In this document: positions 1 through 64,000 of the stretch, piece by piece
Numbering within the stretch: position 1 is the first letter of the stretch
How the letters are laid out: the number at the start of each line of letters is the position of its first letter
Assembly: GCA_001661245.1 (NCBI GenBank)
Contig: KV454014.1
Coordinates: 227,559 to 291,558 of the forward strand
Source of the DNA: Pachysolen tannophilus NRRL Y-2460
Taxonomy: Eukaryota
Length of the DNA stretch: 64,000 nt
Direction of reading: 5' to 3'
Notes under the pieces: model-generated
The model's input: the letters and a program-made list of their open reading frames with translations, nothing else
The model's database searches: none
Told to the model about the DNA's origin: nothing
Position numbers and translations under genes: made by a program

Positions 1-135
1 TTGGTGATTTTAGATTTCAATTCAATTACTAGTAGTCTATACTGAAAAGAACAGAAAATACAGTTCGCTAATGAGAGAAATTAATTTTCCATGATCATTT
101 TGGTTATTATTACCTTCAACTCTACTCATCATTAT

Positions 136-837
136 TCAAAAAAACTCTTCTCTTCTAAAGAAATCGCAATTTATCGAGTCCGTTTGTCCAATAAGTCTTT
201 CCCATTTGCATATGTCGAACTCCTCATAAAAAGTATACTCCATAAAATTACTCATATCAATTTCGCTAGCAAAAATATCTTCCATTCTTCCATTAGAAGA
301 AACACACTCATTTTCAGAGTTGATTTCCTCTTTGCCTTTACCGCCCAATATATTTAGTTCTTTATGCAACCATTCCACAAACGGGGTATTACTTGATTCC
401 TTGTTATACTGTGTTGCATAACGTTTCCATATGGTTTGATTTACGTCGTCCATGGACCAACTTTTAGCCAATATTGCAGATAGTTCAGTTTGCTGCGTGA
501 CATTGTTAATATTTTTGGTATAAAATGACCTGTACGCCATAAATCCGTTCATTTTTTTTTTCATTTTTTTCGCAACTTTACTTTGATGGATCTTGCCCTT
601 TTCCTTAGTGACGTACTTCGAAGCATAAACTTCCAACTTATCTTTTAAATTATCTGGAATTTTAGGAAGAGGGGGAAGTGAACTGAATGAAAAAAAATAT
701 TCCCGTGCCTGATTTTTTGCAGTTTGTTCAGATGCTCTTGATCCTTGTTCTTTATAAAATTTTTGTCTTTGCTTTTTGTTTTGAAATTTAGGTTTATTAA
801 TTCTGAATTGTGTAATACAGCGATTTGGAATTATCAT
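136..837 (-). CDS. MATalpha1: Mating-type protein alpha1 (alpha-box transcription factor)
   Basis: 233-aa ORF with alpha-box core KKMNGFMAYRSFY...QTELSAILAKSW...IWKRYATQYN; lies next to an alpha2 homeobox gene. Confidence 0.92.
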   Translation of the reverse strand: MIIPNRCITQFRINKPKFQNKKQRQKFYKEQGSRASEQTAKNQAREYFFSFSSLPPLPKIPDNLKDKLEVYASKYVTKEKGKIHQSKVAKKMKKKMNGFMAYRSFYTKNINNVTQQTELSAILAKSWSMDDVNQTIWKRYATQYNKESSNTPFVEWLHKELNILGGKGKEEINSENECVSSNGRMEDIFASEIDMSNFMEYTFYEEFDICKWERLIGQTDSINCDFFRREEFF

Positions 838-1174
838 TTTTTTTTAATTTAATTTGTATTATCGTTCAATACACCGAGATGAACCCTACCATGAACAATC
901 AGTGGATAAGATTTGTGTTTTATATGCTTGTAAAGCTTTTATATTTTGCAATTGGTACCGCACCTATATCCTGAAAATTGTACCTTACTGAAAATGAGAT
1001 TTTCACTAACTATTCAATGAACTATATTTCTGTGTCATCCTGATTCCTAAATATCTTATGAGGCTACAGCAAAAGTGTATATCATTTGTAATGTTCAAGG
1101 TATGCCGTAAAACCATTATGCATACATAGTAATGTGGCGCATTTTACATTATGCAAGTGTCTGCAGTAATTTAA

Positions 1175-1194
1175 TGATGTAGTGTTTTACTACT
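1175..1194 (-). promoter_or_regulatory. Possible a1-alpha2 operator in the MATalpha1 promoter
   Basis: Minus strand AGTAGTAAAACACTACATCA has GT-N7-TACATCA, as in the S. cerevisiae haploid-specific-gene operator (TCRYGTNNWNANNTACATCA), with mismatches in the left half. Confidence 0.3.
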
Positions 1195-1357
1195 CATCTT
1201 TATTGGATATATTTCAACTAATAACTAAATATTTACTCAATATAAACTCTCAAAAAATTTCAAAACATTTCTCAAAAACGTAGAAATAAAGTATCTGTAC
1301 CAATCACTACTTTCAGACTATATTTAAAAAGATTATGCATCAATCTTTTTTTTTAAG

Positions 1358-2431
1358 TTATTTCAAAAGATATGATAGCTCTTCTGAAATATTTACTACT
1401 TTTTCTTTTCTTCTATTGAAGCTGTTAGAATATTATGCTTTCTATAAATGTTTTGAATTTTTTAAAACTTACCTCTTGTTTGAAATCCTGTTGTGAAAAA
1501 GATTTTTCAGTTAGTACATATAGTTTTTTAAATTTTTCTTGGAAATGCTCACTTACCAGTTTCGAACTTGATTTTTGGTCAACCCTGTTCTTTCAACTAA
1601 TAAAGTCAATGTTTCCTCACTGAGATAAGGACTTTCTATGTTTTCTTCATACCTGTATTATATTATTTTTCGATTAGTAACGTCATTTCCTTTTGCAGTC
1701 GATATTCTGTTGCGTGTTTCTTCAAAATTAAATAAATAGATTACTTACCAAGTTTCTAATATCTGAACTAATGATTTAGGTAATCTACGACCTTTATTAG
1801 GTATCTTATCGCTACCAAATTCATTAATCATATTTTGAGTTATAACGTTAAACACCATTTCTTGTTTAGTGGAGGGCTCAGACTGGATGGAATTTTGATG
1901 TAATTTCTCGAAGTATGATTTTTTAAACCTGTTAGTTTCATTATGAAGTGATTCTTTTTCTTTTATCAATAAAACTATTGCCTTAGCTGATCTATTAATC
2001 TTTGAAAGCATCTTTTGTTCATTTTCGCCAAGTTGCGATTTCCATTTTAATAATCGTAAAATTTCCTGATCAATTTCATTAAATGTTAGTATGTGGCTAT
2101 CATCAATACTCCTCCCGATTCCAGATTTACTTACTTTGGATGCCCGTTGTGCTTCACTATTCATCCTTGCATAGTCGAAGATTCCTGAAGCAAAATATCT
2201 TCTTAAGGCATTGTGAAGAGAAATATTAATGAAGTTAAGTCTAAAACGTTTAGTTATGTTAATTACTTTTTCATAATCAAGCAGCCATCTATACAACATC
2301 CTGAATACTTACGAATTATATAATTCTTCGTTATCTTTTAATAACTTCTGATTTTGATTTTCAGGGGTTTCAACTAACAAAGAAGGAATCGAACACTTGT
2401 CGTATATCCTGTCGTTTCTTTGAGGGGCCAT
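1358..2431 (-). CDS. MATalpha2: Mating-type homeodomain protein alpha2; exons 2431-2313, 2240-1749, 1652-1557, 1487-1473, 1412-1358 (258 aa)
   Basis: Four GTAAGT...YAG introns with branch-like motifs (TAATTAAC, TACTAAT, TACTAAC, TTCTAAC). Splicing gives an N-terminal KCSIPSLL (like alpha2 KIPIKDLL) and homeodomain RRLPKSLVQILETWYEENIESPYL...TGLTKNQVRNWISNKRRKEKVVNISEELSYLLK, matching alpha2 WVSNRRRKEK...ELADLL. All exon phases are compatible. Confidence 0.9.
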
Positions 2432-5400
2432 TATTACGTTTTACAAAAAAGAAATAGGGGAGAAAACGTCTAAAAGAGATTATAAATTATTCAAGAAAAA
2501 AAAAAAAACAAGAGAATTTGAAAACTTCGAATAATATTCAGTTAAATTAATATAACTATATTGAAAAATCCTCTTTAAAATAGTTTCTTGAAGTTGGCTG
2601 AATATTTGAGCTATTTGGTCAACTCGATCTTAATATGTTTCTAAATCGGTTCACTTTGCGTTTCTAAATCGTCTTGCACGGGTAAGTTTCCATGCTGCAT
2701 TTAATGTGAGGAGATCTAAGAATTCGGAAAGGCGTGTATGAAACGCAAAAGAGAGAGAAACTCTTTTAAACAATATTTATACACGACCTTATGTCAAAAG
2801 CGAGTTAGTATCTTCGCGAAAAATTTTTGCTCCATTTTTTTTTGTCCGACCTCCATCAGTTCTAATTTCCTTCCTAATCAATTCGAGGTGTCTTCTCTGC
2901 TGAGGTTCACTTACCCTGACACTTAATCTTCTGAAACATTTGGTGAATCAAGAACAATGAAAATGCAGCAGATGAATGGTCTTGATAATATTCAGCACAG
3001 TTATCAATTGGTGATTCATTACCAAGTTTTTTTTCAATTCACTACTTCTAAGAAAGAATACCCATATTCAAAGCCATTTTTTTATTATTACTGAATGTCG
3101 TTGTAAAGTAAGTCATCATTCAATGGATATAAATGATATAATATCAATAATAAAATGTTGCTAGCTAGTTTCTTAAATAACTCGCTTAGTAATTCCTTAT
3201 GTAAGGATACGCGTTTTTGAATAAATGCACTACCGTCGTCTTTAACAGATCTTAAATACTGCATGACAAATAAAAGGTTCTCTGCATTATCGTGCATGCA
3301 TATAACACACATACTAAGATTAAAATGCATATTACGTTAAATTTTCTTGCACCGCTCCTGAAGCACCCAAACCCCAAAACAATTTATAACTAGCGAACAC
3401 CGTGCGTAGGTTGAGAGAGTTCATATTGCGAAGCAAAACTCTGGAAAAACTAATTAGTGGCTAAGATAATTCCCAGTATAAAGAAAACGTCATAAGGAAA
3501 TTATACATTTTATAGAGTTGAATAATGCATTCAACGAAATCAAATCCTTTACCGATTGTCTTAGCTATTTTGATGAACAGGGTGAGTTTCACAATTTCAT
3601 CTAAAAAACTATCAAATTGAGTTCGCTATTGAAGAAAATTTTGACTTCATACGTTTACTCTTAGTGTTTAAAGTATTGGATATATAAATCGGTGTTCCTA
3701 TCATTTATTTCTTTCTTAATTCTGTGTTGTTTGAAAGTAAGAGGAATACTTTATTCAGACCATTCTTGGATTAAAATAAATATTAGAGTAATAATAAAAA
3801 AAACTAAACAGAGACGTGAGACTTCTGTCTCAATCTGCGATAAAAAAAAATAAAAAAAAAAAGCTTTAACTAATATAGGATTCCTATATCATATAGTTTG
3901 TTCCCTCAATGGTAATCTGACTTGAAAAAGCACCCGCAAATTGAAACCGCTATCTTTTTAGTATCAACAAAATGAAGAGCATAATCGAAAAGAAGTAGCA
4001 ATTAAAAGTTTAGTGGAGAACATCCTAAATCGCTCCTTCGTTCCTCCTCTTTTCACATATTTATCTTTCAACAATATCAATGAATGGCTTATCTCTTTGA
4101 CTTGTACAGATGAGATAAAGAACAGACTAACGATTTCGCTCAAATAGATTGAGGCAAGAATTTTCAAAACGATGAATGTACCTGACCATTCTGCTGCTAA
4201 TCCAATCATTCATAACTCAACCATACAATGTGTTTTTCTAGAAAACCAACTTTTTAATCGAACCTTCTTCTATGGAAAATCTTTTTTCTTATGACTACAT
4301 CATTAACATTTTAATTTCCGCATTTATAACTATGAAAAGTGATACAGTGATCCTAAATCAACTATTTTTTCTAAACAAGGTAAAAGAAAAAGTCTTTAGC
4401 CTCTTTCAATTTTGATTTATGTGAACAAAGGTGCAAAATGTGTATCCAAATTTTCGTAGTGGTATATATATATAATGGATGCATTATTTCTCTCATATTG
4501 CGATACTTTAATTGTATGAATAATAGAAAAAAGTTATAGGCATGATGTGATGTATTAATTGTGCTTGAATTTGTTTTTAGACTTCAATTGTTGTTGGACA
4601 TTAAAAATAAGGCACGATGATACCTGAACAGCCAAAACTTGATATATCAAGTTCGGTTAAATCTTTAGATTTTTTTGTTTTTTTATTATGCACTATAAAA
4701 AAGTCATCACTGTTAAAAGTTGAATTTTTATATGAAATTATCAAAGTATAGGAGAATTGTATCTCATAAAAAGAATTGTTTTTCAAAATCTTATACTGCA
4801 CTGTCCACAATTAAGTATTAAATATCAAAGAAAATCTATAAATGGCATCTAATTTTTTTGCCGTAAGCGCATACACAACCGATGACTTTGAACATGATGT
4901 TGTTTTGAAAGTTAAAACTAAAAGTCTACGCAAATAGTATTGGATAACAGAAGATTATTGAGAACGATCTATATTCAAGAAAGAAAAATTAATTTTAAGG
5001 TTGTAACCTTTTTCCATTGTTACAAAACAGAGGTGAGGTGCTCACAGTTTTATGGTTGCGAAGTAATTGGAAATAAGAGGAGGATTATCTAGTAGTGAAT
5101 AACTTTTTTGGTCCGAACTAAGGATTGTCGTAAGAAGGGAGTTGTCGCTTTCGGCACCAAAGTTATTGAAAAATAGGTTGATTATCCAGCAAACATCTAA
5201 TACGTTTGGTAATTAAATATAGTGTAAGCTCTCAGAAACATTTGACACTTCGATAGCTCAATGCCTAAGGAAAAAATTTTTTTTGAGAAATTCTCATAAA
5301 AACTAAAGGAAAAGGTAAAAGAAAATACAGACAGACCATATTTTCGAAGATCTTTGATGAAATTACGATTTACAAAATATTACCGTTTGAAAAGATCATG

Positions 5401-6360
5401 AAAATGGTAGAGAAGTTAAATATTTTGTTTTGAATTCAACACTAACAGGTAACTGCAAAATATTTATGCTTAGTATCTGAAAAATTCAAAGAGTCAGAAT
5501 TAGAAAAGAAGCCATAAAAAATTCTGGAGCACGAGAGGAATATTTGTGTTTGACTTTAATGAGATTGAAATTATATATATATTTTTTTATATATTTTAAC
5601 TAGAAAAAAAAAAAGGATAAATAAATTATCGAGAAGATTTTAGTGAGAGAAGAGAAAAGAGAGCAATAGATAATTTTTTTGGTTTTCTATTTGTTACGTT
5701 ATTCAAGAAGTATTAGATAAAGTTAACTAAAAAGGATCAGTGGGATTAGTATTATTAAAAGTAATAGCTGAAACTGAATTTCAGGCGTGAAAGGTTCGTT
5801 ATAGCGGTGCTCAACATCATTATGGCATAGAATGCAACAGAAAATTTGAGAATGGATGAATAGAGGTAATTAAGCATCGCAAACAATTTAGCGAAATAAA
5901 TTCGTTTTTACTATCTACTTTGAATAAATTGTAGTATTGATATATTATATAGAAACTAAGAATTGAAAGCAAATTAATTTTTTTAGACCACAGAAAGCCA
6001 TTAACTTTTTATAAGAATTCAATAATGTACCATAGTTTAATAATTTTTGAAAATGTATCTCGCTTCTTAAATTATCGATTGCATATGTAGAATCTTTTTT
6101 GAGATTGTAGATCTACTATGCAGAAGAAAATGCTTAGTAGTGACTTTACTAGTAAATGACAGTTATGTGACTGTAGTGTCATTAATGTATGTCGTTAGTG
6201 TGCCGAAATCAATTTGACTTGACGTGCGCGAAAAAACAAAGTAGTTCCATGTATATCAAAAAACATATTGGGCATCACAACTGGAGCAGAGTATAGTGTG
6301 CAGAGTTATGGCAAAATCTATTCGAAAGGAATATGACATCGATATAGCAAATAATTGAAA
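2432..6360. other. ~3.9-kb spacer without recognisable genes between the MATalpha and MATa gene pairs
   Basis: Only short ORFs (81 aa or less) with no recognisable motifs. Contains a Reb1-like CGGGTAA (2679-2685) and TGAAAC motifs near the alpha2 promoter. Confidence 0.6.
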
Positions 6361-7285
6361 CTATAGCTCATGATTTGAATCAAGAAAGATATCTTCTGTA
6401 ATGATGTTGCATAGACTGGGATATATCCTAGATTCAAAGTCACTCTTTCTGCCTTTGGTAATGAACCTTCTGCTAGTGTGAAAATAGTGGTCTTTATCTG
6501 ACGACTTCAGCATACATAGTCCTTGTCTCGAAGCCTTTTTCACTCTCGGAGATATATTCAGATTTGATGAAAAGCGCATCCTAGCAAATTTTTTGGGGTT
6601 TCTGCCACTATCTGAGCTAGGAGAAGATAAGGTTTTGTAGGAAGAAGTACAAATGGTCGTGTAATGCACCTTAGTTGAAATGCTTTTGGAAATTTCCTTG
6701 ATGTCAGTCAGTAAATTTGGAGACACGGAGATAATACCCGAGCAATTACCTAATTTGGTACTTCTAAAAACTTCCGACTTTTTCGGTGAAAACATATAGG
6801 TGGGATGGTAAGATTGATGCCAAGCATCTTCGAGAAAAGCTAGATACTGGAAGTACATTTGAAAACATTCCTCACTTCTTCTCCAAATCTTTAAGTAAAC
6901 AAATAGAATGTTAATAATTGGGCCGATAATATTGATTACAATAATTTCTGTCTAAAAACTAAAAACATAAAAAACAAATACTTACAATTGAAGAAACTTT
7001 AGAAATATTGTCTGTAGTAACTTTGTTAAATTCTGATTTGAGGTACTTGCTCAAAATATTTCTCGAAATGATGAATTTATTTCTCGGTCTAGAAATAGAA
7101 CAACCTTTAGTATTAATTCGTGCTCGAGGACTACTCGAATCTATGAAGGAGCATGATTGATACTTTTTTTTTTGGCGACAATTGGTTGAAGCAGCTGGAA
7201 AACTGGTGGAGTCAAACAGATCAGATTCTGTTATATCATCAAATAGCAGCGAAAGCTGGAATTTGGATGAAGCTAAAATTTTCAT
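6361..7285 (-). CDS. MATa2: Mating-type HMG-box protein a2; exons 7285-6986 and 6888-6361 (~275 aa; start uncertain)
   Basis: HMG box split by intron 6985-6889 (GTAAGT...TATTAAC...AAG): ISRPRNKFIISRNILSK...ISKVSSI|IWRRSEECFQMYFQYLAFLEDAWHQSYHPTYMFSPKK; divergent from MATa1. Confidence 0.85.
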
Positions 7286-8029
7286 TTTTACAAAAGAAAA
7301 AATGGCACAAAATTGAACTATCACCAAAGCCCTCAAATACTTAAAAACTTAGTTATTACCGAAATAGCGAAATTGGTCATAATCATATTCAAAAAGGTTC
7401 AAATTCTCTGGGGGTGATATATACATATATATAATAAGACGGATGAATTTGGATTTGAAAGTATCATTGAATACAAAATTATCCAATACTGATTTAAAAC
7501 GACATTATGACATAGTGTATACGTACATAAATAACGTACATAAAGTATAAATAAAAATGAGATATAGCTGCATCCGTAGTTCACATAAGTTTAAGGAGCA
7601 GATAATGCATTTTTTTCGCAGCCTCAAAAACATAAATGAAAAGAAACTAAAATTTAAAACGAGCAAGGAAAACATGGAACAGATCAACTTTTAGAGTAAT
7701 ATTTTTAGCATCCAAAGAAAATAACTGCATCATGGTGCAGTCTGTAGGTACGATAAAGTAGCGACCTCAACAAAAAGAGAAAGTATGTATGATAAATAAG
7801 TATTCGCGATGTCGGATAGGAGATAGGGAGCCAATAAAACGTGACATGCCTAGTGAATAATGTAGTAAATTAAAACACTTACGATTGAATGTTTCATAGA
7901 CCTTAGAAAGAATATAACCATTAATCAAACTTCCGTTAACTTAAATATCATTTTATATAATACTGCGATTTGAAATTTACTTATAGAAGTTGAAATACAA
8001 TTTTTGTCTCCTTGTAAAAAAAAAAAGAA

Positions 8030-8803
8030 ATGGAAGACGATATTATTATTTCTGCAACAAAATCAAACCCTAATTGTTTGAATGAATTAAAAATGGCGTT
8101 TTCGTCTCTTGAAAATTTAGTCGAACAGACTAATGAGTTTAATGGAGGTGAAAGGACCGACAAAGGATCATACCCAGAAAATGAATACGGCTACAATTTG
8201 AAATACAGTAATGCAATTCCAGAAGAGTTAAAAGAGGCATTTGATGAACTTATTCAAATTTTTCAAAAATCTTTAGAAAGGACAGTTAAAGTAAGTATCC
8301 AAATAAGAACCAAAACTTTTGATAGCAGCACCCAACTAACAGATAATCAGGACTCCAATAATATGAATGAATTAAACAATGAAACAAGTTTTCTTGTTTC
8401 TCATTATTCATTATATAAATTATATGAGACAATGTTGAAAGAATCTTTTGATGAGATTATTAAATATTCTCAATCAGAAGACCCAGGTGATAAGTATCCA
8501 GTCATTTACAACTACAACATGAACTCATGTTGTTTTGAATCGGCAACAATTTCAGTTTCTAGCAATGCAACTATTAAAAACAACGTAGCAGCGCACACGC
8601 CTGAGTATGTGCATGTATCGGAGGTAAAGGAAAAAAAAAGGCGCACTTTTATCTCTAAAGAAACAAGGGATTTTCTTGAAACAGCATTTAAATTAAAGAG
8701 ATCACCTAATAGCAGAGAAAGAAAAATAATTGCAGAAAAGTGTGGATTAACTCCACTACAAGTAAGAGTTTGGTTTACAAATAAGAGGATGAGGTCAAAG
8801 TGA
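8030..8803 (+). CDS. MATa1: Mating-type homeodomain protein a1 (257 aa unspliced; 237 aa if in-frame intron 8291-8350 is removed)
   Basis: C-terminal homeodomain ISKETRDFLETAFKLKRSPNSRERKIIAEKCGLTPLQVRVWFTNKRMRSK closely matches S. cerevisiae a1 (...KCGITPLQVRVWFINKRMRSK). Confidence 0.95.
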   Translation: MEDDIIISATKSNPNCLNELKMAFSSLENLVEQTNEFNGGERTDKGSYPENEYGYNLKYSNAIPEELKEAFDELIQIFQKSLERTVKVSIQIRTKTFDSSTQLTDNQDSNNMNELNNETSFLVSHYSLYKLYETMLKESFDEIIKYSQSEDPGDKYPVIYNYNMNSCCFESATISVSSNATIKNNVAAHTPEYVHVSEVKEKKRRTFISKETRDFLETAFKLKRSPNSRERKIIAEKCGLTPLQVRVWFTNKRMRSK

Positions 8804-8994
8804 AGGAAATAAAATAAAATGTCTTACACGCCGAAAGTAACTTTTTAATGGTTGTAGCTTGACTCCACTAGCGACTATATATATATAGGTAGTAATCAAA
8901 CAATAAAAACAATTTTACTTGAAAACTCGTTCTTTTTTTTTTTCTTTTTTGATTTTAAATTCAAGGAAGCATAGTTTAGTAACATTACATGAGG

Positions 8995-11090
8995 TTATTC
9001 ATCATCGCTATCATCGCGGTAACTAAATTTTCTTATTTCGCCTAATCTTTTTCTTGCAGCATTTAAGGCATTCTCTAATTTCAAGATTTCTACTTGTTGC
9101 TCCATCTCGACAGTTTTATTTTCATGTAAACTAAGTTTCGAGTAATCAATTTCTTCAACACCACCATTGAGCCTTTTGTTTAATATATCTTGTACTTGAT
9201 TGACTAATGTCCTACAAGCAGAAGACACTGATTTGCTTGCCAATTCGAGACGGTCTTGAGTTTTTGAATTGAAGGTAGCTTTAACTCTAGAAGCGGCGAC
9301 TAACTGTGATGTCGAAGCAGCAACTTCGTTGGAAGAAACAATCAATTGTTCGTGTGAATTCTTACCTGATAAAACACCGTCAGCAGTTTGAATCAAAATA
9401 TTTGTAGACTCGGCAACAGATTTAGCAGCCGAAATCAAACCTTCGGTCCACCTATTGTGTTTTTTGTAGAAAGCAGTTCTCGAATTTGTACCCCTCCCCT
9501 GAGCAACAATTTCAGCCTGACAATCAATAGCAGCTTTGATCAACAATTGAATAGCATTCGTAACAGCAACAGCAGCGGCTAAAATAGCATTGTTTATCTC
9601 CAAGTCAATAGAAGAGAGTGAAGGATCTTTGGGTTTCTCAATTAAAGAAGTTAAATGAGCAGAAGCTGCTGCTATGGCGTCAGCAGCATTGGTCATCTCT
9701 TTATCAACCAAGTCACCTAAGTCCCCATTAGCTTTGTTTATGCGAGCCCTAGGAGCAAGTTTTTCAATTAAATCACTCAATTGCTGTAATTTTTCTTGAA
9801 CGTTCAAATTTCCTTCTATTACGGTATCTGTTTTGTCATCTTCAGACAATTTATTCAAGTTAGAGGATAATAGAGATTTAAAAAATTCTTCAGATAACTG
9901 AGCAGAAAACCTAGCATTGTTAACCAAATTATCAACCTCAGAGTCTGATTTTGCTAATCTAGTTATTCCCTTAGTATCTAATACAACGTCAGAAATCGAG
10001 GAAGCAAAATCCGATATGGTCTTAATGATTGAAGAATGATCACCGTTTGGACCATCAGCTATAAAATTATTAAAGCTAGTTGCAAAATCTGTAGCAGAAG
10101 TAGAAGCTTTTTCTATAACAGATAACATGTATTCTGGGGAAGAATTTTGGTTACCAGCTTGCATAGGGGAATCTAACTCATAAAGGGCATCTTGAATTCT
10201 CTGTACTCCGCTCTGCAAAATAGTATCTAGTAAATTTGTTAATCTCTCTAAGTTCTCAACTAATATCTGATCAATTTGCTCATCAATGGCACTATCTTTA
10301 TCTTTTTGTACAGCAGCTAGTTCTTTAATTGCATCGTCCATAGTTTGTTGCATGATTTCTAGTTCTTCATCTTTTTGCATTAGCTTTTCTTGTAAAGAGT
10401 TGTTTGACTCTGGTGATAATGAGTCAATTATATGCTGCTTTTCATTTAACTGCTTTGTTAATTCGTCAAGTTCTTTATTATGTTGTTGGAATATAGATGA
10501 AAGGTTTGATGATTGTGATCTTTCTGTTGTATCTAGTTTGTCTTTCAATTGTCTTAGTTCTGCTTCAAGTCTTTCAATTTCGTTGTTCTTACCACCTTTT
10601 AATCGGTCCAAGTCTAATCTTGCTCTATCTCTTTCTCTAATCAAATCTGCTAGTTCAATGTTTTTAGCCTTCAAGTCTTTCTCAAGTTTTTCTCTCTTAT
10701 CAATTGATTCCTGTGCACTTGCTGCCTTTTGTTGTACCTTCTTAAATTTTGCTAACAAGTTTAGGTGTTCTTGTCTGAGTTGTGAGTACAACTTGGCTAA
10801 CGATTCGTACTTGTTTTTCCACACATTCAACTGTTCCTGCAAATTGCTGATCAATTCATCTTTGGAAGCCAACTGTTGTTGTGCTGATTGTGTTGTGTTG
10901 TTTATTTCGTTTTCTAATGCTTTTACCCTTTGGTCATACTGTTCCAACATTAATTGGTCTTTCTCATACTGTCCTCTGATTGCTAACAAGTCTCTCTCTA
11001 ATTCCGCCACTCTTCCTTGGGATTGCCTCAGTAGTTGGTCTCTCACCAACTGTTCTTGGGCTTGTCTCTGGGCCTCTTCCTGCTGTTGAT
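8995..11090 (-). pseudogene. SLA2: 5'-truncated SLA2 copy (coiled coil plus I/LWEQ-THATCH domain, no ANTH domain); probable arm of the MAT inverted repeat
   Basis: Open frame with Sla2 motifs (WKNKYESLAKLYSQLRQEH; FYKKHNRWTEGLISAAK; EMEQQVEILKLE). The frame is closed by TAG at ~11110-11112, there is no native ATG, and there is no ANTH-coding sequence before the next gene at 12047. Confidence 0.85.
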
Positions 11091-11363
11091 GAAAAGTTTT
11101 TAAGTGTTCCTAACCTAAGAAAGGGGGTGATATATGTGCTCTTAACGTTATGCGGTATGTAGGATTATGCGATGAGTATCGCTTATGCAAGATTGTGGTG
11201 AAGTGCATAATGTTGCATTAGATAAATTTTAGTGGTTTTTTATGTAGATTTGAAATGAAATGGCGTTTTCATGATTTTAGTTCTATTTTTGATGTTTTGG
11301 TAGTTTTTGTTGTGGTAGTATTTAGTTTATAGGTTGTGGTGGGTGGGTGGGGGATGGTGGTGG

Positions 11364-11383
11364 CCGCGTTGAAAATTACATCA
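11364..11383 (+). promoter_or_regulatory. Candidate a1-alpha2 operator just outside the SLA2 fragment
   Basis: CCGCGTTGAAAATTACATCA fits the 20-bp consensus TCRYGTNNWNANNTACATCA with one mismatch. Confidence 0.4.
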
Positions 11384-12046
11384 ATTTTTCTAGTTTATGT
11401 TTGATTTTTATATATCTAGATTTTATTTCTCAATTTTTGTCCCCTGTTCGATTATTTTTGTGAAATGATGTCTATTTACAATCATTTTTGATAGATGGAG
11501 TAGCAAATAAATTTGTATTTTGTGCTGTGAAAGAGGTTGTGGTTAGTGTAATTTGTTTGCGCCAGTGGGATTCGTCTCTGAGGAATGTTACTGTTAATTT
11601 ACATGTTCTTTCCAAATTTTCACACGGAACATCGCTTTAGTAGGGATTGTTGATTGATATCTATATCTCAAACCAGCACAAATTGAAGGCCATAATTGTA
11701 TAGCAAAGTTTTGGCACACTCTCTTGATGGTGAACGTTGAACGTTACGATAATTGGTCACTGTAATTTGAAGTTTTTGAGGCAACTTTCTTATTGAGGTT
11801 ATACGTGTCAGTAATTAACGCTATACTGTTTTTTGTCGTGCAGTTTCTAGTTGACAGAAATGTCACAGCATCCGAAACAAATTTAAGAAATAATTAATTT
11901 TATTTTTTATTTTTTTACGGATTCTTCGCGAAAGAGCTGACATCTTATTCATTGGTGAGGAAAGATTTTCCAAATAGTAAGTAGTACCTAGCTAGTATAC
12001 AATTAACTTGGAATAAATGATACACATAATTATGTATATAAAATAA

Positions 12047-13681
12047 ATGTTTGCATTGCTAAGGAGAAATTTATTTGGGAAATCAATAATTTACAAGATT
12101 TATCATCGAAGTAAATATACTTTGAATGAAAATGGACTGACTGTTAACAAATTTCAGTTGCCGACCTCATATGAAGATTTTATAAAATATGTTAGATCTA
12201 ACCCTGGAGCATTTTTTCCTTATTCAGTTTATTCTAATATTTTAAATAATCATTTGATTAATTTGGACAAGAAGAAGCTAAATGTTTTGAGGGAATTTAT
12301 CGAAGTATTCAAAAATGATAAGAGATTATCTTCTGTCGAGTTACTGGATTTACATAATTTGGTAATCACCAGGTTTACTAATATTGATTATTCAGTAGCT
12401 ACAATGGCAAGTTTGGAGCTTAAAAAATTAGTTAAAGATCATGAAAATCACACAAATCTACGATTAATGAAGCCAACGTTAAGATCATTGATTGAAATTA
12501 TTAAGTATAATCCGGGCAGAGTTTCGTCATCCTGGGAAATATTTTCAAAGGAAATCGATAAAGATGATCAAATTTTGTCAGAGTTGGCAAATAAAAATAA
12601 GTTGCAAAATGAATTAGTAACTTTAATAATTGAGAAATTATTATATGGCGATTTTTGTGAAAAAGAAGATAAATTTAAGATCGATGCCAAAAATTTATCG
12701 AGAATAGAATATTTAATACATAAATATAATCGTACTCAAGTTTTATCCGAAAATTTACAATTAGACTTGGTTAAGGCTTGTATTGATTTGAAGTCTATTC
12801 CTATTATTAAATCAATGAAAATATCTTCAAGCATTTTAGGTAAAATTTTACTAGATGATACCGTTACTTTATCGGATGATGAGTTTATTTCTATTTTTTC
12901 CATATATTTTCAATTGGAAAAATCATTTGTTAACTATGAATTGTTGTTTAAGGTCTTGCCGAAATTGGCTCTGCTGTCATCGGAAGCATCAACTCGAAAA
13001 AGTATTCAGAAAGAAAAAACTCAAATTATTTTCAATGAGGTTCAAGAAATGATCAAAAAATTGAAGTTAGATTCAGGGACTTCATATGATTCTGCAACTC
13101 TAAGGCAGATTTATATCCATTCATTAGGAATAGAGAATAATAATTTAAAAAAATCTTTAGAGATATTTCACCATTACCAGGCCACACAGAATTCTAATCT
13201 TAGCCAATTACACTTAACTATATCATTGGTATTTTGTTACCACTCGTGTCTTAAAAAAGACATCCATTTGATAAAGGCTGCAGAAGCTTTGCTACCAGGA
13301 GACATAATGTCAATTAAAAATATTCAAGCTTTTATATTAACATATGCTTTCAATTGTCAGCCTGAAAAATCTTTGGAAATTTATAATAGTTATATTAAGG
13401 ATATTTCCACTGAAAATAATGAACAATATCAAGTTTCTCCAGCTGCTTTATTAACAGAAAGTTTGATCTTGGGTTATTTATATAACTTAGATAGAGAATT
13501 TGCTTATTTAGTGAATGATGGCGCTTTGACCAATAAAATTGTCGAAGGACCAACAGCAATCAACAGAATAAAAAAGTTATTCAAGTTATATGGAGATGCT
13601 TTTGAAGAAGAAGACCCAGAGAAAGCCAAGGAAATCATTGGGTTGCTGTTGTTGAAAAACTTCAAGATAGGAGAACACTAA
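12047..13681 (+). CDS. Uncharacterised protein, probably mitochondrial and helical-repeat-like
   Basis: 544-aa ORF; basic N-terminus without acidic residues (MFALLRRNLFGKSIIYKIYHRSKY) resembles a presequence; no family recognised. Confidence 0.7.
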   Translation: MFALLRRNLFGKSIIYKIYHRSKYTLNENGLTVNKFQLPTSYEDFIKYVRSNPGAFFPYSVYSNILNNHLINLDKKKLNVLREFIEVFKNDKRLSSVELLDLHNLVITRFTNIDYSVATMASLELKKLVKDHENHTNLRLMKPTLRSLIEIIKYNPGRVSSSWEIFSKEIDKDDQILSELANKNKLQNELVTLIIEKLLYGDFCEKEDKFKIDAKNLSRIEYLIHKYNRTQVLSENLQLDLVKACIDLKSIPIIKSMKISSSILGKILLDDTVTLSDDEFISIFSIYFQLEKSFVNYELLFKVLPKLALLSSEASTRKSIQKEKTQIIFNEVQEMIKKLKLDSGTSYDSATLRQIYIHSLGIENNNLKKSLEIFHHYQATQNSNLSQLHLTISLVFCYHSCLKKDIHLIKAAEALLPGDIMSIKNIQAFILTYAFNCQPEKSLEIYNSYIKDISTENNEQYQVSPAALLTESLILGYLYNLDREFAYLVNDGALTNKIVEGPTAINRIKKLFKLYGDAFEEEDPEKAKEIIGLLLLKNFKIGEH

Positions 13682-13851
13682 CTATAAAACTTCAACTTAT
13701 CAAATAGTGGCTGGTAAAAGTGGTCAACAATTCAAAATTGGACATTTATAATGAACTAAGCCTTATTATTCCTTTTTAAGAAGGATTTTTTCACGAGTGT
13801 GGCTATACAACGGAAATATCAAAAAAAAAAAAAATTTTTAAAAATTTTTTT

Positions 13852-14256
13852 NNNNNNNNNNNNNNNNNNNNNNNNNNNNNNNNNNNNNNNNNNNNNNNNN
13901 NNNNNNNNNNNNNNNNNNNNNNNNNNNNNNNNNNNNNNNNNNNNNNNNNNNNNNNNNNNNNNNNNNNNNNNNNNNNNNNNNNNNNNNNNNNNNNNNNNNN
14001 NNNNNNNNNNNNNNNNNNNNNNNNNNNNNNNNNNNNNNNNNNNNNNNNNNNNNNNNNNNNNNNNNNNNNNNNNNNNNNNNNNNNNNNNNNNNNNNNNNNN
14101 NNNNNNNNNNNNNNNNNNNNNNNNNNNNNNNNNNNNNNNNNNNNNNNNNNNNNNNNNNNNNNNNNNNNNNNNNNNNNNNNNNNNNNNNNNNNNNNNNNNN
14201 NNNNNNNNNNNNNNNNNNNNNNNNNNNNNNNNNNNNNNNNNNNNNNNNNNNNNNNN
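13852..14256. other. Assembly gap (405 N) flanked by long A/T homopolymers
   Basis: Run of N in the sequence. Confidence 0.99.
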
Positions 14257-14264
14257 AAAAAAAG

Positions 14265-14296
<32 letters not shown>

Positions 14297-14357
14297 TTTT
14301 TTTTTTTTTTCGGTTTTCCAAATTTTCAAAATTTCCAGCATGAATTTTGTCCTGTGT

Positions 14358-14364
14358 TGACTCA
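14358..14364 (+). promoter_or_regulatory. Gcn4/AP-1-type site upstream of MET14
   Basis: Perfect TGACTCA ~100 bp before the ATG of a sulfur-assimilation gene. Confidence 0.35.
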
Positions 14365-14460
14365 GAGGTTTTATACAATCAATATATTTTTGTTGTTGCT
14401 ATTGTTGTTGTTGTATTGTACTTTGTAGGTTAAAAATATACGCATAAATTAATTTCGAAA

Positions 14461-15063
14461 ATGGCAAGTAATATAACATGGCATCCAAATCTTTCCTATG
14501 AGGAGCGTAGGGCTTTGAGAAAACAGTCTGGAGCAACTGTTTGGTTAACAGGTTTAAGTGCGTCAGGTAAAAGTACTATTGCATGTGCCTTGGAGCAATT
14601 CTTACTCCAAAAAGGTATCTCAGTTTATAGACTTGATGGTGACAATATCAGATTTGGTTTAAATAAAGATTTGGGATTTTCTGAGACGGACAGAAATGAA
14701 AATATTCGTCGTATTTCTGAAGTTGCAAAATTGTTTTCTGATTCATGTTCTATTGCAGTTACCTCTTTTATTTCTCCATATAAAATTGATAGAGATAGAG
14801 CTAGAGAATTACACAAGGAAGCAAACTTACCATTTGTTGAAGTATTTATCGATGTTCCAGTTGAAGTTGCTGAACAAAGAGATCCAAAGGGGTTGTATAA
14901 GAAAGCTAGAGAAGGAATTATTAAAAATTTCACTGGTATATCTGCTCCTTATGAAGCACCAGAAAATCCAGAGTTACATTTGAAAACAGATGAATTAACT
15001 GTTGAAGAAAGTGCACAGAAAATTGTTGATTACTTGGTTAAAGAAGGATTAGTTTTTTTCTAG
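14461..15063 (+). CDS. MET14: Adenylyl-sulfate (APS) kinase
   Basis: MASNITWH...[16 protein letters not shown]-loop, [40 protein letters not shown]. Confidence 0.97.
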
Positions 15064-15293
15064 AAGAAAATAACCAAATCAATCAATGTATTTTATACTC
15101 TTTTTAGATTTGTTTTTGCTTTTGCTGCTCAATGTTCATAGTTATATATAATCATTTCATTACAGGCTATTAAAAAAAAAAAAAAACTTCATAGACATCA
15201 TGAATGTTTCAAAATTATACATTTTTCAATTTCTATTTTTACGGGAACTGGATCCTTTACCCAAAGTATATCATATAATTATACGTTTTTCTA

Positions 15294-16529
15294 TTATTTA
15301 TTTGTTTTTCCTTTTCTTTTAGACAATAACATTTTAATGGCAACTAACCATTTTATCAATTCATCTTCATTTTCCACACTAAAACGAATTCTCTTTTTAG
15401 TGGTGATGATTAGTAAACACCAATTTTTAGTTTTCGATAATGGGTCCAATTCAACAATATCCAATACATCATCCATTAGAATTATCTTGGCAGGTTTTTC
15501 TGATCTTAATTTTTCAGAAAAATTAGAATTTGCAAAATTCGAACCTTGATCTTTATAGAAAATCAATCTTTTGTTTGTTAAAATTATATAAAACCTTTTC
15601 CACTGATTGTAACGCTTATATAATCTTTTCATTTCACCTTTTTCTATTATTATTTCATGTTTAGCTGAAGAACTTAAATAATCATCTTTCAAGTCTCCTT
15701 CTTTATTATTTTGAGATTCTTCTACTAGTCCCAGTTTTTCCTTTAATAGTTCTGCTTTTATTTTAAGTCTTTCTTTTTCAACTTTTTCCTGATCAAGCCC
15801 ATTTTCATTTATTATTGGTAAAATGGGTTGTTGAGATTGTTGATGAGTTAGATTAGAATCAGACGCATTAGAAATATAATTATTATCATCCACTCCACTG
15901 AATTGATCATTTGATGAGTTATTCTGATAAATAAATGGAGGTGGATCTTTTTCAAGTGGAATTGGACTTTCAGCAATATCATCATGATCACTTTGATTAT
16001 TTCCATTTCCATTTCCATTTCTATTTTCATTTTCATTTTCATTTTCATCTTCATCTTCATGACTTTTATTTTCGGGTTCTAAAACTTCTTCAAAACTTTC
16101 ATTATTATAATCAATGACGCTTCGTAAACCTGCAACCCATCTTTGCATTGTATCTTTATCCTCTGCATATAATTGGAACTCTTTATGACTTGTATGGATC
16201 TTAAAATAATATTTATTTGAATGATGATGATTTGTATTGTCATCCACATTAAAGGATAATAAATTTGAACCATTTATCACTCCTAAAGGTTTATGTTCCT
16301 GAGAATCTTTATAATACGATAATTGACAATTTCTTAGCACAAACCATCTTTTCTTATAATTATGATATTTTGAAGATTTTTTATGAAGGTAAGAAGATAC
16401 AATCAATTTATTTGGATTTTCAATTTGTTCTTTATTCAATTTTTTAATTTCTTCTATATCATTTGTCTTATCTTGAATAAATGTATGGTGTTGATGATTA
16501 TGATAAAGCTTAGGAATTAAGCCTTTCAT
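15294..16529 (-). CDS. OPY1: Tandem PH-domain protein, Opy1-like
   Basis: Two PH domains (SSYLHKKSSK...KKRWFVLRNCQLSYYK...RWVAGL; YNQWKRFYIILTNKRLIFYK...DIVELDPLSKTKNWCLLIIT...KWLVAIK); first ATG at 16529. Confidence 0.8.
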   Translation of the reverse strand: MKGLIPKLYHNHQHHTFIQDKTNDIEEIKKLNKEQIENPNKLIVSSYLHKKSSKYHNYKKRWFVLRNCQLSYYKDSQEHKPLGVINGSNLLSFNVDDNTNHHHSNKYYFKIHTSHKEFQLYAEDKDTMQRWVAGLRSVIDYNNESFEEVLEPENKSHEDEDENENENENRNGNGNGNNQSDHDDIAESPIPLEKDPPPFIYQNNSSNDQFSGVDDNNYISNASDSNLTHQQSQQPILPIINENGLDQEKVEKERLKIKAELLKEKLGLVEESQNNKEGDLKDDYLSSSAKHEIIIEKGEMKRLYKRYNQWKRFYIILTNKRLIFYKDQGSNFANSNFSEKLRSEKPAKIILMDDVLDIVELDPLSKTKNWCLLIITTKKRIRFSVENEDELIKWLVAIKMLLSKRKGKTNK

Positions 16530-17624
16530 TTCCACTAGAGTTCAATTTAACAACTGAATAAATAAATACTTATCGTATATAGATATATATATATATATAT
16601 ATTTTAATAATATAATATATTAACAAAACTCATTTGTTTAGTTTGTTTAGTTTTATGGTTCGGTTTAGCTTCATAATAATCAAGAAATTCAAAAGGTCGT
16701 TCACAAAACTTTTAAAAAACCATAAAATTTCCTAATTCGGAAGAGCGCCTAAGAGATTGTTTGAATCAAACTACAAATTTACAACTACGAATTACCATGA
16801 TTTAGCAATAGAGTAATTAAATCACTTCATAATAGTTTAACTGAGCTTAGCTAAAAGAAGAAATGCTTAGGTTATAGAAAAATTACTGTATATCAATTTA
16901 TTGTATATTTGTGTAAACTGTGCTTCAAGGTATTTTATAAGAATGAGTGCCAATTTATTTATTTATTTGTCTGTCTGTCTTTACAAAAATTGAAGAAGTA
17001 AGATGATATGTGATCTTTATCAGGAAAACAATAACACGACAAATTCCTATTTTTCCCAACTTCATTAATCTGAATCAGTCATGTTTAAATATCTATCAAA
17101 TGTCTTTTCAAATTTCCTTTATCTTTAATGATAAATGAATAAATAGTACCGTCATCAACGAAAAATTCTATAGATGCGGCTCGAGAGGACCGAATAAAAG
17201 AAGTACATTAATAATAATTAATACCTTATCTTTTGGATCCTTTAGATGAGATATCACGCAATTCAAACAAAGTGTATTTTTTTTTAATTTTTTTGCTTTT
17301 TTGGTGAGTCAACTTTAATGTAAGCACTATTTGTTTAAACTACAAGAAAGATCATTAAACTTTCATTCTACGAGTTGTCTCTTATGATGTACTATTATCT
17401 CTATAAGTAAACTGTTAAGAAAAAAAAAAATTTTTTTTTACTGAATGACCGGTTTCCAAAACTGGAGAAATAGAAAATGTTTAATACCTTTTGCAAATAA
17501 TAATTATTATTAATTTTTTTTTTTCTTTTCTGTTATAAATAAGGTAAAATTCGGTTATTTAAAGAGTCAGATTCTTTTTTAAAAAATTGTTCCAGAGACT
17601 TTAATAGTTTGAATATTGAGTATA

Positions 17625-19292
17625 ATGAACAATTTAGAATCTGGTTCCCGAAGAAAAAATTCCTTGGAAGATTCACATATTGAAGACCAGAATAATAGTA
17701 ATGGTAATAATACTACTAATAGTAATGTTGTTAAAAAACCTGATTTTTCAGCAAGGGCAATCAAGCATTATTTTGCTACAAGGTTTCCAGAGTTGATACC
17801 GTCAAAGGAAATTTTTCATGAAAATAAACAAATGTTGAATCCTTTCCCTGCTTTGAAGAAAATTCCTGGGAAACAATGGTTATTAATGTCTGCTGGTTTT
17901 TGGGCATGGACTTGGGATGCATTTGATTATTTTTCTGTTTCTTTAAATGTTTCTAAATTAGCTTCTGATTTTGATGTTTCTACAACAGATATAACTTGGG
18001 GTATTACTTTAGTGTTAATGTTGAGAACTGTAGGTGCTTTAATATTTGGATTTCTGGGAGATAGATATGGTAGAAAATGGGCATTAGTTGTTAATTTAAT
18101 TTGTATGTGTATTTTAGAAATTGGTACAGGTTTTATTAAAACTTATAGACAATTTTTAGGTATTAGAGCTTGTTTTGGAGTTATCATGGGTGGAGTTTAT
18201 GGTAATGCAGCAGCTACAGTTTTAGATGATTGTCCAGTTGATGCAAAAGGTTTTCTTAGTGGATTACTTCAACAAGGTTATGCATTTGGTTATTTATTGG
18301 CTGTTGTTTTCACAAGAGCTATTGCTGATACTACTTCAAAATCATGGAGAGCTTTATTTTGGTTTGCTGCAGGAATATGTTTTTTAATTATAATTTTTAG
18401 AAGTATATTACCAGAAACAACAGCTTTTAAAAAAAAAATTGCATTTGCTAAATATCAAAAAAATCATAATATTCTGCAATTAACTTTTAAAGAAAAAGCT
18501 CTTGTTTCTCTTAAAATTTATTGGTTGATGATGATTTATATGGTTTTATTAATGGCAGGTTTTAATTTCATGAGTCATGGTTCTCAAGATCTTTTCCCTA
18601 CTTTTTTAACAAAACAATTAAATTTTGGAGATAATAGATCAACTGTAACAAATTGTGTTGCTAATTTTGGTGCTCTTACAGGTGGTGTTGTTGTTGGACA
18701 TTTTTCAAATTTTGTTGGTAGAAGATTATCAGTAATAATTTGTTGTATTATTGGTGGTGCATTGATTTATCCATGGGCATTTGTTACAAACAATGGTATT
18801 GATGCTGCTGTTTTCTTCTTACAATTTATGGTTCAAGGTGCATGGGGAGTTATACCAATTCATTTAAGTGAATTATGTCCACCAGAATTTAGATCTTTAA
18901 TTGTTGGATTAGCATATCAATTAGGTAATTTAGCTTCTTCTGCTTCTTCTACAATTGAAACAAGAATAGGTGAAAGATTTCCAATGACAAATGAAGAAGG
19001 TGTTGAAATTTATGATTATGGTAAAGTTATGGCCATATTTATGGGATGTGTCTTTGGATACGTTTTATTAATGACTTTCTTAGGTCCAGAACATAGAGGT
19101 GCTAGTTTAGTAAGACAATTAGAAAAAGATGGTGAAGAAAAAGAAATCATAGCAGAAGTCAATGACCAAGAATTATTATTACAAGAAAAAAGAAATTCAA
19201 TTTCTTCAACTCCTGATACAGAAAGTTCAAATAAAGAGTTAGATGAAGATCTGCAAAAACTTGACCTGACAAAGTCTGATGTGGACGTGTAA
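17625..19292 (+). CDS. JEN1: Jen1-family carboxylate/H+ symporter (MFS)
   Basis: AWTWDAFDYF, TWGITLVLMLR, GDRYGRKW, NFMSHGSQDLFPT signature, QGAWGVIPIHLSEL, GLAYQLGNLASSASSTIE. Jen1 versus Jen2 subtype not resolved. Confidence 0.88.
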   Translation: MNNLESGSRRKNSLEDSHIEDQNNSNGNNTTNSNVVKKPDFSARAIKHYFATRFPELIPSKEIFHENKQMLNPFPALKKIPGKQWLLMSAGFWAWTWDAFDYFSVSLNVSKLASDFDVSTTDITWGITLVLMLRTVGALIFGFLGDRYGRKWALVVNLICMCILEIGTGFIKTYRQFLGIRACFGVIMGGVYGNAAATVLDDCPVDAKGFLSGLLQQGYAFGYLLAVVFTRAIADTTSKSWRALFWFAAGICFLIIIFRSILPETTAFKKKIAFAKYQKNHNILQLTFKEKALVSLKIYWLMMIYMVLLMAGFNFMSHGSQDLFPTFLTKQLNFGDNRSTVTNCVANFGALTGGVVVGHFSNFVGRRLSVIICCIIGGALIYPWAFVTNNGIDAAVFFLQFMVQGAWGVIPIHLSELCPPEFRSLIVGLAYQLGNLASSASSTIETRIGERFPMTNEEGVEIYDYGKVMAIFMGCVFGYVLLMTFLGPEHRGASLVRQLEKDGEEKEIIAEVNDQELLLQEKRNSISSTPDTESSNKELDEDLQKLDLTKSDVDV

Positions 19293-19581
19293 AAAACACA
19301 CACAAAATTATACCCGCTTTTTTCCTCATTAATTTTTTAACTTAACTTATTATTAACTCTTAACACAAATTTATAAACTTTTACAATCATAAAAAAAGAA
19401 AAACAACTAATAACTAATATTTATTATATATATTATCCACGACTTTCTTTAATCTATTTAATTTTTAATTTAATTTTTAATTTAATTTTTCTTTTTTCTT
19501 TGTTATCATAAAATATAATAATTTAAAATAATAAAAAAAAATTATGATTACATAATTTTTAAAACGGGCTTGAAACTTTCT

Positions 19582-19589
19582 CCGGGTAA
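19582..19589 (+). promoter_or_regulatory. Reb1-type site upstream of STE20
   Basis: CCGGGTAA next to poly(dA) tracts. Confidence 0.35.
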
Positions 19590-20179
19590 CTACAGTTTCC
19601 GGTTTGGAGAGGAAAGACCCGCAAAAAAAAATTAAGTAAAAGAAGAAAAAGAAGAAAAAAGAAAAATAGTACCCGGTTATCAAGAGGTACTCATACTATT
19701 ATATACCAATATCTGCCAAGAGTAGTTGTAGTAAATAGTATTCTTTCTTTCTTTGAAGTCGCCTCACATTTCCGTAAATCAAAATTATTAGAAAAAATAC
19801 CTCACAAAAAACGAAAGGAGGTCGAAACAAGAGGAAAAAAAAAACAAAAGAAAAAATAAAAAAAAAAAACTAAAAGTAAAACCTATCGGCGCGTAAATTA
19901 ATTAGTTTCTAACAAGAATCAAATTCAATAATAAATAGATTTGTTGAAGAATTGAAGAGAGGAAAAGAAAGATTTCATTATCAATTTATTAATTATCGAT
20001 ACTGGAGTTTATTATTTATTTTTTTTTCTTTTTTTTTTTTTTTTTTTTTGGGTTTTTGTTTTTTGTTCTCTTGTTGTATTTTATCTATTAATTTTTCTTT
20101 CTTTGCAAATGGGTTTGGGTTTTACAGTTAATTAAACAAATAACAAAAGAAGAATATAACAAACCGTTCATTATAGACT

Positions 20180-23100
20180 ATGTCTTCAGCAATTACGAAT
20201 CAAAACAATGAAAATATAAATAGCGAGGGTAATGATGCAACAGCTGATTTAGGATCAAAAAATAATATTGATCCTCAATCAAAAACTACAGTTGTTTCTC
20301 CAACTTCATTACCAAGATTTAGAGGTACTTTGCATGTTAACGCTTTAACAAGTAGGGAGAATGAATTGATTAATAATTTGAAGTATTCAGAGCTTCTTGG
20401 AAATAAAGTAAATGAGATTTCTCAAAGTGAAGATGGTGAAGAAGATGGATTAATATCTCCACTGGAAGAGCGTCATAGATCAAAAACTTTAGATCCTTCG
20501 AAATTGGAAAATACTGATGATTTTTTAGAATCTAGCGGTGTTGATGATGAGAATTTAAGTACTGATTTGGAAAATTCAACAAATCTCGAACAGGATTCTT
20601 TAAGATTTTCTGGAGAAGATGAAGAAGAAGAAGAAGAATTTTTTGCTGAAGAAAATGATATAAGTTTAGGTACCGCCAATCAAGCAGAGTTTGTCTCTTC
20701 AAAAGTTTCCTCTCATTCAGTGAAAGTAAGCAATAGCAGCAATGATATTAGACCATTTCTCAATAGTAATCATACTTCTGCTACTTCTGCTACTCCAAAT
20801 TCTACTGCTCCAACTGGTGCTCCAGCTGGTGATACAACACCTGATGATACCACAACTGCAGCTGTTGCAATAACAACAACCAATACTACCGATAATACCA
20901 CTACTACTATACACGGAAATGCATCACCATCATTATCAGAAGAAAAAAACAAGGCAGGTCCAATTTCGAGAAATTCAAATGCAAATTCTTATACTTATCC
21001 TAGAGATTCAAGTCACTCAGGTCAAGTGAATCAAATTATAGATTCTTTTTTACAAAGTAGTTCTAACAATTCATCTACTGATAATATAACAGATAGCATT
21101 AGTATTCCTTCTCAAAATATAGAAGGTCTGAACCGTTCATTGAATAATGAGAATGCTGAAGAAGAGCAATCAGAACAGGATGTTGAAGAAGAACCAGTAA
21201 ATGCCCATAATGGTACTCCAGAACCTGAAGCAGATTTAAGTAACAACACAATAGAAACAACAGTTGTACCAAAATCACCTTATGCTGAAAAAAATTCAAA
21301 AACGAGAAACTCATCACTGCTGTCTTCAACAATGTCTACTGATTCCCAAATTCCAGTAACTCCTTATTTACAACAAATTCAAGAGTTTGGTAATAATAAT
21401 ACTTCTTCAACTACTAAGAATTCACTTTCGAATAATTCAATAACGGCGTCAGCAGGTGCTTCTACTCCTAATAAATCGGGATATGCTTCCCCAATAAATC
21501 TTAAAAATTCAGGATATCATTCACCAAAAGCTCAACTTCCAACAAGTCAAAATAATCTTACTGTCAATAATAACAATTTTAGTAACAACAGCGTTAATGG
21601 ATCTTCGATGAAGAAAAGAAGAAGTGGCAGTAAGGTAAGAGGGGTTTTCTCTAATTTAGTTCAAAGCATGAAAAGTGGAAGCTCAAATGCATCAGATACA
21701 AAACGTGAAAGTCCAAAGATTTCAACACCTTACGACGCTAAACTTGTTCGTCACGTTGGTATTGATAAACAAACAGGAAGATTTACAGGATTGCCTGATG
21801 AATGGGTGAGCATATTGTCTGCTAGTGGTATAAGTAAGATGGAACAAGAAGAAAACCCTGAGGCCGTTATGACAGCTTTCAAATTTTATAAAGATGTCTA
21901 TAATAATGAAACTCCTGATGATGTGGCATTCCATAAAATGGATAACGTGAAAACGAATGAGAGGATTAGTATTAAAACTCCATTGAATCAAACAGGCGAG
22001 TTTAGCGCGTTATCGTCGAACACAGAGAATATCACTGGAAATGACCATTTAACTTCAGATTTCCAATCGGCTCCATATAAGTCACCATCCCTTAACCTTC
22101 AGAAATCACAAAATTCCCCTAAACATGAAGATTTAAAAAGTCCTTATAGATACACGGATACCAATGCTAGTGATTCATTTATTCCATCAAGGCCTCCGCC
22201 TAAACCTCCAGCTTCATCAAAGGCTCCTTCGCCTCGTGTTCCTGCTGTTCTTTCTTCACCACCGACAATGTCAGCACTGCCGCAACAACCTCAACCTATA
22301 CAACAATCGCCATCATCTATTTTTGGTTCAATTTCAAGAAAGATATCGGTAAGATCAAATTCAAGTCACCAGCGACAGACCCCATCTACCGTATCTTCTC
22401 AGGTTTATCAGCAAAATTCTCAAAAGGGAAACAATATTCAGCTTTCCTCACCCCATCAACTCTCATCAAATCAAAATTTGAAACCAAGCAGACCTCCACC
22501 TCCTGTTCCTTCTAAGTCAAACGAATCTGAAAAAGTCTTATTACGTCAACAACAACAGCAACAGCAACAACTTCCTGAAAGAATACCCCCACCTCATGAA
22601 TTTGAACGTTCAGTTCATCTGCCTCCACCTATTCCTAAAAATGATAATAAACCAGTACGCGATTCAAAACAAGCGGCTTTAATAGCAGCACGCAGAAGAG
22701 AAGAAAAGAAAAAGAAAGATCAATTAATTTACGCAAAATTAACAACAATTTGTACCTTAGGTGATCCATCTAGAGTTTATCGCAACTTTGTGAAAATTGG
22801 TCAAGGTGCCTCAGGTGGTGTTTACACTGCTTATGAAGTTGGCACTAACAAATGTGTTGCTATAAAACAGATGAACTTAGAACAGCAACCGAAGAAAGAA
22901 TTAATTATTAACGAAATTTTGGTTATGAAAGGAAGTAGGCATAAGAATATTGTTAATTTTATTGATTCGTATTTGTTGAAAAAAGATTTATGGGTTATTA
23001 TGGAATACATGGAAGGTGGATCATTAACTGATATCGTTACGCATAGTGTTATGAGTGAAAAGCAAATAGGTGTTGTTTGTAGAGAAACACTTGAAGGGTT

Positions 23101-23761
23101 GAAATTTTTACATTCAAAAGGTATTATCCACAGAGATATTAAGTCAGACAACATTTTACTTTCTATGGATGGTAATATAAAAATAACAGATTTTGGTTTC
23201 TGTGCTCAGATCAAGGAATACAATTTGAAGAGAACTACCATGGTAGGTACTCCATACTGGATGGCACCTGAAGTTGTTTCTAAGAAAGAGTACGGACCTA
23301 AGGTTGATATTTGGTCATTAGGTATAATGACAATAGAAATGATTGAAGGTGAACCTCCATATTTGAATGAAACTCCATTGAGAGCGTTATACTTGATTAC
23401 TACAATTGGAACACCAAAATTAAATGATCCGGATTCTTTATCAAGTAGTTTGAAGAATTTTTTGAATTGGTGTTTACAAGTGGATGCTCAAAAAAGAGGT
23501 ACTGCTGAAGAATTATTAAATGATAAATTTATATTGAATGCTGATGAATGTATTTCTTTGTCACCTTTAGTCAAGTTAGCCAGAATGCAAAAGCTAGCTG
23601 AAAGGGCTGAAGAAGAGGAAGATGAGGGTGATGAAAGAGAAGATGACGAAGAAGATGAAAACGGAAAAAGAGGCGATGAAGATGATGAAGGTGATGAAGG
23701 TGATGACGATGAAGATGAAGATGGTGATGATGATGATAATGATCAGTTAATGACTGGGTAA
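20180..23761 (+). CDS. STE20: PAK-family kinase Ste20
   Basis: [18 protein letters not shown], kinase domain [10 protein letters not shown]...IHRDIKSDN...DFG...[10 protein letters not shown]-beta-binding [10 protein letters not shown]; no PH domain, so not Cla4. Confidence 0.95.
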
Positions 23762-24312
23762 TATCGGAGAAAGAAGAATGATGAAAAAAAGTACAAGAAA
23801 AAGAAAAATTTCAAAATTCACTGGGGATTTCGTATTTTTCGAACGTAAATATATTATAGGTTTTCATTTTTTATTTTTTTTATTTTTTTTTTTCTCACTA
23901 TACTTCGGCTCTTTCCTTTAAAAAGTTATTTTAATTATTGGGTTTATGTATTTTGTATTAGTATTTGTAAGTTTAACTTTAGGCTTGTAATTTCTAACTT
24001 AAGTGAATTCATTTATAAATTTGTTTATTATTCAACTGCAATTTAATTGATCCAGCAGTATCAAAAACCTATTATACAAGGGTAAAAAAATGGACAACTA
24101 TTGTACAAAATTAAAAAAATGTCGTTGACACTCTGATATCTGAAGTAATATAAAAGACACTTGAGAAATAAAATAAAATAAAAAAAGAAAAAAAGAAAAA
24201 AAAAAAAAAAAGTAAAGCATTAGTTAATAATAGAATACATATATCAATAACAAAACCTAGAAAAAAAAAAAAAACAGAAACAAAACAACCTTAATTTTTA
24301 TCAACATTTCAT

Positions 24313-25770
24313 CTAATCCCATTCTTCGTTTGGATCAATAGTCACATACTTACTTTGGACAAAAAACAATTTCACCACACTCTTTCCTTTATTAACGAAT
24401 TGATAAAAATTACCCATGGGTATCTCAAATGAACAACCTCTCGTTACAATAAAAACGTTATCACTTACCGTGACTTCCAATAGTCCCTTCACTACGTGGA
24501 ATATGAAATAAGTGTCATCGTTATTTTTCATTGATTTTTGTCCACCAAATGGTATTTCCAACATTCCAGCAGCCGAAAATTCTTTGTCTTGATCAAATAA
24601 CACTGCTAGTTGGAAATCATCATGCTCATTTTTGACAGGGTGCAGATAGTCTTCTTTTGATGGAGCCCACGCTATTACTCTTTCGACTTTATTATCTGAG
24701 CCTGGGCCTTCAAAAACCTCTGCTTTCAATGAACCATCCTTATACCATTCTGAACCACTGACTTCTGGATCCGATTCGTATTCAACTTCCACTGATCCTC
24801 CGTTTGTTGTTGATTTATCTATTTTTTTCGTATGGGCACCAGACGTTATTGTCTTACGGTTAGTATGTGATCTATTCCGTACAATTTTTTCTGGTTCTGG
24901 AACATGAACAATTTTTTTCACTTGATTCACAATTGTATCATTTTCCTTTCTGGCTTCATAAATTACTTTTTCATTTCTCCACCATGCTAAAGCAGGTATT
25001 TTTGTTCTAGATGATCTTCTTATAGGTTCTGTATCTGAAGTTATTGGTTCTGATGGTAATCTTTGCCTTGTTGTTGTTGTTGTTGCTGTTCTTTTTGTTG
25101 TACTAGTTTTCAGTTTAGAATTATTAGATTTTGGCTTTATTGGTGAATTTTTATTAGATTGTCTTTTTGATTTTTTAGCTATAAGTTTTTCTGTTTCTAA
25201 ATTTTGTCTCAGATCTTCAAAATCTGATTCATCATCTGCTTCTTCATCGCTTTGATTATTTTCATTATCTGAAATATCTATTTTTCTTTTCTTATTATTT
25301 TTACCTAAAGCTATTTTTTTAGTCATTGAAGCAGATTTTTTATCTGTTTTTGAATTTATGGGACTTAAAGTTTCTAAACTTCTTAAATAATGATCTGAAG
25401 CAATTGGTGATGCAGGTTCAAATATATCATTAGATTCTCTATGATTTACATCCAATGCAGGTAATAAAGGAGATTCTGTTTGTTTTCTTTGTAAACTCTT
25501 TCTTGGTGATTTTCTTGGTGATGATCCTGATCCTGAGGTTGTTAAATTTAAATTTTTTTCAGGTGATTTTTTAAAACTTAATTTTCTTGCCAAATTCCTA
25601 TCTTTCCCATTTCTTGATGATCTTTCCTGTTCAGCATCATCATCAACACTGCTATCCTCTTCAACAAAAAAATCATCAATATCTTCCATTCCATTGACAT
25701 CTTTTTTAGTATTTTGTTTTGCCCTCAAACCTGTCTTTCGAGATACCTGCCCTAAATTCATATAATCCAT
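24313..25770 (-). CDS. MIF2: Inner kinetochore protein CENP-C
   Basis: N-terminus MDYMNLGQVSRKTG...GMEDIDDFF, CENP-C motif RRSSRTKIPALAWWRNEKVIY, C-terminal cupin (GCSFEIPMGNFYQFVN). Confidence 0.93.
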   Translation of the reverse strand: MDYMNLGQVSRKTGLRAKQNTKKDVNGMEDIDDFFVEEDSSVDDDAEQERSSRNGKDRNLARKLSFKKSPEKNLNLTTSGSGSSPRKSPRKSLQRKQTESPLLPALDVNHRESNDIFEPASPIASDHYLRSLETLSPINSKTDKKSASMTKKIALGKNNKKRKIDISDNENNQSDEEADDESDFEDLRQNLETEKLIAKKSKRQSNKNSPIKPKSNNSKLKTSTTKRTATTTTTRQRLPSEPITSDTEPIRRSSRTKIPALAWWRNEKVIYEARKENDTIVNQVKKIVHVPEPEKIVRNRSHTNRKTITSGAHTKKIDKSTTNGGSVEVEYESDPEVSGSEWYKDGSLKAEVFEGPGSDNKVERVIAWAPSKEDYLHPVKNEHDDFQLAVLFDQDKEFSAAGMLEIPFGGQKSMKNNDDTYFIFHVVKGLLEVTVSDNVFIVTRGCSFEIPMGNFYQFVNKGKSVVKLFFVQSKYVTIDPNEEWD

Positions 25771-26136
25771 TGTCTATTCATATAATCGGTCAATTGTTAT
25801 ATATATATATATATGATATTTTTTTCCACAACAAAAACAAGGATTCAATATAATCTCTTTTCTACTTCTTCTTTCCCTATTGATCCTTTCTCTTAATTAA
25901 AACCAGGTCCTCTCTTTTTTTTTTTTAATATATATATAATTTAGTTAGTTTTGTTTATTTATTTTAATTCGGCTTATTATTTAAAAAGAAAGCGCGTTTT
26001 ATAAAACAAGAAGAAAAAACAAATTAGTTTAAAACAACACGACCCAAATAAAAGTTTCAAATCCATTTATACAAAAATACTATAAAGAGTTAATCTATAC
26101 TTGAAAGAAGAAGAAGAAGATATTGGAAGATTTGAA

Positions 26137-26877
26137 TTATTCTTCATCTAGATCTAAATCTTCATCTTGATCTTTATTCAATTCGAATGTTGTAACTTTT
26201 TGTTCATTACCATCGTAATAACCTAACATTTTAACTTTAAATTCACTTGCAGCAATACCAAAAGTTTTCAAAATCAATGCTTGTCTTACATCACATTTCT
26301 GTCCCTTTTCAATGACTTTGTAAGGTTGTTCCAAGAAGACTTTACCTGCTTTAATTTTTGTTGGTATTTTGAATTTATTTCTCATAGTTTCTTCCATTGA
26401 ATGTGACATTGGAACATCTTCTTCAATAGAAATTTGTCCACCTCTAGAATAAATTATACCTTCTGGAATAATAAAAGTTATTGGTGATTTTTGGTTTGCC
26501 CTAGTGAAATCAGATTTGACATATGCTGTAAAATATGCTTTTACTACTTCAGGTTCTTCATTTGTAAATAATAATCCAGAAACACCTGTAGTAATTTTTG
26601 ATAATTGAGATAAATTTTCCTTATATTCTTCTTCTCTAGTGGTCCCTAAAGCCTTATTCAATACTTTACGTTTCCCCAAAATCAACTTCGAACCAGTCCA
26701 ATCAGTCCTTATATCTTGTAACACAGGTGTTCTAACATCTGTTAAAAGTAATACCCAACAATATTTAAATTCATCTAAACCAGACCTAACTTCATCAAAA
26801 ATTCTTTCCTTATTCCCATGACCTTTTTTCTCAGTCTGAGCAAGAGTCACAAGCTTCGAACGCTTAGATCTAGGCAT
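26137..26877 (-). CDS. MRT4: Ribosome assembly factor Mrt4
   Basis: MPRSKRSKLVTLAQTEKKG, DVRTPVLQDIRTDW, YSRGGQI...VPMSHSME. Confidence 0.96.
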   Translation of the reverse strand: MPRSKRSKLVTLAQTEKKGHGNKERIFDEVRSGLDEFKYCWVLLLTDVRTPVLQDIRTDWTGSKLILGKRKVLNKALGTTREEEYKENLSQLSKITTGVSGLLFTNEEPEVVKAYFTAYVKSDFTRANQKSPITFIIPEGIIYSRGGQISIEEDVPMSHSMEETMRNKFKIPTKIKAGKVFLEQPYKVIEKGQKCDVRQALILKTFGIAASEFKVKMLGYYDGNEQKVTTFELNKDQDEDLDLDEE

Positions 26878-26981
26878 CTTTTTTTATTTTTATTTTTCTT
26901 TCTCAAAAATTTCAACAACCAGAAAAAAAAAGTATTATTATATTATCTTTAATACCCCAAAAATACTCTATGTGAAAAAAG

Positions 26982-26992
26982 TGAAAAATTTT
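26982..26992 (+). promoter_or_regulatory. RRPE element in the MRT4 promoter
   Basis: TGAAAAATTTT ~105 bp upstream of a ribosome-biogenesis gene. Confidence 0.55.
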
Positions 26993-27378
26993 TTATATAC
27001 AAAAATTTTTAGAAAAAAAAATTTGTATCAGAAGAAAAAGAAAAAAAAAAAGAGAAAGAGATGATCTGCCAATTCGGTTTTATAAATAAAAACATTTACG
27101 TGTCAATGAATTTTTTTTTAAAATTTTTAAATTTTTTTGTAACGGCGCTCCACTACCTTTTTTTTTTTTTCTTTGTGTGAAAGATTGTAAATCGCCACTG
27201 GTTAAAAAGCCATCATAAAAAATATATAATTTATAATATATATATTTATATATATATATATATGATAATAAATAGATTTTTATAATTATTCATATTAGTT
27301 TCAATCCTTTTTATAAATAATAATTTTTTTTTTTTTTTGCTTTCTTAGAAGTGGGATATTGATTGCTCCATTGAATTG

Positions 27379-27491
27379 GTAAGTTTTTCTTTTTTTTAAT
27401 TTTAATTTTATTAATTTATTAATTTATTTTTTTTGTATTATGTATTTTGTTTGTTATAAGGCCCTTTGTTACTAACTTGACTAGAAATTAG
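27379..27491 (+). other. Probable 5'-UTR intron of UFD4
   Basis: GTAAGT at 27379, T-rich body, perfect TACTAAC at 27470-27476, TAG acceptors ending at 27484 or 27491; no ATG immediately upstream. Confidence 0.65.
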
Positions 27492-27631
27492 CATTTTTAA
27501 ATTTTTAAAATTTTATTTTTTTAATTTTTTAATTTTTGAATTAATAAATAATCAATCCATAATATTATTAATTTGAATTATATACATTGATTGATGTTAT
27601 ACTGAATACTTTTGAGTTTGCGTTTAAAATC

Positions 27632-30600
27632 ATGCCCAGAAGATCGTCAAAATCAAGTATTGACTTTGGTAGTAGTAATAGTAAAGTTGTTGTTGATAGT
27701 ACGGATAGCAATATTACCAAAGCCGCACAGTTAAATAATAAAAGACAAACAAGAAGTGATTCAAATGGGAATAAGAAAAATAATGGTAAGAATCATCATC
27801 AATATAACAAGAACAATGAGGAATTGGTAGTTCCGACTTCAACTATAGATAATCAAAATGAAAAAGAAAAATTGATTAAAACTGAAGATATAGACATGAA
27901 TGATGATGAACAAGAACAAGAACAAGAACAAGAAGAATATGAGGATCAAGAGGATCTGCAAGATAATAGCGACTATGACGATGATGAAGATGAAGATGAA
28001 GAAGAAGAAGAAGAAGAAGATGAGGAAGATGACGAGGATGCAACTTTAGCAAGATTATCTGAACATTACAAGTCTTCAAGATCGGCAAGTTATGTAATGG
28101 ATCGTGACGATGAAGAAGAAGAAGAAGATGATGATGATGAAGAAGAAGAGGAAGATGAACAAGCCCAGCGCTCCAGTACAAGCTACGATGCCGATGGTGA
28201 CTACGATTCCGACGGAGACGAGTTGATGAGATCAGTTGATGGCGGTTCTCAAAGACAAGCAAGACAAATGAGACGTAGAAGGGATAGTGCCAATAATACA
28301 AGTGGGGAAGGTCTTTCCGATGAAAACTATTTAGAAGACGCTTTTGAAGAAGCGTTGCACGCTGCTGCTGCTAGGCATCGGCTGGCAGATCACAGAGCAA
28401 CCAATGGCTTGGATTCAGAATATCCTCAAGATGATGAAGACACTGAAGAAAGAGAATCAAACGAAACTTTAAGGGCCCACCGTGGCGGTGGAGCAGGAGG
28501 AGCCGGAGGAACAGCATCAGCATCAGAATCGGCATCGGCATCAGCGGCAGCAGCAGCAGCGGCGGTAGCATCAACAGGAGGTGTAGGTGCAGGCACTGCT
28601 GCAGGATCTGCATTGGGTGTTCTGGGATTAAGTGGAGGTGCACCTAACCCTTTAACTGAAAACTTGGGACGTATGTTTCCTGAAGCCTTGGGTCTTTTCG
28701 GAGGTGGAGGAGGTTTTGGAGATAACGGAATGAGAATTTCAGCATTAGTAGATGGTTTAAGACGTCGTGACTCTTCATTCTTGGTCTTGGAAAATTTAAA
28801 TGAATTATCAGAAAGAATCTTGATGATGAATGGTATATCAGCTGAACGTTATTTACCAGTATACAGATTATCACAAAATTTGGTGGATATATTACAGGAA
28901 ACACTGTTTCAAGAAGATTTGGAATTACAACTAGTAACATGTCGTTGTATGTATAATTTGTTGGCAGTCAATGTTGAATTTACAAATGAACTTGTATGCT
29001 GTGGCGCACTTGAAGCTTTACAATCAAAATTATTCGAAATCAGTTATATCGATTTAGCGGAACAAGCATTACAAACTTTAGAAATGATGTCAAGAGTTAG
29101 AGGAAGAGATATAATGAGGAAAAATTGTTTATCAGCTGTATTACAATATTTAGATTTTTTCACAATTCATGCTCAAAGAAAAGCATTAATAACAACTGCA
29201 AATTCTTGTCAAAGCATAGATTTGGACAGTTTTGAAAAAGTAAAAGAAATCTTCCCTACAATTGAGGGTGTTGCATGTGAATATTCAGATTCTATTTCAG
29301 TGGAAAATGCTTGGTTATCCATAAGTAGAATCATTCAAAGTTTTAGGAGAAAACCTGAATTTTTAGAAGAATTAATAAAACCTCAATTGTTGATAAGATT
29401 ATGTGAAATATTACCTTCATCTGCTGGTAAGGGAAGAAATACTTCAACAAATCTATTAAGTTTTAGTACCTCGTTAAAATTATTGACATCGTTATCTATA
29501 TTAGCAAACATTTCATCAAAATTGGCAATAATGATTATAAAAGATTGTCAAATAGGGAAAGTTATAAATAAAACTTTTGCAAATTATGATTCCCATTCAA
29601 AAAATGATGAAATTTTGTCTGCTTCAACATCAGCATCAGCATCAGCATCAGAAGCAGATCTAATAACCACAACTGTGGCAGACAAAAAAGACGTTGAACG
29701 GTCTATAAATACTTCTAGCGTAAGTATAGAAGCTTTAATGTCTGCCCCAAAAGACTTAATTTTAAGTTTTATCAAATTAATTTGTTTGTTATTGCCATAT
29801 TTAGAAGAAAATACAGATTCACAAGATTTCAAATCCCCATTTGAAGTAAGTATTGGTGGATTTTATTCTACAACTAAAAATGAAATTAGAGAAAAAATAA
29901 AAGAGGAAAAAACTATAGTTTACAAAGAAAATTTTCTGGTTTTTGCAGAATTTATCATTGATGTATTTCCAATATTATTAAGCATTTACTCATCGACTGT
30001 CGACTACAATGTTCGGCGTATTGTTTTAATTGATTTATTAAGAATAGTCAATTTATTGACCAAAGAACAATTAGAATCAACTATTTTGAAATCTAATATA
30101 ACAAATTTATTAGCATCTGTTGTCATACAAAGTAAAAGTATTATTCGCCGTGAATTATCTAGCTCCATTTCAGGGTCGGATCCTAAATTAGATCAAGTGT
30201 TATCAAGTTTTAAAAATTCAAACAAATTGCATCCGTATATTTTATTACTTGGTTCATTACTTCTTACTCAGCATTTATGTAACAAAGCTCCTACATCATT
30301 TTTGAATGAATTTGAAAGGGAAGGATTGTTAGCAGATGCATCAGAATTATTGAAAACTTTGAAATCAGATGAAGAGATTTTGAATAATTTTGAAGAACAG
30401 GAAAAGAAAAATCGCACTAGAAGGAATAGTGTTCATTTCGATGAAGACTTTTGTGAGCTGGCTGCTGATAATCAAAGTTCTCATGAAGAAGAACACGAGA
30501 GCAGTCAAGAGGAAGGAGATTATCAGTATGAAGATGGCGCCCACCACAGTGAAGATGATGGAGAAGATGATCCTTTCTCCATGGAAGAAGATGAAACAAA

Positions 30601-33253
30601 TTCCCCACCACCTACATTAAGAAATACTTCATTACTGTTTTCTGTTAATATGTATAGATCATTTGACGATAATGCAATCACATATGATAACTTGTCAATG
30701 ATAACTTTACCAATAATTTTAAGAGATTTGATTAAAGTTGCATCAGAAATTCAAATTCAATACGAAAAATTGAAAGCTTCAAATTCATCTAATGTTCTGC
30801 TTCATATGATGCTTTTGGAACAACTTTCAAGTATTTTATCAAATTCAAGTAAGTTGGTTGACTTAGGTTATGATGATTGGGTAGATATATGGAAAACTTT
30901 AAGCAGAGCTTTAGGTGATAATGTTTCAAAACTTTCAACTATATCCAGTTTTGAATTAATTTCATCTGGAATTGTCGAATTGTTATTATCCTTGTTTAAA
31001 TCTGATATTGGTGGGGAAGGAAGTGTTTGTTACAAATCATTTCAACAAACTTTTTGTCAGAGATTTGTTAGGGAGGAAGCAGGAGATGTTCCTATTGTAT
31101 TACTTGTAAACAAATTGCAAGAAGCTTTAACAAGATCCGAATCTTTTGAGATCATAACTTCAGGCTCGCCAAATTTGAACTCAGTTATACTTTCTTCTGG
31201 TTCTCAATCAAATCTCAACAATACAATAGCTACAGTAATGGCCAAACAAATCAAGATTAGACTTGTTTCTGCTGATGATAATGTTCCTGAAAATTCTCAA
31301 CAAATGATACTTGCTGTTCAAGCAATAGCAACATTTAAGAGCATTCATACATTTTTGAAAAATAGGTTTGAAACTTTAGATCAATTATTGAGATTGCGTG
31401 ATTTTCAGCGTCTTAGATCAGGGTCTGGTAATGAGGTTTCCAATTTTCCTTTGGCAAAAATGAGTAGAAATCAATTTCACATTGAGTTTCTAATTGATGG
31501 AGAAGTTGTTCCTCACGAAACAACAGTTTATGGAGCAATCTATAGGTCATTGCAGAAAGAACCAAATGAAACTGTTGACCCAAAGTTAGTTTGGACCAGT
31601 CAGCCCCATGTTATCAGATTTCGTGAGGTAGCTGGTTCTGTTCCCAAAGAAGAGGAAAATGAAGAATGGTATCCATACGATACATCTAAGGAGGAATTAG
31701 AATCTATGAAAGACTCGTCTACTATTAATATATTGGAATTGTTGAAAATATTGTTTGATATGAATAGATCATATAAGGATTCAGGTTCATCATCTACTTT
31801 GTTCATAAATTACAAATTAACTGCTAAGTTGAACAGACAGTTAGAGGAGCTTTTAGTCGTTGCCAGCGGCACATTACCTGGATGGAGTGTGCACATAACT
31901 AGGAAATTTCCATTTTTGTTCCCAACTGAAACTAGAATGTTTTTTTTACGTTCGACTTCATTTGGTTATTCAAGATTGATCCAGCAATGGCAAATGAGAT
32001 CTAACCAAGAAGATGAAAATTCGAACTCATCAAACTTAAATTCTTTACAATTGGGCAGACCTTCCAGGCACAAAATTAGAATTTCTAGAAAGAACTTATT
32101 ACAGTGCGCTATCAAGGTTTTAGATTTGTACGCCACTATTCCTAGTTTGATTGAAATTGAATATGTGGATGAAGTTGGTACTGGTTTGGGTCCTACATTA
32201 GAATTTTATGCAAATGTCTCAAAAGAGTTTTCTAGAAAAAAAGTAAGATTATGGAGAGAAGATGGCGATCAGTCAAACGAATTTGTTAATTACAAGACTG
32301 GATTATTTCCGGTACCAATGGATGATAAGTTCTCAGAGTCAAAAAATGGGGCCAAAATTTTGCAACTTTTTAATATTTTGGGTCGTTTTATTGCCAGAGC
32401 TTTATTAGACTCTAGAATAATTGATTTTGCCTTCAATCCATTGTTCTTTAGTATTGCCAAGAATTTTATTGAATCTGATACCAAAAAACATGGGTATCAC
32501 AGTAAACTTGCACTGCTAGAGGAAGTTGAATTAGTTGATCCTGATCTTGCGAGATCTTTGAGGCATTTAACCAAATATGTAGAGCAGTATGATAAAGTTG
32601 AAAAGAAAGAAGCAGTTACTGTGGATGGTTGCACCTTGGAGGACTTGTCGTTAACTTTTTCTTTACCAGGATATCCATATGTTGAACTTATTTCTAATGG
32701 TGCTGATGTTCCGGTCAATTCCAGTAATCTTGAAGAATTTATTGATAAGGTTATTGATTTAACTATTGGTTCAGGTGTCCGTTGTCAAATTCATGCCTTT
32801 GTGGATGGATTTTCAAAAGTGTTCCCATACTCTTCGATGTCGATTTTTTCTCCTGAGGAATTGGTAACATTGTTCGGTAATGGGGCAGAAGATTGGTCTT
32901 ACGAAACGTTATTATCCTCTATTCATGCAGACCACGGATATAACATTGAATCAAAATCTGTTGCAAGTTTATTGGAAATTATGTCTGAATTTGACAAAGA
33001 GGAGAGAAGGAAATTTTTGCAGTTTTTAACAGGCTCACCTAGATTGCCAATTGGTGGGTTCAAGAATTTAAGGCCAAATTTAACCGTTGTTTGCAAACGT
33101 AGTGAAGACGGATTAAAACCAGACGATTATTTACCAAGTGTTATGACTTGTGCAAATTATTTGAAGTTACCAGATTACTCTTCTAAAATGGTTATGAAAA
33201 AACGAATTGTTCACGCGTTTAATGAGGGTTCTGGTGCATTTTTATTGTCATAA
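27632..33253 (+). CDS. UFD4: HECT E3 ubiquitin ligase Ufd4 (TRIP12-like)
   Basis: ARM-like region (ISYIDLAEQALQTLE, YLDFFTIHAQRKA) and HECT domain (EVGTGLGPTLEFY, FLQFLTGSPRLP, YLPSVMTCANYLKLPDYS, EGSGAFLLS); divergent from MRT4 as in S. cerevisiae. First ATG at 27632. Confidence 0.95.
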   Translation: MPRRSSKSSIDFGSSNSKVVVDSTDSNITKAAQLNNKRQTRSDSNGNKKNNGKNHHQYNKNNEELVVPTSTIDNQNEKEKLIKTEDIDMNDDEQEQEQEQEEYEDQEDLQDNSDYDDDEDEDEEEEEEEDEEDDEDATLARLSEHYKSSRSASYVMDRDDEEEEEDDDDEEEEEDEQAQRSSTSYDADGDYDSDGDELMRSVDGGSQRQARQMRRRRDSANNTSGEGLSDENYLEDAFEEALHAAAARHRLADHRATNGLDSEYPQDDEDTEERESNETLRAHRGGGAGGAGGTASASESASASAAAAAAAVASTGGVGAGTAAGSALGVLGLSGGAPNPLTENLGRMFPEALGLFGGGGGFGDNGMRISALVDGLRRRDSSFLVLENLNELSERILMMNGISAERYLPVYRLSQNLVDILQETLFQEDLELQLVTCRCMYNLLAVNVEFTNELVCCGALEALQSKLFEISYIDLAEQALQTLEMMSRVRGRDIMRKNCLSAVLQYLDFFTIHAQRKALITTANSCQSIDLDSFEKVKEIFPTIEGVACEYSDSISVENAWLSISRIIQSFRRKPEFLEELIKPQLLIRLCEILPSSAGKGRNTSTNLLSFSTSLKLLTSLSILANISSKLAIMIIKDCQIGKVINKTFANYDSHSKNDEILSASTSASASASEADLITTTVADKKDVERSINTSSVSIEALMSAPKDLILSFIKLICLLLPYLEENTDSQDFKSPFEVSIGGFYSTTKNEIREKIKEEKTIVYKENFLVFAEFIIDVFPILLSIYSSTVDYNVRRIVLIDLLRIVNLLTKEQLESTILKSNITNLLASVVIQSKSIIRRELSSSISGSDPKLDQVLSSFKNSNKLHPYILLLGSLLLTQHLCNKAPTSFLNEFEREGLLADASELLKTLKSDEEILNNFEEQEKKNRTRRNSVHFDEDFCELAADNQSSHEEEHESSQEEGDYQYEDGAHHSEDDGEDDPFSMEEDETNSPPPTLRNTSLLFSVNMYRSFDDNAITYDNLSMITLPIILRDLIKVASEIQIQYEKLKASNSSNVLLHMMLLEQLSSILSNSSKLVDLGYDDWVDIWKTLSRALGDNVSKLSTISSFELISSGIVELLLSLFKSDIGGEGSVCYKSFQQTFCQRFVREEAGDVPIVLLVNKLQEALTRSESFEIITSGSPNLNSVILSSGSQSNLNNTIATVMAKQIKIRLVSADDNVPENSQQMILAVQAIATFKSIHTFLKNRFETLDQLLRLRDFQRLRSGSGNEVSNFPLAKMSRNQFHIEFLIDGEVVPHETTVYGAIYRSLQKEPNETVDPKLVWTSQPHVIRFREVAGSVPKEEENEEWYPYDTSKEELESMKDSSTINILELLKILFDMNRSYKDSGSSSTLFINYKLTAKLNRQLEELLVVASGTLPGWSVHITRKFPFLFPTETRMFFLRSTSFGYSRLIQQWQMRSNQEDENSNSSNLNSLQLGRPSRHKIRISRKNLLQCAIKVLDLYATIPSLIEIEYVDEVGTGLGPTLEFYANVSKEFSRKKVRLWREDGDQSNEFVNYKTGLFPVPMDDKFSESKNGAKILQLFNILGRFIARALLDSRIIDFAFNPLFFSIAKNFIESDTKKHGYHSKLALLEEVELVDPDLARSLRHLTKYVEQYDKVEKKEAVTVDGCTLEDLSLTFSLPGYPYVELISNGADVPVNSSNLEEFIDKVIDLTIGSGVRCQIHAFVDGFSKVFPYSSMSIFSPEELVTLFGNGAEDWSYETLLSSIHADHGYNIESKSVASLLEIMSEFDKEERRKFLQFLTGSPRLPIGGFKNLRPNLTVVCKRSEDGLKPDDYLPSVMTCANYLKLPDYSSKMVMKKRIVHAFNEGSGAFLLS

Positions 33254-33641
33254 TTTTTTTATTTTTATTTTTATTTTTTTTTTTAATCTTTATTTTTGAA
33301 TATCACTTAAGACTTGAAGGTAATTTTGCGGTTTAGTTATTTTTTTTTTATTTTTTATTTTTTGCTTTTTGATATGCATTGGTTTTATATATTTTTTTAG
33401 CGAGAGTTTGCGAATAAACTTGTGTATAATTATTATTCTTAAAATAATCAAGAGATTCGAACAAAAACACATTACTTTTCTTAGGCTATGGAGAAGGAAT
33501 ATAATTCGAAAAATACATATATAAACATATAACAAGAAACAACTATTTACAAACTTTCTATTTCCCTTTCTAAAAAAAAAAATTAGGGACGTGACAAAAC
33601 TATTTACTAAAGTATTTAAAATAAAGTATTAATGAAAAAAT

Positions 33642-35909
33642 CTAGTTCTTTTCATTTTTCTTTTTATTGTATTCTTCAATCAATTGTTTCTGTAATTGTG
33701 GAGGAGCCGGAAGATATTGATTGAACTCTAACGAAAATTCACCTTTACCTTGAGTAACAGCTCTTAAAGCTGATGCAAATCCAAACATTTGATTCAATGA
33801 ACAGTCAGCTGTGACAGTAAATTCATCGTTATTGTTTTCAGTATCTTGAATCATTGCCTGTAATTTATTTAAAAGGGCAATAACATTACCTTGGAATTCA
33901 ATAGGTGATGTAACAGAAACAGTCATGATTGGTTCTAAAATAACAGGATTTGATTTCAAGAAAGCCTGTTTAAATGCTTGTTGAGTAGCAGTTTTGAAGG
34001 ACAATTCATTAGAATCAACAACATGCGTAGCACCATCGTTAATTAACATGTGGACACCCAATACTCTATGACCAATCAAAGGACCCTTTTCACAACTTTC
34101 TTCAAAACCTTTTTCACAAGCTGCAAGAAATTTCTCTGAAATTTTTCCACCAACAACTTTACTTTCAAAAACATTCTTTGCATCAGTCGATGTCATAGTA
34201 CCTATAACTCTACCAAATTGACCTGCACCTCCAGATTGTTTCTTGTGAGTGTAATCAAAATCAGAAGAACCAGAAATTGATTCTCTATAGGAGACTTGAG
34301 GTCTACCTGTAGTACATTGAACATTATATTCACGCTTCATTCTTTCAACATAAATTTCTAAATGTAATTCACCCATACCTGAAATGATAGTCTCCTTTGA
34401 TTCAGAATCAAATTTAACTCTAAAGGTCGGATCTTCTTTTTGGAATCTATTCATAGCTTTTGAGAAATTAGCAACATCTTTAGTACTTGGAGTAATTGAT
34501 AATGAAATAACAGCATCTGGAACATACATTGAAGTCATTGTATACATCAATTGACCATCAGTAAAAGTATCACCTGAAGCACAATCAATACCAAAAGTTG
34601 CACAAATTTCACCACTACCAACTTCTTCAACATCTTCCATATCATTTGAGTGCATTCTTACTAAACGGGAAACTTTAACTTTTTTATTTGTCTTAACATT
34701 AACAATGTTCATACCTTTTTTCAATTTACCTTGATAAACACGAATATAGGTTAATTGTCCATATTTACCTTCTTCTAACTTGAAAGCCAAACCTACAAAT
34801 GGTTTTGCTGAAGAAGAAGCCAAATTAACTGGTTTTTCTCCATTAGCTACATCTAATCCAGTATTTAATACTTCTGCAGGGTTAGGTAAATAATCAACGA
34901 CAGCATCCAAAACTGGTTGAACACCTTTGTTAGCCAAGGCAGAGCCCATCAAAACTGGAGTGAATTTTCTAGCAATAGTGGATCTTCTAATAGCTGCTTT
35001 AATTTGATCTGGTGTTGGCTCAACTTCTTCGATAAAACATTCTGCAATTTCATCATCAACATCAGCCAACATTTCAATCAAGATTTTTCTTTTTTCTTCA
35101 ACTAAATCATTCAATTCTGGAGGAACTTCTCCAGTCTTTAACAATTCACCTTGAGAGCCCTCATTATATAATGCAACTCTGTCGATAATATTAACAACAC
35201 CTTTCAAATCACTTTCAGCACCAATAGGAACTTGAATCAGTGCAGCTGGAGTTTGTAATTTTTTATTAATTTGTTCAATTGCTCTAAAAGGATCAGCACC
35301 CATTCTATCCATCTTATTAATAAATGTAACTCTTGGAACGTTATAACGACGCATTTGACGATCAACAGTAACTGTTTGTGATTGAACTCCAGAAACTGCA
35401 CAAACTACCAATACTGCACCATCTAAAACCCTTAATGCTCTTTCAACTTCAATAGTGAAATCAATATGACCAGGAGTATCAATCAAATTAAAATGATAAC
35501 TCTTGTCATCTTTATCCCAAGAACAATATGTTGCAGCTGACTGAATAGTAATACCTTTTTCTCTTTCAAGATCCATAGAATCCATCTTAGCACCAACATT
35601 ATCTCTACCTCTAACTTCATGAATAGCCTTAATTCTTCCAGTATAAAATAAAACACGTTCGGTGAAAGTTGTCTTACCCGAATCAATATGAGCAGAAATA
35701 CCAATATTTCTCATCCTATGGAATTTTTCAACGTCATTTGGTGTTAAATCTTTAGCCAAATCATCAATAATAACTTTTTCTTCTTCGTAAGTTCTTCTCA
35801 AACTTGAAGCATGAAATGATCTTCTTCCAATACCTGCAATAACAGAAAGTCTCGTCATCTCGCCCCGAACAGGAACGTTCCCAATCAAAGATCGAACAAA
35901 CAGCTTCAT
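33642..35909 (-). CDS. MEF1: Mitochondrial elongation factor G1
   Basis: [60 protein letters not shown]; presequence-like N-terminus; first ATG at 35909. Confidence 0.96.
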
Positions 35910-36109
35910 CTTCAACAATATCTAGCTAATCTCTAACCTTCTTCTACTTCTTCCAGTTCTTCTACTTCGCTATTGCTTTGTCTACTTTCAATATATTTAT
36001 TATATTTTGACTCGGTTTTTGACCCATTTACCGTCAAAATTTTTCAACATTGAAAAATCAAAAATTGCACGACCGAAATCCCGTCAAATTGCAATATTAA
36101 AAAGATGAA

Positions 36110-37900
36110 ATGGAGAGAACCATGGAAAGAACCATGGAGGGAGAGATGATGGGGGATCAGTGGTTTATTGGGGTTGATGTTGGTACTGGGTCTGCTAGGG
36201 CTTGTGTGTCCGATAATTTGGGAAAAGTTTTACTGGTCAGTGAGAGGCCAATTTCTGGAATAAATCATCCAAAGCATTTTGAATTTATAACGCAATCATC
36301 AACAGAAATTTGGGAAGCAGTTAAGGAAGCAGTTAAGGAAGCAATAAGAGATTCGATATCTTGTGTGGAAGGTCCAGTTGGAGTTATTTCAGGAATTGGT
36401 TTTGCTGCTACGTGTTCATTGGTTGTATTACAAGTACAAGAAGATGAAGGGAAATTGGTGCCATATGCAGTTGATTTTGAATTTCAAAATAAAGATCAAA
36501 ATATAGTATTATGGATGGATCATCGATGTGATAAGGAAACTGATGAAATTAATGATGCTTGTAAAGATGATCCCATATTGAATTATATAGGAGGTGGGTT
36601 TTTACCTGAGATGGCTATACCAAAATTAAAATATTTAATTGATCATATACCACTGAAAGATTTAGAAAAAATATTGTTTATGGAATTTCATGATTATTTA
36701 TCGATTAAGGCTGCTTGTGATGATGATTTAACACTTTATTACAAAATTTCAAATTTTGATGATGGTTATGATAATTATAGTAACACATCAACTAAGATTA
36801 AAATGGCTTTGGATGGATCTTTAAAAGGTTGGTCCAAAGATTATTTCCAAAAATTTGGATTACTGAAATTATATGAAAATAATTTTCAACTAATTGGAAG
36901 ATTGGGACCTAAAAGTGATAATTTAAATTACTTACCATTACCTTATGCTGGTTCAAAGATTGGTAAAGTATGCCCATCAATTGCATCACAATTAGGTATT
37001 CCTGAAACTACAGTTATTGGACATGGAGTTATTGATTGTTATGCAGGTTGGATAAGTACTGTTTGTCTGAAAGATTTATCCAATACTTTATCAATGGTTG
37101 CAGGAACTTCAACTTGTTTTTTAATAGCTCATAATATTGATTCTTTTATTCCAGGAATATGGGGGCCATTTTCTGGATTAATTAAAGATTATTATATATC
37201 TGAAGGTGGTCAATCTGCCACTGGTGGCTTAATTGAACATTTATTTAATTCTCATCCTGCTTATAATGAATTGATAAAATTATCTACTTTGGAAAATAAA
37301 AATGTTTACCAATTCTTAGATGATTATTTAAATCTTTTAGCAAAAGAACAAAATTTACCAACAGTACATTATTTAACTAAACATATGTTCTTATACGGTG
37401 ATATCTTAGGAAATAGAACCCCTTACAATAATCCACAAATGAGAGGCTCTTTTATTGGAGAATCAAATGATTTATCAATTAAGAATTTGGCATTAAAATA
37501 TTTATGCATCTTGGAGTTTATATCATTTGAAACTAAACAGATAATTGAAACTTTAGAAAAAGGATCTCATAAAATTGATAAAATCTCTATAAGTGGTTCA
37601 CAATCTCAAAATGTTAAATTTGTACAAATGCTTTCATTGATTACATCAAAGCCTGTAATAATTGGTAATAACCCCAAATATACAGTTGTTCGTGGAGCAT
37701 CTCTTATTGGAAATGCTGCTTATCAAGGTAAAGATATAAAAGATGTTATGAAAGAACTAAATGTTAGCGGCAAAGTTTTAAATTATTCGGATAATGGAAT
37801 TTTGAAACAGTTTTTAGATACAAAATATCAAATCATGGTTGATATGGCCGAATCTCAAATAAGATATAGAAAGTTAATTGAAACTACTTTAAATTCTTGA
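36110..37900 (+). CDS. MPA43: FGGY-family carbohydrate (pentulose) kinase, Mpa43-like
   Basis: IGVDVGTGSARA, IGFAATCSLV, LWMDHR, IDCYAGW, VAGTSTCF, EGGQSATG, GNRTP; convergent with RAD50 as YNL249C is with YNL250W. Confidence 0.82.
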   Translation: MERTMERTMEGEMMGDQWFIGVDVGTGSARACVSDNLGKVLLVSERPISGINHPKHFEFITQSSTEIWEAVKEAVKEAIRDSISCVEGPVGVISGIGFAATCSLVVLQVQEDEGKLVPYAVDFEFQNKDQNIVLWMDHRCDKETDEINDACKDDPILNYIGGGFLPEMAIPKLKYLIDHIPLKDLEKILFMEFHDYLSIKAACDDDLTLYYKISNFDDGYDNYSNTSTKIKMALDGSLKGWSKDYFQKFGLLKLYENNFQLIGRLGPKSDNLNYLPLPYAGSKIGKVCPSIASQLGIPETTVIGHGVIDCYAGWISTVCLKDLSNTLSMVAGTSTCFLIAHNIDSFIPGIWGPFSGLIKDYYISEGGQSATGGLIEHLFNSHPAYNELIKLSTLENKNVYQFLDDYLNLLAKEQNLPTVHYLTKHMFLYGDILGNRTPYNNPQMRGSFIGESNDLSIKNLALKYLCILEFISFETKQIIETLEKGSHKIDKISISGSQSQNVKFVQMLSLITSKPVIIGNNPKYTVVRGASLIGNAAYQGKDIKDVMKELNVSGKVLNYSDNGILKQFLDTKYQIMVDMAESQIRYRKLIETTLNS

Positions 37901-37984
37901 ATATATATATATATATAAATAAATATATTAATAACAATATTATTATTGTTATGTGAATGTTATAGAATTAAAATTTAAAACTAC

Positions 37985-40900
37985 TTATGCATTAATTACA
38001 GCAATAGGAACAGCTTCAATTTGTGATTTCTGTGATGCATTTCTTTTGACTCTATAATATTGATCAGTAAATTGAGCAGCATTCATATTACTCAAGAATT
38101 TTTCATCATGTGTTATAACAATTAATTGGAAATTTTTCTGTTTTTTCCTCAATTCAATTATATTATTTAATGCTCTTGCTAAACTTTCAATATTATCCTC
38201 GTCTAAATTAGTTGTTGGTTCATCTAAGGCAATCATACCACAATTAATACCAAAGCATTCAGCTAATGCTAATCTAATGATTATACTTGCCAAAACTTTT
38301 TGCCCCGCAGAACATCTTCCTCTCATATCTAACTCAACTCCTTGCTTAACCATGACTACTCTGTAATTATATGACCTATTACCTGATTTAACATTCGAAG
38401 AATTACTTTCAGATTTGATTAAAATATTATCAACATCTGTACCACTATAAGTTGTTTTCCACAACTCATCAATAATTCTATTAATTTCTTGCATCTTAAC
38501 AGAATGATATTTCATAACCGCATTATCTAATGCCTTCGAATATACGCTTAAATCATTACTTAGGAAAAACTTAGTTTGTAATTTTATATATTCTTTTTCA
38601 TATTTTTCATCTACTTTGTTATAATCTCTTTTTAATTCATTTCGAAGATTCTCAATCTGTATAGTTAACTGAGTAATTTCTCCATTTTTACCTGAATGTT
38701 GAGCTTGTAAATCAGAATATAATTTTTGCAAACGGGATGCTTCCTGCGTGTATTTATTTCTTTCACTTTCTGTATTTTGTAAAGTTAATTCTGCAGTTTC
38801 TTGCTTAACAGATTCTAAATCAACTTGTAAATTTCTGAAATCAATATTATCTCTTATATTTCTTAGTTCCTGATCGGCAACATTTACTGATTTATCTATA
38901 TCAATAATTTCTGAACTCAAGGTTTCTATTTGAGATTCCAATTCCTTAATTTTTGATTCTATACTTTTCAAATCTTGCTCACATTTCTCTAATTTCGGTG
39001 AATCATTTCCTAGATAATTATTAATGATATCATTTAATTCATTAAATCGAGTACTGATATTAGATAAATAATCAACTTTTGCCTTCTGCTCCAACTCTTT
39101 TTCTTCATTTCTCTTCTTCAATTCCTTAAATTTTTCAACCATGATATTATACTTTTGAGCCAAATCTTCTGTCATAGATCTAGTCTTTGAGATGTTGTTT
39201 TCTAAAGATTTCAATTTCAGCTCATTTTCTTGAATACTTTTCTTCAAATTTACCTTTTCAGACAAATTCTTTTCTAATTCTCCTATTCTTAACCTTTTAT
39301 CCTTTATGGTTGTTTCTAATTTTGTTAATTCCCTTGTAATAATTTCCTTTGTCTGTGTCAAATGTGATAATTCTTGTCTTTTAACTTTCATTGCACTTGA
39401 GCTTTTATTTTGTAAAATTTGTAATTCATTAATAGAGTGATTTGATGCGCCAAATTCAGTTAATTCATTTTGTATAGCTGATAATTGGCCTTTATATGAT
39501 TCCAATTCCTTATTCAATCTCGTTAAATCGGCAACAATTTTGAAAAACGATTCAACAGCATAAATTTCTGATTCCAAATTTTCTAAAGATTTTAATTGTT
39601 CATCAGCTCTCTTTTTCGCTGAATCATAATCTGCATTCAAAACATTTAATTTTAAATTAGCTTCATTTATTTCAACATTTTCCAAACTTCTAATTCTAAG
39701 AATATCAGGTCCAAGTGCTCTTGCATACTCCAAATCTTCTTTGATTCTATCAAATTCTTCTTTTGCATTTTGCTGAGACCTGGGACTTATGGATTCACGT
39801 AATAAATCCAAAAAAGTTGATAACTCTCCATTTTTAAATGTTCTGCGACACAATACACAATGTTTTTCCTTTTCTGCTATAGCTAATGCATTCATATTGA
39901 ACCTTATTGTTGTATCATTAAAATTTAGATTCTCCAAGGCAATTTTATAATTTTTCTCTAAATCATCTATAGTATCTTCATAATCTGATATTTCAAAATC
40001 TTCTTGCATCATTTCTTCCACTTTTTGTTTTTTCAATTTTAATTCATTTCCTAGAATTGAAATTTGATCTTTTAAGCTTTCCCTGTCTCTATCAAGTTGA
40101 TACGTCTTTAAATTATATTGCTCATAAATATTTTGTTCTTTTTTATAAACTTCTTTTAAAGATAATAGGCGATTGCTGCAATCTTTTTCACAAGTTTCAA
40201 TATTTAAATCTATACCAACTTTCTCTTTAAATGCTTTCCCATTTGCGTCAATTATAGATTTAATGATATTTTCATTTTGATGAATATTTTGTTTAATTAT
40301 GCTGGATTTAGCTAAAGTTTCACTTTGTCTGCTGCTTACGGAAATTTGATTTGTAATTTCTTCGAGTTCTTTTTCCAAACAAATGATTTCTTCATTTTTA
40401 AGATGAATTTCTGATGTTATTTTAGCTAATTCATTTTCTTGTTTTTTTTTTCAAATTTTTGTACCATAACTTTTAATTCTTCTTGTTCAATTCCTAGTTG
40501 ACTTTCATCAGATTGAATCATTCTAATTTTAAAATTTAAAGAATCATTTTCCTTGTGATAATTTTTTAAATCAGTTTCATAATACTGTAAATGTTGTTCT
40601 TCTTTCATTTTGCTATCTCTAATCATAGTTAAATTAGATTCATATTCTTGGATTTGGAAATTATTATCATCTATTATTTCTTTTAATTTTTTTTCATTAG
40701 TTATTAATTTTTTCATTATTTTATCTTTAAATTCTAATATTACTTTATCATCTTCAATATTATGAATTGATAAATCTAAGTTTTCATAATTTTCTTTTAT
40801 AATTTGAAATCTCTTCTCTATATTTAATTTATAATTCTCAAATAATGCTCTTAATTGACCTTCAATTCTAATATTTGTACTATATGAAGCTCTAACAACG

Positions 40901-41904
40901 TTTAATTCATCTGTTTTTAATTTAATTATCAGTCTTTTATTTTCAATTGCTGTTTTCTTTTCATTTAATATTTCATTAAAATTAATTAATTTATTTTGTA
41001 AATCTTCAATTGTATTAGGTAATGGTATTAATGATTGTTTTATTCTTTGAATTTGAGAATTTAAAGTAATTTGTTGATTTTTTAAAAAATCAATTCTATT
41101 AATAACTTTTTCATAATCTTGGTTTGATTTAAATAATTTATCCATTTGTTGAGTTATATCTTTTAATTCTAAAGAAATTTTCCCAATTTCTAATTTATAT
41201 TCATCAACAGTTTTGATTAATTGTTCCATTTCAAATTTTTTCAGATTTGCTCTTTTCCTATCTTCTTTTAAATGTTTAACGTTATTATGTAATAATTTAA
41301 TATCAATATCAAATTGTTTTCTAATATCTTTAAAATTATCCAATACTTTAATAAATTTAACAGAATCAAAAATTTCATCAAATCTTTTTTTCAAAATTGA
41401 AGGTTCACTTATAGGCCATGAACTATCTTCTTGATGACAAAATATAACGTAATTTAAAATCAGTTTAGAAACTCCCAAATTTTGTGGTATTAAACTATCA
41501 ACCTCAGCAGCTTTAGAACTAATAGTTGTCCTTTCACCATGATTTAAAACATACAATTGATTCTCCAAAGTCTTAAACGTTGATTGAGATTTCCCCTTTG
41601 AAATCAATTGTAAAGTCCTTGTTAATACCATCGTCTTATTATTAACATTCTTAAAAGCCAACTTAATCTGAGCCCTCACATCCCTCTCACCAGCAATATT
41701 AGGATCATGAATAAAAGCTCCTCCTTTAGAATTCGGCGGCAAATCCCCAGTCGCAGCATATTTTAAACATTCGATGATCGTAGTCTTACCAGATCCATTT
41801 GCTCCAACAATCAACGTCAATGGCTTATTGAACTGAATCGTCTCCACTTCACCAGGATCAAAAGACCTAATACCAGAAATCGACAACTTATAAATACTCG
41901 ACAT
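37985..41904 (-). CDS. RAD50: MRX complex ATPase Rad50; one-base frameshift in A-run at 40442-40451 (probable assembly error)
   Basis: Walker A GANGSGKTT, VIFCHQEDS, zinc hook CVLC, signature MRGRCSAGQKV, Walker B ALDEPTTNLD, ITHD. Adding one A joins the two ORFs. Confidence 0.95.
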
Positions 41905-42256
41905 TTCCAAAAAGCAAAAAGGAAAGGAAAAGAAAAACCGCCACCAATCCCAAAATCCAATTCACAACTTCAACAATTAATTCTTTTGTTTCTTTTGTTT
42001 CAATTATTTTACTACTTTTGCTTTGTTGTTGCCCCGAAATGTATAAATGAAAACAGTCGTGCAAGCGCATTTAAATTAAATTAAAATTAAATTAAAAAAG
42101 TTTCTTTGTTCGATGAAAAACTGACAAAAGTTCATCTATCTATTTATTCAATTATTTAATTGATATAATAATGATATTATTGGCGGTTCATTTTCTATAA
42201 AAGAGTTTTTTATTTTTGAATCTTGGAGATTTTAAGATATAGATAGAAGTATCTAT

Positions 42257-44595
42257 ATGTTTAATAGGTTTAGTCGGTTAAATAAATTTTGTATATTGAA
42301 GCGGTTTAATTATCAAATGTCACAACAACCAACTTGGATTCAACCTCAAACTAAAACAGATGGTTCAGTGAAACCTGTGTTGAAGTTATATAATTCTTTG
42401 ACTCGGTCCAAGGTTCCATTTGTTCCTATGAATGAAAATGAGGTCACTTGGTATAGTTGTGGTCCAACTGTTTATGATGCTAGTCATATGGGTCATGCTA
42501 GAAATTATGTTACAATAGATATTAATAGAAGAATTTTACAAGATTATTTTGGTTATAATGTTAAATTTATTCAAAATGTTACTGATATAGATGATAAAAT
42601 CATTTTAAAAGCAAGACATGAATATTTATTTTCAAAATTTTCTGAGGAAATTTTAAATTCTAATGAAATTAATAATGAATTAATATCAAAGGCAAAAATT
42701 GGTTGGAATTTATATGTATCTAAAAATTTACCAAAATTTTTTGAATTAGAAAATCAAAATCAAAATTTTAATAATTGGGTAAATTCATTAGATTTATCAA
42801 AAGAAATTGAAATAAATCCAAAAATTCCAATGTATTTAAAAGCTTCAAAATTAGCATTAGAAGCTATTGAAAATCCAATTTCTTATTCAGTTAAAGATTT
42901 TTTAGAAAAAATTAAAGATATCATAGTTCCACTTTTAGATAAAGAATTGGGTTCAACAGTAACAGATCCAGAAATTTTTAAAAAAACTTCATCTTATTGG
43001 GAATTAAAATTTGATCAAGATATGTCAAGATTAAATGTCTTACAACCTACAGTGACAACAAGAGTCTCTGAATATATTCCAGAAATTATTCAATATGTTG
43101 TAAATATTATTAAACTGGGATTTGCATATTCAACTTCTGATGGTTCTGTTTATTTTAATACTAGTAAATTTGATCTGTCTTCAAATCATGATTATGCAAA
43201 ATTACAACCTTGGAATAAATCTGATTTAACCTTATTAGAAGAAGGTGAAGGTTCATTAACCAGTTCTGATTTTAGACAAAGTCCTGCAGATTTTGCTCTT
43301 TGGAAATCTTCAAAACCTGGTGAACCTTTTTGGGATTCTCCATGGGGTAAAGGAAGGCCTGGTTGGCATATTGAATGCTCCGTGATGGCTTCAGATTTTA
43401 CTGGATCACAAATGGATATTCATTCTGGTGGTATCGATTTAGCATTTCCTCATCATGATAACGAATTAGCTCAAAGTGAGGCTCATTTTGATTGTAAACA
43501 ATGGGTTAATTATTTCTTACATACTGGTCATTTACATATTGAAGGACAAAAAATGTCTAAATCATTGAAAAATTTTATCACTATTGAAGAATCTTTAACA
43601 AAATATACTTCAAGACAATTAAGATTATGTTTTAGTTTAGTCCAATGGAATAATCAATTAGATTTTAAAGAAAGTTTATTAAATGAAGTTAAATCAATTG
43701 AATCCACTTTTAGTAAATTTTTTAATAAAGTTAGAGCTTTAAATACTGATTACAAACATAATGTTGAATCTGGTATAATAATTTCTAAAAAATTAAGTGA
43801 ATATGAAAAAAATTTATTAAAAAATTTATTAAAAATTCAAGTTCAAGTTCATGAATCATTTTGTGATAATTTAGCAACACCTCAAGTTATTAGATTATTA
43901 TTAGAATTAGTTCAAATTACTAATATGTATATAACCAATAGTCAATCAAATTCATTAAGAATTGATCCAATTTTACAAATTACTTATTATATAACAAAAA
44001 TTTTGAATATTTTAGGTTTTGAATCAAGAAATGATAAATTGGGTTGGTCTGAAGCAGAACTGGAATCAATTAAATCATCAAGAGAAGAAATTGCAATGCC
44101 ATTTGTAAAAATTTTATCTCAATTTAGAGATTTGGTTAGATCAGCAGCTATTGCCAAAGAAGATTATTCTGTATTTTTGGAAGCTACTGATAGTTTAAGA
44201 AATAAAGATTTATTAGATTTAGGAGTTATGTTGGATGATAGACAAGATTCTTCAGCTTTGATAAAATTTTTAACTGATCAAGAAAAACAAGAATTAATTT
44301 CTCAACGTTTAGAAAAATTAAAAATAGATGAACAAAAAAAATTAAAAAATTAGAACAATTAAAAATTAAAGAACTGAAAGAAAAAGAAAAACTTGAAAAA
44401 GCTAAACTTTCACCTTTAGAAATGTTCAAAACTGAAGAATATAAAAAACAATTTAGAGAATGGGACAATGAAGGATTACCAACTGTTGATATTAATGGTG
44501 AAGAAGTTACAAAAAGTATGAAGAAAAAATTGAAGAAATTGTACGATGCTCAAAAAAAATTACATGAAGAATATTTACAAAACAATCAAAAATAA
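42257..44595 (+). CDS. CRS1: Cysteinyl-tRNA synthetase; one-base frameshift at ~44344-44349; second in-frame ATG at 42317
   Basis: CGPTVYDASHMGHAR, GRPGWHIECS, GGIDLAFPHHDNE, KMSKS. The C-terminus continues in another frame (KAKLSPLEMFK...EWDNEGLPT...GEEVTKSMKKKLKK) to TAA at 44593-44595. Confidence 0.95.
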
Positions 44596-44715
44596 TTAAT
44601 TTTATTTATTTAATTTTTACCTTGAATACATATTCTTATATAGACAAAAGTAAAGTATAATCAATGAAATGAAATAGAAAATAATAATAATAAAAAAAAA
44701 AGAACGTATATCTTT

Positions 44716-44807
44716 CTATCAGAGTCATTAAATCAGTATTTTTGTTTATAAATCACTGGTCGGTTAAAACCTCGTACAGTGTGAATAAAAGTTGATCATC
44801 ATCAAAA
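44716..44807 (-). ncRNA. snR51: Box C/D snoRNA snR51-like
   Basis: Box C ATGATGA (44802-44796) and box D CTGA (44722-44719). Guide ACTGATTTAATGA is antisense to 18S UCAUUAAAUCAGU (Am100 by the D+5 rule); TATTCACACTG is antisense to 25S CAGUGUGAAUA (Um2729 region). Confidence 0.88.
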
Positions 44808-45011
44808 TAATACGTTTAACAAGTGAATTATCACAGACAAACACACAAAAAGAAAAAAAAGAGGAAAAGAAGAAAGATGGTTTAAACCTTTAAACTCATT
44901 TCTGCTCAAGAAAAAAAAATAAAAAAAATTGAAAAACAATCACCTTGTTAGTAAATGATACCCTTTCAATAGTTTAAATACTTTTGAAATCTGAAAAGTT
45001 AAATTCTAGAA

Positions 45012-45194
45012 ATATCAGTAAAACGACCTATCATCAACTCTTATCTATCAACACTCCAAAAAAATGTACACATGGAATGCGACTACTAACTTAATAGTGA
45101 TAGAAAAGGTGAATTATGTCCGCCCGGTCACAATGTTTCCTCATCTAGACAAGAAATTACAATACAGAAGTCCTTTTTTTTTCTCATAATATGG
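45012..45194 (-). ncRNA. snR70: Box C/D snoRNA snR70-like (intronic)
   Basis: Blocks TCTAGATGAG, GGGCGGACATAA and TGTGTACATTTT are complementary to, or typical of, the guide for 18S GUACACACCGCCCG (Cm1639 region). Degenerate box C ATTATGA, box D CTGA at 45018-45015; lies between snR41 and snR51 as in the S. cerevisiae cluster. Confidence 0.8.
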
Positions 45195-45340
45195 TTCAAG
45201 ACATACCTCTTTATTAACTAGAATAAAAATAAATGTTAGCATACCTGACTTTCAAGAAATAAAATCAATCAAAAGCTTTGGTTTTTGGGCCCACAAATAA
45301 AAAAAAAAAAAAAAAAATAGCAACGGCATCAATATTAAAA

Positions 45341-45437
45341 AGCTCATACAAGGCTGAAACTTAACGATAATGCAATTGTCGACATATGATATTCTCATTC
45401 AGTTGGAACAATTGGTTTAATGCAAATAATCACTGCT
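45341..45437 (-). ncRNA. snR41: Box C/D snoRNA snR41-like (intronic)
   Basis: Box C variant GTGATTA. Guide CCAATTGTTCC plus D' CTGA targets 18S GGAACAAUUGG (Am541); guide TTAAGTTTCAGCCTTG plus box D variant ATGA targets 18S CAAGGCUGAAACUUAA (Gm1126). Short AGC/GCT terminal stem. Confidence 0.85.
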
Positions 45438-45678
45438 AATAATGAAGCCAATTTTTTTTTTTTTTTTTTCATTTTCTTCTTTGGCCTCTTCAAACACAAA
45501 AGCTAAAATAAACTTACCTTTCTAGATAAAATAAAAGACCAGAATGGTTACTATAGATAGAATTATCATTCTAAAGCTTCTGATTAATATAATAAAAAAG
45601 AATAAATATAATTAAATTAAAAATAATTAAAAATAATTAAAATAAATAGTATTCTTCCAACTGTGAAAAGTTTTGAGT

Positions 45679-45713
45679 TGAAAAATTTTTCTTTTAGATT
45701 TTTAATAGGGTAA
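45679..45713. promoter_or_regulatory. Candidate snoRNA-host promoter elements (RRPE plus Tbf1/Reb1-like site)
   Basis: TGAAAAATTTTT at 45679-45690 and TAGGGTAA at 45706-45713, upstream of the minus-strand host. Confidence 0.45.
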
Positions 45714-45941
45714 CCAAAGAGAGATTCATTTTTTGTATGAAAAGATGAAATAGCGTTCTTTTGAACATGGTTTTATTAACTTATAATAGAGAGAAAGAGA
45801 GAGTATGTGTGTCTAATAGATAATTGGATTTGAGTTTGTATTTGTATTTATTTATTTAAAAGAAAAGAAATTCTAAATCGTAGAATACTTTTTAATTATC
45901 ATATATTGAATAAAAATAATAATGGATTGAATTAAGTTTTT

Positions 45942-46978
45942 TCATTGAATTTTACCGAAAAAGCTAACTTTAACAGCAATTGTGAAACCAATATGACATA
46001 ATCCTAAGAATCCACTAATGAGATAAGTATATTTCAAGCTTTCAGGTCCTATTGAGCTTCCAGTGCTAAAACTTTGTTGTAAGATTGAAAATAATTTTGT
46101 AAAAATACTTAAACCACTCAAGATTCCACCAAAACCAATTAAACACCATTCTAATATTCTTTTCAAAATTTGATGGTTTGATAATATACCTCTAACGATT
46201 GATAAAAACAGTGCTGGAATCCACCAAATATTTGAATATCCATAAATTGAAATTATCTTTGATAATGGTAAGATAAATGACAATTTAAAATAAAATCTTA
46301 ATAAAACATATAATAAAAGAGGTATTATAAATAAATATCCATATAATAAATTGATTGAAAAAACCAACAAATTGAAATAATTCTTATTATTAGTATCCTT
46401 ATGGTTCAACCATTCCATAATCAAATTTGATAATGAATTACTGAAAAATAATAATACAATTAATGTACCAGTAATCCAAATGGCTCCATACAAATCTCCA
46501 ACTTCATTTAATTCACTATCTTGTAATTGATTAAACGGATTGATCGACTTATAACAATTGGTGAAAAACTCTGCCGTGTTCAAATCAAAAAATTGCCTAT
46601 AATAATTTGTAGAAAATAGTCCACCTTCATATGATTTATTCTTATACAGACCACCACCACCACCTACGGCCACATCCGGAACAATCGATTCTCTCTCTGA
46701 ACTTTTCCCATTCCCATTCCCATTAGTCTCTGGCACAGCCATTGGAATATCTGGCTCTATATCGAAAACATCTTCATCCGCATCACCACCACCACTGACA
46801 CCCCCTTGATCTGGTTCTATCAGTTCACTATCTTCAAATGGATTACTTGACTTCAAAAAAAAAATTAGAAAACCCATAATGTTAGTATAATTTTATAATT
46901 GCAAAAAAAAAATATTGTTTAACAATTTAAACTTACTTCAGCGGTCCGGCCACCAATTGGATCATATCTCTGTGACAT
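45942..46978 (-). CDS. YIP5: Yip1-family membrane protein Yip5; exons 46978-46937 and 46850-45942
   Basis: YYRQFFDLNT, DLYGAIWITGT, IISIYGYSNIWWIP; intron GTAAGT...TACTAAC...AAG in phase 0. Confidence 0.8.
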
Positions 46979-47218
46979 CCTTCTTATTATCTTATCTCGT
47001 TACCTCTCGTTATCTCACTATTATGTTGTTTTATTTAATTGATTAATTATATTAATTATATATATTTAATATGAACGAATTTCAAAATACTTTTTTGGTG
47101 ATGTTTTTTATACGCAGGTTTAATTTATCTTTAAAATAAAACAAAAGAGAATTCAAAAATATAACTAAATTATAGAGTTGAAATTATTGGGAAATATAAT
47201 GCTGATATTTGTGGGAAG

Positions 47219-50200
47219 ATGGAAGGATCTAATGATACTTTTCTTTTGAAGCAGACGTTGTTATCGAATAATATAATAAATTATATATTTAATGATTTTC
47301 AAGTATCTATAAATAAGGATTTTACCAAAATTCAATCAGTGCATTCGCATAATGATAAAGTCTTATCTGAAGAGACATGGAAGGAATTGAACCAGAGACA
47401 TATGCTGCCGGATTCTTTTGAATTTGATGATGATGATTTGGATATGGATGAGTTAATGAGTTTAACAAAGCCGAAAATAGATACCATTGAATCTGAAGAT
47501 GAGACAATTGATGGTATAAATGTTAAACAAAGTTATTATCCAGAATTGATTAAGATTGATTTGTTGGTGAAATCGAATACAATTTCGATAAATAAAGATG
47601 ATCAAAGTTTTAGACTTCCTTCCGTTGTAAGGTCAGCTTGTATATTACCAGGTTTAGAATTGAATAAAAAAGATGATGAAGATGATGGAAATACCACCAC
47701 TGTTCATGACGAAGATAGTTTATTGCTTTCTTTACAATCTGGTTATTTGTTATTAATTAAATTTTTCAAAATTGGATCTACTTTAAAACCATTTGTGGTT
47801 CAAGATTGGTGCTTAACAGAACAAAAGACAAGAATAGATAACCATTTCACTTCGAGATTATCGACTTTGGGGAAAGATTTGTATTCACATTGTTCAGGAT
47901 TATCAGTGGTGACAACATCACTCTCAAATAATTTAAAATTTTTTGCTAGAAATAATTTTAATAATGGGATCTTGACACATTCTTGTAATTTTTTCATTGA
48001 TGGAATAATATTAGATTCTTGTTATTTAGAAACATTGATAAATGATAATGGAGAAGATTTAAATAATCATATAATGTTTTTAAGTTTGGTTGTTACTTCG
48101 ACTAAGAAATATCAGTTGAGATTATTTGAATGGTGGTGCGATGATCCTTTAGAATCTTTACTTCAACATTCACCAACATTATTACCAGCAGATTTCCCAG
48201 TACCTTTATTCATGATTCCGTTAAAATATCTTAAAGGAGTTATATTGTTATTGGAAAATGGATTACAATTTGTTGGATTAAATTATATCTTTTCTCATGA
48301 CTCATATGATTTAAATTTTGTTAAATTTGATGAAATAATTGGGTCAATAATTAGTTATTATAAACCAAAATCAAATATTTTAAGAAAACAAGAAGTTGAT
48401 GAATTTTTAGTTGCATCATCAACTGGGAACATTTACTGTGTGATTGTTAAATCTATAAATGATATACAAATCTTTCCAATTTTTAAAGTAAGGTTCCCAA
48501 TATCTAGCTTTACATTTGAACGCATACTGGAAGAAGATTATGAAGATGAAGTGGAAGAAGAAGATGAAGAAGATGAAGATGGAGACAATAACTTAGACGA
48601 TAATGACCAAACTAACGAAAAAGAAGCATTCAAACTAATTTATACTACTGATAAAGGCTCATCTGAAGTCCTACTAATACATGGTTCATTACTTACAGAG
48701 CCAAAGAAATCTCTGAAATCTTTAATGAATTTGGAAAATTGGTCTCCATTAATGGATTTCCAAGTGATAAAGCATCCAGTCTCAAAAGGTTTTTCATACC
48801 ATACGGATGAAGAGTTTTGGTGTTTATCTGGAACTGATCAAGAATCATCTTTATGGCAATTAAGATTAGGTCATAAATGTTTCAAGGAAACAAATTTTAA
48901 AAATTTTAACTCAGTTCATAAAATTTTCAATTATTTTGATAAAACTAATGATTACATATATTTCATATTTAGTTATCCTTACAAATCACAATTATGTAAG
49001 TTCAACTTATTATCGGGTGAAATGGTTGATCTTTCTAGAAAAGACGAATTCAAAATATTCAATATTTTTGCTAAAACTATATTATTCAACAAAATTTGCT
49101 CTTCCAAAAAAGAAAGCGAATTTTATATCCATATAACTGAAGAATCAATTTCTGTTTATGATTTTAATAATTTACAATTACAATTGAATTTGAATTTAAA
49201 TGAAAATTTAAAAGTATTACATAGTTCTACCTATGATAAATTTGTGGCAATAATAACAAGAGATCAAGAAAATAACTTAAATCTTGAAGTTTTAAAATAT
49301 GAAGATGATGAATTAATTAATGTGAAAGTTACACCTGGCTTTTTAAAAAATTTACAACCTTCCTTAATCAAATTCATCGATATTGAAGAACAAATTTTTA
49401 TCTTGGTAGGATTATTTAATGGAGATTTGATTTTATATAAACTTGTTAATGACGAATTCATAATTCATGGTGGTTATAATGTCAATGATTTAATAAATAA
49501 AAGTGAAAATGATGTTACCAAAGAAGAACATATTCAAAAACCGTTGTTTTTAATTCCACATGATTTAATTTGCGTATCTAAAAATAATTCGAAATATTTA
49601 GTAATGAGTTCAAGAGATGGATATTATTCAGTTTTCATGTGTCAAATAATTGAAAATATATTAACCATAAAATTCATTGAACTAATTAAAATAAGTGATT
49701 GTGCTGTTAATTTTAATTCAACAGATATTTCAGATGTATATTATTTAAGTTCAAAGACTTTTTGGAAATTAAACTTATCAGAATCAATATACCCGAAAAG
49801 ATGTTTGTTTGTTGAGAATAGTGATAAATCGACAATTTCAACTTGTTTTATATCTTCAAATCCAGAATTTGATATTATTGGAATGATTAGAGAAAGTGAA
49901 GGATTTGTATTAACTTCAATTACTAAAAATTTAACAGGTTGCAATAAAAAAATTAAGCTTTTGTCAAATGGTAAGAAATTTATATTTATGGAACATCTAT
50001 CGTTATTTGTTATTATTTCAGGAGAACCTAATTCTGAAAAAATAATGTTTGTTGATCATAGGAAATTTAGGAAATTAAAACATATTGAAATTAGTCCCAA
50101 AAGCAGTGATAAAAATATTTCATCTTCTTCAACGCCTATTTTTGAAAAAGAAGAGTATCCAATATCTTTATCAGAATGGAAGTTTGAATATTATAAAGAA

Positions 50201-51208
50201 AATTGTGGTGAACAAAAATTAAGAATGCATGTCCACTTATTGTTGGGATGTTTCAACAAGAAAACAGGACATTCATCTATGAAAGTTTTCGAAATTAGGA
50301 AAATTAAGAAAAATGATGACAAGGTATCCACAACAAGACAAGAAGATATTGTCACTGTGACTAAATTATTTGGATGGACTTGTGAAAAACCTCTGGGTGT
50401 TGAGAATTTGAATGATCCAATATATTCTATAAAACAATTTTCAAATGGTTCTATTTTATATAGTGTTGGTTCAAGTTTAATGAGAATCACTTATAACTAT
50501 GATGAAAAAAAATTTGATGAACCAGTTGAATTACACAATTTTACTTCTAATATTAATTTGATAAATGTTAATCCTAATAGTAATGAGATTATTGTATCAA
50601 CTTTGAGAGATACAATTTATGTGGGGAAGATAAATGAAGAGAGTAAATCTTTAGAATTAGTATTTAGTGATCATTTATCTAGAAACATTTTCAGTCATTG
50701 CTTACTTTCAGATAACAAATTAATTACTAGTGACAAATTACATTGTTCAGTAAATGGAATATCTTTAGAAACTTATCATAGTTCATTAGATACTGGGGGA
50801 AGATTTATTAATTTGAATCAATTTAAAGACATTTATTTTTGTAAATCGATGAGTTTTTTTATACCAAGATTATCCAATTGTTCATTAAGTCCCATATGGA
50901 AGAGAAATTCAAATTCTTCAAAATTTGATAAATTTTTATCCTGTGGTGTCAACGGTGAAGTTGTTGTATATACTAAATTGAATAGAGAAGAATACATGAT
51001 GTTGAATGAAGTTGTAAAGAAAAAGGGACAATTTTCAACTAATAAATTATGGAAATTAAACCAATTTGATGAATGGTTCAACGATGGTTGCGATGAAAAT
51101 ATTATAGATGGAGATAAATTACGGGATTTTAAAGTATTAGTTGATGGAACTCTTGAATTAAAAGAAGCTTTGAATGTTGACAAGTTACTAAATAGCACAT
51201 TAATGTAA
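47219..51208 (+). CDS. MMS1: Mms1-like DDB1-type beta-propeller protein (Rtt101 E3 adaptor)
   Basis: 1329-aa beta-rich ORF with LLLSLQSGYLLLIKF and NWSPLMDFQVI, typical of MMS1_N/CPSF-A-like propellers; family recognised from memory. Confidence 0.7.
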   Translation: MEGSNDTFLLKQTLLSNNIINYIFNDFQVSINKDFTKIQSVHSHNDKVLSEETWKELNQRHMLPDSFEFDDDDLDMDELMSLTKPKIDTIESEDETIDGINVKQSYYPELIKIDLLVKSNTISINKDDQSFRLPSVVRSACILPGLELNKKDDEDDGNTTTVHDEDSLLLSLQSGYLLLIKFFKIGSTLKPFVVQDWCLTEQKTRIDNHFTSRLSTLGKDLYSHCSGLSVVTTSLSNNLKFFARNNFNNGILTHSCNFFIDGIILDSCYLETLINDNGEDLNNHIMFLSLVVTSTKKYQLRLFEWWCDDPLESLLQHSPTLLPADFPVPLFMIPLKYLKGVILLLENGLQFVGLNYIFSHDSYDLNFVKFDEIIGSIISYYKPKSNILRKQEVDEFLVASSTGNIYCVIVKSINDIQIFPIFKVRFPISSFTFERILEEDYEDEVEEEDEEDEDGDNNLDDNDQTNEKEAFKLIYTTDKGSSEVLLIHGSLLTEPKKSLKSLMNLENWSPLMDFQVIKHPVSKGFSYHTDEEFWCLSGTDQESSLWQLRLGHKCFKETNFKNFNSVHKIFNYFDKTNDYIYFIFSYPYKSQLCKFNLLSGEMVDLSRKDEFKIFNIFAKTILFNKICSSKKESEFYIHITEESISVYDFNNLQLQLNLNLNENLKVLHSSTYDKFVAIITRDQENNLNLEVLKYEDDELINVKVTPGFLKNLQPSLIKFIDIEEQIFILVGLFNGDLILYKLVNDEFIIHGGYNVNDLINKSENDVTKEEHIQKPLFLIPHDLICVSKNNSKYLVMSSRDGYYSVFMCQIIENILTIKFIELIKISDCAVNFNSTDISDVYYLSSKTFWKLNLSESIYPKRCLFVENSDKSTISTCFISSNPEFDIIGMIRESEGFVLTSITKNLTGCNKKIKLLSNGKKFIFMEHLSLFVIISGEPNSEKIMFVDHRKFRKLKHIEISPKSSDKNISSSSTPIFEKEEYPISLSEWKFEYYKENCGEQKLRMHVHLLLGCFNKKTGHSSMKVFEIRKIKKNDDKVSTTRQEDIVTVTKLFGWTCEKPLGVENLNDPIYSIKQFSNGSILYSVGSSLMRITYNYDEKKFDEPVELHNFTSNINLINVNPNSNEIIVSTLRDTIYVGKINEESKSLELVFSDHLSRNIFSHCLLSDNKLITSDKLHCSVNGISLETYHSSLDTGGRFINLNQFKDIYFCKSMSFFIPRLSNCSLSPIWKRNSNSSKFDKFLSCGVNGEVVVYTKLNREEYMMLNEVVKKKGQFSTNKLWKLNQFDEWFNDGCDENIIDGDKLRDFKVLVDGTLELKEALNVDKLLNSTLM

Positions 51209-51325
51209 ATAATTGCATCCACATTTAAATATTAAAAATTAATATATCAAAGTTCAAATTACAAAATAAAATAAAAGAAAATAAAAAATAAAATCATACT
51301 CCTAAACCGAAACCAAAGTCCATAC

Positions 51326-51883
51326 TTAATCTGCATTAGTTCTAATCTTATCTAACAAATTAGAAATCCTAGGCCCCATTAATGGCTGTCCTTTTGAAGT
51401 CTTTTGCTTGAATTTCTCCTTATTTCTTTCTCTTTGATTCTTGGCTTTTTCAATCTTGGCTATTTTCTCCTTACGAGCTTCTAATATACGCTGTTGCTTT
51501 ACCAATTTCCTCTGCTTGGAAATTTTCAATCTGTCTTGATAAGTTAATTTCGTATTACGATCTCCTTGCTCTTGCTCTTGTTCTTGCTCTTCCTTCTCCT
51601 CTTCCTTTTGATTTTGATTTTGATCTTGATCATCTGAATTCCCGTCTCTGGATGGCACTGATTCGCCTTCTTTCTCCAATAACTTGAAATAATTCTTCCT
51701 CAATCTCGCCCTATGCGTTAACGACTTCTTAATCTCTCGGTCTATCAAAAATAGTTAGTAACTCATATACAAAACAAATACAAACAAAAACAAAAAAAAA
51801 AAAAACCACTCTATAACACTCTACTCACTCTTCAAATCTCTTCTATCCTTATAAGGATTATCCATTCTCTTTCTATCAACCAT
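51326..51883 (-). CDS. FYV7: rRNA-processing protein Fyv7; exons 51883-51829 and 51741-51326
   Basis: REIKKSLTHRARLRKNYFKLLEKEG and KTSKGQPLMGPRISNLLDKI; intron GTGAGT...TACTAAC...TAG in a compatible phase. Confidence 0.9.
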
Positions 51884-52250
51884 CTTATCCTCTATTCTCT
51901 TTCTTTGTTATAACATACAAATTCTTTTGCGATGCTTCTTTTAAAATTTTTTTTTTTAGTAGTGCATTTCAATGGCCTGTGTTGAAAATTTTTAGAACAA
52001 AGGTAACGGCGGTTAAATCATCATCACCTTTATCAGCTTTAAATATATATCAAATCATTTGTGTATTGACTCCAGGTTGTTGGATGTCTGGTTGGATTTG
52101 CCAGGGTTGATTTTTTAGTTTTTTTGGCTTTTGCTGTTGCTGTTGCTGTTGCTGTTGTATTTTATTTTCATTAATTGTTCACCAAGTCATTTTTATATAT
52201 TTTGCATTTCATGTTCTTGAATCAGATTTTGGGGAGAGTAAGAATTGATA

Positions 52251-55200
52251 ATGAGTGTGAAGATAGCATATGAGAGCTATATGAATTTCATGAATCTTCA
52301 GAAGCATCAGAGGTTGATAAGTTGGCATTTGGCTGCGTCGATAAATAATTATGGATCGAATATTATAAGGACTTCTAGTATGATTCCTTTATTAGTACGA
52401 AGTGATAATAATAATGGGCGGTTAAAACAAATGGTTAAATTTATGAAACTTTTTAAAAGAATGTTTATAACTACGAATGTGAATTATTTCCAGAATAATT
52501 ATGTTATGTTAAATAATGAAATTACAAGTACAAAATCTCCATTTTTATCATTATCTGAGTTTTCAACAATACCACCTTTGAAAAATAATAAAATCTCTTT
52601 TGCAATTAAAAATAGATTAAAAGATTTAACAGATGAAATTGAAATTAATTTAACTGAAAAATATTTTAAATTGATGCAAAAATTTGATGATAATTTTAAA
52701 GTTACTGGAATTGATAAAAAAATTTATAGAGAATTATATTATTTGAATTCACAAACAAAGGGGAAATCTCTGGCATATCAAAAGATAATGACAACAACAA
52801 GACCTTCATTGATAAATTTATTACATCTTGATGATAGGTTTGAAACCGCTGAATTGGCATATAATTTATTGAAAAAAAGATCAAGAGGTAAAAGTTTAAC
52901 TCCTGATAATGTTATTAAAGAATCAGTACAGGCAAATATATTATTACGAACAAAAAGATTTGAAGAATTGGATAAGTTTGTAATATTGCTGATTGATAAT
53001 CAACAGGATCCAATCAGAATTACAAAAATGACAAGAGGGTTGATTAATTGTGCCTTGGCATACCTTAAAGATCCAGAATTAGCTTTGAAAATTTTCATTA
53101 ATTATGGTTTAAGATCTTATGGTCATTTAAATTTTACAAGTTATATACAATATAAAAATCCTTTACGTTGTTTTGATCCAATTTATCATGAATTTAAAAA
53201 CTCTGATGAATTAAAAAAATTTCTTAAAAATTTTCAAGAAAAACATCTGGATCTTTTAACACCACATCATTATTCATGTTTGATTTCAACAATAATGGGA
53301 TTCAGTTATAAATATCAAAAGACAAAAGAAATTTTAACTTTATGGAAATTTAAAATAGATCAACATTTAACTTTAATACCAAGAGATTTAACTTGTACAT
53401 TAACAGCATTATTATATTCCAAAAGATATCAAGATGCATTAGAATTATATGAAAAAAATCATTTATTACATGCAGATGATCAATTTGATTCCTTATTGTT
53501 AATTCATGGTAAATTAAATGATTGGCAAAAAATGCAACAACAGTTTGAAGCTTTATTTGGAAGAGGTGAATTACCAAATTTAAAACATTATGGTATTGTG
53601 ATGCATGCTTTAGCAGAAAGAGGTGAAGTTAAAGCTGTTGATACATTGTGGGAACAATTGATCAGTCGTAAAATTATTCCTTCAAGTTATATATTAATAG
53701 CATTGATGAAGGCTAAAATTTATTATAAAGATTATAAGGCTGCTGTAGGATGGTTTCAAAAATTTTCAGATTATAGCATTGAAAGACCTTGTGAAAGTTA
53801 TAGATTATTATTTGAAGCATTATATGGATTAGATGATTTGAAAACTCAGCTTAAAGTTTTATCTCATTTAGTAAAAGAGAAAAAAGAAGATTTACCCTTG
53901 ACTGTTTTTTATCCCATTGTTAAATCTTGTGAAAAAATCGGAGATATAAATTCAGCAAAATATGTAATTGAAATTATAAAAAATGAATATGGACATGAAA
54001 TAAATGATGAGATTCATGAACATGTGGCTAATACTTTTGTCAATGCTCATCTTTATGAAGATGCAAGAAATTATATTTATGAAATTGAAAGAAATTTACC
54101 ACAACAAAGGCAATTAGCTATGAAATTGTATAATGTCTTGATGAATAGTTATATTAAAGAACAAAATTATGAACTGGTTGCTAGAATTATGGATTCAATT
54201 AATGAAAAAAAGAAAGTATTAAATCAAGAAGCATATGCATATTTATTAATAACTCTTATTTGTTCTAATAAACTTGAACAAGCAGAATCTTTATTACAAA
54301 ATATTACAAAGGGAAAATTTGAAAAAATCGAATGTACAGTTATTCATTATAATGCAATGATGAAATCTTTAATTCATATGAAAAATTATAATAAAGCAAT
54401 AGAAATATATGATACAATGATTGATAATAACATAGAACCAAATTTTAAATCTTACAAATATTTGATTGATTCATTAATAAGAAGAAGTAAAAATATTGGT
54501 GATAGAGAAAAAGATCTTTCATTAGCAATTAAAGTTATTGATACTTTACAAGAAAATAAAATTAAAGATCAATTACCTACACCAGTTGCTAATTTATCAA
54601 TAAATTTAATTTTTGATTTAGTAAATACTGTTGTGGATTATAGTACGAAAAATGCTAGATTTATTTTAGAAAAATATGAAGAATATTCAGTTGATAGAAG
54701 TAGAATTGAAGAAGATTATCGTTATATTTATTTGTTGTTACGTATCAATGCTATTGAATCGAATTGGTCAAGATTTAACCAACTATTTGATTTGTACATT
54801 GAAAAGATTTCCAAATATTTCCATGAAGATCCAGTTACTGAAGTGAAAACTAGAAGTGCTCCAATCCAAATAAAGACATCACTACAAAAAATTTGGATTT
54901 ATAAATTAGAAGAATTGCTGGAATCTAATAAAATTTCAATAGTTTTACAATTATTTAACGATTTGAAAGAAAAAGGTTTTATTTTTAACAATAAAAATAT
55001 CAATGATACAGCCAAATATTTAACAACGTTTGATGATACTTTAAAAGATGGTTTACGTTTAATCGAATCAAAATTAATTCAAGGATATATACATTTACGT
55101 AATAAGAGAAGATTTTTCAAGTTGCTAAAACAAAAATCTGATGAAGTTAAAGACTATCATATTCCTTATCTTTTAACTAAAAAATATGATCCAAAGTTTT

Positions 55201-55526
55201 ATTTAACAGGTTTAACATATATGGATGTCATTGAAAATATTAATACATGTATAATTAGATCATATCCTAAAAAATTTCAAAGAGGAAAATATTTAAAAGA
55301 ATTAGAAATTGAATTTCCTCATATTATGAAATATTTTAGACAAAGACGTAAACTTGTTAAAATATGGCGTGGTTTGGCAAATTCCCACGAATCAAAGAAA
55401 AGAATTATTAAAGATGAAAATTATGAAGAAACTTCAAGAAAGATGTTACTCAGGAAGAGACGTTTAGCTATGAGAAATGACAGAAATTATTACCAAGTAA
55501 TACGTGATACACCATTAAATAATTAG
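52251..55526 (+). CDS. PET309: Mitochondrial PPR protein Pet309 (COX1 translational activator); true start uncertain
   Basis: Multiple PPR repeats (PNLKHYGIVMHALAERGEVKAVDTLWEQLISRKIIPS; VIHYNAMMKSL...MIDNNIEPNFKSY); lies between FYV7 and SPC3 as YLR067C does. Confidence 0.85.
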   Translation: MSVKIAYESYMNFMNLQKHQRLISWHLAASINNYGSNIIRTSSMIPLLVRSDNNNGRLKQMVKFMKLFKRMFITTNVNYFQNNYVMLNNEITSTKSPFLSLSEFSTIPPLKNNKISFAIKNRLKDLTDEIEINLTEKYFKLMQKFDDNFKVTGIDKKIYRELYYLNSQTKGKSLAYQKIMTTTRPSLINLLHLDDRFETAELAYNLLKKRSRGKSLTPDNVIKESVQANILLRTKRFEELDKFVILLIDNQQDPIRITKMTRGLINCALAYLKDPELALKIFINYGLRSYGHLNFTSYIQYKNPLRCFDPIYHEFKNSDELKKFLKNFQEKHLDLLTPHHYSCLISTIMGFSYKYQKTKEILTLWKFKIDQHLTLIPRDLTCTLTALLYSKRYQDALELYEKNHLLHADDQFDSLLLIHGKLNDWQKMQQQFEALFGRGELPNLKHYGIVMHALAERGEVKAVDTLWEQLISRKIIPSSYILIALMKAKIYYKDYKAAVGWFQKFSDYSIERPCESYRLLFEALYGLDDLKTQLKVLSHLVKEKKEDLPLTVFYPIVKSCEKIGDINSAKYVIEIIKNEYGHEINDEIHEHVANTFVNAHLYEDARNYIYEIERNLPQQRQLAMKLYNVLMNSYIKEQNYELVARIMDSINEKKKVLNQEAYAYLLITLICSNKLEQAESLLQNITKGKFEKIECTVIHYNAMMKSLIHMKNYNKAIEIYDTMIDNNIEPNFKSYKYLIDSLIRRSKNIGDREKDLSLAIKVIDTLQENKIKDQLPTPVANLSINLIFDLVNTVVDYSTKNARFILEKYEEYSVDRSRIEEDYRYIYLLLRINAIESNWSRFNQLFDLYIEKISKYFHEDPVTEVKTRSAPIQIKTSLQKIWIYKLEELLESNKISIVLQLFNDLKEKGFIFNNKNINDTAKYLTTFDDTLKDGLRLIESKLIQGYIHLRNKRRFFKLLKQKSDEVKDYHIPYLLTKKYDPKFYLTGLTYMDVIENINTCIIRSYPKKFQRGKYLKELEIEFPHIMKYFRQRRKLVKIWRGLANSHESKKRIIKDENYEETSRKMLLRKRRLAMRNDRNYYQVIRDTPLNN

Positions 55527-55629
55527 ACAAAAGATATTATTTCTTGTATATAAAGAAGAAGAAAAAAAAACCCACTTTAGATAGATTGTATACTAGTATA
55601 TAAAATGTATAAAACATTACTTGACTATA

Positions 55630-56172
55630 TTATAAGAGATTAATTTCTGTAGAACCTTTTGTTTCACCCCATAATAATAAACCAACATGTGGTTGAATAT
55701 TCCAACCTAATTTCATAACACCATGATTTGAACTAAAATTATTATTCACATCCCAACAAGAATATTTTCCCTTTACAGAATTCAAATCAAGTATTGCTTC
55801 TGATTTATCATGAATAATATTATCCCAAAATGTGATTTTTGAAGAACTTAATCCATTATAACCTTCATATTCCATCAATAAATAAACAAAAATTTGTTTT
55901 GTATTCCAGTTAAACAAAGGCGTCAAATCCGCAGATAAATCAAAACTCGATATTCTAATGTTCTCCTTTGCTTCTCTATTCTTGGATCCAAAATTCCTAG
56001 AATATTTCAACGTTGTAATTGTATCTATATTAGAAACTGTTGATGGAACAGATTGATAATCGTTTAAATTCAATTGAAGATATGATGAAACCGCAATTAA
56101 CATAGATATACACAATACCACCGATAACGCATAATTGGCAATATGCTGGAATCTCTGATATACAGAAAACAT
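55630..56172 (-). CDS. SPC3: Signal peptidase complex subunit Spc3
   Basis: MFSVYQRFQ plus a TM segment, FDLSADLTPLFNWNTKQIFVYL, WNIQPHVGLL. Confidence 0.93.
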   Translation of the reverse strand: MFSVYQRFQHIANYALSVVLCISMLIAVSSYLQLNLNDYQSVPSTVSNIDTITTLKYSRNFGSKNREAKENIRISSFDLSADLTPLFNWNTKQIFVYLLMEYEGYNGLSSSKITFWDNIIHDKSEAILDLNSVKGKYSCWDVNNNFSSNHGVMKLGWNIQPHVGLLLWGETKGSTEINLL

Positions 56173-56366
56173 CCTAAAAACCTTCTTACTCAATCAATCA
56201 ATCAATCAATTAAATAAATGAATATAAATTATTTAAATATCATCATCATCATCAACTTCTTCTTCGTTTATAAATTTTTGTATTTGATTTTTTTTACACA
56301 GAAAATTTTATTTACTTGGAAATTTTAATGAAAAGTTTGTATTTAAAATCATTTTTATAATTACAA

Positions 56367-57770
56367 TTATATATCATAAACCACCACTCTCCCATCATTG
56401 AATCCGACACACATGTAGCGTCTATCGAAACTTGTCTTGTCTCTATTTCTTACAATTAGTTTACTTGTACCGTTATTATAACTCAAGGATTTGTCCGTAT
56501 TCAGTTGAGTATAATTTTGTTGAATTTCAGCAAATAATACAATGACTGATTTTATCTTGGAATCTATACCTTCTTTATTTTCAAGGTTGATAGCATTTAC
56601 AGCTACTGAAGGAGTAAAACGATTGATTTTAAATTTTAGTGTCATTGTATTATTATTGGTATTGTTATTGGTATTAGTATTATAGACTCGTGTATACCCA
56701 TTCCATGTAGTTACCGCTAATAAGCCATCACTTCTAGAACTTATAGAACTAATACCGTTATGTTTAATATTTTCTGTAGTAATCAAATCTTTATCATTAA
56801 GTGAAATGAATGAAAGTTTTCCACCTGCTGAAGAAGATATAATTCTATTGTGTAATATATCATAATCTAATGCTAATATTGGATGAGGTGAATGTGTTGA
56901 ATCAAGTTTTAAAATATTTACTTGTTTTTTAACAAAATCCAAATTAAAAATTGCAACATGACCACTTTCATAACCAATTGCTACTTCAAATTCATTAATC
57001 CATTTAAATTTCATAATTATACCAAAATCTCTATTTTTCATAATATTTGAATCAAAATTGGTTTCAATTTTTTCAGTAATACTTATATCTTTAAAAATCC
57101 TTGATAATTTATCTTCCAGGTTTAATTGTAATAAAAAAATATCAAAATTATTAGAATTAATTGTACTTGGAGTTATTAATTGTCTTCCAATTATATCAAC
57201 ATTTGAATAATTCAAAGTATTAACTGGTATCTTGTAATAACATGAACTTGGCCATAATTTTTCAATATTATCACAATTTTCAATTGGTAATTTCTTTGAA
57301 TGTACTATTTGAAATTTAAAACTTGAAAAATCATTATCCAACATTTCAAATAAATTCCAAATCTTAATCTCTGAATCTTTACCATGGGTCAACACTTTAC
57401 CAAAAACTTTAAAATCTTTAATTATTGGAACCAGATACCCTTTTACCAGATCTAATCTCCAATCAATCCCCAATTGTTTTATAGTCAATATAGTAGCATC
57501 ATGACCTTTCCAAACACCTAATGGCCTCTTTGTATTCAAATCCCACCATATCAACCATCCAAGTTCATCTGCTGTCAAAAGCGTTGGTGTTAAAAGTTGT
57601 ACATAAGTTTTATTCTCCACTGTTAATGACGATTTTTCAATATAGCATAAATTAGATGGAAGATATATATATTGAAAAGTTGAAATCGATTTAGTATGTC
57701 CCCTTAACGTTGCTAATGGAACTAATCTCTCATATTTGGAGTCGGAATCACCAAAACTAGTCTTTAACAT
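56367..57770 (-). CDS. ASA1: ASTRA-associated WD40 protein Asa1
   Basis: TLRGH, LLTADELGWLIWWDLNTKRPLGVWKGH, LTHGKDSEIKIW, IPVNTLNYSN, IGYESG, VGFNDGRVVVY. Confidence 0.85.
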   Translation of the reverse strand: MLKTSFGDSDSKYERLVPLATLRGHTKSISTFQYIYLPSNLCYIEKSSLTVENKTYVQLLTPTLLTADELGWLIWWDLNTKRPLGVWKGHDATILTIKQLGIDWRLDLVKGYLVPIIKDFKVFGKVLTHGKDSEIKIWNLFEMLDNDFSSFKFQIVHSKKLPIENCDNIEKLWPSSCYYKIPVNTLNYSNVDIIGRQLITPSTINSNNFDIFLLQLNLEDKLSRIFKDISITEKIETNFDSNIMKNRDFGIIMKFKWINEFEVAIGYESGHVAIFNLDFVKKQVNILKLDSTHSPHPILALDYDILHNRIISSSAGGKLSFISLNDKDLITTENIKHNGISSISSRSDGLLAVTTWNGYTRVYNTNTNNNTNNNTMTLKFKINRFTPSVAVNAINLENKEGIDSKIKSVIVLFAEIQQNYTQLNTDKSLSYNNGTSKLIVRNRDKTSFDRRYMCVGFNDGRVVVYDI

Positions 57771-57930
57771 TTACCGATAACTCAATTTCTTTTATATACA
57801 AGTATGTAATTGATTGAATTATATTTTATATAATATAAAAATCTATATAAACAGAGTTGATTTTTTTTTTAAAAAACTTTTCAACTTTTTTTTTTTTTTT
57901 TTTTTTATTCGTTTTTTTTCTTTCAAAAAT

Positions 57931-59128
57931 TCAACTCTTCATTCCGATCTTGAAAGATCTCAATTGCTCCAAGACCAAGAAAGTCAAGATGGTTTGGGGT
58001 CCCAATCTTACAAATGCCGGTACCCAACCTCTAAACATGAATCCAACACCTTCAACTTTAACAGCATTTAGTATGATTTCCAAAGGGCGGACATTACCGG
58101 AGGAGCCAGCACCAGAAACACCAGAAACACCAGAAACACCAGAACCGGCAGCAGAAGTTGGATGGTTGGACATTATCCTAGTTTTCACTACATCTGCTGG
58201 AGAACAAACTGTTGTTGCAACGAAACCTGCAGTAAGAGATGAAGTGAAATGTGTGACTTTACTTTTTTCATCCATTTGGAATTCTTCAACAGAAATTTTT
58301 TTAACAACATCATAAGTAACCACTTGTGAAGTTGTCATTAATATTCCTCTAGTTAAATTTGGACCTAAACCTTTGAAAAAAGCAGTAAAACCTTCTTCTT
58401 TAGCAATTCTATATAATCCATCAAACAGATTAGAATAATTTCTTCTCTTATCCAATGGCATTGATAAATCATTTTGCATTCTTATATTGACAACATCTGC
58501 TGGATTTCCAACTAAACCACCAATTGCACCTGAAACCATTGATGCAGGTAATAATATAACATTTGAAGGTTGTTTCCCATCATTTTTTGTGAAAAGATCT
58601 TTTAAATATTCATAAGTTCCAAATCTAGTGGTTGAATAAGTTGCTTGTCTTAATAATGCAGCACTTAACCCTGCATATAAACTTGTAAAACCTTCATCTT
58701 TAATTATTAATCCAATTGTTTTCAATAACCCAATTTCTCTATTAGGAGCAGTTTGTAATCTAACTTTGGCCAAATCTAAAGGATGTGTAAAACAACATGC
58801 AACCATTGAAGCAAAACCTATCAATTTACAAATTACAATTTGAAAGAAATTAGTTAACTCATCTCTAAAAACCAAAAAAAAAAAAAAAAAACCACATTAA
58901 TGGAAACAATAATTACAACAAAATTTTACTTACCTCCATACCAAAAACTAATATATAGTTAGTCATCAACTACAAACAGCAAAACAGCAAAAAAAAACGA
59001 TTCAATTCAATTTTTCCAATCTCAAATCAAAAAACTTTAACTTACGGATAATTGAGTTTTTCTTGATGAGGAACAGGAGATGAACAAATCTCCAACGTAT
59101 CTTCATCCGGAGTTTCAATCAAAGACAT
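57931..59128 (-). CDS. DIC1: Mitochondrial dicarboxylate carrier; exons 59128-59046, 58947-58934 (14 nt), 58817-57931
   Basis: The spliced product reads KLNYP-FWYGG-FASMVACCFTHPLDLAKVRLQ; three PxDxxK/N carrier motifs; two GTAAGT...(G/A)ACTAA(C/T)...TAG introns. Confidence 0.92.
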
Positions 59129-59182
59129 TTTCCAATTCTCAATCTTTCAATTGACAACATACACAAATGACATAAAAGATAC

Positions 59183-59185
<3 letters not shown>

Positions 59186-59215
<30 letters not shown>
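59186..59215. repeat. (TA)n microsatellite / TATA region upstream of DIC1
   Basis: About 15 TA dinucleotides. Confidence 0.8.
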
Positions 59216-59218
<3 letters not shown>

Positions 59219-59405
59219 GAAGATTTTAATTATACATAAAGGTGGGCTATAAGAGGATAAAGACCTAAAACTTCTTTTCTCGGTCAACTGATGAATCACA
59301 ACTTACTCTACTCAATCCATCCAATTACTCATCTATTTTAGATTTGGTACAATCCATTTTCTTCGGACATAAAGATTTTTTCCATTTGGCGGGGGCGAGG
59401 TGGGG

Positions 59406-59624
59406 CTACTCCCAAGGGATGCGCGCGAGTTTCTCCGCTTTTTTCTTTCTTTTTTTCTTCATCTTTTTGGGCGGACCTTTATGGGCGGAACTATTTTGAA
59501 AAAATAAATACAAGCGGTGCAAAACAACACAAGTTGCAACTGCAAAAAACAGTAGCACAAGTATTAAAAGAGTATAGTTGTAGCTGGAACTAGTGCTATA
59601 GCTGCTTTTCTTTTCATTTGCCAT
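59406..59624 (-). CDS. Candidate small single-pass membrane protein (72 aa)
   Basis: AAAATGG start context, hydrophobic segment, then a Lys-rich tail GPPKKMKKKRKKKAEK; could instead be DIC1 promoter sequence. Confidence 0.3.
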   Translation of the reverse strand: MANEKKSSYSTSSSYNYTLLILVLLFFAVATCVVLHRLYLFFQNSSAHKGPPKKMKKKRKKKAEKLARIPWE

Positions 59625-59899
59625 TTTTCAACGTTTCGTCTCTTATTGTACAAAATATTTTTTTTCATTGTCGCACGGCTGAATTTTTTTTTTTTTCAAA
59701 GGTGCGGCAGCAGCAGCATCAGCGGCTACATTGCAGTTATAATGTTTAATACCTCTTTCTCTTTATTATTATTTTAATTTTATTCATTTGATTCATTTGA
59801 TTCATTTGATTCATTAAAACTAGCAAATAATGGTGATAAATTAACTTTACCATGATTTTCTGGTTGTACAAGTTTTGGAGCTGGTATTTCTTGTAATTT

Positions 59900-61470
59900 T
59901 TATGATTCTTTTAATTTTTTTGGTTCTTGTAATAATTTCTCTGATTTTTCAAGTGTAATTACATCTGATTTTTTTTCATCAAATTGATTTAAATTTAAAT
60001 TATCTTTATCAAAGATAAATTTAATTTCAAAATCATTTAAAAGAAATGTTTCTGGGAAAAAAATTAAAATAATACAACAACTAATTAAACATAATATAGC
60101 TAATAATATGAAAAATCCCCAATTTAAAAATTTTAATAAAAAAGGGGTACTAAAAGATATTAAACCATTGGTAAACCATGAAACACTTAAAACTAATGCA
60201 GTTCCTTTAGTTCTTAAACTTGATGGAAAAATTTCAATTGAATAAATCCATCCAGTTGTAGATACAGTCGATGCAAAAACGGCAACAAATAAAAATGAAA
60301 ATGCCAATATAAAAGATGATGATGGATTAGTTCCTTCCATATCTTCATTTGAAATCATTAATTGTTTATTGTTTAAAATTGAAATCATTAAACCAATACA
60401 AAAATGACATATACCTAATATAAATATACCAAAAACTATTGTGTCTTTTCTTCTTATACCATCTAATAATAAAATGGGGAAAATTGTAAAAATTATATTA
60501 ATACAATATTGTATTGACATGTCAAATAAACCTGTATGATCATCTGATATATTTAAAACTTCATAAAAATATCCAAGATAAAATAAATGTAAATTGAAAT
60601 TAATAATTTGAACAATAAACAGTGTTCCAACTCCAACAAGAGTATTTTTATATAATTTTTTTGAAAATAAATCTAAAAATGATGAATTTGCAGTACTTTG
60701 ATTATATTCTTCCAAAACTTTTTCTACCGTACCTTTCAATTGATTAAAACTAGTTGCACTTTTATTTCCTTCAAATCTCAGCTTAAGCTTAAACTGTTGC
60801 TCTTGTTGCAGATCTTGTTGTTGCTCTTGTTGCTCTTGTTGTTGTTGTCGCCGCAGGTATCCTGTACTCTCTGGAACGTTATCCCTAATTCTTTCCAATA
60901 CTTTAGCTGCATCACCCCATCTTGATGTTGCAGCTAAAAACTTTGGGGATTCTGGTAAGAAAAAAGCCAAGATAAGTAAGAAAATTGAAGGTAACATTTC
61001 AAGTGCCCAAGAAAGTCTAAATGAAAAATTTTTTGTAATTAATATACTGCCATAATTTATCAAATATTTTAACAAAATCCCCCAAGCACAGGACCATTGA
61101 ACCACAGATAAAATTAAACCTTTCTTAGAGTAAGGTATAACTTCAAAAACATAAACAGATAAACTACAACTGAAAACACCATTTGCAACTCCTTTAATCA
61201 ATCTTCCGGAAATTAACATCCAGATATTAGTTGAATATATTCCAACAAGTGCTAGGTATAATAATAATAATAAAAAAAAAAATTGGTTAGTTCTTGTAAA
61301 ATTTCAATGTAGTATTAATAAATCATTTATACATACACCCACAAATCCAAAATAGTGACGATACTTGAAACGATGATACTCGACCAATCAAATCAAGTAA
61401 TATAATAGAAATTAAACTTCCAGCTTTAAAAGAAAGGTGTTAGTGATATTACTTTTTTTTTTTCTTTTAG

Positions 61471-61503
<33 letters not shown>

Positions 61504-61707
61504 ACTGAGGTAATAAGTACCTAATGCTCCAATTTGATTTGTAATAGACATAAACTCTTCTAATTTGTAAATTGCATGATTATTCAGAGTCCTAAACTGT
61601 CTTAATTCTAAGAAAGATGGCAATTTCAATGAATCCAGATTCAAATAAATACCACCAAGCGTAATTATCAAAGTAACCGCAAGAACGTTATAAGTTTTTG
61701 GGAACAT
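59900..61707 (-). CDS. Divergent Hgt1-like sugar porter (MFS); exons 61707-61521, 61423-61337, 61251-59900
   Basis: PKTYNV N-terminus, DLIGR, GRLIKG, SVYVFEV, LPESPKFL, WIYSIEIFPSSLRTKG, FFPET. Introns GTACTT...CACTAAC...AAG and GTATGT...AACTAAC...TAG are phase-compatible. Confidence 0.75.
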
Positions 61708-61940
61708 TTTTAAAAAAATTAACTGCTGATATTATTAAAGAACAAACAATATCAAGTTGACTAAAGATATGAGAAAAAAATTTTTTCTTTTCAATTAGAT
61801 TTAGAATTAGAATTAGAAATGGGAATGGGAATGGATCACTGAATTAACCATCCATTTTTTTTAAAACTGTTGCACAAAAGTACAATTTATTTGATGACGC
61901 CGCATGCGGATGAAAATTATGCATTAAACTACATATAAAA

Positions 61941-64000
61941 TTAAGTCTCCCACAATTCTCTCCAAGTTATGTTTTTTCTAACAGCATTAGAGAAACCTTC
62001 ATTATATTTAACCCAAATACGTGTAGCTTCTTCTTTATGTGGTTTTGATTCATTTGAAGTTTTTTCAACATTTGAAAAATCTTTATATTTATTTTTGAAA
62101 AAATCAGCGCTATTGACAAATTTTTTCTCATTATTATTAACTTTAGGATTTTTATTTTCTTTATCTTGATCAGTAACATCTCTTTTCCTCTTTAATGTAT
62201 TTAATTTTGATAATTGTTCTATGAAAAATGGATACATCGATAGTCTCTTTGCTGCTAATTGTTTTAAGGAAGCTTCTGAAAATGGAATCATGTTATCTAT
62301 AGGAGGAGAAAGTGTCAAGTAATAAATACCATTTTCATCTTTTTTGTTTTCAATTCTGAATCCAAATTCTTTAATTGTAGCAATGGCACAATCAACTTTG
62401 TTTCTTTCCAATTCTTTAATGTTGTGTCTTGTTGATTTTAAATTAGGTGTTAAAATTGATGATAAATAAGGTAGTAGTTGTGTGGACAAAATTGAAACAT
62501 TTAAATTTGATTTAATGGTAATCGATTGGATATTATTTAATAAATTTTTTTGTAAATCAAGATTAGACCTTTTCGCTTCATAAAATTCATAATCAGATTT
62601 TGGTTTTAATTGTTTTTCTCTATTATATGGATCACTAAAAGAGTTAAAAAATTTCATTGGAACGTGACCACAATAAGACAGCAAGGCTAAATTTTGTAAA
62701 TTATAACTTGATTTATACATTATATCATGGAAATATAACCAATCACCAATTTCATCTGGTTTAGATAATAAATCATCTTGATATTCAACGTCATGGTATA
62801 AACTAAAACATCCATTAACTACTTTATCGTAGTTACCACTTGTTATAACTATTTTTTGTAAATTTTCAAATTGTTGTTTTTTAATTTGTTTTGGATTTCT
62901 TTGAAAAATTTCTTTAACTATAGTAAACCAATTAATTTGAAAATCTTTTTTCCTTGATTCATCATCATTGTTTGAAATTCCAAATTGTAATAAATTTAAA
63001 CAACTTCTAATATCACAATTTGATATAGAAACAATATCATTTAAATCTTTATGATCTATTTTAATTTTTTCTTCTTGACATATTTTCCTTAATCTTTCTT
63101 TAACTGTTCTTTCTAAAGGTTTTTTAAATGAAACAATTTCTGCAAATGGTCTTAATTTTTCTAAAGAATGAGCAAATAAATCATTACATATACATATGAT
63201 TGGTCTCATTAACAATTTTGAATTATCTTTTTTATTTTTAATTTTTTATTTTTTAATGAAAAAATTGCTCTTGAATCATTATAAATTAAATCTGTTAAAA
63301 CTTTAATAAACCCATTTTCAGTAGTACCATCAATTTCATCACAAACAAGACAAATAGGTTTACCACTAAAAGTTTGAGTACTTAAAGAATTAATTATTTT
63401 ATCTTTAACTCTTTGACCAGCTCTTTCATCACTTGCATTAATTTCCATAATTTCATAACCTGCTTGTTTTGCTACAATATGAACAACACTTGTCTTACCA
63501 ATTCCTGGTGGTCCATGTATCAATAAGATTTTCTTTTCAGGTCTATCAAATGGATCAACTTCATATAATTTAGGTACCATATTTCCCATGGACCCATTGG
63601 ATCCAATGGGTTTAACAGATCCCAGAGATCCAACAGGCTTCAAAGATCCAACTGATCCCAGAGGTCCTTGCAAAGTCAGTGATTTTTTAACATTTTCTGG
63701 AATCACTTTTTCATCAAATACAGCTTTTGACCAACGCCGAAGCCAACGCAAGATAAATCTATTTGTCTTTTCATTTCCAACCAAATCGAAAAAAGTCTTT
63801 GGTCTCCATTTTTCTGCCCATAAAATATCTTGTTGATTTGCCGGCGGGCTTTCCAGCGGGCTTTCCGGCAAATTCTCCGGCAGATTCACCAGTGGATTTT
63901 CCGGTGGATTCCTCAGCTTGGTCTTTTTTTTTCTTCCAATATATCCAACAACTTATTTATATCTATTCCTACCCCATCATTTGCATCCATCACATCGTTA
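61941..64000 (-). CDS. CTF18: Ctf18 RFC-like clamp loader subunit, 5' part beyond the window; one-base frameshifts at ~63242-63247 and ~63924-63932
   Basis: GIDINKLLD, LWAEKWRPKTFFDLVGNEKTNR, GPPGIGKT, EINASDER, CDEIDG, RPIICICND, C-terminal WVKYNEGFSNAVRKNITW. Confidence 0.94.
63841..63912 (-). repeat. Degenerate 12-bp GC-rich coding tandem repeat in CTF18
   Basis: Units such as CCGGAAAATCCA, CCGGAGAATTTG, CCGGAAAGCCCG and CTGGAAAGCCCG. Confidence 0.7.

What the first reader, a model, noticed from the sequence alone, without database searches (positions are those of the whole stretch)
136..11090. Both mating types in one ~9-kb cassette bounded by a truncated SLA2: flip/flop (inversion) mating-type switch
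Seen: alpha1, alpha2, a2 and a1 all look intact within 8.7 kb, with alpha genes at one end and a genes at the other. A 2.1-kb SLA2 3' fragment points into the cassette; it lacks a promoter, ATG and ANTH domain yet has no stop codons. Known: Ogataea polymorpha switches mating type by inverting a segment between ~2-kb SLA2-derived inverted repeats, and inversion switching has been reported for Pachysolen. Inference: full-length SLA2 lies on the + strand just left of position 1 and forms the other arm, and recombination keeps the fragment open. How one end is repressed in such a compact cassette is not evident from this window.
Basis: partly seen in the sequence, partly recalled or inferred. Interest (0 to 1): 0.85.

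Follow-up and report, generated by a model that had tools for sequence, protein, structure and literature searches.

The report
Known yeast flip/flop mating-type switch
This is the already published invertible mating-type locus of a budding yeast matching Pachysolen tannophilus; the new lead is that the chromosome's centromere may sit inside the flipping piece, which could help explain how one mating type is kept off.

Summary
Confirmed and already known. Four MAT genes (alpha1, alpha2, a2, a1) lie in an 8,985-bp segment bounded by a 2,103-bp SLA2 repeat (8986-11088). The left arm is missing from the assembly (4,380 N), but public-run contigs join the repeat to the SLA2 5' half in 4 of 4 runs laid and, by a 30-letter overlap in one run, to position 1 in inverted orientation. 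Gene order equals the published Pachysolen tannophilus FF1 map (PMC6692504 supplement), where starvation-induced inversion is reported and silencing is called unclear. Inversion itself was not testable here. New lead: the scaffold runs telomere to telomere and MAT is 227 kb from the nearer end, so telomeric silencing is unlikely. The 4-kb alpha2-a2 spacer is the only one of 28 long gene-free intervals (65% of the chromosome read) with raised GC, few A/T runs and a C-to-G skew flip, like three unproven centromere candidates on other chromosomes. MET14, neighbour of an ancestral centromere, lies 3.4 kb beyond the right arm. Centromere in the spacer: about 0.55; alone it cannot give asymmetry. 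No earlier scan note on this locus was shown; the lead came from notes on other chromosomes.

The parts
1..8985 (.). Invertible segment between the two SLA2 repeat arms; position 1 abuts the inner end of the left arm, which lies outside the window
   Evidence: run X1 record 1 covers 1-3835 and continues past position 1 into 30 letters matching 8986-9015 on the opposite strand
136..837 (-). MATalpha1, 233 aa
   Evidence: Pfam PF04769 E 4e-13
1358..2299 (-). MATalpha2; exons 2299-1749 (possible further intron 2134-2066), 1652-1557, 1487-1473, 1412-1358
   Evidence: open spliced model; Homeobox_KN E 7e-5 for the middle exon; best PDB match Mat alpha2 E 0.03
2309..6360 (.). 4,052-bp unique non-coding spacer; candidate regional centromere (inferred); cumulative GC-skew minimum at 4376
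   Evidence: single copy in G000; GC 0.301, 2.0 A/T runs per kb, skew -0.06 to +0.22; 4-mer score like other candidates
6361..7285 (-). MATa2 (HMG box), exons 7285-6986 and 6888-6361, 275 aa
   Evidence: open spliced model; score 79 against own Rox1-like HMG box, 0 of 5000 shuffles; position equals a2 in the published map; other searches blank
7286..8029 (.). Divergent a2/a1 intergenic region
   Evidence: sequence; gene models
8030..8803 (+). MATa1, 257 aa (possible in-frame 60-nt intron 8291-8350)
   Evidence: Pfam Homeodomain E 9e-15; PDB MATa1 E 1.5e-17
8986..11088 (-). Right arm of the inverted repeat: 2,103 bp, SLA2 codons 353-1049, stop codon and 9 further bases
   Evidence: one contig or contig part 8986-11088 in runs X1, X2, X4 (two pieces in X5), loose end into C49 at 11088; I/LWEQ; C49 plus arm gives an open 1,049-codon frame
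11089..12046 (.). Non-coding right flank where the SLA2 5' half would be; GC 0.326, no A/T run of 8 or more, GC skew +0.31
12047..13681 (+). Flanking gene at the place of YJR003C in the published map (name taken from the map, not shown by my search)
14461..15063 (+). MET14 (APS kinase), neighbour of ancestral centromere Anc_CEN2 in Zygosaccharomyces
   Evidence: Pfam PF01583 E 5e-71; PMC5433688 passage

Best explanation
A one-repeat flip/flop (FF1) mating-type switch. A haploid chromosome carries both idiomorphs back to back in an 8,985-bp segment between two inverted 2,103-bp copies of the SLA2 3' end; the left copy belongs to the full-length gene, the right copy has no 5' half (architecture: shown, left arm from contigs of public runs). 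Homologous recombination between the arms inverts the segment and swaps which gene pair lies beside full-length SLA2 (inversion on nitrogen depletion: published for P. tannophilus, not tested here; recombination route inferred from O. polymorpha). For the open step, silencing, I commit to this (inferred): the chromosome's regional centromere lies in the 4-kb spacer (about 0.55), and its silent chromatin extends towards the untranscribed truncated arm while SLA2 transcription keeps the other side open, so the pair next to full-length SLA2 is expressed, here the alpha genes (about 0.35). The confidence below is for the FF1 switch, not for the silencing step.
For: Four MAT genes with open models. 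Repeat joined to the SLA2 5' half in 4 of 4 runs laid, from at most 2 samples, one possibly the source of this DNA; joined to position 1 in X1; contig depth 404 against 186 and 168 in X1 and 308/253 against 114 in X5, which fits two copies though the tool warns depth is no copy number; no letter differences listed. C49 plus arm is an open 1,049-codon SLA2. Gene order NVJ2-CWC25-SUI1-SLA2-alpha1-alpha2-4 kb-a2-a1-SLA2 fragment-YJR003C-MET14 equals Data S2B of PMC6692504; the database's own translation of a flanking gene has Ala at 5 of 5 CTG codons. Synonymous GC3 in SLA2 is 18/338 outside and 199/686 inside the repeat (p 3e-21), while 20 of 20 other long ORFs differ by 0.10 or less between first third and rest, which fits long exchange with an arm in a different mutational setting. 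Centromere step: telomere repeats at both scaffold ends; spacer is 1 of 28 long ORF-free intervals with all three features; skew halves differ by 0.28, 0 of 1000 block shuffles; 4-mer score 0.027 against 0.025-0.032 for three candidates left out in turn and negative for 14 of 15 other long intergenic regions; MET14 neighbourhood; Hi-C precedent of a centromere between a and alpha genes in Barnettozyma californica (PMC12711049); in O. polymorpha the MAT next to SLA2-SUI1 is the active one (PMC4238957 abstract).
Against: The left arm is not in the assembly and its junction to position 1 rests on 30 letters in one run, below the tool's bridging rule. Contigs broken at a 2.1-kb repeat cannot show orientation. 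For the centromere step: the three comparison regions are themselves unproven; a subtelomeric region scores as high (0.024), so the signature may mark untranscribed DNA rather than centromeres; the spacer (4.05 kb) is shorter than the others (6.6-9.9 kb) and its skew V is half as deep (62 against 115-134; 10 of 1000 shuffles reach it); 35% of the chromosome was not read, so a gene-free region of 4-5 kb could be hidden; the two strong dynamin matches (VPS1/DNM1 type) are on C3 and C7, so the MET14-VPS1 adjacency is not kept; the MAT bin is not among the top 8 25-kb bins for GC3; the skew minimum (4376) is almost at the segment centre (4493), 2.08 kb from alpha2 and 1.99 kb from a2, so a centromere there cannot by itself tell the two sides apart. 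The GC3 change point (codons 298-334) falls about 20-55 codons short of the repeat edge at 352.
Confidence: 0.95

Rival explanations
1. Same inversion switch, but silencing comes from SLA2 transcription and not from a centromere: the repeat ends 9 bases after the SLA2 stop codon, so the SLA2 3' UTR is supplied by the invertible segment and runs head-on into alpha1 (stop 135 bases inside) or a1 (182 bases inside); read-through or antisense RNA would set which pair is on. The confidence is for this silencing step.
For: Repeat edge at 8986 and stop at 8995-8997; convergent layout at both ends.
Against: a2, the likely a-type activator (established for several Saccharomycotina, recalled), lies behind a1, 1.7 kb from the edge; it does not explain the spacer's composition. 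No RNA data were available.
Confidence: 0.25
2. The segment inverts but neither pair is silenced by position; cells express both sets and behave as primary homothallics, the inversion being a by-product of the repeat.
For: [quoted passage not shown]
Against: Inversion is reported as induced by nitrogen depletion, as in O. polymorpha where it changes mating type; the arms show no listed differences and an open frame.
Confidence: 0.12
3. No switch: a primary homothallic contiguous locus with a single SLA2 remnant, or two alleles of a diploid merged by the assembler.
For: Only one SLA2 3' copy is readable in G000; the a side (about 5600-8960) was not covered by the contig pieces listed.
Against: No N between 1 and 13851; the repeat has two different outer continuations, C49 in the runs and 11089 onward in the assembly, and two inner ones; alpha side depth 186 against 168 for the right flank in X1; published FF1 status for the same gene order.
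Confidence: 0.03

Closest known systems
Pachysolen tannophilus FF1 MAT locus (Riley et al. 2016, not read; as described in Krassowski et al. 2019, PMC6692504: passages, reference list part 1, supplement text of Data S2B)
   Same: Identical gene order NVJ2-CWC25-SUI1-SLA2-alpha1-alpha2-4 kb-a2-a1-SLA2 fragment-YJR003C-MET14, 2-kb repeats, CUG read as Ala. Very probably the same locus.
   Different: The paper gives 8 kb for the invertible region; I measure 8,985 bp and arms of 2,103 bp. The passages seen name no silencer; the centromere reading is mine.
Ogataea polymorpha FF1 switch (PMC4238957 and PMC5720833, passages and abstract)
   Same: One 2-kb inverted repeat containing a truncated SLA2; both idiomorphs inside; nitrogen-depletion trigger; MAT beside SLA2-SUI1 active.
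   Different: 19-kb segment with other genes; repeat also holds a truncated a1; centromere lies outside one arm; independent origin according to PMC6692504. Here only the four MAT genes invert, the repeat stops 9 bases after the SLA2 stop, and no Ty1/copia-type RT was found in G000 (control did not ring).
Barnettozyma californica CEN2 at MAT (PMC12711049, passages)
   Same: Centromere mapped by Hi-C in a 2.8-kb intergenic region between a and alpha genes, proposed to control one set.
   Different: That species is classed as primary homothallic without flanking repeats; here the centromere is only inferred and would lie inside an invertible segment.
Candida albicans regional centromeres with GC-skew reversal (Koren et al. 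2010, PMC2924309, passages)
   Same: Unique sequence, raised GC, skew from C-rich to G-rich.
   Different: There the AT skew runs opposite to the GC skew; in the spacer the AT skew is weak and of the same sign. No Cse4 data here.

Membership tests
FF1 flip/flop mating-type switch | MATa and MATalpha genes at non-allelic positions of one chromosome | tested here: met
   a2 identity weaker than the other three
FF1 flip/flop mating-type switch | One inverted repeat flanking the MAT genes | tested here: met
   (junctions, depth); left arm not in the assembly, inner left junction from 30 letters in one run
FF1 flip/flop mating-type switch | Truncated gene copy in the repeat with an open frame | tested here: met
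   697 open SLA2 codons without ANTH
FF1 flip/flop mating-type switch | Segment found in both orientations, inducible | not testable with these tools
   contigs break at the repeat; reported for P. tannophilus in PMC6692504 citing Riley 2016
FF1 flip/flop mating-type switch | One set repressed by a centromere or telomere | tested here: inconclusive
   telomeres 227 kb and 1.2 Mb away; centromere candidate inside the segment; no expression data
FF2 flip/flop switch (Komagataella type) | [quoted passage not shown] | tested here: not met
   no inner repeat longer than 34 bases in 1-13800
Three-locus MAT-HML-HMR system | Silent cassettes elsewhere sharing X and Z repeats | tested here: inconclusive
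   SLA2 arm and spacer each give one match in G000; the MAT genes themselves were not searched genome-wide
Small regional (Candida-type) centromere | Unique gene-free region of several kb with raised GC and C-to-G skew reversal | tested here: met
   smaller and weaker than three comparison candidates
Small regional (Candida-type) centromere | Only one such region per chromosome | tested here: inconclusive
   1 of 28 long ORF-free intervals in 944,660 of 1,446,495 bases read
Small regional (Candida-type) centromere | Cse4/CENP-A binding or Hi-C centromere clustering | not testable with these tools
   no such data; paper search for tannophilus + centromeres + Hi-C gave 0 papers

The most novel reading that the evidence does not exclude
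The chromosome's centromere lies in the middle of the 9-kb invertible mating-type segment, so each switch flips the centromere itself. Because it is equidistant from both gene pairs, asymmetry is set from outside: centromeric chromatin spreads or slides towards the untranscribed SLA2 arm and silences whichever pair lies there, while SLA2 transcription bounds it on the other side. Mating type would then be written in the position of a movable CENP-A domain. Centromere in the spacer alone: about 0.55; the whole mechanism: the probability given here.
Probability: 0.3. Interest if true: 0.7.

Novelty: already known. Interest (0 to 1): 0.38.

Why it matters
The switch is published, so confirming it adds only exact edges (arms 2,103 bp, segment 8,985 bp) and gene models. 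What could matter is the silencing step, which the 2019 survey calls unclear for this species: telomeres are far away, and sequence features point to a centromere inside the flipping segment. That turns a stated open question into one experiment (Cse4 ChIP-seq and RNA-seq in locked orientations). If it holds, it is a compact natural case of a centromere that is inverted on a nutrient signal and whose chromatin position sets cell type. Riley 2016, Hanson and Wolfe 2017 and the Wolfe and Butler reviews could not be read (the 2017 Annual Review was not asked for), so the idea may already be in print.

Tried and rejected
Search of G000 for a second SLA2 3' copy: one match only, explained by the N run. 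No RNA holder listed among public runs: no evidence on expression either way. About 5600-8960 and 11089-11340 were not covered by the contig pieces shown (23 pieces and 15 loose ends not shown; records are filtered): no finding. a2 identity searches that stayed blank: Pfam, PDB, homologue search with exon 2, five-sequence HMM; the representative search with exon 1 gave 2 hits, one a repeat-like chance match and one unnamed 115-aa protein similar over the HMG start, without Pfam family. A 13-base motif shared by 7410-7422 and 11123-11135 occurs only twice in the genome but 21 of 300 shuffles give as good a match: not significant. No Rfam match in 1-13800, no tRNA in the window, no long inner repeats, no clear sequence similarity between the spacer and three other candidate centromeres (best E 0.026). 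Ty1/copia RT as a centromere marker: 0 matches, control silent, uninformative. CUG test by PDB alignment: Ala in the 3 RAD50 alignments shown, uninformative for MEF1 (Phe) and DIC1. Rival centromere candidate C4:1310570-1315092: GC 0.29, 2.9 runs per kb, but skew negative on both halves, 1,044 N, a 109-codon frame inside and 4-mer score -0.015: less likely, not excluded. My first reading that raised GC argues against a centromere was dropped after the other candidates proved GC-raised too. PMC12711049 does not mention this species, MET14 or YJR003C in text or its 3 text supplements; its gene maps are figures I could not see. PMC2199205 passage did not state the MET14-CEN11 distance.
Full report
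Observation. The window is G000:C4:227559-291558 of a 12.6-Mb, 197-contig yeast assembly. alpha1 (837-136) matches MATalpha_HMGbox at E 4e-13 and a1 (8030-8803) a homeodomain whose best solved relative is MATa1 at E 1.5e-17. alpha2 (2299-1358) opens after removal of three GTAAGT introns with branch points, plus one optional in-frame intron; its middle exon's best PDB match is Mat alpha2 at E 0.03. a2 (7285-6361) gives 275 aa with one intron ending in AAG. It aligns over a whole HMG box with the genome's Rox1-like protein (score 79, 0 of 5000 shuffles; the two unspliced frames score 48 and 44), whereas Pfam, PDB, a small HMM and a homologue search did not identify it. The SLA2 piece is 697 open codons with the I/LWEQ domain and no ANTH domain. 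An internal in-frame ATG at 10950 exists.

The missing left arm. G000 holds one readable SLA2 3' copy, and 4,380 N lie directly left of position 1, preceded by CWC25 and an NVJ2-type PH/SMP gene. The SLA2 5' half (352 codons, ANTH E 4e-81) is the unplaced 1,616-bp contig C49 and SUI1 the 928-bp contig C99; with one repeat arm they sum to 4,647 bp. I laid 4 of the 5 public runs that hold the region (7 listed; at most 2 samples and 2 studies; one may be the source of this DNA). In 4 of 4, sequence at 11088 continues into the first letters of C49, by about 1.6 kb in two runs. Depth over 8986-11088 is 404 against 186 (alpha side) and 168 (right flank) in X1, and 308/253 against 114 in X5; the tool cautions that this is no copy number. 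C49 plus the arm reads as an open 1,049-codon SLA2. So the arms are 2,103 bp and the segment between them 8,985 bp. Contigs cannot show orientation.

What it is. The supplement of Krassowski et al. 2019 (PMC6692504; I saw passages, the outline, part 1 of the references and supplement text) draws for Pachysolen tannophilus the order NVJ2, CWC25, SUI1, SLA2, alpha1, alpha2, 4 kb, a2, a1, SLA2 fragment, YJR003C, MET14 with 2-kb repeats, the order found here. The text classes it as FF1, reports that Riley et al. 2016 induced inversion by nitrogen depletion, and says the silencing is unclear. The database's own translation of the gene at 12047 has Ala at 5 of 5 CTG codons and a RAD50 CTG aligns to Ala in the 3 alignments shown, fitting the CUG-Ala clade. 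Riley 2016, Hanson and Wolfe 2017 and a Wolfe and Butler review were not held.

Footprint of the repeat. Synonymous GC3 of SLA2 is 18/338 in the single-copy part and 199/686 in the repeat (Fisher p 3e-21); 20 of 20 other long ORFs in 164 kb differ by at most 0.10 between first third and rest. The best change point is codon 304 (298-334), short of the present edge at 352. Inference: the truncated arm sits in a setting that gains G+C and long exchange has carried this into the expressed copy; GC-biased conversion or an introgressed allele would also fit. The raised GC continues to the right (flank 0.326, next gene GC3 0.25) and stops on the left at the SLA2 5' part (0.05; but SUI1 0.29 on 75 codons).

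The silencing question. C4 has telomere repeats at both ends and MAT is 227 kb from the nearer one. Earlier scan notes, unchecked AI notes, place six candidate centromeres on other pieces and none was shown for this one. I fetched three of the six (beside RER1, URM1, RRP6): 6.6-9.9 kb, GC 0.29-0.30, 1.6-2.4 A/T runs of 8 or more per kb, GC skew negative then positive, the pattern described for Candida albicans centromeres (PMC2924309 passages). The alpha2-a2 spacer has GC 0.301, 2.0 runs per kb and skew -0.06 then +0.22 (0 of 1000 block shuffles for the difference of halves; 10 of 1000 for the depth of the V), against a median of GC 0.26 and 5.6 runs per kb in 104 ORF-free intervals of C4. I read 944,660 of 1,446,495 bases of C4 (5.3 of every 9.2 kb, 164 kb around the window, 10 filled gaps). 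Of 28 ORF-free intervals with 1.8 kb seen or a possible span of 5.5 kb, 4 pass GC 0.28 and 3 runs per kb, thresholds chosen after seeing the candidates: two subtelomeric, one at 1.31 Mb with one-sided skew, and the spacer, the only one with the flip. A 4-mer model from the three candidates scores the spacer 0.027 (candidates left out in turn 0.025-0.032; 14 of 15 other long intergenic regions negative; the subtelomeric one 0.024). MET14, which flanks ancestral centromere Anc_CEN2 (PMC5433688 passage), is 3.4 kb beyond the right arm; MRT4- and UFD4-like genes follow, which I recall as near CEN11 in S. cerevisiae, as YJR003C is near CEN10 (recalled). Genes that flank MAT in relatives (SPC3, a PPR gene like PET309, a DIC1-like carrier, a sugar transporter) lie 41-50 kb to the right, so a rearrangement seems to have put centromere-linked genes beside MAT (inference). 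A Hi-C-mapped centromere between a and alpha genes is known in Barnettozyma californica (PMC12711049 passages).

Limits. The comparison regions are unproven, the signature is shared by subtelomeric DNA, the spacer is shorter and its skew weaker, 35% of the chromosome is unread with 5 possible 5.5-5.9-kb and 18 possible 4.5-5.5-kb intervals still holding an unread part, the MET14-VPS1 adjacency is not kept, and the MAT bin is not among the top 8 GC3 bins. The skew minimum at 4376 is nearly central (4493), about 2 kb from alpha2 and from a2, so a centromere there flips with the segment and needs an outside cue. Two cues are visible: transcription of full-length SLA2 from the left, whose 3' UTR must come from the segment because the repeat ends 9 bases after the stop, and an apparently promoter-poor truncated arm and flank on the right. 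By analogy with O. polymorpha, where the MAT beside SLA2-SUI1 is active (PMC4238957 abstract), this assembly would be in the alpha-on orientation (inference).

Is the centromere idea in print? Searches for tannophilus with MAT, inversion, SLA2 (3 papers), with centromere and mating type, with centromeres and Hi-C and with invertible region or centromere (11 listed) were seen as listings. In the three of these whose passages on this species I read (PMC6692504, PMC5499181, PMC5720833) no centromere is placed at this locus. The key primary paper, its supplement and three reviews were not seen.

Verdict. Observation confirmed, interpretation supported, system already known. Interest 0.38: low for the switch, raised by a testable lead on its unexplained silencing step.

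Noticed in passing
window 8998-11088 with L012 1-1056: Sharp step in synonymous GC3 within SLA2, 0.05 outside and 0.29 inside the repeat, highest (0.45-0.50) in the first 100 codons of the arm; change point slightly outside the present edge.
   Followed up: partly
window 8986-8997: The repeat ends 9 bases after the SLA2 stop, so SLA2 gets a different 3' UTR in each orientation.
   Followed up: partly
window 7410-7422 and 11123-11135: A 13-base G-rich/TATA-like motif occurs only at these two places in the genome; 21 of 300 shuffles match it.
   Followed up: yes
window 1358-1749, 2066-2134, 6889-6985, 8291-8350: alpha2 has three introns inside its homeodomain region including a 15-base exon; alpha2 and a1 each have an in-frame intron candidate; the a2 intron needs an AAG acceptor.
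   Followed up: partly
window 52251-61219: PPR gene, SPC3, WD40 gene, DIC1-like carrier and sugar transporter, the kind of genes that flank MAT in relatives, lie 41-50 kb right of the cassette.
   Followed up: partly
window 37985-41904: RAD50 appears as two long ORFs (492 and 675 aa) with about 400 bases between; intron, frameshift or assembly error not examined.
   Followed up: no
window 61941-63589: A CTF18-like gene is split into two overlapping frames at 63209 (name recalled).
   Followed up: no
L034 1-120 and L173 end (G000:C4 ends): A 9-base telomeric repeat at both scaffold ends; subtelomeric non-coding DNA shares the raised GC and lack of A/T runs.
   Followed up: partly
L019 and L020 (G000:C43 and C1): Two HMG-box matches with the same score, one on a 1.7-kb unplaced contig: possible duplicate or assembly redundancy.
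   Followed up: no
L181-L159 (G000:C4:1310570-1315092): 4.5-kb gene-poor stretch with raised GC and one-sided negative skew, two N runs; second-best centromere candidate on this chromosome.
   Followed up: partly
window 13852-14256: 405-base N run between the YJR003C-place gene and MET14, flanked by T and A homopolymers.
   Followed up: no
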